This document shows positions 1 to 51,648 of a stretch of 51,648 nt of DNA, one piece after another (position 1 is the stretch's first letter; every line of letters starts with the position of its first letter). The DNA lies in contig JBNGIO010004087.1 of NCBI GenBank assembly GCA_049999805.1, positions 1 to 51,648 on the forward strand, in the 5' to 3' direction. The notes below the pieces were generated by a model. That model searched no databases. It was given only the letters and a program-made list of their open reading frames with translations, and was not told the DNA's origin. The DNA is from Folioceros fuciformis (Eukaryota). Both the position numbers and the translations under genes were made by a program.

Positions 1-651
1 TTAAAGGGAGTGGGTGGGGTCCATGAATCCAAGGGACAGTGAAAGTACATGTTTCACACATGGGAGCGTAGAGCGCTCCGAGCTATTATTATGAGAAGAG
101 ATGTTGATAATTGGGGAGAAGAGTGGGCGGGCCCCCGGCCCGGTGAAAGGGCCACTCCTCTCTGTGGCCCAGCCAGGAGGAGGAGGAGGAGCAGGAGGAG
201 GAGCAGTAGTAGTAGCAGCAGCAGCAGCAGGCGCCTGTCGCCTGCCGCCTGCCGCCTGCCGCAATCGCATTTAATCGGTTTGTACTAGTGGCAACAGCAT
301 CGGCCAGGGGGGGCGGGCCGGCCCGGCCTGGGGATGACAGCCATGCCATGCCATGCCATGCCATTCCCGGGACCCGTCCTCGTACAACATGTGCATATCA
401 AGTCGCCCAGGGCTCCAGGCAGGGAGGGAGGGCTTTGGAGTCCGGGCCCAGCCGGCGCGGTTCCGTCCGTCCCCGAAAGACGAGCTCCCTCCCCTCCGCC
501 TGCCTTCCCTTTACCTACATGTGTGACTATGCAGCATATATGTTATTTAATGCAACCTGGCTGGGCCACTCCACAGTCCACACGGTACGCTTCATCATGC
601 TCCTCTGCGACATAATGAGTCCAACAATCCAACGACAATGACAAGACTATG

Positions 652-835
652 CTCTTCTCCTCCTCCTCTTCTCTTCTTCTCTTCTTCTCTTCTCCTCTCC
701 TCTTCTTCTCCTCGTCTCCTCTTCTCCTCTCCTCCTCTTCTTCTCCTCGTCTCCTCTCCTCCTCTTCTCTTCTCCTCTCCTCCTCTTCTTCTCCTCGTCT
801 CCTCTACTCCTCCTCCTCTCCTCTCCTCCTCCCCT
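652..835. repeat. Polypyrimidine (CTC/CTT) low-complexity tandem tract
   Basis: Almost pure C/T for ~185 bp with a recurring CTCCTCTTCTTCTCCTCGTCTC unit; the overlapping poly-S/L/P and poly-R/E ORFs are artefacts. Confidence 0.85.
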
Positions 836-1734
836 GCCCTGCCCCAGCCTCCGCGCCTGCGGGCAAAAAGGCGGCGAAACGAAACGGGGCGGGGCCCTTG
901 AACCTTCCTTCCCTTGAAGGCCCTTCTCCTTTCCTTTCCCTGTGGCGGCGCTGCCATGGCCCTGCCTGCCCTGCCCTGCCTCAGGCCCTGGCGTGGCGTC
1001 GTCACCTACTGCTCTGCGCCAGCTTTTCCCACAATATTACAATGCATCAGCGACAAGGACAGCGCAGGCGCAGGCGCAGGCGCAGCCTTCCAGCCCTGGG
1101 CCCTCCTCTCGTCACCGGGGAGAGGCCTGCGGCCAGTGGCCACCGGGCTCCAGCAACCACTGGCCTGCCCCCTGCACTCTGCACTGCGCACGGCCTATAT
1201 AATATCCTACTACACACCCATGAATGAACGTCCGCACGAATAGCCATCAGTCTACATTCCACCTCCGCCTATTTCATGCCGCAAGCTTGCGTGCATCGGG
1301 GAACGGTGGACTCTCCATGTACTCACTGTCCATGCCTACTGCCTACACGCAACACAATGCAAAGCAAAAAATCGCAACGGAACGGAGCACAACGACACGG
1401 GAATCGGGAACATGTACCCTCCTTACGGTACGTATGGGCAGAGGCAGGGCCCGGATATTTATGCCCCTCATGTCACAACCTGCAAGAGTAACCGCTTCCT
1501 GCGATCCACCTTCCGCTATTACACTCCCTACTAGGGATGCAACACGAGCAATAACTACTGCATCCTCTCCCCCATCACTTCACTTCACCTCACTTTCACA
1601 CACACGCGGCCCGTCCAGGCCACAAACCCCGGGAATGTACTTCCTTCCTTAAACAAAGCAACATCCCTGTCCTGTCCTGTCCGGCTCTGTCCGATCCGAT
1701 CCTGTCCCTGTGTGAACAGTGCCCGCAAACATCC

Positions 1735-3371
1735 TCACCCTCCGATGTGCTTCGACCACCCCTTCACCACAACTGCCGCGGGTGCGGCCGTCTTCTCAAA
1801 GCTCTCCCGGCTGTGTAGATCCTGGCGCCCACGCAACACCACCCCACCCACACCCCTTAGCCTACCATCAGTCGCCAATGACTTCAACTTACCACGCGCC
1901 TCCGCTACCACCACCACCCACAGACATGGACACGCCCTCCCATTCCAAACGCACCTTGATGTAGTCCAGAAGGTGTGTGAGGTCCCCCGGAATGGCCCAC
2001 TTCTTGTAGTGATCCAACGTTATCTTCAAGTGGTACAGCTTCGGGGCCAGGCTCAAGTCCACAGCTGAAATCTTGTCTCCTCCCACGTAAGGCCCCTGCA
2101 ATGCACGCCTCACCCACTCCCACTTAACGCCACAAAAATCCACACTCCTGGCTAAATACATTATCACACCCCTCCGCTTTTTCTTTCCCCCTCTTTTCCT
2201 CTCACTTACGTTTTGCTTCAGAAAGTCGTTCAGAGCTTTCAGCTCAGCCACCAAAGCCGCCTCAGTGCCGTCTGCAGGGTCCTTGCTCTTCAGGAATCTC
2301 ACGAATGCTCCGAAAAGCTTTGAACCCCTGGCACAAGCACCACCACCACCACCACCTACTGTCACCACTCTAGCCCCCACGGCAACCTAACCCTTGCACC
2401 TGCCTGCTACCTTCACTTCACACACGTACATTGCACTGAACGGACGGAACGGACCCTCGGATAATTACAAGCAAGGAAGAACCAAAGGAACAAAGGGAGT
2501 GAATGGATGGATGCTGCCCCTTACACTGCCGCCTTATCCTCGCTTACTGCCAGGGATGGTTCCGGATACTTCTCCTCCAGCAGCGCGGTGATCACGTCAG
2601 AGTCCGCAACCCAGCTCCCTTCGTGCTTAATCACCGGCACTTTTCCCTCGGGGTTCGCCTCCAAAAACCTGAATCCATTGGCACAGCGTAGCCATTACAC
2701 TCACCACAAGCTTCACACCACACGAATACCAATTGCCCAACCGCGCACGGCGTACAGCCACATTCCCACCACTCTGGTTTGTTTTCCGTGTCCACAAATC
2801 TGGCATTGTAGGGAATGCCTTTCTCTTCCAGAGTAAGAAGCACGCGCTGCGAGAACGGGCCTGCGGTGCAGCCACAGGAATTAGGTCATCCGTCACGTCT
2901 GCTCACTCCAGCTTTTCCTCATCTCCCGCACCGTTGTCCTTTCGGCCAACCATACGACATTGCCGTTGGGAGTACGGGCACTCCCGTCCCGACGTAAGCA
3001 CAATTTGTTGAATGCAGTCAGCAAGCCGAGTGAGCTTGGAATCAAGAAAAAGAGGAACCAGAGCCTCAGGACGATCTGAGCTTACAGTCACCGAGCTCAT
3101 CCGGCTGGCCGGAAGCTGCCTTCACCAGCACCTCCAATGGCGGCGCCACTGCTGCCATGACAACCAAGCCTCTTCCGACCGACGCCCTCGACGCCCGCCA
3201 CCAACGAGCCGCAGGCGGAATGCGGGCCGCTTGGGACGGAGGACTGCTCCAGGTACGCACCAGCCGAAACTGCCTTCGGACACCGCCGCGAATGCCCACA
3301 CCAGCCCGGGCGCACGATAGCGAGATCACTCCACCGCAAACTGGAGATGGGAGCACCACAGCAGCCTGCAT
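1735..3371 (-). CDS. DHAR: Dehydroascorbate reductase (GST-fold DHAR), probably plastid-targeted, 6 exons
   Basis: Exons 3371-3086, 2860-2770, 2668-2525, 2327-2210, 2095-1955, 1821-1735 with GT-AG introns. Spliced protein has LGDCPFSQRVLLTLEEK (active-site Cys), NPEGKVP, DLSLAPKLYHL and an Arg/Ser/Ala-rich N-terminal transit-like peptide. Confidence 0.95.
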
Positions 3372-3549
3372 TTCCACCCCTCGTCTGACTCAATTATTTC
3401 TGCCTGCAATTGTGCCACACTGCTCACTCTGTCCGTGCGACTACATTCACTGCATCGCAAACCCATTTTGTACATGTATAAGGCCACCAAAACAATACGC
3501 ATCAAACCTGTCTCACATTGTCATCCATTCATCCTGTTTGACTCTTCCT

Positions 3550-3663
3550 ATATATTATTTCCAGTGTATAATTATTAGGCGGATACCAAGACCGAATAAG
3601 GTCCAGATATATTATTTCCAGTGTATAATTATTAGGCGGATACCAAGACCGAATAAGGTCCAG
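3550..3663. repeat. Perfect 57-bp tandem duplication upstream of DHAR
   Basis: ATATATTATTTCCAGTG...GAATAAGGTCCAG at 3550-3606 and again at 3607-3663. Confidence 0.9.
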
Positions 3664-4099
3664 CAGAAGTACAATGGTTGACATATTGCTAATGCGGCCT
3701 AATGACACTTCCAAGCTTTGTTTGCTAGGTGGGTGTCCAGGAGTTTATAGCAATGTAGTTATGGGACATCGAGAACTCGACTAGACCTTGAAGATGGCAT
3801 TTCTTTTAGGATTTTAAAGGGTGTCATCACAAATTTGTTGATGTCACACATCTTTATTGTCAAGTGATCTTTGAATATGCAACCTTTGAATTACAAAAGT
3901 TAAGGGAACATATACAAAATATGTGGAAAGACCTTTGCCCAAAGCTCAATTGTGGATGAATAAGAATTGTACTTGTTGTCACCGAACATTTCTGAACTTT
4001 AGATATCTGTGCTGGCTATGTAGTGTAATTATTTTTGTTATGGTTGAAATACGCTATTTAACCCAAATTGACACATTGGCTTTTATCAATGTTGTTTTA

Positions 4100-5760
4100 G
4101 TTCAAGCCTATGTTGCAACTATAGATCCTATTAAACCTGCTACATGTGAACAAGCTTGATCTGGACATAACAAAGAGAATTAAGAGACATAATAGAAATT
4201 TACACAGGAACTAGTTAAACTCCCACATAATAGGAAACCAATTCAATGTGAATGGGTTTTTCGTATTAAGTTGAAAGCATATCGTATTGTAGATTGTTGC
4301 AAGACACGAATACGTGCCAAGGTTTATAATCAAGTACTAGGAGATGATTATCATGAAACCCTTTCACCTGTTGTTAAGCTTCGAACTATTACGTACTTGT
4401 TAGCACTAGCTATTAAATTGGATTTAGATTTATAACAAATGGATGTTGGCACCACAACAAGTACTAGCTATTAAATTGGATTTAGATTTACAATAAATGG
4501 ATGTTGGCACCACTTTCCTACATGGGAAGTTAGAGGAACTTATTGTATGGAACAATTGGAAAGTTTACACACTAAAAACTTAGTGTGTAAACTTTTAAAA
4601 TGTATTTATGGACTCAGCAATCTCCTTTGAAGTCGTATACGTATACGGGCATCAATGGTACCCTTATAGAAATTGGTTTTATTTGTTGTACTTTTTGACA
4701 TCGACAATACTCTTATAAAACTTGTGATTCTGATGAGAATGTGTATTTACTTCATAAGGATGAAACTTGTAACCATTGCTCTTTATGTGGATGACATCAT
4801 TATTGCTATCAATAGCCAAAATTTATTGAAGGATGTAAAGGATTTTCTTAGTTCTAAGTATAAAATGAAGGACATTAAAACTTTTACCTATTGTCTTAGA
4901 GTTCAAATTCCTGCAAATAAAGATGAAGATACACTAAGCATCTTTCAAACTAAACATGCTATGGAACTTCTAAATCATTTTAAGCTTGAGGTAGCTAGTC
5001 CTTTAGCCACTCCAAATGCAACTAGTCAAGTCTTGTTTACCTTGGACAACTCTGCTATATATGTGGAATGCAAGAGAATGTTACAAACTCCTTATAGAGA
5101 GGCTGTTGGATGATGCTTGTTATTCCTTAATGGCTGGACTTGCACAGATATCATTCTTGGATATTCATTGTGTCAAAATTTCTCTCTAATCCAAACTTGG
5201 CTTATTGGGTTAGAATTAAACGTACTTATCAAAATTTGTCTAGTAATATAAATCTAAGCCTTTAATATAAGAGATATCGAACAAGAAAACTTACATTTGA
5301 GGGTTGGTCTGATGATAATTGGGAAATCAATCCTATTACGAACAAAAATTATTTACCTATTGTTTGATTGTGTGTAATGTAGTCGTTTGACAGACATGTA
5401 AAAGGCAACAAAGTGTGTCTTAGAGTTCCATGGAGAGTGAGTATGCAGAGTTAACACTAGCTAGTAAGGAGGCAGTAACCAATAGGACTTTGCTAGCACT
5501 AGATACTTTGCTAAGTGAGATGAGTTAAACTCAAGACTCATCTACTTTATTATATTGTGATACCATGTTTGTAATAGCCCTAACTAAGAATGCCAAGTAT
5601 CATGCTTGAACAAAGTACATACTTGCATATGATCATTTTATAAGATAAATAGTTGCTAAACATCAAGTTATTATTAAGTTTACTCCAACAAAGGAGAATC
5701 TTGCTGATATATTTTTCAAGTATATTTTCCAAGCTTTACTAAGTTCTATTTTAATTAGTT
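4100..5760 (+). mobile_element. Degenerate Ty1/copia retrotransposon pol remnant (RT-RNase H)
   Basis: Fragments PATCEQA, DYHETLSPV, MDVGTT, LYVDDIII (RT catalytic motif), PYREAVG, SSMESEY and ENLADIF, broken by many stops and frameshifts; AT-rich; internal ~58-bp duplication at about 4405-4514. Confidence 0.9.
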
Positions 5761-6344
5761 GAGGTTTTTGATTTGTCCATTGTCATCATGGCTTAACTTA
5801 ATATTTTATTATTTACTCTTATTAATATATATATTGGTAATTGTCTTACTATAAGATGTTTATCTAACAAGGATGCTAATAGCTATTCTTACTGCCCCAA
5901 ATCGTATGGTTTGGGCATCTCAGTGTCCTTTGCAGGGTTGAGGAGGTTGTGTGATGGCTCTGGGTACCTTGATGTCCTTCAGGTGTTGGTATGTTGAGGA
6001 GGTTGAAGGGTGGTTGTGCACGACAATCGTGTCCTCTGCTACTACTGTTGAGGGAGTTGCCGGGTGGCTGCAGCCAGCATTGTGTTTGATGCTCTTGGGC
6101 TGAGGAGGTTGTAGGGTGGCCTAACGCTGGAACAACTACTACAAGCTTAACCTTCAAGTATAAGTTGAAATTTAATACCCTTTTGGCCTTTGGTCCTTTG
6201 TTGAAATTTCAGGGTCTATCTGAGCTCCCCTTCTTGCATGCATGATGTATTCATCTACTTATTTATTATATTTATTATATTATTATAATTCATTTATAAA
6301 TACTTATCTATACTAAAATAACTTGTACCCGCCCATAGTCTTTT

Positions 6345-6546
6345 GTGCGGTGTGACATCACCGGCTCCTTCGGTAAGAATCGTGGGTGCGGTGTGACATC
6401 ACCAGCTCCTTCGGTAAGAACCGTGGGTGCGGTGTGACATCACCGGCTTCTTCGGTAAGAAGCTTCGGTGCGGTGTGACATCACCAGCTCCTTCGGTAAG
6501 AAGCTTCCGTGCGGTGGGACATCACCGGCTCCTTCGGTAAGAAGCT
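6345..6546. repeat. 41-bp minisatellite, 5 copies
   Basis: GTGCGGTGTGACATCACCRGCTCCTTCGGTAAGAA plus a 6-nt variable linker, starting at 6345, 6386, 6427, 6468 and 6509. Confidence 0.92.
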
Positions 6547-6914
6547 GGCCTCCATTACAACTAAGCTTGCCTCATATGGGATCTCACTCGGTCATGCTCG
6601 ACTCTTTAGTATCTTCCGATAAACGAAATTTTCGTATCTTCCCATAAAATTACGTAAATTAGGCCAACAGGCTAACTGCGCAATCGCACAAAAGGGTGCA
6701 ACGTTACCGACGCAAGGGTGCCCTGTATAGCCAAAGATTATTTCCACGACCGGCGCAATGTCAAATGGCAGAGGTGTTTGCGGCAGCTACCAATAGAACC
6801 GGCGTTGCCGCACTCTATGCATTCTATTTCTTGTTCACCATGGTCACGTCTTCGTTGTAGTCGCCCTATCTCTTATCTTGAAATAATCGATAGTTGTGAG
6901 AGTCTAACCACGCC

Positions 6915-8465
6915 TCTGTAATGCACCCGCGCTTGCATAGGCCATGAGAAGGCCAGCAAAAGCAACACGCTGAGCAACAATCAGGCCCTCCTGCTCCATT
7001 CGTCCATGACGAGCAAGATCGTCCTGTTGCTGCCGCACTAAGCATGCAGCTTCTAATCCACCACATCCTGCGTACGTGTCCAGCACAGACTTGCCCACCA
7101 GTATGTCATCTAGCTTTTCCGTTCCCACAGTCTGAGACTGCGACTGCTTGCCTTTCGGGGACACCACACTTGCACAGGGCTTCAGAAGGCAATAAGAAGC
7201 AACTTCGTCAGCCACGACGAGGCCTCTTGCTCCATTTGCCCAGACGCAGAGCAGTCAACTCTTGCCCAAGCCCTTGCTGTGCTTGTCCAGTAATCAAAGG
7301 ATTACTTGTCCCCACCTCCTTTGAGACCAAGCTGTCAAAAACTCAACAAGTGTCTCCAGCTTGCCACATTTTGCGAACATCTCCAGCAGGCACGTGCCCA
7401 ACAGTATGCTACCTAGCTGTCCTCTGTCCTCAATCGGAGAGTGCCCCCGCCTGCCATTTTGGATGGCATCTGCGATTGCACCAGGCTTCTTAAAGGTAGC
7501 AAAAGTAACCTCGTCAGCCTCAATCAGTCCCACCTGCTCCAATTTCCTCGACAGGACACGCTCGGCTCCATTGGCCCTCGCTGCGAATACCTTTTCCACG
7601 TCACCATATCCTTTAGTGCACAAGCTGTTGAAAACCCAGCGTCCACCTGCAAGTTTGCCGCAGTTTGTATATATGTCCACTAGACACTTGCCAGCAGGAT
7701 ATTATACAGCTGTGCTCAATCCACAATCCGTGAATGCAACCACCTGCCCTTCTGTAAGGCATGATAACATGATAAGCGACAACTAGGCACTCCTGCTCAC
7801 TTTGTCCGAAGAAAACACGTGCCTTATGACCAAACCGTTGCTGTGCACACCCAGCAATCAGGGCTGTCCGCATCACCACATCATTATGGCCAAGCTGTCA
7901 AAAACCCTGCGTGACTCGTCCTATGCCCCACATTTTGCACAAATGTACACCAGGCAGTTCCCAAGAAACAATCCAGGAGGAAATGCCGCTTTGAAGCCTG
8001 TCACATTGCATTTGTCTGCCAAATTCCAAGCCAGCGGGCAAATGCACGGGCTCGAATAGTGGCCACAAAGACGTGGGCATCTATCTGCTTTCACCTTTGA
8101 ACTAGACACATCTCATGATGCAGTTGCTTGCTTAATCGATTTCCCATGATTAGAACGAGCGAAGATTACGAAGGCCACATGAACGAATCTAGTTGGTCTA
8201 CAATGGTGAGCACATCCACGGCCCCTTGTAACCTACCTGCACAAGAATACATGCGCACGATATGGTTCCCCAAGTGCATATTTGACTCGTACCCACGTTT
8301 GTCTGTGAGATTAAGACCTTGTCGCACCACAACCAGATCCTTCGTGGCTGCACACAGTTCCAGCACAGTATAAAACGGAGAAATAGGAGACTTCGCCTTC
8401 GCCTCCGCAAAAATTCCAGGGCTGGAACAGCCTCCATAAGCTTCCTTTTCCCCCAAAACGCTGAG
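6915..8465 (-). pseudogene. Degenerate partial tandem copy of the PLS-PPR gene
   Basis: Frameshifted fragments FYTVLELCAATKDLVV..GYESNMHLGNHIVRMYSCAG, LGNCLVYICAKCGA, LLGTCLLEMFAKCGKLE and ASAGALQ match the adjacent intact PPR; no PDF or DYW part is seen. Confidence 0.85.
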
Positions 8466-8484
8466 CACCGGTGAGAGTTCACAC

Positions 8485-10770
8485 TCATGGTCGACCCTTA
8501 CAACTGCAACGACCCGCTTCAAATCGATGCACACGGTACCCATCCCTTACGACTATCTCTCTCTTTTCAACCCTTGACATGATCTCCGTTGAACTGTGGC
8601 AGTCACTGCACATGCGTAGATTCTTTGTTACCAACAAAGGAGTGCCACTTGGAGTGTTCAAGAGACCAAACGCCAGAGCTAGCTTCTCTGCATGACCGCA
8701 AAGCACGTCTTCCTTTTCCTTCTCCGAAAGTGGCTTCAACACCAACTTTGTCTGTGGTACATGGCCCCCTTCTTCCTTGAGACGTGCATTCATCCTCTCA
8801 ACTTTGAACGAAGGATCGTCTAAGTTTCCACCTACCATAAATGTATGTAACTGCCTATTCACCTCAATGCCCGCCACAGCAGGTTTCTTGCTAGCTCCTG
8901 CTACCATTCTCTGCACTTCAATCCTCTCTACATCCGTCCACATACCTGCATCTGCATAAACATTAGCCATTAGCACATATGCGGACGCCTGCTGGGGGTC
9001 CAATCTAACCAGACTTTGGAAACACCGCGTCGCTCTCTCTACATCTCCATGACTCTTACAGGCATTCAACAACGATATCAACCCCACAACATTGCTTTGG
9101 CTCTCACAAGACAACAGCATGCTTTCTGCCTCATCGAGATGGCCTGCGCGTCCAAGAAGGTCAATCATGCAATTGTAATGCTCAACCGTGGGTTTGATGC
9201 CATGCTGTTCAAGCATGGAATCAAAATGCTTACAGCCTTCATCTACCAGCCCATCATGACTGCATGCTACTAAAAGGTTCGTAAATGTAGCTTCATTGGG
9301 TTGAACACCAGCAACTAACATTTCCCCAAAACAAGCTACCGCGTTGTGACCTTCATCACAAGCACCGCACCCAGCGATCAGGGCCGTCCATGTCACCACA
9401 TCCTTTGTGGCCAAGCTGTCAAAAACCCGGCGTGCATCTTCCAGTTCGCCACATTTTGCATACATGTCAATCAGGCAGGTACCCAACAATACGTTATGCA
9501 GCTGTCCTCTTTCCACAATCTGCGAGTGCAGCTGCCTGCCATTCTGTAAGGCTCCAGCACTTGCGCAAGCCCTCAGAAGAGAAGCAAAAGTGACATGATC
9601 AGCCACAATCAGGCCCCCTTGCTCCATTCGTCCATACAGGGCAAGCGCCTCCTGATTAAACCCATGATCTGCATACCCAGCGATCAAGGCATTCCATGTC
9701 ACCACATCCTTTCTAGTCAAGCTGTCAAAAACCCGGCGTGCATATTCCACTGCCCCACATTTCGCATACATGTGGACCAGGGAATTGCCAACGAACAAGT
9801 CAGGAGGAACACCACTGTGCATCACATCAGAGTGCACTTTTCTGCCAGATTCCATGTCGGAGGCAAACGCACAAGCTTGAATGGCAGCTACAAAGACATG
9901 AGCATCCGCCTTCACACCTGAGCTGCGCATCTCATGGTACAGTTGTATGGCCTCCTTTGGTTTCCCATGTTTGGAATATGCAGAGATTATGGAGGACCAC
10001 ATGAAGGCATCTGGTTTGAGCACCCTGGTGAACACATCCATGGCATCTTCCACCCTACCTGCACATGCATACATGCGCAAAATATGGTTCCCCAAGTATG
10101 TGTTTGATTCATATCCAAGTTTTACAACAAGATCATGAACTCGTCGCCCCACAACCAGGTCCTTCTTAGCTGAACACAGTTTTAGCACTTTGTAAAATAG
10201 AGACTGAGAAATTGGACAGTCTGTCTGCGCAAGAAATTCCAGGAATGTAACGGCCTCAGTAAGCTTCCCCTGCCGACATAAGGTGCTCACCTTCAGAGCC
10301 GCTACTCCCATTTCCGATCCAGCACCCCTGCCTAGCTCAGGCTTATCCAAAACGCTCGACTTGCAGGGAGATGCACCGTGACCCATTTCCAAATCCAAAA
10401 ATACTAGCTGCTCATCCACCCAAGCTGGCCTGGAAATGTTGTCAAGCCAGAGGACCTCGCCAGTCATCTTACGCCTAAAGTCAGGGGACCGGAAACTCTT
10501 CTTATCTCGTCTGTTATCCCACCACATGGAGGGGTCCAAAAAAAAATTTCGCCACAACAGTTCCTGCTCGTGGCGACCACCATCGCTGGAAAATCGCTCC
10601 CCAGTGATGCGCTTCCCCGGAGTTGCTGGGTCTCTAACTTGAGTCCGCCTCAGTGTTTGGTTGTTTGTGGCATCACTCCCGCAGGTAACGAGAGGGGTGG
10701 CTGGTGGAAGCACCGAACACCTACCAACTTGTTGCGCCCACGACGGATCCAGTTGCAACACTTTGGCCAT
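8485..10770 (-). CDS. PLS-class PPR protein with N-terminal OSB-type PDF motif, E1/E2 and DYW:KP (GRP-type) deaminase-fold domain; putative organellar U-to-C editing factor
   Basis: Uninterrupted ~761-aa ORF: PDF motif W..FF.DP..WWDNR..K....PDF..K.TGE.LWL....P.WV, about 12 P/L/S repeats, E1, E2, KKPAVAGIEV box, HAEKLA, CSDC, C-terminus CSCKGRP. A further 5' exon at about 11180-10986 (donor GTAGGA, acceptor near 10789) is possible. Confidence 0.93.
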   Translation of the reverse strand: MAKVLQLDPSWAQQVGRCSVLPPATPLVTCGSDATNNQTLRRTQVRDPATPGKRITGERFSSDGGRHEQELLWRNFFLDPSMWWDNRRDKKSFRSPDFRRKMTGEVLWLDNISRPAWVDEQLVFLDLEMGHGASPCKSSVLDKPELGRGAGSEMGVAALKVSTLCRQGKLTEAVTFLEFLAQTDCPISQSLFYKVLKLCSAKKDLVVGRRVHDLVVKLGYESNTYLGNHILRMYACAGRVEDAMDVFTRVLKPDAFMWSSIISAYSKHGKPKEAIQLYHEMRSSGVKADAHVFVAAIQACAFASDMESGRKVHSDVMHSGVPPDLFVGNSLVHMYAKCGAVEYARRVFDSLTRKDVVTWNALIAGYADHGFNQEALALYGRMEQGGLIVADHVTFASLLRACASAGALQNGRQLHSQIVERGQLHNVLLGTCLIDMYAKCGELEDARRVFDSLATKDVVTWTALIAGCGACDEGHNAVACFGEMLVAGVQPNEATFTNLLVACSHDGLVDEGCKHFDSMLEQHGIKPTVEHYNCMIDLLGRAGHLDEAESMLLSCESQSNVVGLISLLNACKSHGDVERATRCFQSLVRLDPQQASAYVLMANVYADAGMWTDVERIEVQRMVAGASKKPAVAGIEVNRQLHTFMVGGNLDDPSFKVERMNARLKEEGGHVPQTKLVLKPLSEKEKEDVLCGHAEKLALAFGLLNTPSGTPLLVTKNLRMCSDCHSSTEIMSRVEKREIVVRDGYRVHRFEAGRCSCKGRP

Positions 10771-11938
10771 CAATCTTACAGGTACCTTCTGCGGAGCAAT
10801 AACTAGTCTGGTCCGGCAGGATGCTATGGGCTGAAGACAAAACCCGACAAGTGTTTTTAGTTAAGTTGAATAAACAATTACCTAGTCTAATAGCTCCTAG
10901 TAGCACATTTGCAATGGATGCCACTTTGCAAACAAAGTGGAATCTTGGTTTCACTGTGCTTTATGTTGTGCTCACTCTTTCCTACACTCATTCGGTCTCG
11001 GGCGCCACAGTATCCCGCCGGACCTAGGGAGTCAGGAAAACGGAGCCGCTGCAGTACGGCGCCTGATCTGCGAGGCCTTTTGGCGTCAATGGGCTCGTGG
11101 CCGATCGTCACTGGCCAAGCCTGTGTGGGTCTTGCACTCTGTTCCACCAAGCGCATAGATATTTCTGAAATCTGATTTTTCATCCTTGAGTCACATCGCA
11201 CTCGAATAGCAGCCGTTTGAATAAAAATTGGAGGAATTATTTATAGCAGGCAATTAGGTTTGGTGATAAAAAGATGCGGTAGGCTAAGTAGCATGTAGGA
11301 CGGTATGGAGTGCCAAGAGTTTCAAGACTCCCATGATGCTATGGCTACCTACTCTATACATAGGATTGAAATTATGAATTGGCCTTGTCTCCTTTGCCAT
11401 GAAAGGAGCTTTTAGCTCCCTATGCTTCCTCTTCCATAGTCTCATCTTCTTAGGTAGCCATGATCGGTCTACTATGCTATGCTTAGGGCATCCAACTAGA
11501 TGCGTGCCTTATCATATCAAGGGTTGCCCCCAATTATCTCTTGATAAAGAGTAAGCTTCAAGTGGGTGGAGTCGAGGCAAAAACTTACTGTAGTGGGAAG
11601 AGTTGTTGTGGTGCTACAATTTGGAATGCTTGGATGTATGGTCATATCCAAAATGCTAGGATCTTGTGCTCTTTCTTAAGCATTAGCGCAAGCAACCTTG
11701 AAGGAATAGGCTACGAGAGTCTTTGAGAAGAGTCAGCTGCACTTGCTTCCATTGTTTTTGAAGGAGGGAATTTTAAAGCCCTTGGATCCCCCAAAAAGAA
11801 GTATGATGGAGAAAGAGACAAAACAACCCTTGCTCCTAGATGAAAAAAGAGTTCCTCATAGCCTATTGGACATATAAGGTGTGGATAGAAACCAAGTGAT
11901 TTTAGGTTTTGACTTTCGGATGCTCAAGGCAGGTGGCA

Positions 11939-12160
11939 TTTCTCTTCAAGCTTATGGGACTTTACCCAAGAGCTACTTGAAGGTCATTTTCACTAGCTTT
12001 TCTCTTAACGCTTATGGACTCTGCCAAAGAGCTACCTGAAAGGTCATCTTCACTAGCCTTTCTCTTCATGCTTATAGGACTTTGCCAAAGAGCTACTTGA
12101 AGGTCATCTTCACTAGCCTATAAGTGATGTTGTCCAATATAGTGATGTTGTCCAATATAG
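11939..12160. repeat. ~60-bp tandem repeat (3 copies) followed by an 18-bp duplication
   Basis: TTTCTCTT..GCTTAT.GGACTTT.CC.AAGAGCTACTTGAAGGTCAT.TTCACTAGC three times, then GTGATGTTGTCCAATATA twice; probably transposon-derived. Confidence 0.8.
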
Positions 12161-12325
12161 AGTATTGGGGAGTGTTCTTGGCCATCCTTGGCATATCATT
12201 GGGCCCTTCTTCCTTCTCTGCATGGGATTGGTAGTAGTAGGTGGATCTTCAGCTTCAGCATTATAAGTATTTAATAATAGTAACAGTAATAATAAAAATA
12301 ATGATAATATTATAGATATTGGACG

Positions 12326-12370
12326 AAAATCATGACTTTTTGAATAGATTATTCAAAAAGTCATGATTTT
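12326..12370. repeat. Perfect 21-bp inverted repeat with 3-nt loop
   Basis: AAAATCATGACTTTTTGAATA-GAT-TATTCAAAAAGTCATGATTTT. Confidence 0.9.
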
Positions 12371-13822
12371 AGTGCCTTAGCACCAAGAAGTTTTGTGGAC
12401 CAATCAATGTTCATGACATTAAATGCTTTGTTGGCAGTGGACAAAATATTCTTTATTTTCTTCCCTTGGACTCTACAAATATGCTGCAAACGGAATAATA
12501 TTTAATCGGGAGGTCACAACCGTAGCAGGCTCTCGAGAGCGTTTGGAGCAATTTAAGTAAAGTTTGACAGAAACTAGAGACTTTTTAAATTGTGGATCTC
12601 GTAGTAGGAAGCACGCGATCTCGTGTACAGCATGCGGAGGACCTGTATAGAAAAGAGATAGTGCTGAGTTCTTTTTCCTTGTTTGTTGTAGGAAGAAAGT
12701 GAGAAAAGTGAACTGCGACGGAGCGAAAGAAACGGTGTTGTGGATAGGCAGCGGGATAAGTGTTGAGGGAAGTGCTGCACATGTAGAAGTCACAATCTGT
12801 GAAGTCCGGAGCGAGGGGGAGTTCACGTGAGCCAGCAAGTGTCTGGCAAGTGGCAGGAGCGTAACATCGGCTGAATTGGCTAAGAAAAGAGGGTGTCGAA
12901 AGTGGCCCGAATGAGGGGCACGTCAGGGAACCAGGACATGCACCGGGGCCCTTCCGTCGGGTGCCATTTTAAGCGGATGACGCTGGGTGAGTATGCCAGT
13001 GGGTTTCCCTTGAAACGGACCCCCAGGTAATCTAGCGACAAGTCGGGAGCTGGTTGGCGCTCGGAGCGAAATCCCAGAGTAATCCAAAATCGAGCTTCGT
13101 GGATGCGCAACGAGCGGCACGACTGTGGGGCCACATGTGCAACCGGTCCGGAGGATGGTGAAAGGGATGAGAGACGGGGGCAACACAAAAAGACCCGGAC
13201 TCCTCACTCTTTTCATCTCTTTGCCACTCGCACACCCGGCCCCCGGGCATCCTCCTCTCGTCGCTCGCTGTGCACTGCTGAGCTGAGCAGAGCTTGGTCG
13301 CGCTACTTTGCCCCAGCCTCGCCAGGTGATTCGTCTGCACCAGAGTTCAGGCTGCACCACTAGCTGCGTGTTCGAATCTAGCCTCCGAGCTGCCGCGTTT
13401 CCGCTTCGCTCCTGTGCAGCCAGCCATTGCCGTTGCCCACGCTTTTGCTGACTGCGTGCCTGTCGAACTTTATTGCATAGCTGGCTGACTGCAATGAATG
13501 AGTGAGTGAGCGAGTGAGTGACTACAATGAGTGAGTGAGTGGGTTGGTGACTTACTCTGACAATCTTGCCGGACGGAAGCGTAAGGCTGACCCAGTCCAT
13601 AGGTGGTTCCTTGGGCTATGATGAATTCAGTACCGCCTCAGGTTCCGCTTGTGTTGCTGACGGCGGTGTCTCCGCTCTGCCCGAGGAGCCCGCTTGTTCG
13701 CGTCCCGGAATGTTCCCACCTAGAGGGATCTGTGGAGCGGGAGCAGCAGCTGCCGATGGTGCCTTCTGATCTGGGTTTGGCTCTCGCAGTCGTCTCGGCC
13801 CCGGCGCACCGCTTCCACGGCA

Positions 13823-15386
13823 ATGGCGGACTCCGACTCCTTCTTCGACGCTCAGGCCCGCATCTTCTCCCGCATCAAGTGAGTGCTGCGGAGTGACACC
13901 GTCGCTGAATTTGTGGCTCGCTTGGCGATGCCTCGCATCGGGTGCTTGTGGCTGATGCGCGTGGGTGTGGAATGTGGGAGCTGAGCGATTTTGTTGTGGT
14001 GGAACGCAGGGCGGCCCCCCATCTGCAGGAGGTGGCAGCGAAGAAGCTTCTGGCAGTCGCAGAGAGCCTTGAGGCGGAGACTGCCTCGGCCCCCGCGGAA
14101 ACCGAATCCGTCGGCAAGCACCCGATCGGGGACCTGGCGGAGGCCTTCAACAAGTTCAAGATCGACAAGTTTTCGTAAGTCGTATTGTCCTGCAAGTTCC
14201 AGTACTTGGATTTGATGTGGGGTGGCGTTGCCAGCACAGCTGGTGGATCGTCAGCTGGTGACTCATCAGCTAGCTGCCCTTGGACTTGCCGGTGTTGCTG
14301 TGTCCTTTCAGGAAGGAGGAAAGGTACCAGACATTGAAGAGGGGGCAGTGGCCCAAGGTAAGAAGCTGCATCTAAGTACACCTCGATACCATACGGGAGG
14401 GGAGTGTCCTAAACACTCGGTTCGGTTGTACTTGTCTATCTGCCTGCAGTTCATGATCATCACGTGCGCAGACTCCCGAGTGGCCCCTGCCACCGTCCTG
14501 GGGCTGGAGCCTGGAGAAGCTTTCGTCATCCGCAACGTCGCGAACTTGGTTCCCGCTTACGAGAAGGTGTGTGTGACAGGCCTCCCACGCTGCCGCAATT
14601 TAGCGAAGGCTAGCCCTCTGCTTCCTTTCCTTGTCTCACACGAACGAGCTTTGATGGATGGCTGGCTTTTGCAGGGCGGGTACCCCAGCGTCGGGTCTGC
14701 TCTCGAGTATGCTGTCAAGCACCTCAAGGTAAGAACAGTCCACGAATGCCATCGGCCTCGTCTCTATGCGCTTGCTGCTGATCCTTCTCCCCCTCCCCCT
14801 CCTCCTGTTATTCCTGCTATCAATCTGCAGGTGAAGAACATCATAGTGAACGGACATCACAGCTGTGGAGGCATTGCCAATCTTTTGCACACGCAGGGAG
14901 GCAAGGCCAACTGCAAGTAAGTGTTGTTGCTTTCAGCCCAGTCGACTGACGATGCTTCCAACGCCAGAGTATTTGCTCTCGCTGACATATGGCCTGCTGG
15001 TGCACCAGTCACGAATTCGTTGAGGATTGGACCAACATTGCCGCCGACGTCTACACCAAGACGGAGGCGGAGCTCAAGGATGCTCCCGCGGATGAGAAGC
15101 TGCGCTTCGCCGAACGGGTGGGTATCAGTACCAGAAGCAGTACGATTAGATATCATAAGGTCGCGGCTGCCTTCTCATCTCAAGATCCTATCGCATGGCC
15201 TTGTCTTGTGTTTGGCAGGAAGCGGTCAATCTGTCACTCGCCAACGTGCTCACTTACCCATTTGCTGCCAAGGCTGTCGAAGACGGCAGTGTAACGCTTC
15301 ACGGTGCTTACTACGACTTCGTGAACGGAGTTTACGAGCACTGGGACTTCGTGAATGGCAAGCCTGGACCCAAGCAAATTCTATAG
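13823..15386 (+). CDS. Beta-class carbonic anhydrase, 8 coding exons from the ATG at 13823; an N-terminal extension is possible
   Basis: Spliced motifs GQWPK, FMIITCADSRV, GEAFVIRNVANLVP, SALEYAVKHLKVKNIIVNGHHSCGGI and EAVNLSLANVLTYPF..LHGAYYDFVNG; Zn ligands C-x-D-S-R and H-x-x-C intact; GT-AG introns. Confidence 0.95.
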
Positions 15387-15812
15387 GCTGGGAGGGAGAA
15401 GGCCAGAAGGTAGCGTGACATCTGCAGCAGCTTGCTTGCAAGATAGCTGCTGGCACTGTATAAAAGAGTGACCAGCACACAAAGTCCAGTTTCGACTGCC
15501 ACATGGGAAAGTGTCAGGCTGCAATCTCCGTGATTTCAGCGTACTGTACTTGCACAGTTTTGTGGACCCGTTTGTTAGCTATGTCCAAATAGGCTGACAG
15601 AAAATGAAATGGCGGGTCACGTTTATAGTGCAATACAATATCTTATATTTGTCTTTATCTCAGAAGTATCACGCAACCGGCTTGTGTCAGTCAAAAACTT
15701 CCACCAAACATTCGACTGTCTAGCATGGCATGAATTCGGCTGCCGCAGTCGTACCGAATTAATTGCCATCAGCCTTTCTGTTCCCAGGAAATATATTTTC
15801 CACCATGTTCAT

Positions 15813-17219
15813 TTACACATCTGGTAGGTCACCAGGTGGCAGGCCAAGAGCCTCCACCCCTAGTAACCCTCCTTCTTGCATTTCCGAGTGCCTCTTCTCA
15901 ACCAGGTTGAGCCAACTGTGCACTTCAGCCTCGATTTCTGCGCGATGAGGGTCGAACTCCCGCGGCTGCTTGTACCGTTCCTCGCGCTCCTTCTCCACTA
16001 TCTCTCTCTTGTCCTTCTCCGCCTTGGCCACCTTCACCTTGTTGTACACCTCCTTCAGCAGGGTCACAAGCGCCTTCTTGCACCGCAGCAACACTCTCTC
16101 GGGGGAATTCTCGTCCACGCTTGTGAATTCCCCGAGCAGGATTTTGTCCACCAGGCGCTTGGTGCCGGTGAGCATGGAGATAAGGTTCCCAGAGTGCCTG
16201 GCTCTCTTTAACGCCACGTCCCGTTCTATCCTGTGGATAGTCTCCTCAGTGTGCGACACCGTGGAGGCCAATGTGGCGGCATAGAAGGGTCCCTTGCTGC
16301 CGGACTCGATGCCCATCACATCATCCATGACCTGGAAGCCTGCGATGTTCCTCCTCATCAACCGTCTCTGCTCCGCCGTGAGATTCGGGTTCATTTGCAG
16401 CTCCATCAGCTCCTTGTACATCTTGGCGTAGTACTGCGACCGTTTCTCTTGCTCCAGGAGGTGCAAAAACACCTCCCTCATGTTTGGTTCCTTGAACTCC
16501 TTGATGATCTTGGCGATCTCCACATCCATCTCCTTCTGCTCCGCCCGAGTATCGGGTACCCGCTTCTCTGAGAAGCAGTAGCCTAGCAGCAGCTCATCAA
16601 GCTCGATCTTGGATGCATTGCGCGCCCTTTCCGAGTCGTAGTACATGAGAATGATCTGTGTCAGCTGGTACTCTTTTCTCTTCAAAGTCGCCTCCAGAGC
16701 TGCCATTTGCAGCTCAAATGCAGCGCGGTCTTGTCGCATGGGAGTCACCGTGCCCGTGTAGCTCTTGCGCAAATCCTGAGATGCCTTGATCTTGTTGTGA
16801 ATGAAAGTGAAGAGCGCCTCAAACCTACTGATTGGGCCCCTGTCCTGTTCGATTCCCTTCAAATCGAGGGCCGCGCAGTTCGCCTCTGTGATCTGGCTCT
16901 CCAGTTGCCTCTGTTTGTTTATTACTAGGTCCTTCTGCTCGTCGTACACTCTGCGCAGTAGCTTCACTCGTTCAATCATCCTGTTCATGTCGCTAACCCC
17001 GAAGCTGCATCGCTCAGCTGCCAACAGGGCATTCAATGCGGCTCGTAGCTGCCGATTCTCGATCTTGGCTGCTCTGATGGCCGTCCTGTTTCTCTGGATC
17101 TTGATCTCTGCGGCTGTGTGGTATGCTTTTGAGCATAATTGGAGATGTGTGAATTTGTACTCAAGCTCAACCATTCTCTCCTTGGCTATGTTAGCGGCTC
17201 TCTTTGCTGCCCCCGCCAT
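15813..17219 (-). CDS. Intronless 468-aa coiled-coil protein resembling the outer dynein arm docking complex (CCDC151/CCDC114-ODA1 family)
   Basis: Long ORF with coding-like codon bias. The N-terminus ELEYKFTHLQLCSKAYHTAAEIKIQRNRTAIRAAKIENRQLR resembles the ODA-DC N-terminal coiled coil; the family call is from memory only. Confidence 0.65.
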   Translation of the reverse strand: MAGAAKRAANIAKERMVELEYKFTHLQLCSKAYHTAAEIKIQRNRTAIRAAKIENRQLRAALNALLAAERCSFGVSDMNRMIERVKLLRRVYDEQKDLVINKQRQLESQITEANCAALDLKGIEQDRGPISRFEALFTFIHNKIKASQDLRKSYTGTVTPMRQDRAAFELQMAALEATLKRKEYQLTQIILMYYDSERARNASKIELDELLLGYCFSEKRVPDTRAEQKEMDVEIAKIIKEFKEPNMREVFLHLLEQEKRSQYYAKMYKELMELQMNPNLTAEQRRLMRRNIAGFQVMDDVMGIESGSKGPFYAATLASTVSHTEETIHRIERDVALKRARHSGNLISMLTGTKRLVDKILLGEFTSVDENSPERVLLRCKKALVTLLKEVYNKVKVAKAEKDKREIVEKEREERYKQPREFDPHRAEIEAEVHSWLNLVEKRHSEMQEGGLLGVEALGLPPGDLPDV

Positions 17220-19282
17220 GTTTGCCTGCTAATTACAATATGCACCTGATGATTCGACGTATGATTTGTCAGTGGCGTGAGGCCTTCAAAGCCCTCTCTG
17301 AAGCATCAAACCGTGGCCTTCAAACAACATCGAGTCGAACCTAGCCTGGTTCGGTAGTTTGCAATGTAAGCACGCCTCTCCAGCCCCCCTGCTTTCATGT
17401 CAAACCAATTCCACGAATAATTAATTTACGGTTGCACATTTCATCTGCGCTCCGCTTTGGTGCAGTAAGCGCTAAGATGCACGGACCACCAGGTGCTGCA
17501 ACCTCGAGCATCCAGCATTGGCCACTAGTGGCATGTTGTGTAAGCCATCAAAAAGGGATGATGCAGCCGAGCTCAGCCATCCTTCCTGCAAATTCATGAT
17601 GAAGGACACTGATTCGACCCTTCAATGTCCACGTCGCTGCGTTTTAGTTTCAGCAGTGCACATTTGATGGATGGCGTTGAGCACTTGTATTGCTTCCCAC
17701 AATTGATCAGCAGCGCTGTTGACGAGAAGTCTCGCCCTGGTTGCATACAAGGAATGCAGACTGAACAGTGCGAGTTTGCACCAGCTTCCCAAACCTGGAC
17801 AATGTCGGCACTGCAGGGAATCGGGACCCATGAGAAGCAATCGTTCCCAGATGCTTTCAACACCGCCACAGCTCTGTAGTAATGTCCTTTGGTGACTAAG
17901 TTCACGTGAAATGGGTAGTTATTCAGCTCCAACTAGAAGTCTGGTGGCGAGGGACAAATATTAGGGCTGTGCTTCAAAAGATAACTGTGCGCAGCAACAA
18001 GAATCTAGGTGAAGACCTAACCTCCGCCTTCTGTCTCCCATTGAAAGAGTCTTCAGGTCACACATCAATGCGAGCTTTGTTCATAGGCACACTACCCAAT
18101 TCCAGCTTTGAAGTTTGTACGCGATCCAGTTTGGAGCATGCCTGCGCTTGGCTGACAAGAAGAAGGGAATGGGTGCAGGCTGATCGCGTACTGCTGACCC
18201 TGCAAATGCCATCCCCTGAGACGACGCTCTGGATTGCTCATTCTCGAAACTCTCCTTCAACTGCCTGCCTGTGGGCTTCCTACTTCTTCTGACGGATCAC
18301 GCTTCTCTGTGGAGGGTGCCTGACTCCATCTTCAAGTTCTCTTTTCTACTGGAAACGAGTGTCGTCTCCATAGTAAGTAGTACTCTATCGATCAAATAGA
18401 GGTGCAATCTGGGAATCTGGTCATGAGCACACTGGTCACCGGATTTTCCTGCCGAATCAGCTCGCGATTGGAGGAAATTTCGCAGGAGTGGTGGTCGTAG
18501 GCTGATCCGAGGTGCACTTGGTTCACATTTCTGAACTGCTAGTGGCCTGCGGACCACAGTCCCCTTTATAGATTGCGGCACAGGGAAGACGAGAAGACTG
18601 GTAGCCCTGTCGGTCAACGGGGACCCTCTCATCTTCACGCAGCATGGCCTGATACTTCTTCTTGACAGTTGCAAGGACGAGGGGGAGTTTTCCGAGGCTC
18701 CAGTTCCAAGTGGAACAGCAACAGGTTTCGACACACATGTACATATATGCACATTGTACCCCAACAGTTGTCCTTTCATGCGCTTCCAAAGGCCGTTCCT
18801 ATCCTGTTGGATGGAGGAGAAGAGAGTCTATATTAGGACGCTTCCCTTGATGTAGATTCCCTGGAGCGGAAGTCACATTACTTTTGTCAGCCATGCAGTC
18901 TGCATGGGATGAAGCTCGTTTCTCGGCTGGGCAACATCACGCCAGCGTCTGACCAATTTTAACCTAAAACAGTTAGGCTGAAGAAAGAAAGTCTCTTCGT
19001 ATCTTTCTTCTGGGGAAGAGACCGCCGACATATCTCTGTAGCTACACACAATTCCGTTCGCACGGCAAGAGCCCGTCAAGTACTGTAACAGAACACGGAG
19101 TTGTGGAAAACTCTTTGTGATGGCAAGGTGCCTGATATCTACATATCTTACAGGGAGTGCGGTGAGCATTTGTCAGCACAAAACCTATGACGTACGGTTC
19201 AGAAGCATGTTGATCCTATCCTCAGCTCAAATGTATGTACATATCCGCAGCTAAATCTGTGCTTCCCAGACTCTGGACAAAT

Positions 19283-21413
19283 TCAGCAGATAAGTCGCCT
19301 CCTGGCCTTCGTGTGTTTGGCCATCTCCAGACGCATTCTCTTGCACAGCTTCTCCAGCTCATCAACCCTGGATTGAACTTGCCTCAAATTGAGCCTCAAG
19401 TCGTCATTTTGCTGACATACGTCCCTCATGTTTGTGGACTCTGCACCTCCGTCTGCGAGAAAGTTACCAGAATCGAAAATCTTGCCCACCAATCCGCCGC
19501 TGTTGCTCCGAGCCGCCTTTTTCTTCTTCCTCGTGTAAACAGCTGCAACTGCTGACCTCAGCTGAATCTGTTGTGCCAGTAATACTTGCAAACTCACACA
19601 AGGCGGAAATGTTTTGTTCTTGGTAAGGTGCTTGCAAGTATCCATGGACAGCTTCTGATAGTTGAGGACCCCGCACAGGCTCACTGCTTCGGACTCATCA
19701 ACGTTAGGATGGGCCTGCAAAAAAATATAGGAAGACTAGCCGTCAGCAGAGAACTTCAACAAGATGCTGTACACGAAGTTTTGAAAAGAACTTTCCGACC
19801 AGAATTTTCTGAACTGGTCGGCAGAATTGACAGGATGGTGGTAAGAAGAAACATCACCTCGAGATAGATATCGATAGCTCTGTACAGTCCATCATGACTA
19901 CACCTGGCAAAGTCTGGAAGCGCTCCAGCAAGTGCTTCAAACTTGGCGGCTTTCAGGTGCACGTCCGCAGCGATTTCACTCAAGTATTTGTCCAGAAGAT
20001 CCCCCACCGCGTACAAGGCCTTCTGCACTCCGAAGGGACCAATATTTTCATCCAACATCCTGGAACCGTCCTTGTGGGTGTCGAACAACCAAGCAAGGAA
20101 GCCATGTTCCTGCTTCTTCTCAGCAGCCAGCATGGAGGCTTCCAGGAGAGCCTCCCGATCCTTGAGGAAACAATCCACCAATCGCAAGACCAGGTCCACG
20201 TCATACAGGGGCGCACAATTGCGCGGGGGGAGCGTAGGGACCAGAATGTTGTCGAGGGTGGCCGCATCCAACTGAGACCCAATCTTGAGCTCGAGCTGCT
20301 TTCTGCAAGCGTCGTTGGCATCCAGCACAAAAGCCACCCTGAGTAGCCCAAAGAGAGTCTTACAGGAGGTAGATCCCTCCTCCAGAGACGAGAGCAAGCT
20401 GACCACAATTTCCAAAATGTCGCACTGTACTCCCTGGGAGTAGCTAGGCATCATAGGTAGCTCTTCCGTGGGGGTCTTCTTCTTGGGAGATGGGCAGAGG
20501 GATCCGCTGAAGGCAACGAGCGGAGAAACCGAGTTGCATCCGAGCACAGGCAAAGACTTGCGAATGTAGTGGAGGAGAAATCTGGAGAGCAGCTTGTGAT
20601 CCACCCGGTAGGCAGCGAGCACTTTCACCACTTTCTCCACCACATAAACTGGCAAGGAGCACAAATCCTGAAACCACCAGTACTTCTTGGGAGCGAGGGA
20701 ACCGAAGCTGCTATCGCTTGCGGTTGACATGCGGTGAGAGTCGAACGACTTGTGAGAAGCCGTGGGGCTGGTGTTCCCAGGACCTCCGGAACCAGCTCCG
20801 AAGGCAGCGGAAGCCTCCACAATCTTTGTGGCCAAGGACTCCACGCATCTTTGCACCAGCGGCGCGCTCTCGGGAAAGGAGAGGAGAGATTCGCAGCTCC
20901 TGAGCACCGTGACGCTCTCGTGCCAGCTCATCACCACGACGTTCTTGAGAAAAGATTCCGTCCTCCTGAGCAGATTGGCCTTCCCCTGTTCCTCCGTCAT
21001 ATCCAGCACCTCAGCGATGCAGCGCAGGCGCGCCACATTCGCGGAGGTGATGACAATGTCCCCGTTGCTGTAACAAAACCTAGTGGCGAGCTCAAACGCC
21101 TCCGGTCCTCCGGGGACATTGTCCAGGGCAATGAGGACAGGATCCGGCAATCCCGCGACGGAGCTGGTTCTGTCCGCCTTGCACGAGGTCCTGACGAGCC
21201 TGAGGAGCAGCGCACTGCGGTGAAGAAGATCCTGCAACGACAGAGCAAGGCCGTGAGCCAAACAACCCCACTGACAGGGCCCGACCTCAGGATCCCGGGC
21301 GCGCGCAAGCACGCCCGGCACACAGCACCAAGTGTCATCCATAATGTTACCGAGTTGAGAAAGAATGTCTCCTCCCCGTTGATCTGAATCTGAAGGTCGC
21401 AAACATAGGCCAT
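19283..21413 (-). CDS. NPH3/RPT2-like BTB-POZ protein, 3 exons
   Basis: Exons 21413-21351, 21231-19858, 19714-19283. Motifs CDLQIQING, PGGPEAFELATRFCY, WWFQDL, IGSQLDAATLDNILVP, YDVDLVLRL, DKYLSEIAAD, HDGLYRAIDIYLEAHP and a C-terminal coiled coil. Confidence 0.93.
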
Positions 21414-21435
21414 GGCCAGGCCGGCAGTCCTAGGC

Positions 21436-21535
21436 NNNNNNNNNNNNNNNNNNNNNNNNNNNNNNNNNNNNNNNNNNNNNNNNNNNNNNNNNNNNNNNNN
21501 NNNNNNNNNNNNNNNNNNNNNNNNNNNNNNNNNNN
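21436..21535. other. Assembly gap (100 N)
   Basis: Run of N immediately 5' of the NPH3 start codon. Confidence 0.99.
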
Positions 21536-22726
21536 GCGTGCGAGAAGCAGGTTCAAGAACTGTTGTCGGGAATTGGTGAGAGAGCCCCGGCCCGCATTCT
21601 CGCCTGTGGGTAGAGCAGGAATGCAGCCACCCGGGCGACGAGGAGGAGGAGGAGGAATTAGTAGATGGTCCAGGCTGTCCACATTCAAACGCCTGAGGCG
21701 AGAATGCCGTGGCGCAGATGCTGGGACAGCAGGTGTGAGACAAGACAGGGAGGCGCGGGAGGAGATGGCGGCAAGCTGCAGCGGGAATGTTGAAGAAGAG
21801 AAGCAGGTGCGAGGGTGCGTGCGGTGTGGTCCACACGGGTGCTGAGCAAGAGGAGGCAGAAGCGGATGCAGAGGCAGAGGCAGAGGCAGAGACAGAGGCA
21901 GCAGCAGGGGCACACAAATCCACGCAGTTGGGAGAGGAGAATCTATCCAGGATGTGCAGGCGTGAAGCGACTGCACAGAGTATGTATGTAGTAAGTAAGT
22001 ACTGCAGTCCGTGCCTGCGCTGCAGCGGCTCGCGATTTCCAGCGGCCAGGGAAGCAGGAAAACGGAATGCAATGCGAGCGCTGAGTGGTGGCAGACACAG
22101 GCGCCCGCGGGCAGGAGGGCAGGCGGGCAAGCAGGCGAGCCAGCCACAGCCAGCTTGCGGGGCCCTTGCTGCTTCGAGGAGCGGGAAAGGGAGGCGTAAA
22201 AAGCGTTAATCTCACGCGTCACTCTCGGCCTCGGCGCATCCATCCTAGGCGTAGGAGGTCACCCAAGTACACACTACGCGCGGTTCACCATTTTTTGTAC
22301 ATACAGAACACATGTACATGTACAGTGAAGGCTGCCCCTGTCCCCTGTGCCGCTCGTGCTCTCGCTCTTCCTCTTGCTCTTTGCTCTTTGCTCTTACCTC
22401 TTAGCTGTTGCATCTCTCATAAAGGACCAGCCCCGCTTCCGGGTACAGCTACGGACACGTGTTTTGGGGCAGTCGGACGAGGAAGTGGCCCACTGGGACA
22501 CTTGAAGCGGGAGCCCATGCAACTTTTGTAAGTACGGTGCCATGCCATGGAAGGGTTTAAATGTGCTCCACATCTACGTAACTATACCACCTGTGTTCAG
22601 TACATACACTATTTCCTAGTACATATGTAGACTACTTACTGTCCATGGCTACAACTCGCTTTTAACCTGTTCAAGCTTCATCAGATTTGTTCAGCGGTAA
22701 CCCCTTGAGAACAATGTGGTCGCGTC

Positions 22727-22815
22727 TGTCTGATCTGGTCTGGTCTGGCCTGGTCTGGTCTGGTCTGGTCTGACCTGACCCGACCTGACCTGATCTGATC
22801 TGATCTAATCTGGTC
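22727..22815. repeat. Pentanucleotide microsatellite (TCTGG/TCTGA/CCTGA)n
   Basis: Seen directly in the sequence. Confidence 0.85.
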
Positions 22816-24014
22816 ACCTTGTTGCGTTGGTAGCCATTATTTTTCCTCCTTTTTTGGGTGTTCATGGCACCTCGCTCCAGCATCTGCAGACCCCACAGCT
22901 AAATTTGGATAAAGGCGGACAGAGGTTGCTGGAACAGCTTTGCTCCACATAGTTCTAGCAGAAACAAGAGGGCAAAGCCAAAAAGACCTTGCGTTTGCGG
23001 AATCCTTCGCACACAAAGGCCCACGTCACGGGCAAGGGCAAGAACACGGGCACGGGCACCGGCACGCGGGCGAGCGCACGGTAACACAACCGCCATCCGC
23101 TGATCCAGCCACACCCCCCTCCTCTAAAAACACTCAATGCCAACTCCATCGCCATCGCTTCGCTTGCCCTTGCAGTCCATGGACTGGGACACGTACTCCT
23201 CCTTCTCATCCATCCAGCTTATTAGCAAGCTTAAATATAGTTGTCAGGCTGTAATCGCCAAGGTGAGCGCCACTCAGTATAGCCTCAACCCCGCGTGGTG
23301 ATCTTAAGACGATTTCCAGGAGATGATCCTCGTCCTCATCCTCATCCTGCTCCTGCTCCTTCTCCAGCTACATTTGTTGGAAGCTTGGCAAATCGCAGAT
23401 TATGGATTTATGAAAGCAAGTTTGGTAACAGTGCTTCCCGCACCACAATCTCATGACACCACGATTCCAGGGCCAGCCCGACTGTGAAATGTGAATGGCA
23501 GCCGAGCTTACGCGTGGCCCTTCTCATATGCCTATACTACGACTACTGTAGTACACTACGTACATTCCCTCCCGATTGCTATGCGGGAATAACATTACTG
23601 TACATAGTGACATGCGCTCGTGACAGTCGGTCTCTTGGTTGCAAACTAACGCCGACCTGGCATACCGTCTCGGCGTTGGGAAGGCACTGGGTATCCATGA
23701 TGTCCTGGGTCGGGGCAGCACAGTCCGGCGCGGCACGGGATCCTAACAAGGGCCCCGCAGCGAAGCGAATGATGGTGCACGCAAATTTGAATCAGGCTCT
23801 TGTCTGCTTCATTGGAAGTACTCTTTGGTCCTATGTGCCCCACACTACATGGATGACACAAGCGGCACCAAGCCCGAGCTCTCATCACAACGCGGGCAGG
23901 CGGACATACGATGAACCCAGCTGCCACGCCTGCCTAGCGTGCTCTCCATGGCTCATCATGCGTCACTTCCCCTCCTCGCCATTTGCAACGGCAATGCCAA
24001 TGGCATGGTCGTCA

Positions 24015-25252
24015 TCAGGTCCGACACAGCCGGCGCAGGGTGACCGAAATGCGCCTATCCTGCCGGATGTGCTGTCCTTGCCACACCTGATGCCCTTCTC
24101 CTCGATTGATTTCATGACTCCATTTGTACCGCGCCTCTCCGGCCATCACCACCAAGTCACCTGGCATGAGTAGCACCGGTACCGCAATCTGCTCCTGCCC
24201 CTTCCCCTCTCCATCCCGCCCACCTTCGCATTCATTGAAGCGCATCACGCAGGCTGAGAGCAGGGATACTATGGCTATGCCGTCTTCGAACCGTAGTAGG
24301 TCTACATGCGCTTTGATCCCCTGCCATCACCGTCACCACAAGCAAGAGTACGTGCCACGCCTTGATGGGTCAGACATGCCACATGTACGTACGTACGTCA
24401 GGAAAGGAAGGAGTGATCAACCCACCTCGCCAGGCAGGTACGAGTTAACTATCATCTGGTCAAACAGTGGCTCCCGCTCCAGAATGGCCCTGGGAATGGG
24501 GCCCTGCTCACCTTCGCTTCCGGGATACAAGGGAGCGCAAGGGGTCACTACACTTGCCTTGATCTTGTCACTCAAGCTCCCAGCCCACCACGGTAGCTCT
24601 CCGAATCTCATTGCCTGCTTCTTGCAACCACAGTAAATAAAACGTCCATAATCATCTCTCCCAACGATTCCTCTCAACGAACATACCTGATTTTGTGTAG
24701 GATCACCAAACCAATTCTCTACATTGGCAAGCACAACCCGCGAGGAATAAGACGCGCGCCTACTTCCAACCTCACAATGACTAAACTGAGTAAATAAAGG
24801 GAAAGTTAAAACTGTCAAGCTTCCGACGTTGAGCCGGCGTCCACACCTTCATAGATGGCCCTAAGTAGAGCCTCTTGATCCATGTCTGACAGGAAGTTCC
24901 TACACAAGGAAAGACCGGGAACCTCCTCAATCCTTTGCCACTTCGTCTCCTCCGCCTCCGCCTCCGCCTCCGCCTCCTCCCTGGCGATCTAGATTGCCAC
25001 CATCAGGAGATAATGAACTCAATGCACCTCAACGCCGGTCACCATCAATCCTCAACTACACACTCAACTACGCCCATCCACTCAGCCTGTACATGATCCC
25101 AGTTCAGGGCTTGGAAGCAACTCTTCCTCCGAAAGAACTTCAACAGCTGTGGTAGTCACACTCACAGTTTGCTGCGCAGCCCAGAAGGGATCTTCCTGCA
25201 CTTCGTCGTCCGTGTCCGACTCTCCGAACACGCTCTGCATTACATCGTCCAT
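24015..25252 (-). CDS. AlkB-family Fe(II)/2-oxoglutarate dioxygenase (ALKBH8-like catalytic domain), multi-exon
   Basis: Spliced fragments MDDVMQSVFGESD, WQRIEEVPGLSLCRNFLS, QAMRFGELPWW, REPLFDQMIVNSYLPGEGIKAHVD (HxD), LLMPGDLVVMAGEARYKWSHEI (His), RISVTLRR (RxxxxxR); the end of exon 1 is uncertain. Confidence 0.88.
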
Positions 25253-25469
25253 AGCACCCGCTGGAGAAAACTGCACATGTTCCTCACTCGCGTTGCGCGA
25301 CACATATGTACGCTTGTAGAGCGTACTAAACTCTGGTAGTCTGACTAGTATGGAAATGGTCTCCGATCACTGAAAGGAGGAACAGTTCTGGTATGTGCAC
25401 TGTATTGGCCCTATTGGTTCAATTTCAGATTTAATGCCCGTAACTAACGTAATAATCATGCTTCCAATC

Positions 25470-28151
25470 TTATTTTTGTTCACCGTCCGAGAGCCAGTCC
25501 GCGCGCCATTCCGTTGCAGCGACGAGAATACGGTCCGTCGCCCACCCTGAAGCAATGAGCTGCCAAGTGACAGACTAGTTGGTTACAAACAGATCAAAAA
25601 GTCAATCATCTTCCAAAACCTGACAAGAAAATTGCTTTCTTACGTTGTCGACGAACGCTGGAAACTCCTGTTGCATCCAAGCAAGGCACTCGAACTCGGC
25701 ATCGTCAGTTCCCATAGAACCACTCAAACTCGATTGCAATGTCTGACCCAACAAACACGCATGAACGTAGGCTACAAACAGATCCCGGGCTATTGCATCC
25801 TTATGAAGGACAACTTGAATATCATTCTGGACAGCTATAAGATAGCGCCCTGGAGAGCAGGTACAAGCTCAGCACATACACACACTGAAGAGCTTCGACA
25901 AAGCGTAAGAGAAAAACCAGCACGTTGCAGTGATTCCAGGAGCATACAACCTTCTCCATATCTCCGAATCAAAGCATGGAACGAGTCGTACCTGCAATGG
26001 ACGAGAATGTGGTTACTTACGTGCTGACACTGAAAAGTCAACGTCGTGAACTTTCACGAAAAAAGGACCAGACAAATTCGGTACCCTGTGAGGGCTGCCA
26101 CCGAAGAGACACGTGCTCCGAATATGACGTCTTTCTTCCCTGTTACACCACCACCTTGCGCGTCCTTCAACCATTTCATCCTTGGATAGGGAAACACCAC
26201 CTCCACAGCAGATACTTGACTTGGCGACAGCACTGACGTAATACGAGGTTATGAGTTCATAGCACGCAGGATACTTACTAGACTTCACCCCCGCCAATGT
26301 GGCAAATACAAATGAAGACAAATGGATTGCCAACACACCTTTTCCATCACGCATGTAGCTCTGAAGGATTATAGTCAACCTCTCAGGATTCAAGCTAGTC
26401 AGACAGAGGCAACGTACAGCTCTAAAATTTGCTGCCCATCCAAAAATGGGATTGTAAGGAAATGCTAAAACAATTTCACCACAGGAAAAGAAGAAGATGG
26501 TGTTCAGCGATCAAGCAGCAAACAAACGAGAGGCAAGAGACTGTTTGCTTCAAAAACTCACCATACATGTGAAAGCCTGTTAGAAGAAGAAAGAAAATCC
26601 AGACTGCTAAGGGGTATCCAGATGTTACACGGGCGAGAAGCAAGCCCAATATCATGCCTACGAGAGTTGCGGCCGTCTCCTGGCTACCTTCCTGCAGATC
26701 GAATGCTGTCAGGGAAATTCTGCAGTAACTCGAACTGGCTTTGCAAGCATTGCAAACGATAGATTTCCCTGCCTTGGCAGAAACATCGGCTGCATTCTTC
26801 TGAAGTGCAAAATGTTGAGTTAAGGCAGCCCTTGTGGCTCCACTAGCAACGCCAGCTACAACAAGCGAGGGCACACGTTAAGACCCGAACATACGACACT
26901 GATCAGCACCACACTATCACGACAAACTTATTGCTCCAAGCCACATTTTGTCCTTACTTACTGCTCGTGCAGCACTTCCCAAGCAAAGCAGTGCCACAAA
27001 AGCACGAGGAAATAAGGGTGAAATCAAGTCCATCAGCATGCCTACAAACACGATAGGAAAGCTGTGTCAGAAGCACAAAACACAAACCTAAACCACTCTT
27101 GCCCATTGAAGTAGAAGCATAAGTATCTGAAGTAGCTTTGGGTACTCACCGACGTCATTCATAAAGTCTGCAGCAAGTCGCCATTGTTTTGCACTGCTAT
27201 CAAGATTTGAACCCTACTGACATGGATCAGGAGGTCATGACTTGACAGTACTCGAAGGGATGCACCATTGCATGCAAAAAGGTGATGAGACCTGATATAG
27301 AGTAAACAGAATCCCTCCCAACATGCCCGTGAAGTCCCGGAGAAACCACTGAACGCAACCAAAATGTTAGCTGTTAGCAGACCTAAACGATTTGCTGGAA
27401 ACGGTAGAAAGAAAGTACCTGAAATGTTGCTCCGACAACAGTGGCCCTCGTCTCTCCAACACCTAACGCTCCCAGGAGAGCCTAAATACGTAATTAAGTG
27501 TGCCTCATGAGACAGGCAAATTTTCTGTTTCTGCGAAAAAGGAGACAGTATTGAGCTTCTAAAGCTGGACCTGTAGGCAGCCTTTTACCTGTGTAGAAAG
27601 CATGCTCCGAATGTAAGTGGAGACTCCCTGTCGACAGTACACGGGACTGTGTCAAAACACAGGGTACAGTGACCACATCAAAACTGGGCCTGAAACCTCC
27701 TCTCGAATCACCTGTAAAGTATCCCAAGTCTGAAAGGACAAATAGTCGGCAGTCACACTATTCGGGAATCCCTGCAAAAAGCGGACAAAAAGAAGAAAGT
27801 GAGGCGCAAATTCATAGCAGAAAAGAGGCGGATTGACATATTTAGCGGACAAACTTGCCTCGGGCAGAAATGCAGCTCGCAAACTGTCCAAAGCACCGAA
27901 AGACTGTCTCCCTTCCCTGCATCACCGGAAGGAGGGCTCTTCAGTACAGAAATTTCACCGTTACAGGATAACACATGTCCGTTCACTAGGAGGTGCTACA
28001 CACAGAGGTCACTTCACCAGGAGAAGCCAAGGAGAGAGCGTAGGAGATGTCACCGGAAGATTGTGAAGCGGAGAGACTTGGGGCCGAGGAGTGCAGTCCG
28101 CACAGGCCGGGCACGGTCTGTCCGAAACTCCTCCACAATGACGGCCGACAT
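25470..28151 (-). CDS. ROOT UVB SENSITIVE family (DUF647) protein, RUS3-like, about 15 short exons
   Basis: Spliced motifs AFLPEGFPNSVTADYLSFQTWDTLQ, ATFQWFLRDFTGMLGGILF, LDSSAKQWRLAADFMND, GVASGATRAALTQHFALQKNAADVSAKEGSQET, HMYANFRAV..LNPERL; ends EWRADWLSDGEQK*. Confidence 0.9.
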
Positions 28152-28451
28152 GCCGATGTGAAGTGGCCCCACTCAGCGCAAGCTGCCAATATTGCCGGTT
28201 GTAACGGATAAAGTGCTTACCTCTCCTGGTGTGGGATCGCAGGGAAAGATAAGAGTTGCGCCTCCCGAAGACGAAGCAGCCGGCAGCAAGGCCGCAAGCA
28301 TCCAAGAACAGCCCAGCCGCGTCCAAGTTATTTAATCTTCGTGAACCTTAGTTGTCAGCTCCTCCGGCCTGCCAAGTCTAGGCGGCAACGAACGTGGCGG
28401 GGCGGCGAAAGAAGCCAGGCTAGCAGGTGTGGAGGACTTGCTTGCCGGTCC

Positions 28452-28459
28452 TATATAAA
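28452..28459 (+). promoter_or_regulatory. Probable TATA box of the small Cys-rich gene
   Basis: TATATAAA in GC-rich context ~220 bp upstream of the ATG at 28674. Confidence 0.5.
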
Positions 28460-28673
28460 CCACCTTCCGATTCGCAGATTTATCACTCCCGTACTCGCTC
28501 CACTCATTACTCACGGCAGCCAAGCCAGCAGCAGCTCACCTGCTCCTCCTCGTATAGACGGACACGCCGGTTTCTGCTATTGATTTCACGATCTGCCCTT
28601 CCTTACCGCCTCCTCAATCGGCCTTCTTGTGCGCGTGCGCAGGTGCAGGAGCTTTCAACCCGAGCTCGGCAAA

Positions 28674-28865
28674 ATGTGTTTCGCGGTTTCCTGCAGCAAG
28701 TGCGGGAACACGAGCTGGCAAGGGTGCGGCCGCCATGTGGAAAACGTGTACAAGGGAATTCCGCAGGGCAAGCACTGCATGTGCAAGTCCTGGCCGGGAG
28801 TGCAGCTCCCGGGAGCAACATCTGCCGCGCCCGCTCCTCCCGAGTGCGCCAAGACGGCTAAGTGA
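28674..28865 (+). CDS. Small (63 aa) Cys-rich uncharacterised protein, putative metal-binding
   Basis: MCFAVSCSKCGNTSWQGCGRHVENVYKGIPQGKHCMCKSWPGV has the MC...C..CG..W.GCG.H pattern I recall from an uncharacterised family; good AAAATG start context. Confidence 0.75.
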   Translation: MCFAVSCSKCGNTSWQGCGRHVENVYKGIPQGKHCMCKSWPGVQLPGATSAAPAPPECAKTAK

Positions 28866-29244
28866 TTTCACGTCAGCATCCGGTGAATAATGTGTTGCGA
28901 TTAGCCTAGTCTCTGTTTCTACGAGGGTAGTTCGTCCGGCAAAGATGGAGCGTCCGATGTAGCGGCAGGAGACCGATCACACAGACACAGCAACAACACT
29001 CCGTTGTGGCCACTGCAGCAGAGCTTGCAACCAGCTGCAGCAGAGTCGGATATACAGTTAGTCTAATACCACGACTTTGACTGATAGTACGAGATGTGTG
29101 GATGTAGACAAACATACCATCCAAACGTTGTAGGCGTCTACACGTAACGACACTACCCACATACATATCTACCAGTGTTTAAGCGAATTGTCTATTTCTA
29201 CCTGCTACAATGCATGGCCTTGGGAGATGGTACGAACGGCCCTT

Positions 29245-31025
29245 CTATAGTCCAGTGGCTGAGCATGGTACGCACTCCAGATCCTCTCTATCTCCTTCCA
29301 GCTCTTCCCTGAGTATAGAACTCAAGGAACCCCGTCTAGAACTGCAGCTCTTATCAAGAAGCCGGTCTATGATGCCTGGAATGTGGTGGCTGTGACGCAT
29401 GCAGAACTCAGCGGTCAGGATTTGCTGCTCCTCGGGAATCAGATCTCCGTGACAGCCCTGCTAAGACCAACAAAACAACAATCGGTCAGCTGATGCTGTC
29501 CAGTGGTGAAGGCTTCTGAACCTTGAGAGTACCCGACTGTGCTTACCAGTCGTGAGACTCTATCGAAGGCAGCATAGTGCATCAGGATACCAGCTGCAAC
29601 AGACACGTTGAAGGAATCCACCATGCCAGTCATTGGGATACTGCAGCGCACATCGGAGAGGGATATTGCTTCCTGAGATATGCCCCTGCAAGTCCAGGTG
29701 ATGAAGGTCACAGGTGGGTAGGAGAAGGGCGTGGGAAGTGGCGGGTGCCAGTACTCACTCGTCCTCGTTTCCGAATATCACAGCTGTGGGAATGGTCCAA
29801 TCCATGTCATGAATAGAAATCTGTGAAAGGCAGCCACAAGGCATTAATACAGTGCAACTCCGCAGATACAACAACAGTAGCAACATCACGCCGGACCCTC
29901 ACAGTATCAGGAGCTATATGTGTCACAGCGATGCGATATCCACGAGCCCTGAGTGCTTCCACACAGGAAGCTGTGCTAGCCCAACTCTCAACGTCCAACC
30001 ATTTCTCAGCTCCAACACTTACTCGCCTGTTTTTCCTATACCTGAGGGCAAGCCAGACATTTGCCGTCCCCTCAATCTCCGCAACAAAGTCACTGCAATT
30101 CCATGCGAGCAACAGAAATAGAGCATTGAAAACACCTATGAGACCGGGACCATTCCCCAGAAGCCCAACCTTTTGTTTACTCGGTTTGAAACGACATGGA
30201 CAGACTGATATCCCAGAGCATCAGCTGATCTGAACACAGCCGCCACGTTGCCGGGGTCTAGCAATCCCTCCACCACAGGGCAGACTGTGTAGGTTCGATT
30301 GGCCACCACACCCTCGATTCTTTGCCTACGACCATCGACCAGGAACGGTTCCAGCATCTCCAGAATCACCTTGCTGCTCAGAATGGGAGCCTCTTCATTC
30401 AGCCTGAACTCGTCCAAGTATGGGAACCATTTCGTCCTGGAGGTGGGCTGCTCCTCACTTATCGTGCTTCCTTGCCCTCGCAATCCACCTGCTTCCCCCA
30501 GATCCTGGCTACACCTCGACCCAGTGAGGGACCCGTCAATGAGTGCGCTCTGTGCACCATGATCTACAAGCAAAACGACATAATTTGTCATGGCAGCAGA
30601 GCATCGCACGGCCACATGACGGTCTGACGTGAACGAATTGGTGAGAAGAAAATACCAGCGACAGCTTCCACGGAACTGGCACTCCCCGTCTCCGGTCTGA
30701 ACCTGGGTGTGAAGCCCGGGACTCTAGGGTAACGCTGCGGCCGCCGGACACCCCCTTTTGGACGCTGCTTGCAGGGAGGGACGGTCACTTGAAGTGCTCC
30801 TAACTGTGCACCGAGATGACCTGCAATACTTAGAAGTGGGGGAGCACTGGAATTACGTTGAGCTCCCCGCAGCACAGCTCCAGGCCTGTACATGTCCGTC
30901 GTGCCGGCCCCCGTAAACGAGCGCATCCAAATCCATCTTCTCCTCAACCTTGGAGCAATGCTGCGTGTAGCAGCTGTCCATGCAATACCGCTGAGGACGG
31001 GGTTGCAAAGAAGGCGTACGCACAT
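29245..31025 (-). CDS. SpoU/TrmH-family tRNA/rRNA 2'-O-methyltransferase, probably organelle-targeted
   Basis: Spliced motifs VVEGLLDPGNVAAVFRSADALG, VSVGAEKWLDV, PTAVIFGNED-GISQEA and CSIPMTGMVDSFNVSVAAGILMH (SPOUT motifs 1-3); last exon GCHGDL...SATGL*; 5' exon structure uncertain. Confidence 0.88.
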
Positions 31026-31151
31026 TTCCAGAGAGCCTGGCGAAGAGGGCACCAAGGCGGCTTTGAACACGGTAGCGATGAATGTCGTGCGCGTGGGAAG
31101 AGGTAAAGCTGTCTTGTCATATCAATTTAAATAGCTTCAAGGCAGAATGTC

Positions 31152-31225
31152 GGCCTATTAGCTCAGTTGGTTAGAGCGTCGTGCTAATAACGCGAAGGTC
31201 ACAGGTTCGAGACCTGTATAGGCCA
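31152..31225 (+). tRNA. tRNA-Ile (anticodon AAT), nuclear type
   Basis: GGCCTAT/ATAGGCC acceptor stem, TAGCTCAGTTGG A box, anticodon loop CT-AAT-AA, GGTTCGAGACC B box, discriminator A. Confidence 0.95.
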
Positions 31226-33039
31226 ATTTACAATTCACGTGGGCCATTCGCATGCATCAGTAGCATTTTGGTCCGTGCAAACTTTCTCTAATTCTAAGGT
31301 TTAAGGGAATAAGGTGCGAGAATTCTTCTTCGTTCTTGATTTCTGAAGTGACGTGGAGCCCTAAGATCAGTATGTATGCAGAAGATGCCACAGTACGGTC
31401 CATATCGGTGTTCGATAGAAATGCACCAAACGGTGTGGTACCCACATTTCACCACTGGACCTATTAGAGTTATTACACCCAATAGAACGATAGATTATTC
31501 TTAGAGCTCATTATTTCTCAGTTAACAATTTGCGTGAAGGACTTTGCAAGGATGAATGCTTGGATGAGATAAAGGCGCCTAAGGAACGTTGTAAGGATGA
31601 ATGCTTCGTTTAGAAAAAGGTGCTCGGGCTGAGCCGCAGCAGTTTGCAGACGCGCTGCAGCCTGAAAAAGATAACTAAGAGCTGTAGTGTGCCTTCGTAG
31701 GTTGCAGGGCAGAGCCAAGCTCCCATATATGGCTTTCGCTGGTCATCTCTGCAACGCAACTTCGCATTGGAGGTCAGCAGCACCGCGTCAGAGTCCGCTT
31801 TCACAGACCACATTACGAGAAGAGGACAAGCCCTGGCATTCCAGACTCCCAGTGCGTTCCACCAGCAGTTAAAACGCGGATTCAAGGTGCCAGATCGCCC
31901 GTGCAGAGAGCAGAACCCTTCCTTCTCGCTCGCCCGTGTATTTTCTCACATAAAGAAAGGGGTTAGAACCTGCCCTTTTCTTCGATAGACGGGTGGACAG
32001 ATCACAGCCATGCGCGAAGGTTTTGAACAGAGTACGAGTACAATTTTCCGAAGGACCCCGGGACAAGGATCGATCACAAGCGATGAGAAAACATTTCGGA
32101 GAAAGATTTTAAAGAACGTATGGCCTGATAAGGTTAAGCCGCTGAAACAGTGATCCAAGAAACAAGGACGGCAGACCCGCAGTGTGTCGAAAGCAACACA
32201 ATTCCGAGGCACACTGCCCACCCAGTCGTACCAACAGACACAAGGACGCAGGACCTTTGGCTCATGTGAAGATATTCAACCATTGTCTTTCGTGTGCTTC
32301 ATTGGGTTCACCTCAGAAGCGCGGATATTCTTAATCATCGCCGACAGACATACACGTCGAACGTCGTACAAGACTAGGAGCTCAGATCACTACCAGTTTT
32401 CACTCACTGTTCATCAGCAGCAGAACTGACTTGATACTGGTTGAATGACTCATCACAGCTCAAGGCCAGACCAGATAAAGCATCTGACGGCGGCCTTCCC
32501 TAATAACCTAAACCTAAACATGCGACTCAATTCGACAAGGACGCTTGCATATTGCAACCCATTCGAGGCTGGCTGCACAGGACGATTCACGGCATCCCGG
32601 AGGGGCTGACAGTACTGTAGCCACAATCCAAAACATTCCGAGCCACAGCCGTGGTGTTTCAAGCCCGACCACCCGAATGCTCTGCCAAAGATTGAGGCGT
32701 GCCTGCAACAAGCAAGTGCTCCCTACAACAGAACGCAAGGGAATCAACAGACATGGAGATGACAAGATGGAAGACAACGTTTCCAACGGACTATTTCAGA
32801 ACTAGGGAGACATTAATTTCTGCGTCAGGAGTGATACATCTGGCCCACTTGCCAAGAGGCATAGACCTCCACTGAGTTTAAGCAATCGAAGTAAAACTTC
32901 ATCATCCACAAAGACCAGAACCCATCCCCGACACTCCGGCCAGTCGCACCGGCACCGCCACAACTCGACTTGGGTCAACAACTGCAGCGTTGGAGGCAAT
33001 CAGTTGAAAAAGAAACAGAATACCCGGACTCGACCAACG

Positions 33040-33790
33040 GCGACGACAACAACGCTACTACCCCGCCAAGGGCTCGTGCCTGAGACTACCCTAAGTGACA
33101 ATGGCGACAACAACAACGCCACTACCCCGCCAAGGGCTCGTGCCTGAGACTACCCTAAGTGACAATTGCGACAACAACAACGCCTCTACCCCGCCCAGGG
33201 CTCGTGCCTGAGAATAACCGAAGTGGTAAAGGCGACGTTCTGTTCTTATACAGAGACTCGTGGATTTAGGGCTTCCGAGTTAGGGCTAAGCTAGCTGTAG
33301 ACAAGAGCAACAACAACAATTCTAGTCGTCTTCCAGCAAAGAGAAAGCAGACTCCGAGTAATGAGGGCTTCCTAGTTAGGGCAGGAAAACAACACCGCGT
33401 TCACTGACGAGGGGCTCCCTACGTAGGACAGGATATCAACACAGCGATCGATGAGGGCTTCCTACTCAGGTCAGAATACAGCGCGGCGTTCAATCAGGGC
33501 CTCCTCCTTAGCGCGCGAACACAACACAGCACTCGATGAGTGCTTCCGACCTAGTGTGGAACAATAACACGGCGATCTATGAGGGCTTCCTGATTAGGAA
33601 AGGCAAACAGGTTTCAAGCCGGGGCACTGTAAGAGGAGGAAAGGCCCAAGCCTAGCCAAGTAGGCTCCAGAGGCGTAGCCAAAGTACAGGAAGCAAGGTT
33701 TCCCGGCATACGCTAAACACGCTTCTCTTGTCACCTCCTCCCGGCATACGCTAAACACGCTTCTCTTGTCACCTCCTCCCGGCAGCCGAG
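33040..33790. repeat. Cluster of three tandem-repeat arrays (~63 bp x3; degenerate ~45 bp x5-6; 38 bp x2), probably inside a degenerate transposon
   Basis: ACAACAACGC.ACTACCCCGCCAAGGGCTCGTGCCTGAGA x3; GATGAGGGCTTCCTA...AACAC.GC recurring; CCGGCATACGCTAAACACGCTTCTCTTGTCACCTCCTC x2. Confidence 0.75.
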
Positions 33791-34180
33791 GAAGCAAACA
33801 CCTTGCTTCTCGGGAATCGTACTCGGCTACGCTTGGACGTTCAGGAGTTCCACAACCGAAGCCCTAATTTGAAAGCAGTTTACTCGACGTAGATTTTAGC
33901 TCCTACCAACTATGACCCTTGATTGAAGGCTTGCTGTTCATTTGGACTAAACAGATTTATCCTCGTTTATACTCTTAAATTTAATTCCACCCGAAATGAA
34001 GAAGCCCTAATGCACACCCAGTAGCATAAGAGCTACACACTCGATTTGTCTCCACCCGACGCTGAGACTCCAAGTCATGAATTTCCGGGGTTGTCAGCGA
34101 TTAGGAGCGCATCTTTACCACCATACAGGTCTTTCATGTCCATCTTGATGTGCTGGTGATCAAGGAGTTTGCCCAGGAAG

Positions 34181-35200
34181 ATGTCGTTTTCTGCGGCTCA
34201 TGTAGATCCTGCTCGTAAGGTTGTGTGCGTTTGCTGCTTTTCTTCTTTCTCTGCCTTCGGTTCATCCCTGTGAAACCAAATTTGCTGTTGGACTTATGTT
34301 CTGTGCGATGCGAAACTCAACTGCAACTGCTGCTGAAGAGGTCGCTCTGCTGCTGGCTGTGGATTGCTCAAGCTGGCCTGTATTCACTCTGGCTTGTTGA
34401 TGGAGTGTGGGTCGTCTTATTGCTTGCTCTTGTGGATTTTAGTTTCTCTACAACGAGGAGCATCCAATAGCTAGAGACAGCTCTTGGATCACCGGAACTA
34501 CGGCTGCGGAAAATGAAACCGATGCCTCTAGTTCCAGAGGGATTGGGCATCCTCCTCGGCCCCCTTCCCACGCAGCAGGAGGTGGAGCTGAAAATGGAGG
34601 GGCTAACACCTCCGATCGCTGGAGTGCAGCATTGTCAAATGTCAGAGAGCTAGGAAGCTCGTTAGATGCTGTGCAGCGGCTTCTGGTTGGGAAAGCTGTG
34701 TACTTGGATGAGGATCCGTTCACGAATGCCTCCGAGAATGCGCAGATCACACGAACAATGAGGGTGAGTTTCTCTGTTTAAACGATCATTATCTTGTGAT
34801 ATTCGTTTCTTGAAGCCTTTCGTTTGCGTTTGATCAGGCCCAGGAGAGACGGATACAGGCGCTTGAAAGAGAGCTAGATGCTGCTGTGATAGCTGCAGGG
34901 CACGCTCGGGCGGAGAGAAAACAAGCTGAAATAGCTCAACGTGCAGCTGAGAGCCGCACCCAGCAAGTACTAGAAGAGCTGGAGAACACATCTAGTAAGT
35001 TTTCCCGCATATTTCCTTCTTCCAAAGGTGATTCGTCGGACGCTCATTTTGTTTTCCTTGGCCACATCCCAGAGGTCTTCAAGGTACACTTGGAGGAGCT
35101 CCGCGCCAAGTCCGAAGAAGTTCTTCAGAAGTCTGCTGAAATAAAAGTTTTGAAAGCCATTATAGAAACACTCACTGCCAGTGGTCCTAAGGGCAAGTGA
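34181..35200 (+). CDS. Conserved plant coiled-coil protein of unknown function, 4 exons
   Basis: Spliced MSFSAAHVDPARK / ..DRWSAALSNVRELGSSLDAVQRLLVGKAVYLDED..ITRTMR / AQERRIQALERELDAAVIAAGHARAERKQAE..ELENTS / KVFKVHLEELRAKSEE..KAIIETL. Resembles an uncharacterised angiosperm family; first exon and its acceptor uncertain. Confidence 0.75.
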
Positions 35201-35765
35201 AGGGACACAACGGAACCTTTCCCGTCTGGTCAGACGTAATGGCAGTCTCGGCCGTTGCGGCCACGGCCAAAAGGCTGTACGATTATGTTCACGTCCGTCC
35301 TGTACGTACTTCGCAGACCGCAATGTACAATGAAGAGTTGCAAAACAGCCGCACGAGCTTCAGCCGCATACCTTGGAAGGACGAATTCGCTTTCATTCCC
35401 GCCCGTGTATGAGTGAGGGAAAAGTTGTTTCACGACAGCATCGCACACTGCTCGGATTGTAATCGACGGGAATAACAAACCGCTTACCTAGTAGTAACCT
35501 TGACCCAACGCCAGGATCTTATACCATCCGGACACCTGCTCTCCACATTGGAGCTTGCCGAAATTCCCAACTTGCGTGCGCGTCGAGCTCAATATCTGTC
35601 TGCACTTGGGACAGCTGCTCCTGCGTGGTGCGAGCAACAGCAGATGATGGTAGGGATATGGGTGCTTAAATTCCGCATTACACATCCCGTGGAAGCACAT
35701 ATCCCTGTTGAGTCCCATGACCGGCCGGGGACAGCTCTCCATAATGCCAAGGTCAGTTTATGCGA

Positions 35766-36615
35766 TCACAATTTGTCGAGCTGGTCCAAATCAATAGTGG
35801 ACGGGAACCTAATCTGCTGAGGTTCGGACGTCATCACAGCCTGAAGGGTCTTGTAATTGACCTCAAAATGGGTGGGCTTGTACTGAGACACCGTCTTCCT
35901 GTCCAAGCTCTTCCGTATCATACTCCTGACCACAGGGAGAGCATCCTCCCGTACAGATATCAAATCCCCGCAAGATACCTGATAGCTAGCCACATTAACA
36001 ATCTGGCTGTTGACACAAATCTTCTTGTGACTGATCAACTGCCTTGCCTGTGGCATGGTGGAGCAAAAGCCGAGACGCACCAAGCTCCCGTCCAGTCGCT
36101 TCTCCAAGTTATACAGTAGAGCAGTCTTCTTATCCAAAACGGTTTCCGTCTTATTCCTGTGCAGCTTCCTGATAGGCGCATCCCCGTAGAAATCAGAAAG
36201 CTTCCTTGTCGTCTCCAGTTGCTTGGCGAACTCCGATTGCTTAGGTTTCCTCTTCGGCGGCGGGGCCTCCGGAACCATGGCACCCTGAGCCCCACCACCC
36301 CCGGCATTCCCACGCCCGATTCCCCCAGCCTGCAACAAACCAAGCAACCAAACTGGTTTGGCCAAAACCGGTACAACTCGACGACCATCACGTGAGCTGC
36401 AGCTACAGGCACGGGCCACTCACCGAGTCACTGGTATCAGACACGCCCTCCTGGGCGCCAGCAAAAGTTGCAAACCCTTCCACCAGCTGGTGCAATCCCC
36501 AGGAAGAAGCGCACCGCGCAGGACAACCATCCCCGATTGCTCCAGCCACACTAAGCTGCTTGCCGGCATGGAAAAGCCCGTGGCGGGCCAGAAGAAGTCC
36601 CTTACTCGCCTGCAT
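35766..36615 (-). CDS. rps4: Nuclear-encoded mitochondrial ribosomal protein S4 with acquired N-terminal presequence, 2 exons
   Basis: Exon 1 36615-36424 (64 codons, MQASKGLLLARHGLFHAGKQL..), phase-0 GT-AG intron, exon 2 36329-35766 with KLSDFYGDAPIRK, LLYNLEKRLDGSLVRLGFCSTMPQARQLISHKKICVN, KPTHFEVNYKTL and EPQQIRFP..IDLD, typical of bryophyte mitochondrial Rps4. Confidence 0.9.
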
Positions 36616-37307
36616 CTTCGACTTCACGCTCTGCCCTAAATGCCCGTTCCGACCGACAGTCCCTCTGGATCCAACGGCCTGCACCTGCAGCGGTCCTCCA
36701 CCTCCTTCCCTCGGCACATGGGGTGAACCCCGGAGTCTTCACATTCCCCAGGGCGTCACTTCCAAGTCAGCCTCAGCCCTGTCGCGTCTCCTCCGGTACC
36801 CGTTTCCTGGAACGCCCTAGCCCAGTCCTCCCACCCGGAGATCCGCCAGACGTATCAAAGGGAGCCCTAAAACTGCGCGCTTCGCACGTCCCCCACTCCT
36901 CGTCACGAAAGGTCATTCACACTGGCGTAGTCGGTGGTGTCTACACGTTCTTCCCTGCCCTGCCCTGCCCTGCCCTGCTCGCACGGTGTACAAACATCAC
37001 ACCACTGTTATCCGCTGATAGATTGTCCGGAATTTCTCCCTGTTCCTTTTCCACGGATCCGCTGACAGATGTGTCTTCCTGCTGAACTGCCCTCTAACAC
37101 TTTCGCACGTGAGAACGGGGTTCAAGGTTATAGCCACCTATGCTACGTGAATAACCCACTCTTAACAATGGGTCTCATATACACAACTTTGTTATTTCAT
37201 TTTAGGTATAAACTTAGGATATTAATATTATATAATCATATTATTATTGTTATTATTTACTTAAATAAAATAACACAACCCAAATGTAAATTTTTACAAA
37301 TTTTAGG

Positions 37308-37841
37308 ATGTTGACTTCTTTTGCTACAAAGGCAATTGCTTCAGCATGGTGTGCTCCTTGTCCTTGGACTAGGATCCCATCTTGGAGATTTTTTGTTCAA
37401 TCCTATCATGAGAAAGTTGTAGAGCATTACAACAATCCGCGCAATGTTGGTTCATTTGATAAGGAAGATCCAAATGTTGGAACCGGTTTAGTGGGAGCCC
37501 CTGCTTGTGGTGATGTTATGAAATTGCAAATAAAGGTGGATGAAAAAACTGGCAAGGTTGTTGACTCATGCTTTAAAACTTTCGGATGTGGGTCTGCGAT
37601 TGCCTCCTCCTCTGTAGCCACAGAATGGATCAAAGGGAAGCCTATGGAAGAGGCCTTGACCATAAAAAACAGTGATATTGCCAAACATCTTTCCTTACCC
37701 CCTGTCAAGCTTCATTGTAGTATGTTAGCTGAAGATGCCATTAAAGCTGCGGTCAAGAACTATCAAGAGAAAAAGGCCAAGAGGCAAGATGAACCACCCA
37801 ACAATTCCCATGGTGGTTCCAAGACAAATCCAACATCATAG
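37308..37841 (+). CDS. ISU1: Mitochondrial Fe-S cluster scaffold ISU/IscU, intronless
   Basis: YHEKVVEHYNNPRNVGS, GAPACGDVMKLQI, FKTFGCGSAIASSS and LPPVKLHCSMLAEDAIKAA (three Cys and LPPVK intact); N-terminal presequence. Confidence 0.93.
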   Translation: MLTSFATKAIASAWCAPCPWTRIPSWRFFVQSYHEKVVEHYNNPRNVGSFDKEDPNVGTGLVGAPACGDVMKLQIKVDEKTGKVVDSCFKTFGCGSAIASSSVATEWIKGKPMEEALTIKNSDIAKHLSLPPVKLHCSMLAEDAIKAAVKNYQEKKAKRQDEPPNNSHGGSKTNPTS

Positions 37842-39204
37842 TAATGTCATAGTGAGAGTTTCACACTCAGCCAACCATCTCTAATTGCTTTTTTCTATCT
37901 TGATTATTATTCAGAACAATAGGACATTATTGTACCATTGCCAATACTTTGTGCTTGTACTTGCTAGTAGTATAGTGTTTTCTTCATCTCATACAAACTT
38001 TGAGTATGGTTCATAACTAATTTTATTTTGTATGAATAATAATTTAATTATATTTTACATTGGTACATAGATGTAAGTAAAGCTAAAAAACACTTGAGCT
38101 AAAGAAATTTGGGGTTCTTAGACCTATGAATCACATCTTGTTGAAATAAACAAATTTGATGTTATAATTTTTGTTCATAATTACACAATACAAACACTAT
38201 ATAATTAAATTGCACTTTCCTCAACATGATACCAAATTAAAAGTAAGGCTAGTGATACATAGAAAAAAGTGCAAGGAAAATTTTTATGTGAAGAAAGAAA
38301 GAATGGAGGAAACTAGTAAAGTATTAAGGTACAAAAATATGGAACATAATAGTATATACAGCTCTTATTCAAGCCTAAATGTATGTCAATCCTAGGGAAG
38401 GCTTGTACTCCTGTCTATAAATATATTAAAAATAATCATAATTCTATCTTAACTATATTTGATCATAAAAATATTATTTTTTTTAAAAACATTAGAATTA
38501 TTTTTTAGTTTACAATACGTCTTGAAGATGGTTGGAAAGGTATATATATCATAGATGAAAATATTATTATTTTGATACACGTCATACATCATGGATTAAA
38601 ATATTATCATGTTATTGTACTTCATATATTATGGATTAAAGTATTATTATTTTTAATAAGATACCAAAATAATAATTTTTTTATACATATGGAAGATATT
38701 GCTCTTCAAACAAGTATGTAGATAAATGTTTAAAATTAATGTTTTTGGAACTTGTTTGAATATCCATGGATGTAGGTTTATTAGAACTAGCATGTGTTTT
38801 ACTAAATTATTAAATGTAATGTATCACTTTAAGTAAGGAAAAAGAATGGTGAAACACAATGACATCTCAAGTTAGGTAAATATACAACAATCACTAGTTG
38901 AATTGAAAAGGGAAAATAATTAGTTCCTTTTCAAGCTACAATCATATTACAAGTTCATGAGGGGATCACCATAACCTAAAAAAAAAAAAAGTTAAATTGT
39001 TGTTGCATGCATCTTGTGCTAATGCCAAAGTAATACTACTTCATAGATGAAGAATAAGAATTAGAGAAAGAGAGATAGTAGGATCTACTCATTGTCAGCT
39101 AATCCATTATTGGTTTCAAAGAAAAATATTCTTTCATCCTAGGTTTTAGATTACTTATCCTTGACTTAATTCTCAATAGATGGAAGGCTATAAACAAGTT
39201 AATT

Positions 39205-39350
39205 GAAAGCTAGTAGATGTACTACATTAATTTAAAATTAGTCATGAAAGTTAGTAGATGTACTACGGTTAGTTTGAAATTAGTCATGAAAGCTAGTAAA
39301 TGTATTATTATGTTAATTTAAAAATTAGTCATGCTATTAAAAACTAGTCA
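39205..39350. repeat. ~42-bp AT-rich tandem repeat, 3 copies
   Basis: GAAAG(C/T)TAGTAGATGTACTAC..TTA.TTT.AAATTAGTCAT repeated inside an AT-rich block at about 37900-39700. Confidence 0.75.
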
Positions 39351-40695
39351 TGCTAGGACATAGAGAGCAGAGCACGGTTGCCCAACGTGTCCTTTCATGG
39401 AAGAGACTTGGAAAGAAAAAAGAGAGTTGCATGGTAGCCATAGTTGGTGAAGTACATAGTACTCTCTATTTTGTCCTCCTTACATCTAGATCTATTATAA
39501 AGAACTCAAGGCCTTTAGATCTATCCACCCCCTGAGAAAATATGAGTATGAAATAGTTATCATATTATACTGAAATATACTAAATAAATAATATACTAAA
39601 TAAATAAGAATAAATAATTATGGTATGTTAAGCTATATATATCTATGTGTTAAGATAGAAGACTAATTAGTACGTGAAACATGGTAAAACTTGTAGAAGG
39701 CATACAAGGGACTCAAGAAGGCTGACCTAAAGGAGCAGATGCAGCAAGGAAGTACGGAGGGACGAGCTAACTAAACTAAAGGTTTGTGACTACGGTTGCG
39801 GACAGATGGGGTTTGCATATGAACGGGATAAACGTATCGGGCTTGGTTAGCTGGTAGGAGTCGGGTGACATGAGGTGTGGTTGTTTTGTTTTGGGCCGTG
39901 AAGGAGCAAAAAGAGGGGTTTTCCAGCTAGATGGAGCGGGGTTATTTATGATATGAGCCGAAGCTGGGTTTGGGGCCCTTGCTGTGTCTCTGGCTGGCTG
40001 GCTGGCTGGCTCTTGTCTTCTCTTCCCTTCCTGGCTGCTTGTTCTCTTGCCTGCTGGTCTGAGAGGCAGCAACATGAGGCATGACCTCAGGACATGACCA
40101 TTCGTCCAAACCCTGCAGCAGCATCTAAGCAAAGGCAGCAGCAGGTAACGACTAAACTGCGTCCAGCAGCGGCAGCGGGCCTCATTCACAGGCGGGGCCT
40201 CGGATCATAACCCCTGCTGCTCTGCTGCTCCACGATTCTGGCCACGGCCGGCACAGCCTAGCCCAGCCCAGCCCAGCCGACCCGAGCGTGTGCAGGATTC
40301 GGGTCTCCCGGGGAGTGTGTGCTGGCACGGAGGCCCTCCGCGGCCGCGCGCTCTCTGTTTTAATTTTGCTGGATTTGGCAGCTTAGGTGGGCTTAGGCCC
40401 TCCCTCTGCTATCGCCTCTGCTGCCTTCTGCCTGCTGCCTGCTGCTGGTGCTGTTGCTGCTGCCGCTGCAACCCAGCCAGGGAGCACGCAAAGGAGCCAT
40501 TGGGTGTGCCTTGTGCTCCTCGTTCGCGTGTCGAAGGAGGAAGGATTCAGGTCTGGTGGATCTCGCGGGAGCCGCTGCCGGAGCTTGGAGATTGCAGCAC
40601 CAGGATTGCGGAATATTGGTAACTGGCCCGAATTGCTCCTCTCTGGGTTTTGTGCCATGTGCGCATTGCGGGGATGGTGCAGACTGCGGGTTGAG

Positions 40696-40736
<41 letters not shown>
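40696..40736. repeat. Poly(A) tract of 41 nt
   Basis: Seen directly, in the region 5' of the HAC coding sequence. Confidence 0.95.
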
Positions 40737-40738
<2 letters not shown>

Positions 40739-41414
40739 GCTGGGGCTGGAATTGGACTTGCTCTCCGCTTTGCAAGATGCGGGATGCTGCCACCTATGCC
40801 TCACTCGCACCCGCCCGCCGTTGTCGCTTTTGAGGCGTCCACTCACCTGTTTGCACTGGTGTGTGCGCAGATCCTCTTCCAGAACCGCGGCCTCCTCTGC
40901 GACTGTCACCGGCCCCTCCTCCTCCTCACCCTGCTGGCCTCACCGTCCTAATTCTCCATAGTGTATGAACACCGCTGGGCTGGAGAGTGCTGCTTGCATC
41001 CCTTCGGAGCTGACGCAATCATCATCCATTTCTCTTCTCTGCCGATTGCACCTTTCCTTGCCTTTCTCACTTCTCCATCCCTAGGACCTTCCCCAGCGAC
41101 TCACCTCCTACCAGCCTTATCTGACGCCTTTCACCTACTCCGTTGAGTTTCTGTTGCTCACCGTCCTGTTTACAGCTGCCAGGTGTTCCTTTGATCTCTG
41201 CATCCTTGTTTGTCAGCAATTCCTTCCCCTGCATCCCTGCTCCCTGATATCTAGATCTTCTGCTCACGGCTTACACCCCTAGCTATTGTTGATTTGTTCC
41301 CGATTGCTTCCAGCCTCTGCACGATCCCACGCTGCTGTTTGCCCCCTCTAGGTTGCGGTGCACTTGCCTCGCATGGTGTATCGTTGTGGCGTATCTGGGT
41401 TGGCTCTTTGCCAT

Positions 41415-41716
41415 CCTGCCACGCCTCGTGTTGTCTGTTGGGATGGATTCTGGCTCATTGAGTGAGAGTGAGAAGTGCTCAACTGTTGGATTTAGGGTCC
41501 CTCCTTGCTCCTGAATGTTGCCCTTGGGTGCCGATCAGCTTTTGAAACCTGTTCGCTAGTTTTAACCTGCCACGCCTCGTGTTGTCTGTTGGGATGGATT
41601 CTGGCTCATTGAGTGAGAGTGAGAAGTGCTCAACTGTTGGATTTAGGGTCCCCCCTTGCTCCTGAATGTTGCCCTTGGGTGCCGATCAGCTGTTGAAACC
41701 TGTTCGCTAGTTTTAA
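41415..41716. repeat. Near-perfect 151-bp tandem duplication
   Basis: CCTGCCACGCCTCGTG...GTTCGCTAGTTTTAA at 41415-41565 and 41566-41716; I see 2 substitutions. Confidence 0.9.
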
Positions 41717-42316
41717 CTAGGTCAGTTCAGTGTTCGAAGAAGGAATCTTCGATGGCGCTGCGCCACTCTCCTCGCATGCATTTCTGCAACGAGAATGAAC
41801 AGTACATCAAGCAGACTCATGATCCTAGAATTTGCATGCTGTGGGTGAACCTGTGTGATCGACCATTGATTGCAAGGGGATCTGTGGATGTCTGTGTTTC
41901 CCTCTCTAAATTTCTGTATGCTTGTTGACAGGAATCAAGCTGAGAGAACGCCTTGGCGCGTCTGGCAAACTCTGGCCGACGCTTCCCTCCCTTTCGTTGG
42001 AGGATCCACGTCCAGAGTTCTTGAATGTATGAACACAGCTGTCGGTGGATTCCTGACTCGAGATCATGGAAGCACGACAGCAGAATATCGTCCTCTTTCT
42101 TTTCAGTTTCATCCTCTGTTCAATCTAGTTACTTTTGGTCACTGTCTGACGGAATGTAGGTGTAGGAGGTTCTGTACTGGGTAATGGGGTGAAGTTCATC
42201 TGAAAGTTTCTGCAGGCACACACCATGGTGTTATGGTGTTTGGCAATTAGCTGTAGGAAGTACAGTAGTTGCCCTTTATGTTATCATAGTTGATAAGGGG
42301 GTTAAGCTGGACAAAG

Positions 42317-45300
42317 ATGCAGACACAGGCTCAGGTTCCTGGGCAGGCACCTAACCAGGCAACTCGTGTGCAACAGAACGCAAGTTCTGTCTTGTCTCAG
42401 AGTGGGAATGTTGTGGGCAGCTTTAAAAAGGCTTGGCATACGGAGCAGGATGTTTCGCTGCGCCGAGGTGTTTGTGAACAGATGTAAGCACATAGTCTCT
42501 CTCATCCAGCATGTGTGATGACAGGACTTATTTGAAGTAGCTCAGACTCATCGGATGCAGAGCCTGGCTGAGGCTGTTTGATATTTCCTGAGATTTCAAA
42601 TGGCAGTGGTTGTTTGACACATCTAGCCTTTGCTCCCATGCAACAAGATTTCTGTAGTGGTTGTTGTATCTTAATGTGATGCCCCTGTTTGTTAGCAGCA
42701 ATGTAGTTCGATTGTCCTCACCTTGGGTTTTGCTGGTTGTGAAACAGTCTCCAGCTATTTAAGAAACGGAAACCAATCGTGACCTCTGACTTCCAACAGA
42801 AGCTACCAGATTTTGTGAAACGCCTGGAGGAGGCCTTGTATCTCAATGCCGGATCAAAGGTACGGCCCTGTCAAGTGATCAGGACAGAGACTTCCATGTT
42901 TCTCTTTCCTTTGGCCTTTAACTGTTTTCCTTGTCTCATTGTGCAGGAGGAGTACTCAGACATAAACACGCTGGAGACGCGACTTCACGCTGTGGCACAA
43001 AGCTTTCCAGCTAAGACCCAGCATCTGCCTAATATGGTACCTAATCCAGCCAGTGCAAGCACCATGATGCCAACCCCTGGGACAACTATGATGCCAACCC
43101 CAGGCGGTGGCACTGTGATGATGTCTGGTGGAAACGGGCTAAATTCATTGCAGGCACCAGGGAACGGACATGTTTTGTCTGCAATAGGGTCTGGAGGCTC
43201 CAAAGTCGCTACCTCAGGGTCAGGGGGTTTGATGATGCCCACTCCTGGTATAGGTTCCATGATGCAAACTGCAGGTAATGGCACTGTGATGCAAGCAGGG
43301 AATACTGTTATCCAGTCTCCTGGAGGTATTGGAGGTTTGGTGCAAGGGGGTAATATGGGTGCACCTGTGCATTCAAATAACCTCAGTACAGGTGCTATGA
43401 GCAAGATGATGCAAGCAACAGGTCACGGAAATAGCATGTTTTCTAATGCTGGAAGCACCATCCTGTCAAATTCTGGTCACCCAAACTCTCTGACCAGCCA
43501 GCAAGTTTACAGTGGCATGAGGATTGCCCCGACCCAAGTTGCACCAGGAATGAGTATGCCCCAGACAGGCAGTCAAATGATTCCCACACCAGGTTTAACG
43601 GGCTCCCAGTCTGTGTCCCCTTCTGTTGGTGGATTGACCATGGCTAACTCAGGGTCCCAGCAGCATTACACTGCACCATCGTCACAGGCATATCGAACTT
43701 TGAATGGGCAGCTGCCATCGAATGTGAATGGTAGCCTGCAACGAAAGAACTCGCTGGGAGTTCCTGGAATGAACAGTGGCGTCCAGATGATGCCCAATGG
43801 ACAGCACTTAAGTCTAGGTGCAAATGTGCATAATGCTGCTGGCTACGTAAATGCAGGGCAGTTCAGCAATATGTCATCCCAGCAGCAGCCAGTTCGCGTT
43901 GCTCAACAGCGCCAATCACAACTACGACTGCCAGGTTCTTTCTCTTTCAGTATGATTGAGTGAGTGATCACGTTATTTGCTTAAATCTACATTGTCTGAC
44001 TCTGACCAATCATGCAGGTAATGGATATTCCATGAATCATTCAGACATGAATGGGTCAGGCGGTTTGTTTCCTGGCACTCCATCCTCCGGCTTAGTTGGA
44101 GGGAACATGAACCTTTCATCAATGGTGTCGCAACCATCAAAGATGATACCAGTACCTGGCTTGCCTCAACAGCAGGGAATTCTTCAACAGCAGTTACAGC
44201 AACCTCAGCCCCAGCCCCAGCAGCCGCACATCCAGGCAACTAGTATGCAACAGAATATTGGTGGGATGAACAGGGGCCAGCAGCTACCTTTGCAGATGTC
44301 CAAGAGTCAGGGAATGTTTCAACAGGTATCAACAGTTTCAGGGCAAAAGCAGGGTGGGCTGATGGATCAGTCACAGCAGTCCATGGCATTTCAACAAGCT
44401 TCATCTGACCAACATCATCCTCCCCGTGGACAGATGCCTTTGTCGCAATCCCAGCCATTGCAACCGCTTCAGCACCAGGGCATGCAGCAGAACATGAGTC
44501 AACATTTGCAACTGAGGCAGCTACAACAGCCACGGCTCCAACAGCAGCTGCAGGCTCAGCAGCAGCACCAGCAGCAACAGCTTCCTCAAGTACAGGCACA
44601 GCATCCGGCAATCTCATCACAGCAGCAACAGTCTGTGCCTGTTCAGCCAACACAAGGCCAGTCGCAGATCCATCAGCAATCACAACAGGCACAGTCTCTT
44701 CCTCAGCTGCCAGCAGAGCACCAGCAGTCACAGCAAACGCAGGTGCCGCAGTCTCTGATTGCACATCCAACCCTTGCACAACGTCCTTTACGGCAGAGCC
44801 AGCGTTCCTTCGCTCAAGGGCACCAAGTACTGCAGCGGCAGCACATTTTGCAAGACGGAGGACAGCTGCAGCAGTCGCACGTGCAGCTACAGCAGCCAGT
44901 GTCATCATCAAGTATGATGATGACACCTGGCGATGAGAATATGAATGATGATGGGAGTGGCTCTGTTAGTGTCAATGAGAGTGTGGGCGGAAGTGTGAAT
45001 GGCAATGGTGACGGAATCGGAAGTAGTTCTGGGATCGGAAGTAGTTCTGGGAATGGCAATGGCAATGTTAATGGTAGTTTTAACGCCAGTACCAACACAC
45101 CTGAACCTGGACCTGAACCTGGAACTGGAACTGGAACTGGGCCTGGATCTGGGCCTGGATCTGGACCTGGATCTGGACCTGGCCCTGGGCCTGGCAATGA
45201 AAATGTCCACCCAGTTCCAGGACCTGATGTGCGAGATCAGCGAACACTACAGTACACCAAGCAAAGAAAATGGCTCCTGTTCTTGCGCCATGCTAGCAAG

Positions 45301-48300
45301 TGCCAGGCTCCTGAAGGGCTATGCCCAACAACTCCACATTGCCATGTTGCCCGGCAACTGTGGGCACATCTCTGCTCTTGCCGACTTGAGCGGGACTGCA
45401 CGTACACAAGGTGCACTGCGTCCAGGACCTTGGTTCGCCATTATCAGCAGTGCAGGGAGCCACGGTGTCCTGTGTGTGCTCCTGTCCGGCAGTATCTTCA
45501 ATCACAACCCAGGCCTCAGTCCTCTGGACAGGTGCAACTAGGGCAAAATCAGGCTTCTTTGTCGTCTCCCCAAACTCCGGGACAGGTTACTGTGGGATCC
45601 CCTTCTATGGCTGTCACGTCCGCAGGGTCAATTCCTCTCACAAGCCTTCCTCCAGTGTCACCACAAGTTGGAACTGCAACACAAGGTGTGGACATCGATG
45701 GTCCACCACCTGCTAAGCGGGTGAAGGTCGAATCCCCAGGGATACAGCACCAGTTAGGTCCTTCTAGCAAGCAGGTACTGACAGCTTCGAATCTGCTGAA
45801 CCCTGTGCCACGTTCTCAAGGTGTGAAGCTGGAAGGAAATCCATCTATGAAGACAGATCTGGGACCACTTTCACTGCGAGCAGACTCCCACGTGGGTAAT
45901 GCACAGCGGCAAAAACAGCCAAGTAGTCTTGGGCCTAAGCCTGATTCTGAAAGTACAAGTACATCTGGAACTCAACTGGTTAATATAAAAGCAGAGCCAG
46001 GCAGTGTGTTTGTGAAGCAACCGCAAGGAGCTCCAACAGCCCCAGCCACTCAAGTGGCACCTGCCAACTCTGTAAAATCAGGGAAACCGAAAATTGTCGG
46101 TACTTCTTTGACTGAACTATTTACACCCGAACAGATCAAGGAGCACATAGCAGGTTTACGACAATGGGTTGGCCAGGTAAGGCCCACGCTCTCCCTTTTC
46201 TTGAAGCTGGAAACCACTTTCAATGCTTACCCCCAAATAAGCTCTACAAAAGTGGGTTCCTTCGGGTCTTTACTGTGCCTGGTGGTTGAAATGCAGAGTA
46301 AGGCAAAGGCAGAAAAAAATCAAGCAATGGAGCAGAAGATGACCGAGAATTCATGTCACCTTTGTGCAGTGGAGAAGCTGACTTTCGAGCCCCCTCCAAT
46401 TTATTGTACAGCATGTGGTGTCCGCATTAAGCGGAACAGCAGCTACTACACGTTATCAGCCGGAGAGACTAAGCACTACTGTTGTACAGCTTGCCACAAT
46501 GAATGTCGGACTGAAAATGTTGAGTTGGATGGTATTAGCTATCCAAAAATAAAACTTGAGAGACGAAAAAATGATGAGGAAACTGAGGAAGCAGTAAGCA
46601 CAGTTAACAGATCAATGTGTATTGTAATACCGTATGACATGTCGTCAATTTTAATATGCTTGCACGTATTGATACCTTTCGTTGGTTTGTTGTTGATTGT
46701 GCAGTGGGTGCAATGTGACAGTTGCAATTTATGGCAACATCAAGTTTGTGCTCTTTTCAATGGTCGCCGGAATGAAGGAGGTGACGCAGAATACATATGT
46801 CCTCAGTGCTTGTCAAGTCAAATGGAAAACGGGGATAGAAAGCCCTTGCCACCATCTGCTGTTCTTGGTGCAAAGGACATGCCGAAGACTTTTCTTAGTG
46901 ATCATCTTGAGAGCAGGTTAGCAAGGAAACTTGATGAGGAGCGTCAGGAGCGTGCTAGATTTGCTGGCAAGTCCAAAGAGGAGGTAATTTTTTTTTTTAA
47001 ACATCTATTCTAGATACGAATTGCTGCCACAAGGAGAAGATGCAATTTGAAAGCGTATTGTCTTGAGAGTATTGAGGTTTCTGACTTCTAAGATGTTGCA
47101 TTTTGTGTTACTTGCTTGGCTAATCAGGTTCCTGGAGCAGAAGCTTTAGTTGTCAGAGTTGTTTCTTGCGTGGACAAGAAGCTAGAAGTTAAACAGCGGT
47201 TCTTGGAGATGTTCCAAGATGAAGACTACCCCTCGGAGTTTCCCTACAAGTCAAAGGTCAGCGTGTGGCAATAATGCCCGTATCACTCATTCTGGACCAG
47301 GAAATCATTTATCCATGCCTTGACGTTTCTCCGTTGTGATGTATCCTGATCCCCTAGTTTTGTGTGCAGGTGATTCTACTTTTTCAAAAGATTGAAGGGG
47401 TCGAGGTTTGCTTGTTTGGCATGTACGTACAGGAGTTTGGGGCGGACTGTGCACACCCCAATCAGAGGCGAGTGTATCTTTCGTACCTCGACTCTGTTAA
47501 GTACTTCAGACCAGATGTGAAAACAGTGACAGGCGAAGCACTTCGAACGTTTGTCTACCATGAAATATTGGTGAGTGTTTGTACATCATATGTGAGCTAT
47601 TCTCACGCTCTGAGTGTGACAATCTGATGTCAACCGTGGTGTGCAGATAGGGTACCTAGAGCATTGTAAAAGGCGTGGGTTCAGTAGTTGTTATATCTGG
47701 GCCTGCCCTCCTCTTAAAGGAGAAGATTACATTCTCTACTGCCATCCTGAGATTCAAAAGACACCGAAGTCTGATAAGCTTCGAGAGTGGTAAGCCTTTG
47801 TAGTCTGCAGTCAGTGTTCCACTCGACTTCATGCCTTCAGTTCGCTAACTAATTGACCTTATGCCATCAGGTACCTGACCATGCTGAAAAAAGCAGCTCA
47901 TGAATCAATTGTTGTGGAGGTCACAAACCTGTACGACTATTTCTTTGTTTCACAAGGAGAAACTAAGGCCAAGGTTACTGCTGCAAGATTGCCATACTTT
48001 GATGGGGATTACTGGCCTGGAGCTGCCGAAGACATGATCCTGCAGCTTCAGCAAGAGGAGGAAGATGGGCGCAGACTGCAAAAAAAGGGCAAACCTAGGA
48101 AGATGACAACTACGAAGCGGAACGCAAAAGTTGGTGGTCAGGCTGAACTGCCTAGCAATGCTTCTGACGACACTCGGCTAATGCATAAGGTAATGCTTTC
48201 ATTCCCATCGTCTCGATAAAACTTCGTGAAATTTGGTATGGTATCTGTCATGGGGTGTCATCTAGACCTGCCTCATCTCTCTGCGATATTGACACTGATC

Positions 48301-49997
48301 TCTCCAGTTAAAAGTCCAGATATATGCTACTTGCTGCATATTGGCACATTTGTTTAGGAACAAGATGGCGTGATGTTTCTGAGTACAGCTTACTGTTATG
48401 CTGTGATTTTCCGCTTTGGGTGCTTTTGGTCCTGATTGTCAAGCTGCTACCTCTAAACGATCTAGGAGAAGTATTTCAAAAATGCAGTACATATTGCATT
48501 TGGAAAAGATCTCACATAAAACCCTAGAATTTTGCAAAGTAAAAGGACAACTCTTTTTGCAACTTAGTTTATGACTGAATGTTGGCACTGCTATCATTCA
48601 CTTACAACGAAAACTGGCCTGTGCAGTTGGGAGACTCAATCTTCCCAATGAAGGAAGACTTTATCATGGTTCACATGCACTTCGCTTGTTCACATTGTCG
48701 CATGTTCATTGTAGCCGGAAAACTCTGGAGTTGTGCCAGCTGCAAATTTTGGCTGTGCAACAGGTGGGTTGATGGGTGCTGCGTCCTCAACTCCTTGCAG
48801 CATCTGCTCAGCTTTTGTGGTCTGTACAGTTATTCACAATAGAAGGATTGTTCGAAACGACAAAAGTGTCTTACTTTTGTCTCGTTTGCTTTCAGGTGCT
48901 ATGAGAACGAGCAAAAAGTTGATGAAAGGGAGCGGCACCCAACTTCAAGCAAGGAGAAACATGCTTTTGATATGGTACGCCTGATGATGGTATCTTGAGC
49001 ATCTGCTTGGCATTTATCTGATTTCTGGTACAGGGACTGACTTTTCTGCTATCCCTGTTGCAGTCATTTGTCACTGATGTCCCTGTAGACACACGGGATA
49101 AGGATGAGATAATGGAAAGCGAATTTTTTGACACTCGGCAGGCATTTCTCAGTTTGTGTCAGGGTAATCACTATCAGTATGATACTCTACGTCGGGCAAA
49201 ACATTCCTCAATGATGGTCCTGTACCACTTGCATAATCCAACGGCACCGGCATTTGTGGCAACGTGCAACAGTTGCAACCGTGATATTGATACTGGCCAA
49301 GGGTGGAGGTGTGAAACGTGTGTCGATTTTGACCTTTGTCATGCATGTAAAGACACTGCTACTCATGAGCACAAACTAGTCATGCATTCGGAGAGGAATG
49401 CTCAAAACAAGGAGGCTCGGCAGATGCGTGTCTTACAGGTATTTTGTAGTTTGCCATGTTCAGCCGATTGTGTTTGCAGGTCACAGCATGTGTTTGGGTC
49501 ATTTCTCTGTCGATATCCATTTGCCTCTGCTGGGTTTTTTCTCACATATGATTGCCGTGGTGCAGCTGCGAAAGATGCTGGATCTGCTTGTGCATGCATC
49601 TCAATGTGGGCAGCACGCCCAGTGTAATTATCCGAAATGCCACAGTGTGAAGATGCTCTTTAGACATGGAATGTATTGTGCAGTCCGAGCATCGGGAGGG
49701 TGTGCTCTCTGCAAGAGGATGTGGTACTTGTTGCAGCTACATGCTAGGGCGTGTAAGGAACCTGTGTGTAGGGTTCCTCGATGCAAGTATGTTTTCTTAC
49801 TCTTGAAGTCTTCTCGTACAGTTGTGACATCTGTCAGAGTGTTATTTATTAGACGTTTGTGTAACTGTGCACTGTCTACCAGGGACTTAAAGGAGCATCT
49901 TCGACGCCTAACCCAGCAAGCGGAATCTAGAAGAAGGGCTGCAGTAAATGAGATGATGAGGCAGCGTGCTGCTGAAGCTGCTGGCAGTACAGGCTAA
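42317..49997 (+). CDS. HAC1: CBP/p300-type histone acetyltransferase (HAC1-like), about 15 exons
   Basis: Start [30 protein letters not shown] repeats, Gln-rich region, TAZ ([11 protein letters not shown]), PHD ([17 protein letters not shown]), KAT11 HAT ([36 protein letters not shown]), two ZZ fingers and a C-terminal TAZ; ends [12 protein letters not shown]. Confidence 0.96.
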
Positions 49998-51302
49998 TTT
50001 TCAGTGAAGCTATTTGCTGCTGACTTTCTGACAGCCTTGCAGTGATTGTTTCTTTGAGCAGTTTCACCTTGTTCAGATTCAAAGCCTCAGCATAGAGTAT
50101 GCAGCCTTTCTGATGCTTAGATCTATGGGTCTACGGCACCATGTGCTGGCTTTACCTGAACAAGGACCAAGATCAGAGGCGAGAGATGTCGGAGTCCTAC
50201 ATAGCTGTGTTAGTTCTAGATTCGTCATTTCATTAGTCGAGGAAGTATTTTGTGACCCTGTGCCATAGCATCTTGATTGATTACAAAACCAGACATCATT
50301 TTTTTCCTGCTAACAGGATGAGCAACAGCAGCGCTTGGCCCTGGATTAAGACGACCGGGTCAGATGGAAGAGTTGTTTTTGTGTATTTCTAGTGGACAAG
50401 AGCAACGTAGGTGCCTGGCTGATTGGTGGATTAAGGTGTTGTGTTGCCAGTCCACCAACCTCAGGCCGGGAACATTCGCACATAGGAGAACTTCTATCCG
50501 CTACATTTCAGAAACTGTTTTTTTTTTTTTCTTTCTGCAAAAGAGCTTCAAGCAGGGTCGATCCTTCTGTTCCTGTGCTGCATAGGTGCATCAGTTTCTC
50601 CAGGTGTGGAATTCTCTCGTTATTCCTTACATTTTGCGTTAACTTCTCATCCCGCTCACCCTTGTATCTACTAAGGTTTTTCCTTGTGGTGCAGTTGTAG
50701 TTCTGTGGAAATGCTGGACTCTCCGACCATGCTGTTTCTCACCTGACGAAGAGGTCTTTGTTTGTGTCCAGCTAAGTCTATCTTGTCTGAGAAACGGCAC
50801 TTTATTTATCTTGGTGCAGAGTGTTCATGGCATCAACTGGGATCGAACTTGATTCAGTTGAGAAAGGCTTCTGCTGCATCTTGTACAGTAACTTGCAGTG
50901 GCCTATTTGCAAGCAGCAACTATCAATTTTGCTAATGGTTCAGAGCCAGTTGATCAAGTATAATCTGGGCACCGCATAGTTCTTCGGGTATTGAGTGGCA
51001 CTGAAATTGAAGTTTCTACCCATTTGGTCTTGAGTTGTACATGGGAGAACATTCCGTCTCCTTTTAGGGTGTCGGGTCCTTGAGTATGTCTTCCTACCCA
51101 AGGAAGGACCATAGTGGAATGATGAGAAGGACCGTGCGATGCACCTAACGTTTCTTTTTAACCATGTTGGAGTAAAACGATTCTGCCTTATCGTCCTTGG
51201 ATTGAACATTTCGTTGTATTTTTTAGACAGAGGATATGCGCTGGATAGGACAATGATGAGTGCGGGAAACCATGACAATGTGTCATGGTGTCTCGTCAGG
51301 CC

Positions 51303-51457
51303 AGCTTCACCGGGACAACAATGAGGTTTGGCTTCTCCTGGACAAGAATGGGTTTGGCTTCTCCGGGACAACAATGAGTTTGGCTTCTCCGGGATAGGAA
51401 AGAGTTTGGCTTCTCCTGGACAACAACGAGTTTGGCTTCTCCGGGACAACAATGAGT
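51303..51457. repeat. ~26-bp minisatellite, about 6 copies
   Basis: GTTTGGCTTCTCC(G/T)GGACAACAATGA units. Confidence 0.85.
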
Positions 51458-51648
51458 GCAGGGAACGAACGAGCTTCTTCCGTGAAGAGGAAGGACCGAG
51501 CTTCTTTCGTAGTGGGAAAGGAGCTTGTGGTGGAGGGTAGCCCTTTTCAAGTTGCGGACTAAGAAAAATTCTTCAAACAGTTGGTGAGTAATTTCAACAA
51601 AGGCGACATGGGACTTATCCCTAGATTCAATGTCCTTCGTTGTGTGTG

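Follow-up and report, generated by a model that had tools for sequence, protein, structure and literature searches.

The gene studied here raises the question of why a plant RNA-editing factor should carry, ahead of its RNA-binding repeats, a motif otherwise associated with plant OSB proteins, which bind single-stranded DNA in organelles. It lies in a stretch of 51,648 nucleotides from a contig of Folioceros fuciformis (JBNGIO010004087.1; the whole stretch analyzed is referred to as the window), and all coordinates given below are on the minus strand. The gene (8485-10770) is a single intronless ORF, P0001, which on translation encodes 761 amino acids followed by a stop codon, and the nearest in-frame stop 5' of its ATG is 31 codons away. 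The encoded protein consists, in order, of a disordered N-terminus, a PDF motif, ~12 PPR motifs, E1/E2 motifs and a DYW:KP domain of the GRP variant. The initial annotation had placed the PDF segment in the same frame as the PLS array and as the DYW:KP domain; both the translation and the Pfam matches (PPR, E_motif and DYW_deaminase) bear this out in one unbroken ORF. Its residue numbering (~74-123) needs a small adjustment, as 10405-10554 encodes residues 73-122; the peptide is identical to the one it quoted.

The PLS-type PPR array (residues 152-560, 9091-10317) matched the Pfam families PPR (E 5.6e-57), PPR_1 and PPR_2, and forms 12 helix hairpins in the AF2 model, the first helix pair spanning residues 152-182 and the last 529-554. 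It is followed by the E1/E2 motifs (residues 561-628, 8887-9090; Pfam E_motif 574-636, E 2.9e-16; AF2 hairpins 561-590 and 595-624) and by a DYW:KP deaminase-like domain of the GRP variant (residues 629-761, 8488-8886; Pfam DYW_deaminase 669-759, E 3.7e-34). Comparison of the box and tail regions showed a KKPAVAG box, HAE, CSDCH and a C-terminal GRP. P0001 thus combines the PPR array, E1/E2 motifs and deaminase signature (HxE...CxxC, as HAE and CSDCH) of a PLS-class PPR-DYW protein with the features of the DYW:KP GRP variant, namely KP in place of PG in the first box, an alanine in HxE and a C-terminal GRP triplet, following the definitions of KP, GRP and DRH in the text of PMC9478123 and PMC11845758. 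The variant also has a conserved lysine at domain position 88. K716, invariant across 10 aligned KP relatives, would occupy this position if the domain is taken as the last 133 residues, a numbering of our own that is not aligned to the published domains.

Its sequence marks P0001 as an RNA-editing factor of the PLS class of PPR proteins whose DYW:KP domain is of the hornwort GRP variant, and the activity expected of it is U-to-C editing of organelle transcripts. As described in PMC9478123, U-to-C activity for GRP-type DYW:KP domains has been shown only with designer proteins, two of which (KP2 and KP3) convert U to C in E. coli at ~26% and ~22%, respectively. These designer proteins have no PDF motif, which places the motif outside the catalytic requirement.

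The PDF motif is defined in PMC6963530 as a stretch of ~50 residues with a conserved Pro-Asp-Phe. P0001 was scored with a 57-position profile made of PDF stretches taken solely from SSB-bearing (OSB-type) proteins. Residues 70-126 (10393-10563, with 10405-10554 as the core) matched model positions 2-57 of 57 at 74.6 bits (E 1.1e-25 for one target), a significant result for the profile check that the initial annotation had proposed. The top score among 2000 shuffles of residues 1-150 was 9.5 bits, and the next-highest of the 1056 six-frame peptides scored across the window reached 4.7 bits. The Pro-Asp-Phe signature (residues 96-98) lies inside the 57-residue match, and P0001 keeps every invariant column of a 53-row PDF alignment (W, P, D, R, K, D and F), which one would not anticipate of a stretch that is untranslated or useless.

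A phmmer search with residues 60-130 against 1.84 billion representatives returned 629 matches at E<=1e-3, 173 of them at E<=1e-10. Pfam SSB was present in 45 of the 150 matches listed, and the SSB-bearing matches that were sampled bear the source names OSB1 or OSB3. No scoring match was obtained among 5 candidates in a word-indexed protein search with the same residues, and the ESM Atlas yielded no usable match. By profile and alignment, residues 70-126 are a true OSB-type PDF motif.

The full-length AF2 model contains a folded PDF module at residues 62-131 (10378-10587), with 10-residue block-mean pLDDT values of 71-93 over the PDF, flanked on both sides by segments with pLDDT below 50: the N-terminal tail (residues 1-61, 10588-10770) and the linker to the PPR array (residues 132-151, 10318-10377). 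Modeled alone, the PDF motif gave a mean pLDDT of 89.4 and the succession helix, short strands, helix. The motif is therefore predicted to be a small, independently folding helix-strands-helix module on a flexible linker of 20 residues. A Foldseek search of the PDB with the PDF-only model found no fold analogue (best E 4.4, TM 0.24), and nucleic-acid binding thus gains no independent structural support from a solved fold. In a phmmer search of PDB sequences, matches to CP29 were weak (E 0.035 or worse) and were taken as chance. Prediction of a PDF homodimer scored 0.02 against a mark of 0.32, a value that counts neither for nor against a dimer. The N-terminal tail, with 8 K/R against 4 D/E and 11 S/T by manual count on the translation, is presumed to be an organelle transit peptide.

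The initial annotation took the in-frame fusion of a PDF motif to a PLS-E-DYW:KP factor for a chimera. The fusion itself is upheld by the profile, the Pfam matches and the single ORF, but it is no isolated case: when the 120 PPR homologues nearest to P0001 were examined, 28 had 1-3 N-terminal PDF motifs, the hosts being a liverwort, mosses, lycophytes and ferns. The DYW domain is absent from 12 of these 28 proteins. The same annotation had suggested a check for enrichment of the motif in KP-type factors, and none was seen: PDF-bearing DYW proteins are mostly of the PG type (13/16), with 3/16 of the KP type.

Further searches extended the family. PPR-linked proteins numbered 10 among the 150 best PDF matches, and with a liverwort PDF as query all 30 long proteins recovered (629-2002 aa) were PPR proteins. 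Sources of PDF-PPR proteins include Calypogeia, Sphagnum, Ceratodon, Diphasiastrum, Selaginella, Adiantum and Pteridium; two Pteridium members are transcriptome-contig ORFs that unite the PDF motif with the beginning of the PPR array. Of the first ten PDF-PPR matches, 9 were searched by phmmer without a DYW domain coming to light, and a Pfam scan of 7 detected the DYW family in 0/7 and the E motif in 2/7; the DYW-bearing members surfaced only in later searches. Every named PDF-PPR protein found belongs to a seedless plant, and none of 8 listed gymnosperm homologues was among the PDF-bearing matches, a sample that is not a seed-plant census.

In the pooled set, 74 proteins combined PDF with PPR and 96 combined PDF with SSB, while none contained both. 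In each of the 74 PDF-PPR proteins the first PDF motif began N-terminal to the first PPR envelope, and the lack of SSB in every one of them indicates that they are not mis-fused OSB genes. PDF-PPR is an old and recurrent architecture of seedless land plants, with 1-3 PDF motifs that are always N-terminal, with a PG-type, a KP-type or no DYW domain, and never with the OSB OB-fold. The initial annotation knew of no functional description of such proteins, and a full-text literature search likewise found no account of the PDF-PPR architecture; supplements of PPR or OSB surveys might list them. One apparent literature match to the combination of OSB, DYW and PPR was rejected, being a table entry 'Os' with a superscript b.

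The motif has a mixed history among the closest relatives of P0001. Within 10 aligned KP-type proteins it is present in 4 (visibly eroded in one), vestigial in 1 and absent in 5, although truncation of the called ORF may explain some of these absences. In P0264, the closest relative to bear a PDF motif, the motif is eroded, scoring 45.6 bits and departing from the invariant residues at several positions; P0253 retains a vestige only, and other close paralogues have none. To judge from these ORFs, the PDF motif is dispensable in close relatives of P0001. In a tree of 56 PDF columns, all 27 PPR-linked rows fell with 12 OSB rows in a 39-row group (SH-aLRT 84), and the PPR/OSB label needs 6 changes; a tree of this length does not separate a single origin of the fusion from multiple origins.

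We propose that the OSB-type PDF motif provides the editing factor with an accessory second site for binding single strands independently of sequence, retained on the mature organellar protein. Taken as a whole, we consider this explanation somewhat probable. Residues 1-61 would act as the transit peptide, with the PDF motif staying on the mature protein, where it would form a second site for single-stranded nucleic acid of any sequence. In PPR arrays the bound RNA runs parallel to the protein, its 5' nucleotide being contacted by the N-terminal motif. The PDF motif would accordingly be placed at the 5' edge of this footprint, about 16 nt or more upstream of the edited U. We favor a role there in adding grip or in speeding capture of the single-stranded transcript, rather than in binding DNA. 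The motif would be accessory and outside catalysis, which fits the editing by KP2 and KP3 without it.

A DNA tether, the main idea of the initial annotation, would have the motif keep its ssDNA preference and hold the factor on nucleoid ssDNA (e.g. in transcription bubbles, on the displaced strands of R-loops or at replication intermediates), making editing co-transcriptional; the annotation further suggested that the factor might even act on ssDNA. All invariant PDF residues are indeed present in P0001, and the AtOSB1 PDF motif is reported in the text of PMC6963530 to be sufficient for ssDNA binding. According to a review (PMC4166229), OSB1 and OSB2 prefer ssDNA to dsDNA or RNA, which would favor a DNA tether over RNA binding, and OSB1 is described as influencing R-loop levels in Arabidopsis mitochondria (PMC8330923). 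However, PPR editing factors, GRP-type designs included, are reported to edit transcripts that are free, with no tether of this kind, in both E. coli and human cells (PMC9478123), and many close paralogues of P0001 do without the motif. We regard tethering to nucleoid DNA as unlikely.

The erosion of the motif in P0264, its vestige in P0253 and its absence from other close paralogues would suit a different explanation, in which the motif is an inherited relic without present function in P0001 or is removed with the presequence at import. Its start at residue 70 is within the range of long transit peptides, and cleavage downstream of the PDF motif may occur. Yet the P0001 copy has all invariant residues and a score on par with OSB motifs, and the module persists in liverworts, mosses, lycophytes and ferns as well as in proteins of the hornwort type, which argues for selection. 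A domain that is confidently folded in the AF2 model would, moreover, be unusual within a cleaved presequence. A relic or a discarded segment thus seems to us quite improbable.

A protein-protein or intramolecular function is also conceivable, in which the module would mediate oligomerization, recruit a partner or serve as a built-in substitute for MORF/RIP co-factors. AtOSB2 is reported as a tetramer in a passage of PMC6963530 that does not locate the tetramer-forming part of the protein. The restriction of named PDF-PPR proteins to seedless plants and the lack of the motif among the 8 gymnosperm homologues would agree with such a substitute, as MORF/RIP co-factors are discussed for seed plants only in the relevant text of a 2026 survey; however, absence from seed plants rests here on less than a census. 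We think this function very doubtful. Finally, the idea that the fusion is only apparent, through a coincidental likeness or through an error of assembly or annotation by which a piece of an OSB gene was joined to a PPR gene, is effectively refuted and extremely improbable: some database PDF matches do resemble mis-fused models (annotated as kinesin or 'interactor of constitutive active ROPs'), but the P0001 ORF is unbroken in the raw sequence, the profile and shuffle statistics exclude chance, none of the 74 PDF-PPR proteins has an SSB domain, the layout is found in many genomes, and an exact 457-nt contig from an independent public run (covering 10069-10525) extends from the PPR motifs into the PDF motif. 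The locus was not found in any public run recorded as RNA. Public-run contigs over the locus are fragments, and none was seen past ~10649, an absence that was not counted as evidence.

The PDF motif has hitherto been treated as the hallmark of OSB DNA-maintenance proteins. That PPR proteins of RNA editing regularly carry it as an N-terminal module in bryophytes, lycophytes and ferns, and in this hornwort-type gene, widens what the motif is for, and provides a concrete handle on how editing factors act in plants without the helper proteins of seed plants. An accessory single-strand-binding role for the motif is directly addressable with the editing assays already available in E. coli and human cells. 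Because designer GRP-type editors without the motif reach only ~22-26% in the experiments of PMC9478123, any effect on efficiency or specificity would also be of practical interest. More speculatively, and in our view improbably, a sizeable class of seedless PLS editing factors, both C-to-U and U-to-C, may use an N-terminal PDF motif to dock on nucleoid ssDNA and so couple editing to transcription; equivalently, the motif may be a cis-acting forerunner of seed-plant trans-acting helpers such as MORF.

Domain fusions are described as common among editing factors in the survey PMC13386178, the main text of which contains neither 'OSB' nor 'PDF'. PPR-SMR and PPR-RRM fusions, MORF/RIP, ORRM and OZ proteins resemble P0001 in adding extra nucleic-acid-binding or helper modules to the PPR machinery, but the sequences of these modules bear no relation to that of PDF. 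The OSB proteins (Arabidopsis OSB1-4) have in common with P0001 a PDF motif of ~50 aa and its invariant pattern (W/P/WWDNR/K/PDF/LW/P-W), and they are, like P0001, plant-specific and presumably organellar. In OSBs, however, one to several PDF motifs lie C-terminal to a central SSB-like OB fold, and the proteins serve mtDNA recombination surveillance rather than RNA editing, whereas P0001 has no Pfam SSB match at E<=1 and its PDF motif is N-terminal to a PPR array.

The hornwort GRP-variant PPR-DYW:KP factors that are the basis of KP2 and KP3 share with P0001 the PLS array, E1/E2 motifs and a DYW domain with KP, HAE, CxDCH and a C-terminal GRP, but are treated in the text of PMC9478123 as a transit peptide followed by a PPR array, with no mention there of an N-terminal PDF motif. 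In proteins with the layout PDF-PLS-(E)-(DYW:PG) that come from Diphasiastrum, Sphagnum, Ceratodon and Calypogeia, labelled in databases as 'hypothetical protein' or 'PPR-containing protein', the N-terminal PDF motif directly precedes the PPR array as in P0001, and the motifs group together in the tree; these proteins differ in having mostly a PG-type (C-to-U) DYW domain or none, and in some cases 2-3 PDF motifs and longer arrays.

The focal protein, P0001, is encoded by a single open reading frame of 761 codons (8485-10770, minus strand), with an in-frame stop 31 codons 5′ of its first ATG. Its Pfam matches comprise PPR repeats (E 5.6e-57), with an E motif at residues 574-636 and a DYW deaminase domain at 669-759; of the 25 families listed, not one has its best stretch N-terminal to residue 163. 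Nucleotides 10405-10554, read in the initial annotation as an OSB-type PDF motif fused to a PPR-DYW:KP editing enzyme, code for residues 73-122, identical to the peptide quoted there and in the same uninterrupted frame as the PPR-DYW part. The DYW region has the first box KKPAVAG, the catalytic HAE...CSDCH and a C-terminal GRP. Members of the KP subclass are described as having a KP pair in the first box, alanine in the HxE motif and C-terminal triplets that vary, with two hornwort variants, GRP and DRH (PMC11845758, PMC9478123). By these features, P0001 is classed as a GRP-type DYW:KP factor, which makes a hornwort the most likely source of the window. Its closest relatives are contig-derived proteins (49-60% identity) ending GRP, DRH, DRP or DAH.

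Because Pfam contains no PDF model, the motif was examined through database relatives. A phmmer search with residues 60-130 against 1.84 billion representatives gave 629 proteins at E ≤ 1e-3, of which 173 reached E ≤ 1e-10 and 18 reached E ≤ 1e-30. Among the best 150 of these 629, many contained multiple matched stretches, 45 carried Pfam SSB and 8 PPR families; sampled SSB-bearing clusters were named "protein OSB1, mitochondrial-like" (Populus), "organellar single-stranded DNA binding protein 3" (Euphorbia) and "protein OSB3" (Lupinus). A profile was built from the PDF stretches of 80 SSB-like proteins among 140 non-PPR matches, excluding P0001 (the OSB-only profile). Such scoring, proposed in the initial annotation, gave a significant match of 74.6 bits over residues 70-126 (model positions 2-57 of 57), compared with at most 9.5 bits over 2000 shuffles of residues 1-150 and 4.7 bits for the runner-up among the window's 1056 six-frame peptides. 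All invariant columns of the motif alignments are retained, and the assignment of residues 70-126 as a true PDF motif is confirmed.

The PDF-PPR fusion has many counterparts. The PPR part of P0001 was matched by 10 of the best 150 of the 629 proteins, eight of them named members from Diphasiastrum, Selaginella, Adiantum, Pteridium and Sphagnum (both Pteridium sequences being transcriptome ORFs). Among the best 120 full-length homologues, the OSB-only profile found one to three N-terminal PDF copies in 28, including one Ceratodon (moss) and two Calypogeia (liverwort) proteins. With the Calypogeia PDF as query, 30 proteins of 629-2002 residues were found, mostly from Sphagnum species; all 30 carried PPR families and 21 the DYW family. 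A pool of 331 fetched proteins, whose counts are biased by collection route and do not represent natural frequencies, held 74 with PDF and PPR, 96 with PDF and SSB, and none with both PPR and SSB alongside PDF. In all 74, the first PDF lies upstream of the first PPR envelope (one copy in 61, two in 10, three in 3). The named PDF-PPR proteins found included none from seed plants, and the OSB-only profile found no PDF in the 8 gymnosperm homologues listed in the best 120, neither count being a census. P0001 is thus placed, by its relatives, in a broad PDF-PPR architecture of seedless plants, and the interpretation given in the initial annotation holds in part.

AlphaFold2 modeling of full-length P0001 (67-row alignment) gave a mean pLDDT of 86.2, with values below 50 at residues 1-61 and 132-151, 10-residue block means of 71-93 across the PDF, and mostly above 90 in the PPR/DYW body. 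The PDF alone (residues 60-135, 53-row alignment) reached a mean of 89.4 and comprises two helices, the first of them long, with short strands in between. Given its low-confidence flanks and confident models, the PDF appears to be a self-contained module attached by a flexible tether. Foldseek found no solved analogue of the PDF model (best E 4.4). These results show that an intact, conserved and confidently folded PDF module shares its reading frame with a full editing factor, in a layout that is widespread.

PPR arrays bind with a set polarity, which underlies the placement of the PDF proposed here. On balance, we favor a reading in which the PDF would survive organelle import and provide an additional single-strand-binding site, independent of sequence, at the 5′ margin of the PPR footprint, with RNA as the favored ligand. 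The AtOSB1 PDF motif alone is reported to suffice for ssDNA binding (PMC6963530, review), and OSB1/OSB2 to prefer ssDNA over dsDNA or RNA (PMC4166229, review). A role as an ssDNA or nucleoid tether, to which these reports point, is nevertheless rather unlikely in our assessment.

The PDF was also not tied to the KP type. A DYW region was present in 76 homologues, 16 of them with PDF: 13 have a PG-type box (12 ending DYW, one DSW) and three are KP type (two GRP, one DRH), while at least 22 of the 60 lacking PDF are KP-like by our own reading of the box and tail table. The PDF on P0001 is therefore, as far as these homologues indicate, no KP-specific oddity. Of the 28 PDF-bearing homologues, 12 lack a DYW domain. 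In the ten KP-type proteins nearest to P0001, PDF is present in four (one eroded), reduced to a vestige in one and missing from five, some of which may be truncated ORF calls. The eroded motif, in P0264, scores 45.6 bits, and the KP-type, DAH-ending P0253 keeps at residues ~20-75 a DPSQWW-like start followed by an unrecognizable remainder. These two cases suggest that the module has decayed more than once in hornwort-type paralogues. That the PDF of P0001 is itself a relic, or is cleaved off, we judge improbable, its invariant columns being intact. A protein-protein or helper role is slightly more doubtful still. GRP-type designer proteins without PDF are reported to perform U to C editing at ~22-26% in E. 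coli (PMC9478123).

Trees of just the PDF motif (56 columns) group the PPR-linked copies strongly: assigning PPR or OSB to the tips requires 6 changes versus ~56 for shuffled labels (0 of 500 shuffles with as few), a clustering inflated by near-copies. After thinning, a single group of 39 rows (SH-aLRT 84) contained all 27 PPR-linked motifs together with 12 OSB motifs. The trees are compatible with one or a few ancient PDF-PPR fusions. A contig of 457 nt, from a run whose type is not recorded, matches 10069-10525 exactly, joining PPR motifs to PDF, and supports the assembly rather than transcription; the locus was absent from runs recorded as RNA. That the fusion is an artefact can be dismissed as very improbable.

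The window holds 100 N, none inside the P0001 ORF. Adjoining ORFs belong to plant nuclear genes: a beta-carbonic anhydrase fragment (14453-14920, plus strand; Pro_CA, E 3.1e-22), evidently one exon region of a split gene, an ordinary NPH3-family gene (19756-21342, minus strand; E 4.4e-59) and a long, likewise ordinary ORF with TAZ zinc and PHD fingers (44032-47013, plus strand). In all four runs, summed contig depth over the PDF core (10462-10555) was 1148 to 39999, versus 26 to 1515 in the two flanking bins. Summed contig depth is not copy number, and the excess is only a hint that fits many PDF-encoding paralogues in those organisms.

The architecture is apparently undescribed so far: open full text yielded no account of PDF-PPR-DYW, although subscription papers and supplements, outside the search, may mention it. 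Queries for PDF/OSB with PPR/DYW, and for "WWDNR", returned at most unrelated or false matches. A 2026 survey of domain fusions among editing factors (PMC13386178) contains neither "OSB" nor "PDF" in its main text, and a 2026 OSB family study (PMC13393729) neither "PPR" nor "pentatricopeptide".

PDF also occurs in proteins annotated as kinesin (P0046, Coptis) and "interactor of constitutive active ROPs" (P0036, Striga), probably gene models merging an OSB gene with its neighbor. Matched stretches number 13 in P0002 (1160 aa, Kingdonia uniflora; weak SSB match) and 21 in P0017 (an ENA protein of 1920 aa), far above the one to five PDF copies described for OSBs.

Follow-up and report, generated by a model that had tools for sequence, protein, structure and literature searches.

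A GRP-type DYW:KP PPR gene of Folioceros fuciformis, a candidate U-to-C RNA editing factor

INTRODUCTION

Of the pyrimidine transitions, U-to-C is the only one that programmable RNA editors still perform poorly. DYW:KP domains occur in hornworts, lycophytes and ferns, lineages that have U-to-C editing in their organelles. The closest described natural systems are the GRP-type PPR-DYW:KP proteins of hornworts (Gerke et al. 2020, as cited in PMC9478123). The DYW:KP subclass is defined by its KP box (PMC11845758, available portion), and the available portion of PMC9478123 describes its domains as 132–133 aa long and devoid of the xHP triplet, the PG type being 136 aa. According to the same portion, the hornwort DYW:KP variants are GRP and DRH, fern and lycophyte KP domains fall in other subclades, and the GRP variant carries Glu at ‘K103’, where a lysine otherwise pairs with the Asp of DYW.

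Activity data for DYW:KP domains all come from consensus designs, and the available portions of PMC9478123 and PMC11332814 report no assay of a native protein. KP2 and KP3, two GRP-based designs, convert U to C in Escherichia coli at ∼26% and 22% with C-to-U undetected (PMC9478123, in part), and PMC11332814 terms them, in the accessible text, obligate U-to-C editors. Engineered DYW:KP proteins do catalyse U-to-C editing (also PMC11845758, in part), as a first-pass annotation of the DNA analysed here had stated. KP6 performs both reactions in human cells, and single substitutions flip the preference (accessible text of PMC9478123 and PMC11845758). The mutation K88A abolishes U-to-C editing by KP2, KP3 and KP6 (PMC11845758, in part), and a lysine crosslink model has been put forward for the reaction in the accessible parts of PMC11332814 and PMC11713852; in bacteria, KP designs end as covalent RNA–protein adducts (PMC11332814, in part).

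Here, we analyse one gene in a 51,648-nt stretch of F. fuciformis DNA (GenBank assembly GCA_049999805.1, contig JBNGIO010004087.1; hereafter the window), whose last domain the first-pass annotation had assigned to the GRP-ending DYW:KP type and read as part of a natural, apparently intact U-to-C editor.

RESULTS

Layout of the gene and its protein

A stop-to-stop open frame of 791 codons occupies 8485..10860 of the reverse strand, with its stop codon at 8485..8487. The only Met located 5′ of the conserved PDF motif in this frame is Met31, and homologs P0002, P0005 and P0017 carry 42–77 residues ahead of their own PDF motif; we propose Met31 as the start, and an additional exon could conceivably lie 5′ of it. 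The features are as follows (ORF residues are counted in the open frame).

8485..10770, reverse strand: proposed coding sequence, 761 aa, with frame residue Met31 as its start (Met positions, homologs)
10579..10770, reverse strand: N-terminal 64 residues, putative transit peptide, rich in S, T, R, P and A
10393..10578, reverse strand: OSB-type PDF motif, ORF residues 95–156, LLWRNFFLDPSMWWDNRRDKKSFRSPDFRRKMTGEVLWLDNISRPAWVDEQL (identity, profile search, hmmsearch envelope 95–156)
9091..10308, reverse strand: PLS-type PPR tract, ORF residues 185–590 (Pfam PPR, PPR_1, PPR_2, PPR_3)
8890..9090, reverse strand: E1 (residues 591–624) and E2 (residues 625–657), PPR-like (Pfam E_motif 604–666, E 3.2e-16; hand parse)
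8488..8889, reverse strand: DYW:KP deaminase-like domain, GRP variant, 134 aa listed, 133 aa from the KP lysine (Pfam, alignment, trees, structure)
8686..8694, reverse strand: HAE, zinc-binding His and catalytic Glu, the latter ORF residue 725 (HSE in the PG type), H and E invariant in 57/57 aligned sequences
8623..8625, reverse strand: lysine within TKNLRMC, ORF residue 746 and position 88 from the KP lysine, equivalent to Lys88 in the designer KP proteins (alignment; role from PMC11845758 and PMC11713852, each in part)
8599..8610, reverse strand: CSDC, CxxC zinc ligands (sequence, alignment), both C invariant in 57/57
6916..8402, reverse strand: decayed fragment of a PPR paralog, beginning 83 bp beyond the stop codon (tblastn of the protein against the window, ORF list)

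Judged from its sequence, the 64-residue N-terminus is likely an organelle transit peptide. The PPR tract comprises 12 motifs in the order (P)-L1-S1-P1-L1-S1-P1-L1-S1-P2-L2-S2, for which the boundaries of PPR and E motifs and the fifth and last residues were parsed by hand; the core of the P2 motif is unusual in this parse (GCGACDEGHN). Read from these residues, the code of the P and S motifs is S1a ND, P1a SD, S1b ND, P1b ND, S1c TD, P2 TN and S2 NN. By Pfam and hand parse, the P2-L2-S2-E1-E2 series of a PLS-class PPR protein directly precedes the DYW:KP domain, and this lead-in is also found in hornwort GRP proteins.

The C-terminal domain carries the features of the DYW:KP subclass

Translation of 8488..8889 on the reverse strand gives exactly KKPAVAGIEVNRQLHTFMVGGNLDDPSFKVERMNARLKEEGGHVPQTKLVLKPLSEKEKEDVLCGHAEKLALAFGLLNTPSGTPLLVTKNLRMCSDCHSSTEIMSRVEKREIVVRDGYRVHRFEAGRCSCKGRP, the last 134 residues of the frame, from KKPAVAG to KGRP. 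All strings quoted in the first-pass annotation (KKPAVAGIEV, HTFMVGGNLDD, HAEKLA, CSDC and the terminal GRP) are in this translation. Pfam DYW_deaminase matches ORF residues 699–789 with E 3.9e-34, far beyond chance, and is preceded by E_motif and many PPR matches. At the domain start, the KP box KKPAVAG has a Lys-Pro pair where the PG type has Pro-Gly. Counted from the KP lysine the domain is 133 aa, and in an alignment with 74 relatives a 3-residue gap faces the xHP of DYW:PG domains, which bears out the absent or shortened gating segment noted before.

The positions invariant in 57/57 aligned sequences (H66, E68, K89, C94, C97, H98, H121 and C130, with the first K as residue 1) are all retained, as are the second-zinc residues H98, H121, C128 and C130. 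Hence, with an uninterrupted ORF, every invariant zinc and catalytic residue and Lys88 in place, the gene does appear intact. Further class features are Met92, CSDCH and RVHRF. The ‘K103’ position is Glu (CHSSTE), ORF residue 759. Of the 5 GRP rows of the alignment, 3 have E there, one has T and one has Q; the DRH rows have K. The protein ends in CSCKGRP followed by the stop codon, with Gly-Arg-Pro as terminal triplet.

Likened to KP2 and KP3 by their description rather than by sequence, the domain shares with them and with hornwort GRP proteins the KP box, the 133-aa length without xHP, HAE, Lys88, Met92, Glu at ‘K103’ and the GRP end. Unlike the two designs, it comes from one natural gene, whose product has a PPR tract of its own and, N-terminal to it, a PDF motif.

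The domain groups with GRP-ending proteins

Four proteins, the best of 79 matches, end in GRP, with 67–72% identity across the C-terminal 202 aa; DRH ends follow in the next group. No match among the 79 is identical, and the closest relative is only 76% identical in the DYW:KP domain. The last four residues are KGRP here and GGRP in the other four GRP proteins. A search of representatives (2497 proteins at E ≤ 0.001) gave no additional GRP-ending protein, and 5 of the 224 proteins collected by then end in GRP, the gene's own product included. The first-pass annotation had extended GRP ends to ferns and lycophytes, which found no support: the available portion of PMC9478123 assigns GRP and DRH to hornworts, and none of the named fern or lycophyte KP matches in the collected set ends in GRP.

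Maximum-likelihood trees were computed for 75 domains, including 41 DYW:PG domains; five of the 80 proteins (P0023, P0031, P0057, P0059 and P0079) did not enter the domain alignment and the trees because their C-termini are cut or the HxE signature is missing. In the resulting tree, the gene's domain lies in a clade of five GRP domains with support 100/97, which lies within the DRH-type KP domains (17 domains for GRP and DRH types together, 99/87), and KP and PG domains split at 100/92. After removal of 22 diagnostic columns, SH-aLRT support was 92 for the GRP clade, 89 for the KP/PG split and 96 for the clade of 17. These alignments and trees support assignment of the domain to the GRP variant of DYW:KP and not to the C-to-U (PG) type. 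The proposed class was thus upheld by phylogeny against the PG subclass, where no clustering with C-to-U DYW types was found. The DRH-type domains, on which designer KP1 is based, form a sister grade and have KKPAKACIEV-like boxes, HAE and KNLRMC in common with the gene; the DRH type retains the Asp of the terminal triplet and the ‘K103’ lysine, whereas the present domain has Gly and Glu.

The predicted structure is a DYW fold

The AlphaFold model of the domain (pLDDT 90.1) shows a DYW deaminase fold, as predicted structures go. Its best structural matches are DYW domains, led by 9kfx_A (E 2.5e-16, TMq 0.91, rmsd 1.5), and 7o4e/7o4f and 7w86 superpose on the model at TMq 0.76–0.79. The PDB chains that matched the domain were all of the PG type. 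DYW:PG domains (OTP86, DYW1, PPR56 and the synthetic PPR-DYW 9kfx) thus have the same fold (TMq 0.76–0.91) at 32–48% identity, with the same zinc ligands, catalytic Glu and active-site Lys. They differ in having a PG box, xHP, HSE, a DYW end and C-to-U activity, where the present gene has a KP box, no xHP, HAE and a GRP end.

An OSB-type PDF motif precedes the PPR tract

The ∼50-aa PDF motif shares the Pro-Asp-Phe signature with OSB proteins and is 44–58% identical to the PDF motifs of proteins named OSB1, OSB2 and OSB3. Unlike in OSB proteins, it is N-terminal here and followed by PPR repeats. OSB proteins have an OB-fold/SSB-like domain ahead of this motif. Pfam found no SSB or OB domain here, either across the ORF or in a search with its N-terminal 160 aa; hence, the protein bears an OSB motif, yet is not an OSB. 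With the N-terminal motif as query, a single-sequence word search returned 22 candidates, none at E ≤ 0.01, and Pfam gave no family at E ≤ 10. A 7-sequence profile alone retrieved PDF-motif relatives, with 75 PPR proteins among the 120 matches listed, and the motif is common to many non-seed-plant PPR proteins. A search of the available literature found no description of a PDF–PPR fusion. The consensus KP designs have no PDF module.

The model of the motif has a pLDDT of 90.9. A Foldseek search of the PDB with this model found nothing at E ≤ 0.001 (best E 5.4), and VIA-align (wide) reached a best Z of 3.3. Matches in the ESM Atlas comprised phage clusters only (0.75–0.83, below the useful range) and were rejected as noise.

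Genomic surroundings and read contigs

The neighbouring genes are those of a plant nuclear genome. The decayed PPR fragment downstream resembles ORF residues 211–491 at 26–52% identity, is divided between two frames and lacks the E1, E2 and DYW parts. A copia-type RT fragment lies ∼3.4 kb from the gene, and the AT-rich blocks at ∼3500–5900 and 37900–39700 have no mutual similarity. Over 6000..12000, contigs of runs X1–X4 amount to 1667–2832 pieces per run and are swamped by paralogs, most at 90–95% likeness. Contigs of run X3, guessed to be RNA and from one study, are exact over 6614..8549 and 10069..10525 and absent over 10623..12000, which the DNA runs X1 and X2 cover.

DISCUSSION

In our reading, to which we give a probability of roughly 0.7, the locus is an intact, intronless plant nuclear gene for a PLS-class PPR protein of the architecture transit peptide-PDF-12 PPR-E1-E2-DYW:KP(GRP), which would act as a site-specific organellar reverse editing factor. 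By sequence, the GRP and DRH ends mark the source plant as most likely a hornwort. Based on the class features, the placement in the KP and GRP clades and the U-to-C editing by KP2 and KP3, its product is a credible natural U-to-C editor. In the proposed mechanism, the PPR tract would read organellar RNA with the last PPR motif (S2) placed at −4 relative to the edited base; the upstream element predicted from the P and S motifs is 5′-U G n U U n G A n Y n n n U*, which has just 7 informative positions. The C-terminal zinc-dependent DYW:KP domain would turn the target uridine into cytidine, the catalytic Glu and zinc would assist, and the cytidine would then be freed by hydrolysis.

The direction of the reaction bears on a competing account, in which the protein is a working editing factor that converts C to U in the organelle, or performs both reactions like designer KP6. 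Lys88 is conserved in C-to-U domains too, so that direction is not set by Lys88 alone, and the Zn/Glu deaminase site of the gene's domain is complete; moreover, KP6 shows both activities in human cells, with a preference that single substitutions reverse (PMC9478123 and PMC11845758, both in part). However, the present domain falls within the GRP clade, and the two GRP-based designs gave U-to-C and no C-to-U in E. coli and are termed ‘obligate’ U-to-C editors (PMC9478123 and PMC11332814, in their available portions). We therefore regard C-to-U or dual activity as improbable. Many PLS proteins use the DYW domain of another protein in trans, and not every DYW domain is active. By this general precedent, which is not specific to the gene, the protein might bind RNA and only mark a site or stabilise a transcript, its DYW:KP domain being structural or recruiting another enzyme. 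The presence of the catalytic His and Glu, both Cys, Lys88, H98, H121, C128 and C130 argues against it, and we consider such a role very improbable.

Finally, the frame may be open and the gene inactive, as a paralog, silent or lately disabled, in a large, fast-turnover PPR family. The frameshifted PPR fragment 83 bp downstream and the nearby copia-type RT fragment are in keeping with this, and hornwort PPR families are large and TE-associated (PMC13386178, available portion); GRP proteins are also under-represented in transcriptomes (PMC9478123, in part). Against it stand 791 codons without a stop, the retention of all invariant columns in both the DYW domain and the PDF motif, and a terminal branch length of 0.21 versus a median of 0.25 in the 75-domain tree. 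We regard a silent gene as improbable; on the main reading, the gene would be expressed as an organellar U-to-C editing factor.

Since the class has been in print since 2020, the value of the gene as a discovery is below what the first-pass annotation had estimated. The GRP variant was already known and linked to U-to-C editing in hornwort organelles, and hence the gene is a sound, ordinary member of a family described since then; its value is common to many hornwort paralogs, so that a single locus is useful and unsurprising. As a complete natural GRP-type gene with its own PPR tract, it offers a concrete protein for pairing with a native site and for the question of native turnover. The PDF–PPR fusion is a small additional lead. 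The motif might be an accessory nucleic-acid-binding module, as yet undescribed, of non-seed-plant PLS editing factors of both the C-to-U and U-to-C kinds, an idea that we put forward as speculative and rather unlikely. If it were true, natural full-length proteins such as the present one may finish U-to-C turnover where consensus designs stall as RNA–protein crosslinks.

Gene structure and genomic neighbourhood

The domain lies exactly where the first-pass annotation had placed it, at 8488..8889 on the minus strand, with 134 residues running from KKPAVAGIEV to CSCKGRP and the stop codon at 8485..8487, and all the strings quoted there were found in the translation of the window. It forms the C-terminal end of a 791-codon stop-to-stop frame (8485..10860, -), which encodes a PPR protein with Pfam matches to PPR, PPR_1, PPR_2 and PPR_3 repeats. 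A single Met, residue 31 (window 10770), precedes the first conserved element, and we take it as the start codon, which would give a 761-aa protein; an upstream exon is also possible. Residues 31-94, with a high content of S, T, R, P and A, would then be a transit peptide.

Features of the window protein (ORF residues)
95-156, conserved N-terminal motif, window 10393..10578 (-)
185-590, PPR tract (P)-L1-S1-P1-L1-S1-P1-L1-S1-P2-L2-S2, parsed by hand
591-624, E1, parsed by hand
625-657, E2, parsed by hand
604-666, E motif, Pfam, E 3.2e-16
658-791, DYW domain, after E2
699-789, DYW_deaminase, Pfam, E 3.9e-34

By the domains of the neighbouring ORFs, the window is gene-dense plant nuclear DNA.

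Other features of the window
4670..5113, +, copia-type reverse transcriptase fragment (Pfam RVT_2, E 9.3e-10)
6916..8402, -, PPR fragment, starting 83 bp downstream of the stop of the PPR gene
14216..14920, +, beta-carbonic anhydrase exon
19756..21429, -, NPH3-family gene
35766..36419, -, S4-domain ORF
43960..49997, +, CBP/HAC-like gene with TAZ, PHD, ZZ and TAZ domains

The PPR fragment has 26-52% identity to residues 211-491 of the window protein. It lacks the N-terminal part, and since a frameshift splits it between two frames and E1, E2 and DYW are missing, it is a decayed paralog of the window gene. In X3, a sequencing run which is RNA by guess only, an exact 1941-letter contig over 6614..8549 links this fragment to the 3′ end of the window gene. 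The copia-type fragment sits in an AT-rich block (about 3500..5900, ∼33% GC), and a second such block (about 37900..39700, 20-35% GC) had no similarity to it on comparison. An assembly gap of 100 N at 21436..21535 adjoins the NPH3-family ORF, and this gene model is probably incomplete there.

Class of the C-terminal domain

A homologue search with the last 202 residues of the protein returned 79 proteins at E <= 0.001. The top four, P0002-P0005, come from Logan assemblies and have 67-72% identity; each has GRP at its C-terminus as well as [KR]KPAxAGIEV and HAEK. They are followed by about fifteen matches ending in DRH or close variants, then by fern proteins (Adiantum, Ceratopteris) with other C-terminal ends, and then by PG proteins ending in DYW/DFW, from lycophytes, mosses and seed plants. 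The first-pass annotation had extended GRP-type ends to ferns and lycophytes, which is not borne out by the papers or by these matches. The GRP and DRH relatives suggest that the window comes from a hornwort. Among the representative proteins P0081 (463 aa), P0082 (531 aa) and P0175 (957 aa), some match the DYW:KP query in two stretches, possibly because the domain is duplicated, in tandem or in part.

Domains of 75 of the 80 proteins were aligned, five with cut or aberrant C-termini being left out. In this alignment the window domain has the KP box, HAE instead of HSE, KNLRMC, RVHRF and the GRP end, together with a three-column gap opposite xHP of PG domains, and after CxxCHxxx it has Glu, in a column occupied by Lys in DRH and PG rows. 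By such features PMC9478123 and PMC11845758 distinguish KP from PG, and the GRP from the DRH variant. At 8488..8499 and 8584..8586 (-), GRP domains have Glu (after CHSST) and Gly-Arg-Pro in place of the Lys-Asp contact described for the PG type; the Glu is present in only three of the five GRP rows, and a charge swap, in which it pairs with the GRP arginine, might be involved.

A maximum-likelihood tree was built from the 75 domains over 137 columns; its bootstrap was not fully settled (correlation 0.986). In this tree the window domain falls in a clade of five GRP-ending rows (ultrafast bootstrap 100, SH-aLRT 97), with P0002 as its closest row (76% identity). This clade is nested in one of 17 GRP and DRH-type rows (99/87), and a single branch splits 34 KP rows from 41 PG rows (100/92). 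Since the columns that define the class labels also enter the tree, 22 diagnostic columns were removed (the box, the indel, A/S of HxE, the K/E column, RVHR and the tail), and a quick tree on the rest kept the GRP clade at SH-aLRT 92, the KP/PG split at 89 and the clade of 17 at 96. As both trees keep the split, the domain groups with KP and not PG, and the clustering with C-to-U types named earlier as grounds for refutation was not found.

Catalytic residues and fold

In a 57-sequence alignment (first K = 1) the domain keeps every invariant column, i.e. H66, E68, K89, C94, C97, H98, H121 and C130, as well as C128; K89 is Lys88 in KP numbering. The AlphaFold2 model built on this alignment has a mean pLDDT of 90.1, and its top PDB structural match is the synthetic PPR-DYW/RNA complex 9kfx (E 2.5e-16, TMq 0.91, rmsd 1.5), followed by OTP86 (7o4f/7o4e) and DYW1 (7w86) at TMq 0.76-0.79, with bacterial deaminase toxins far lower (0.58 or less). 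A PDB sequence search with the domain matched only PG-type chain sets (9kfx, OTP86, DYW1), and no KP-type structure was apparent in the copy searched. Motif, alignment, tree and fold thus all support the earlier assignment as DYW:KP, GRP variant.

Proposed activity and alternatives

In the consulted parts of the literature on DYW:KP editing, activity of the class is known from consensus designs alone, and no assay of a native KP protein was found there. KP2 and KP3, designed from GRP proteins, edit U to C in Escherichia coli at ∼26% and 22%, with no C-to-U editing detected (PMC9478123, consulted in part). PMC11332814 and PMC11713852 report that edited RNA is crosslinked to protein with a lysine-dependent mass adduct of ∼319 Da, and propose that lysine attacks C4 of uracil, giving a Schiff base and then cytidine by hydrolysis, in which the lysine may be consumed. 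Because all residues required by this lysine-attack model are present, we consider it probable, at roughly 0.72, that the window protein is a site-specific organellar U-to-C editing factor, which would convert the uridine at its target site to cytidine by this route.

Upon the K88A exchange, KP2, KP3 and the further designer protein KP6 lose U-to-C activity and become C-to-U editors (PMC11845758). That the window protein is a C-to-U or dual editor is unlikely. We give the same low weight to a silent or dying paralog in this uninterrupted 791-codon frame, and a non-catalytic binder, with every invariant column kept, is the least probable of these readings. U-to-C editing remains our preferred reading. 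The DYW:KP class, the GRP variant and U-to-C activity in designed form are already in print, and the window gene is therefore of modest interest.

Predicted RNA target

With the motif boundaries set by hand, the P and S motifs carry, at their fifth and last positions and in order, ND, SD, ND, ND, TD, TN and NN. In the PPR code, SD specifies G and NN a pyrimidine. Further assignments are T(S)N for A, NS for C, TD for G and ND for U (PMC12733224, consulted in part). S2 was placed at -4 because E1 lies at -3 relative to the edited base (PMC9478123, likewise). From these residues, the code assignments and the position of S2, we predict the putative target element 5'-U G n U U n G A n Y n n n U*.

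N-terminal PDF motif

Residues 95-156 read LLWRNFFLDPSMWWDNRRDKKSFRSPDFRRKMTGEVLWLDNISRPAWVDEQL, for which no Pfam family was found. The motif is kept in 8 of 224 DYW proteins compared (3/5 GRP, 1/39 other KP, 4/157 PG), and a profile, A2, built from seven of the eight stretches matched 279 proteins at E <= 0.01. Among the best 120 of these 279, counted by hand, 75 have PPR Pfam domains, mostly from Diphasiastrum, Sphagnum, Calypogeia and Adiantum (lycophyte, mosses, liverwort, fern), a further 24 have the SSB domain PF00436, and the other 21 have none or another domain, several being named OSB2 or OSB3. When residues 95-156 were compared by BLASTP with 11 proteins that bear the name OSB1, OSB2 or OSB3, identity was 44-58% over 50-78 residues (best match each), and the matches sit on the C-terminal repeats of these proteins. 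PMC6963530 and PMC13393729 describe a PDF motif in organellar ssDNA-binding proteins, ∼50 aa long and called after its Pro-Asp-Phe, which in AtOSB1 suffices for ssDNA binding. Judged by its sequence, the stretch is an OSB-type PDF motif. The window protein shares this motif with OSB proteins but lacks their OB-fold, and was therefore rejected as an OSB.

The literature searched, to which neither the first paper on OSB proteins nor the PPR surveys of 2020 belonged, gave no description of a PDF-PPR fusion; the text of a 2026 survey of PPR domain fusions contains neither 'OSB' nor 'PDF', and in the single paper where PDF and PPR occur together they are unrelated. The motif is thus the only feature of the window protein for which this literature gave no description, and we claim no priority. 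For its model (helix, beta-hairpin, helix; pLDDT 90.9), no convincing solved structural relative was found. The PDF profile also matches a further short stretch of P0175, close to its C-terminal end, which may likewise reflect a duplication in tandem or in part.
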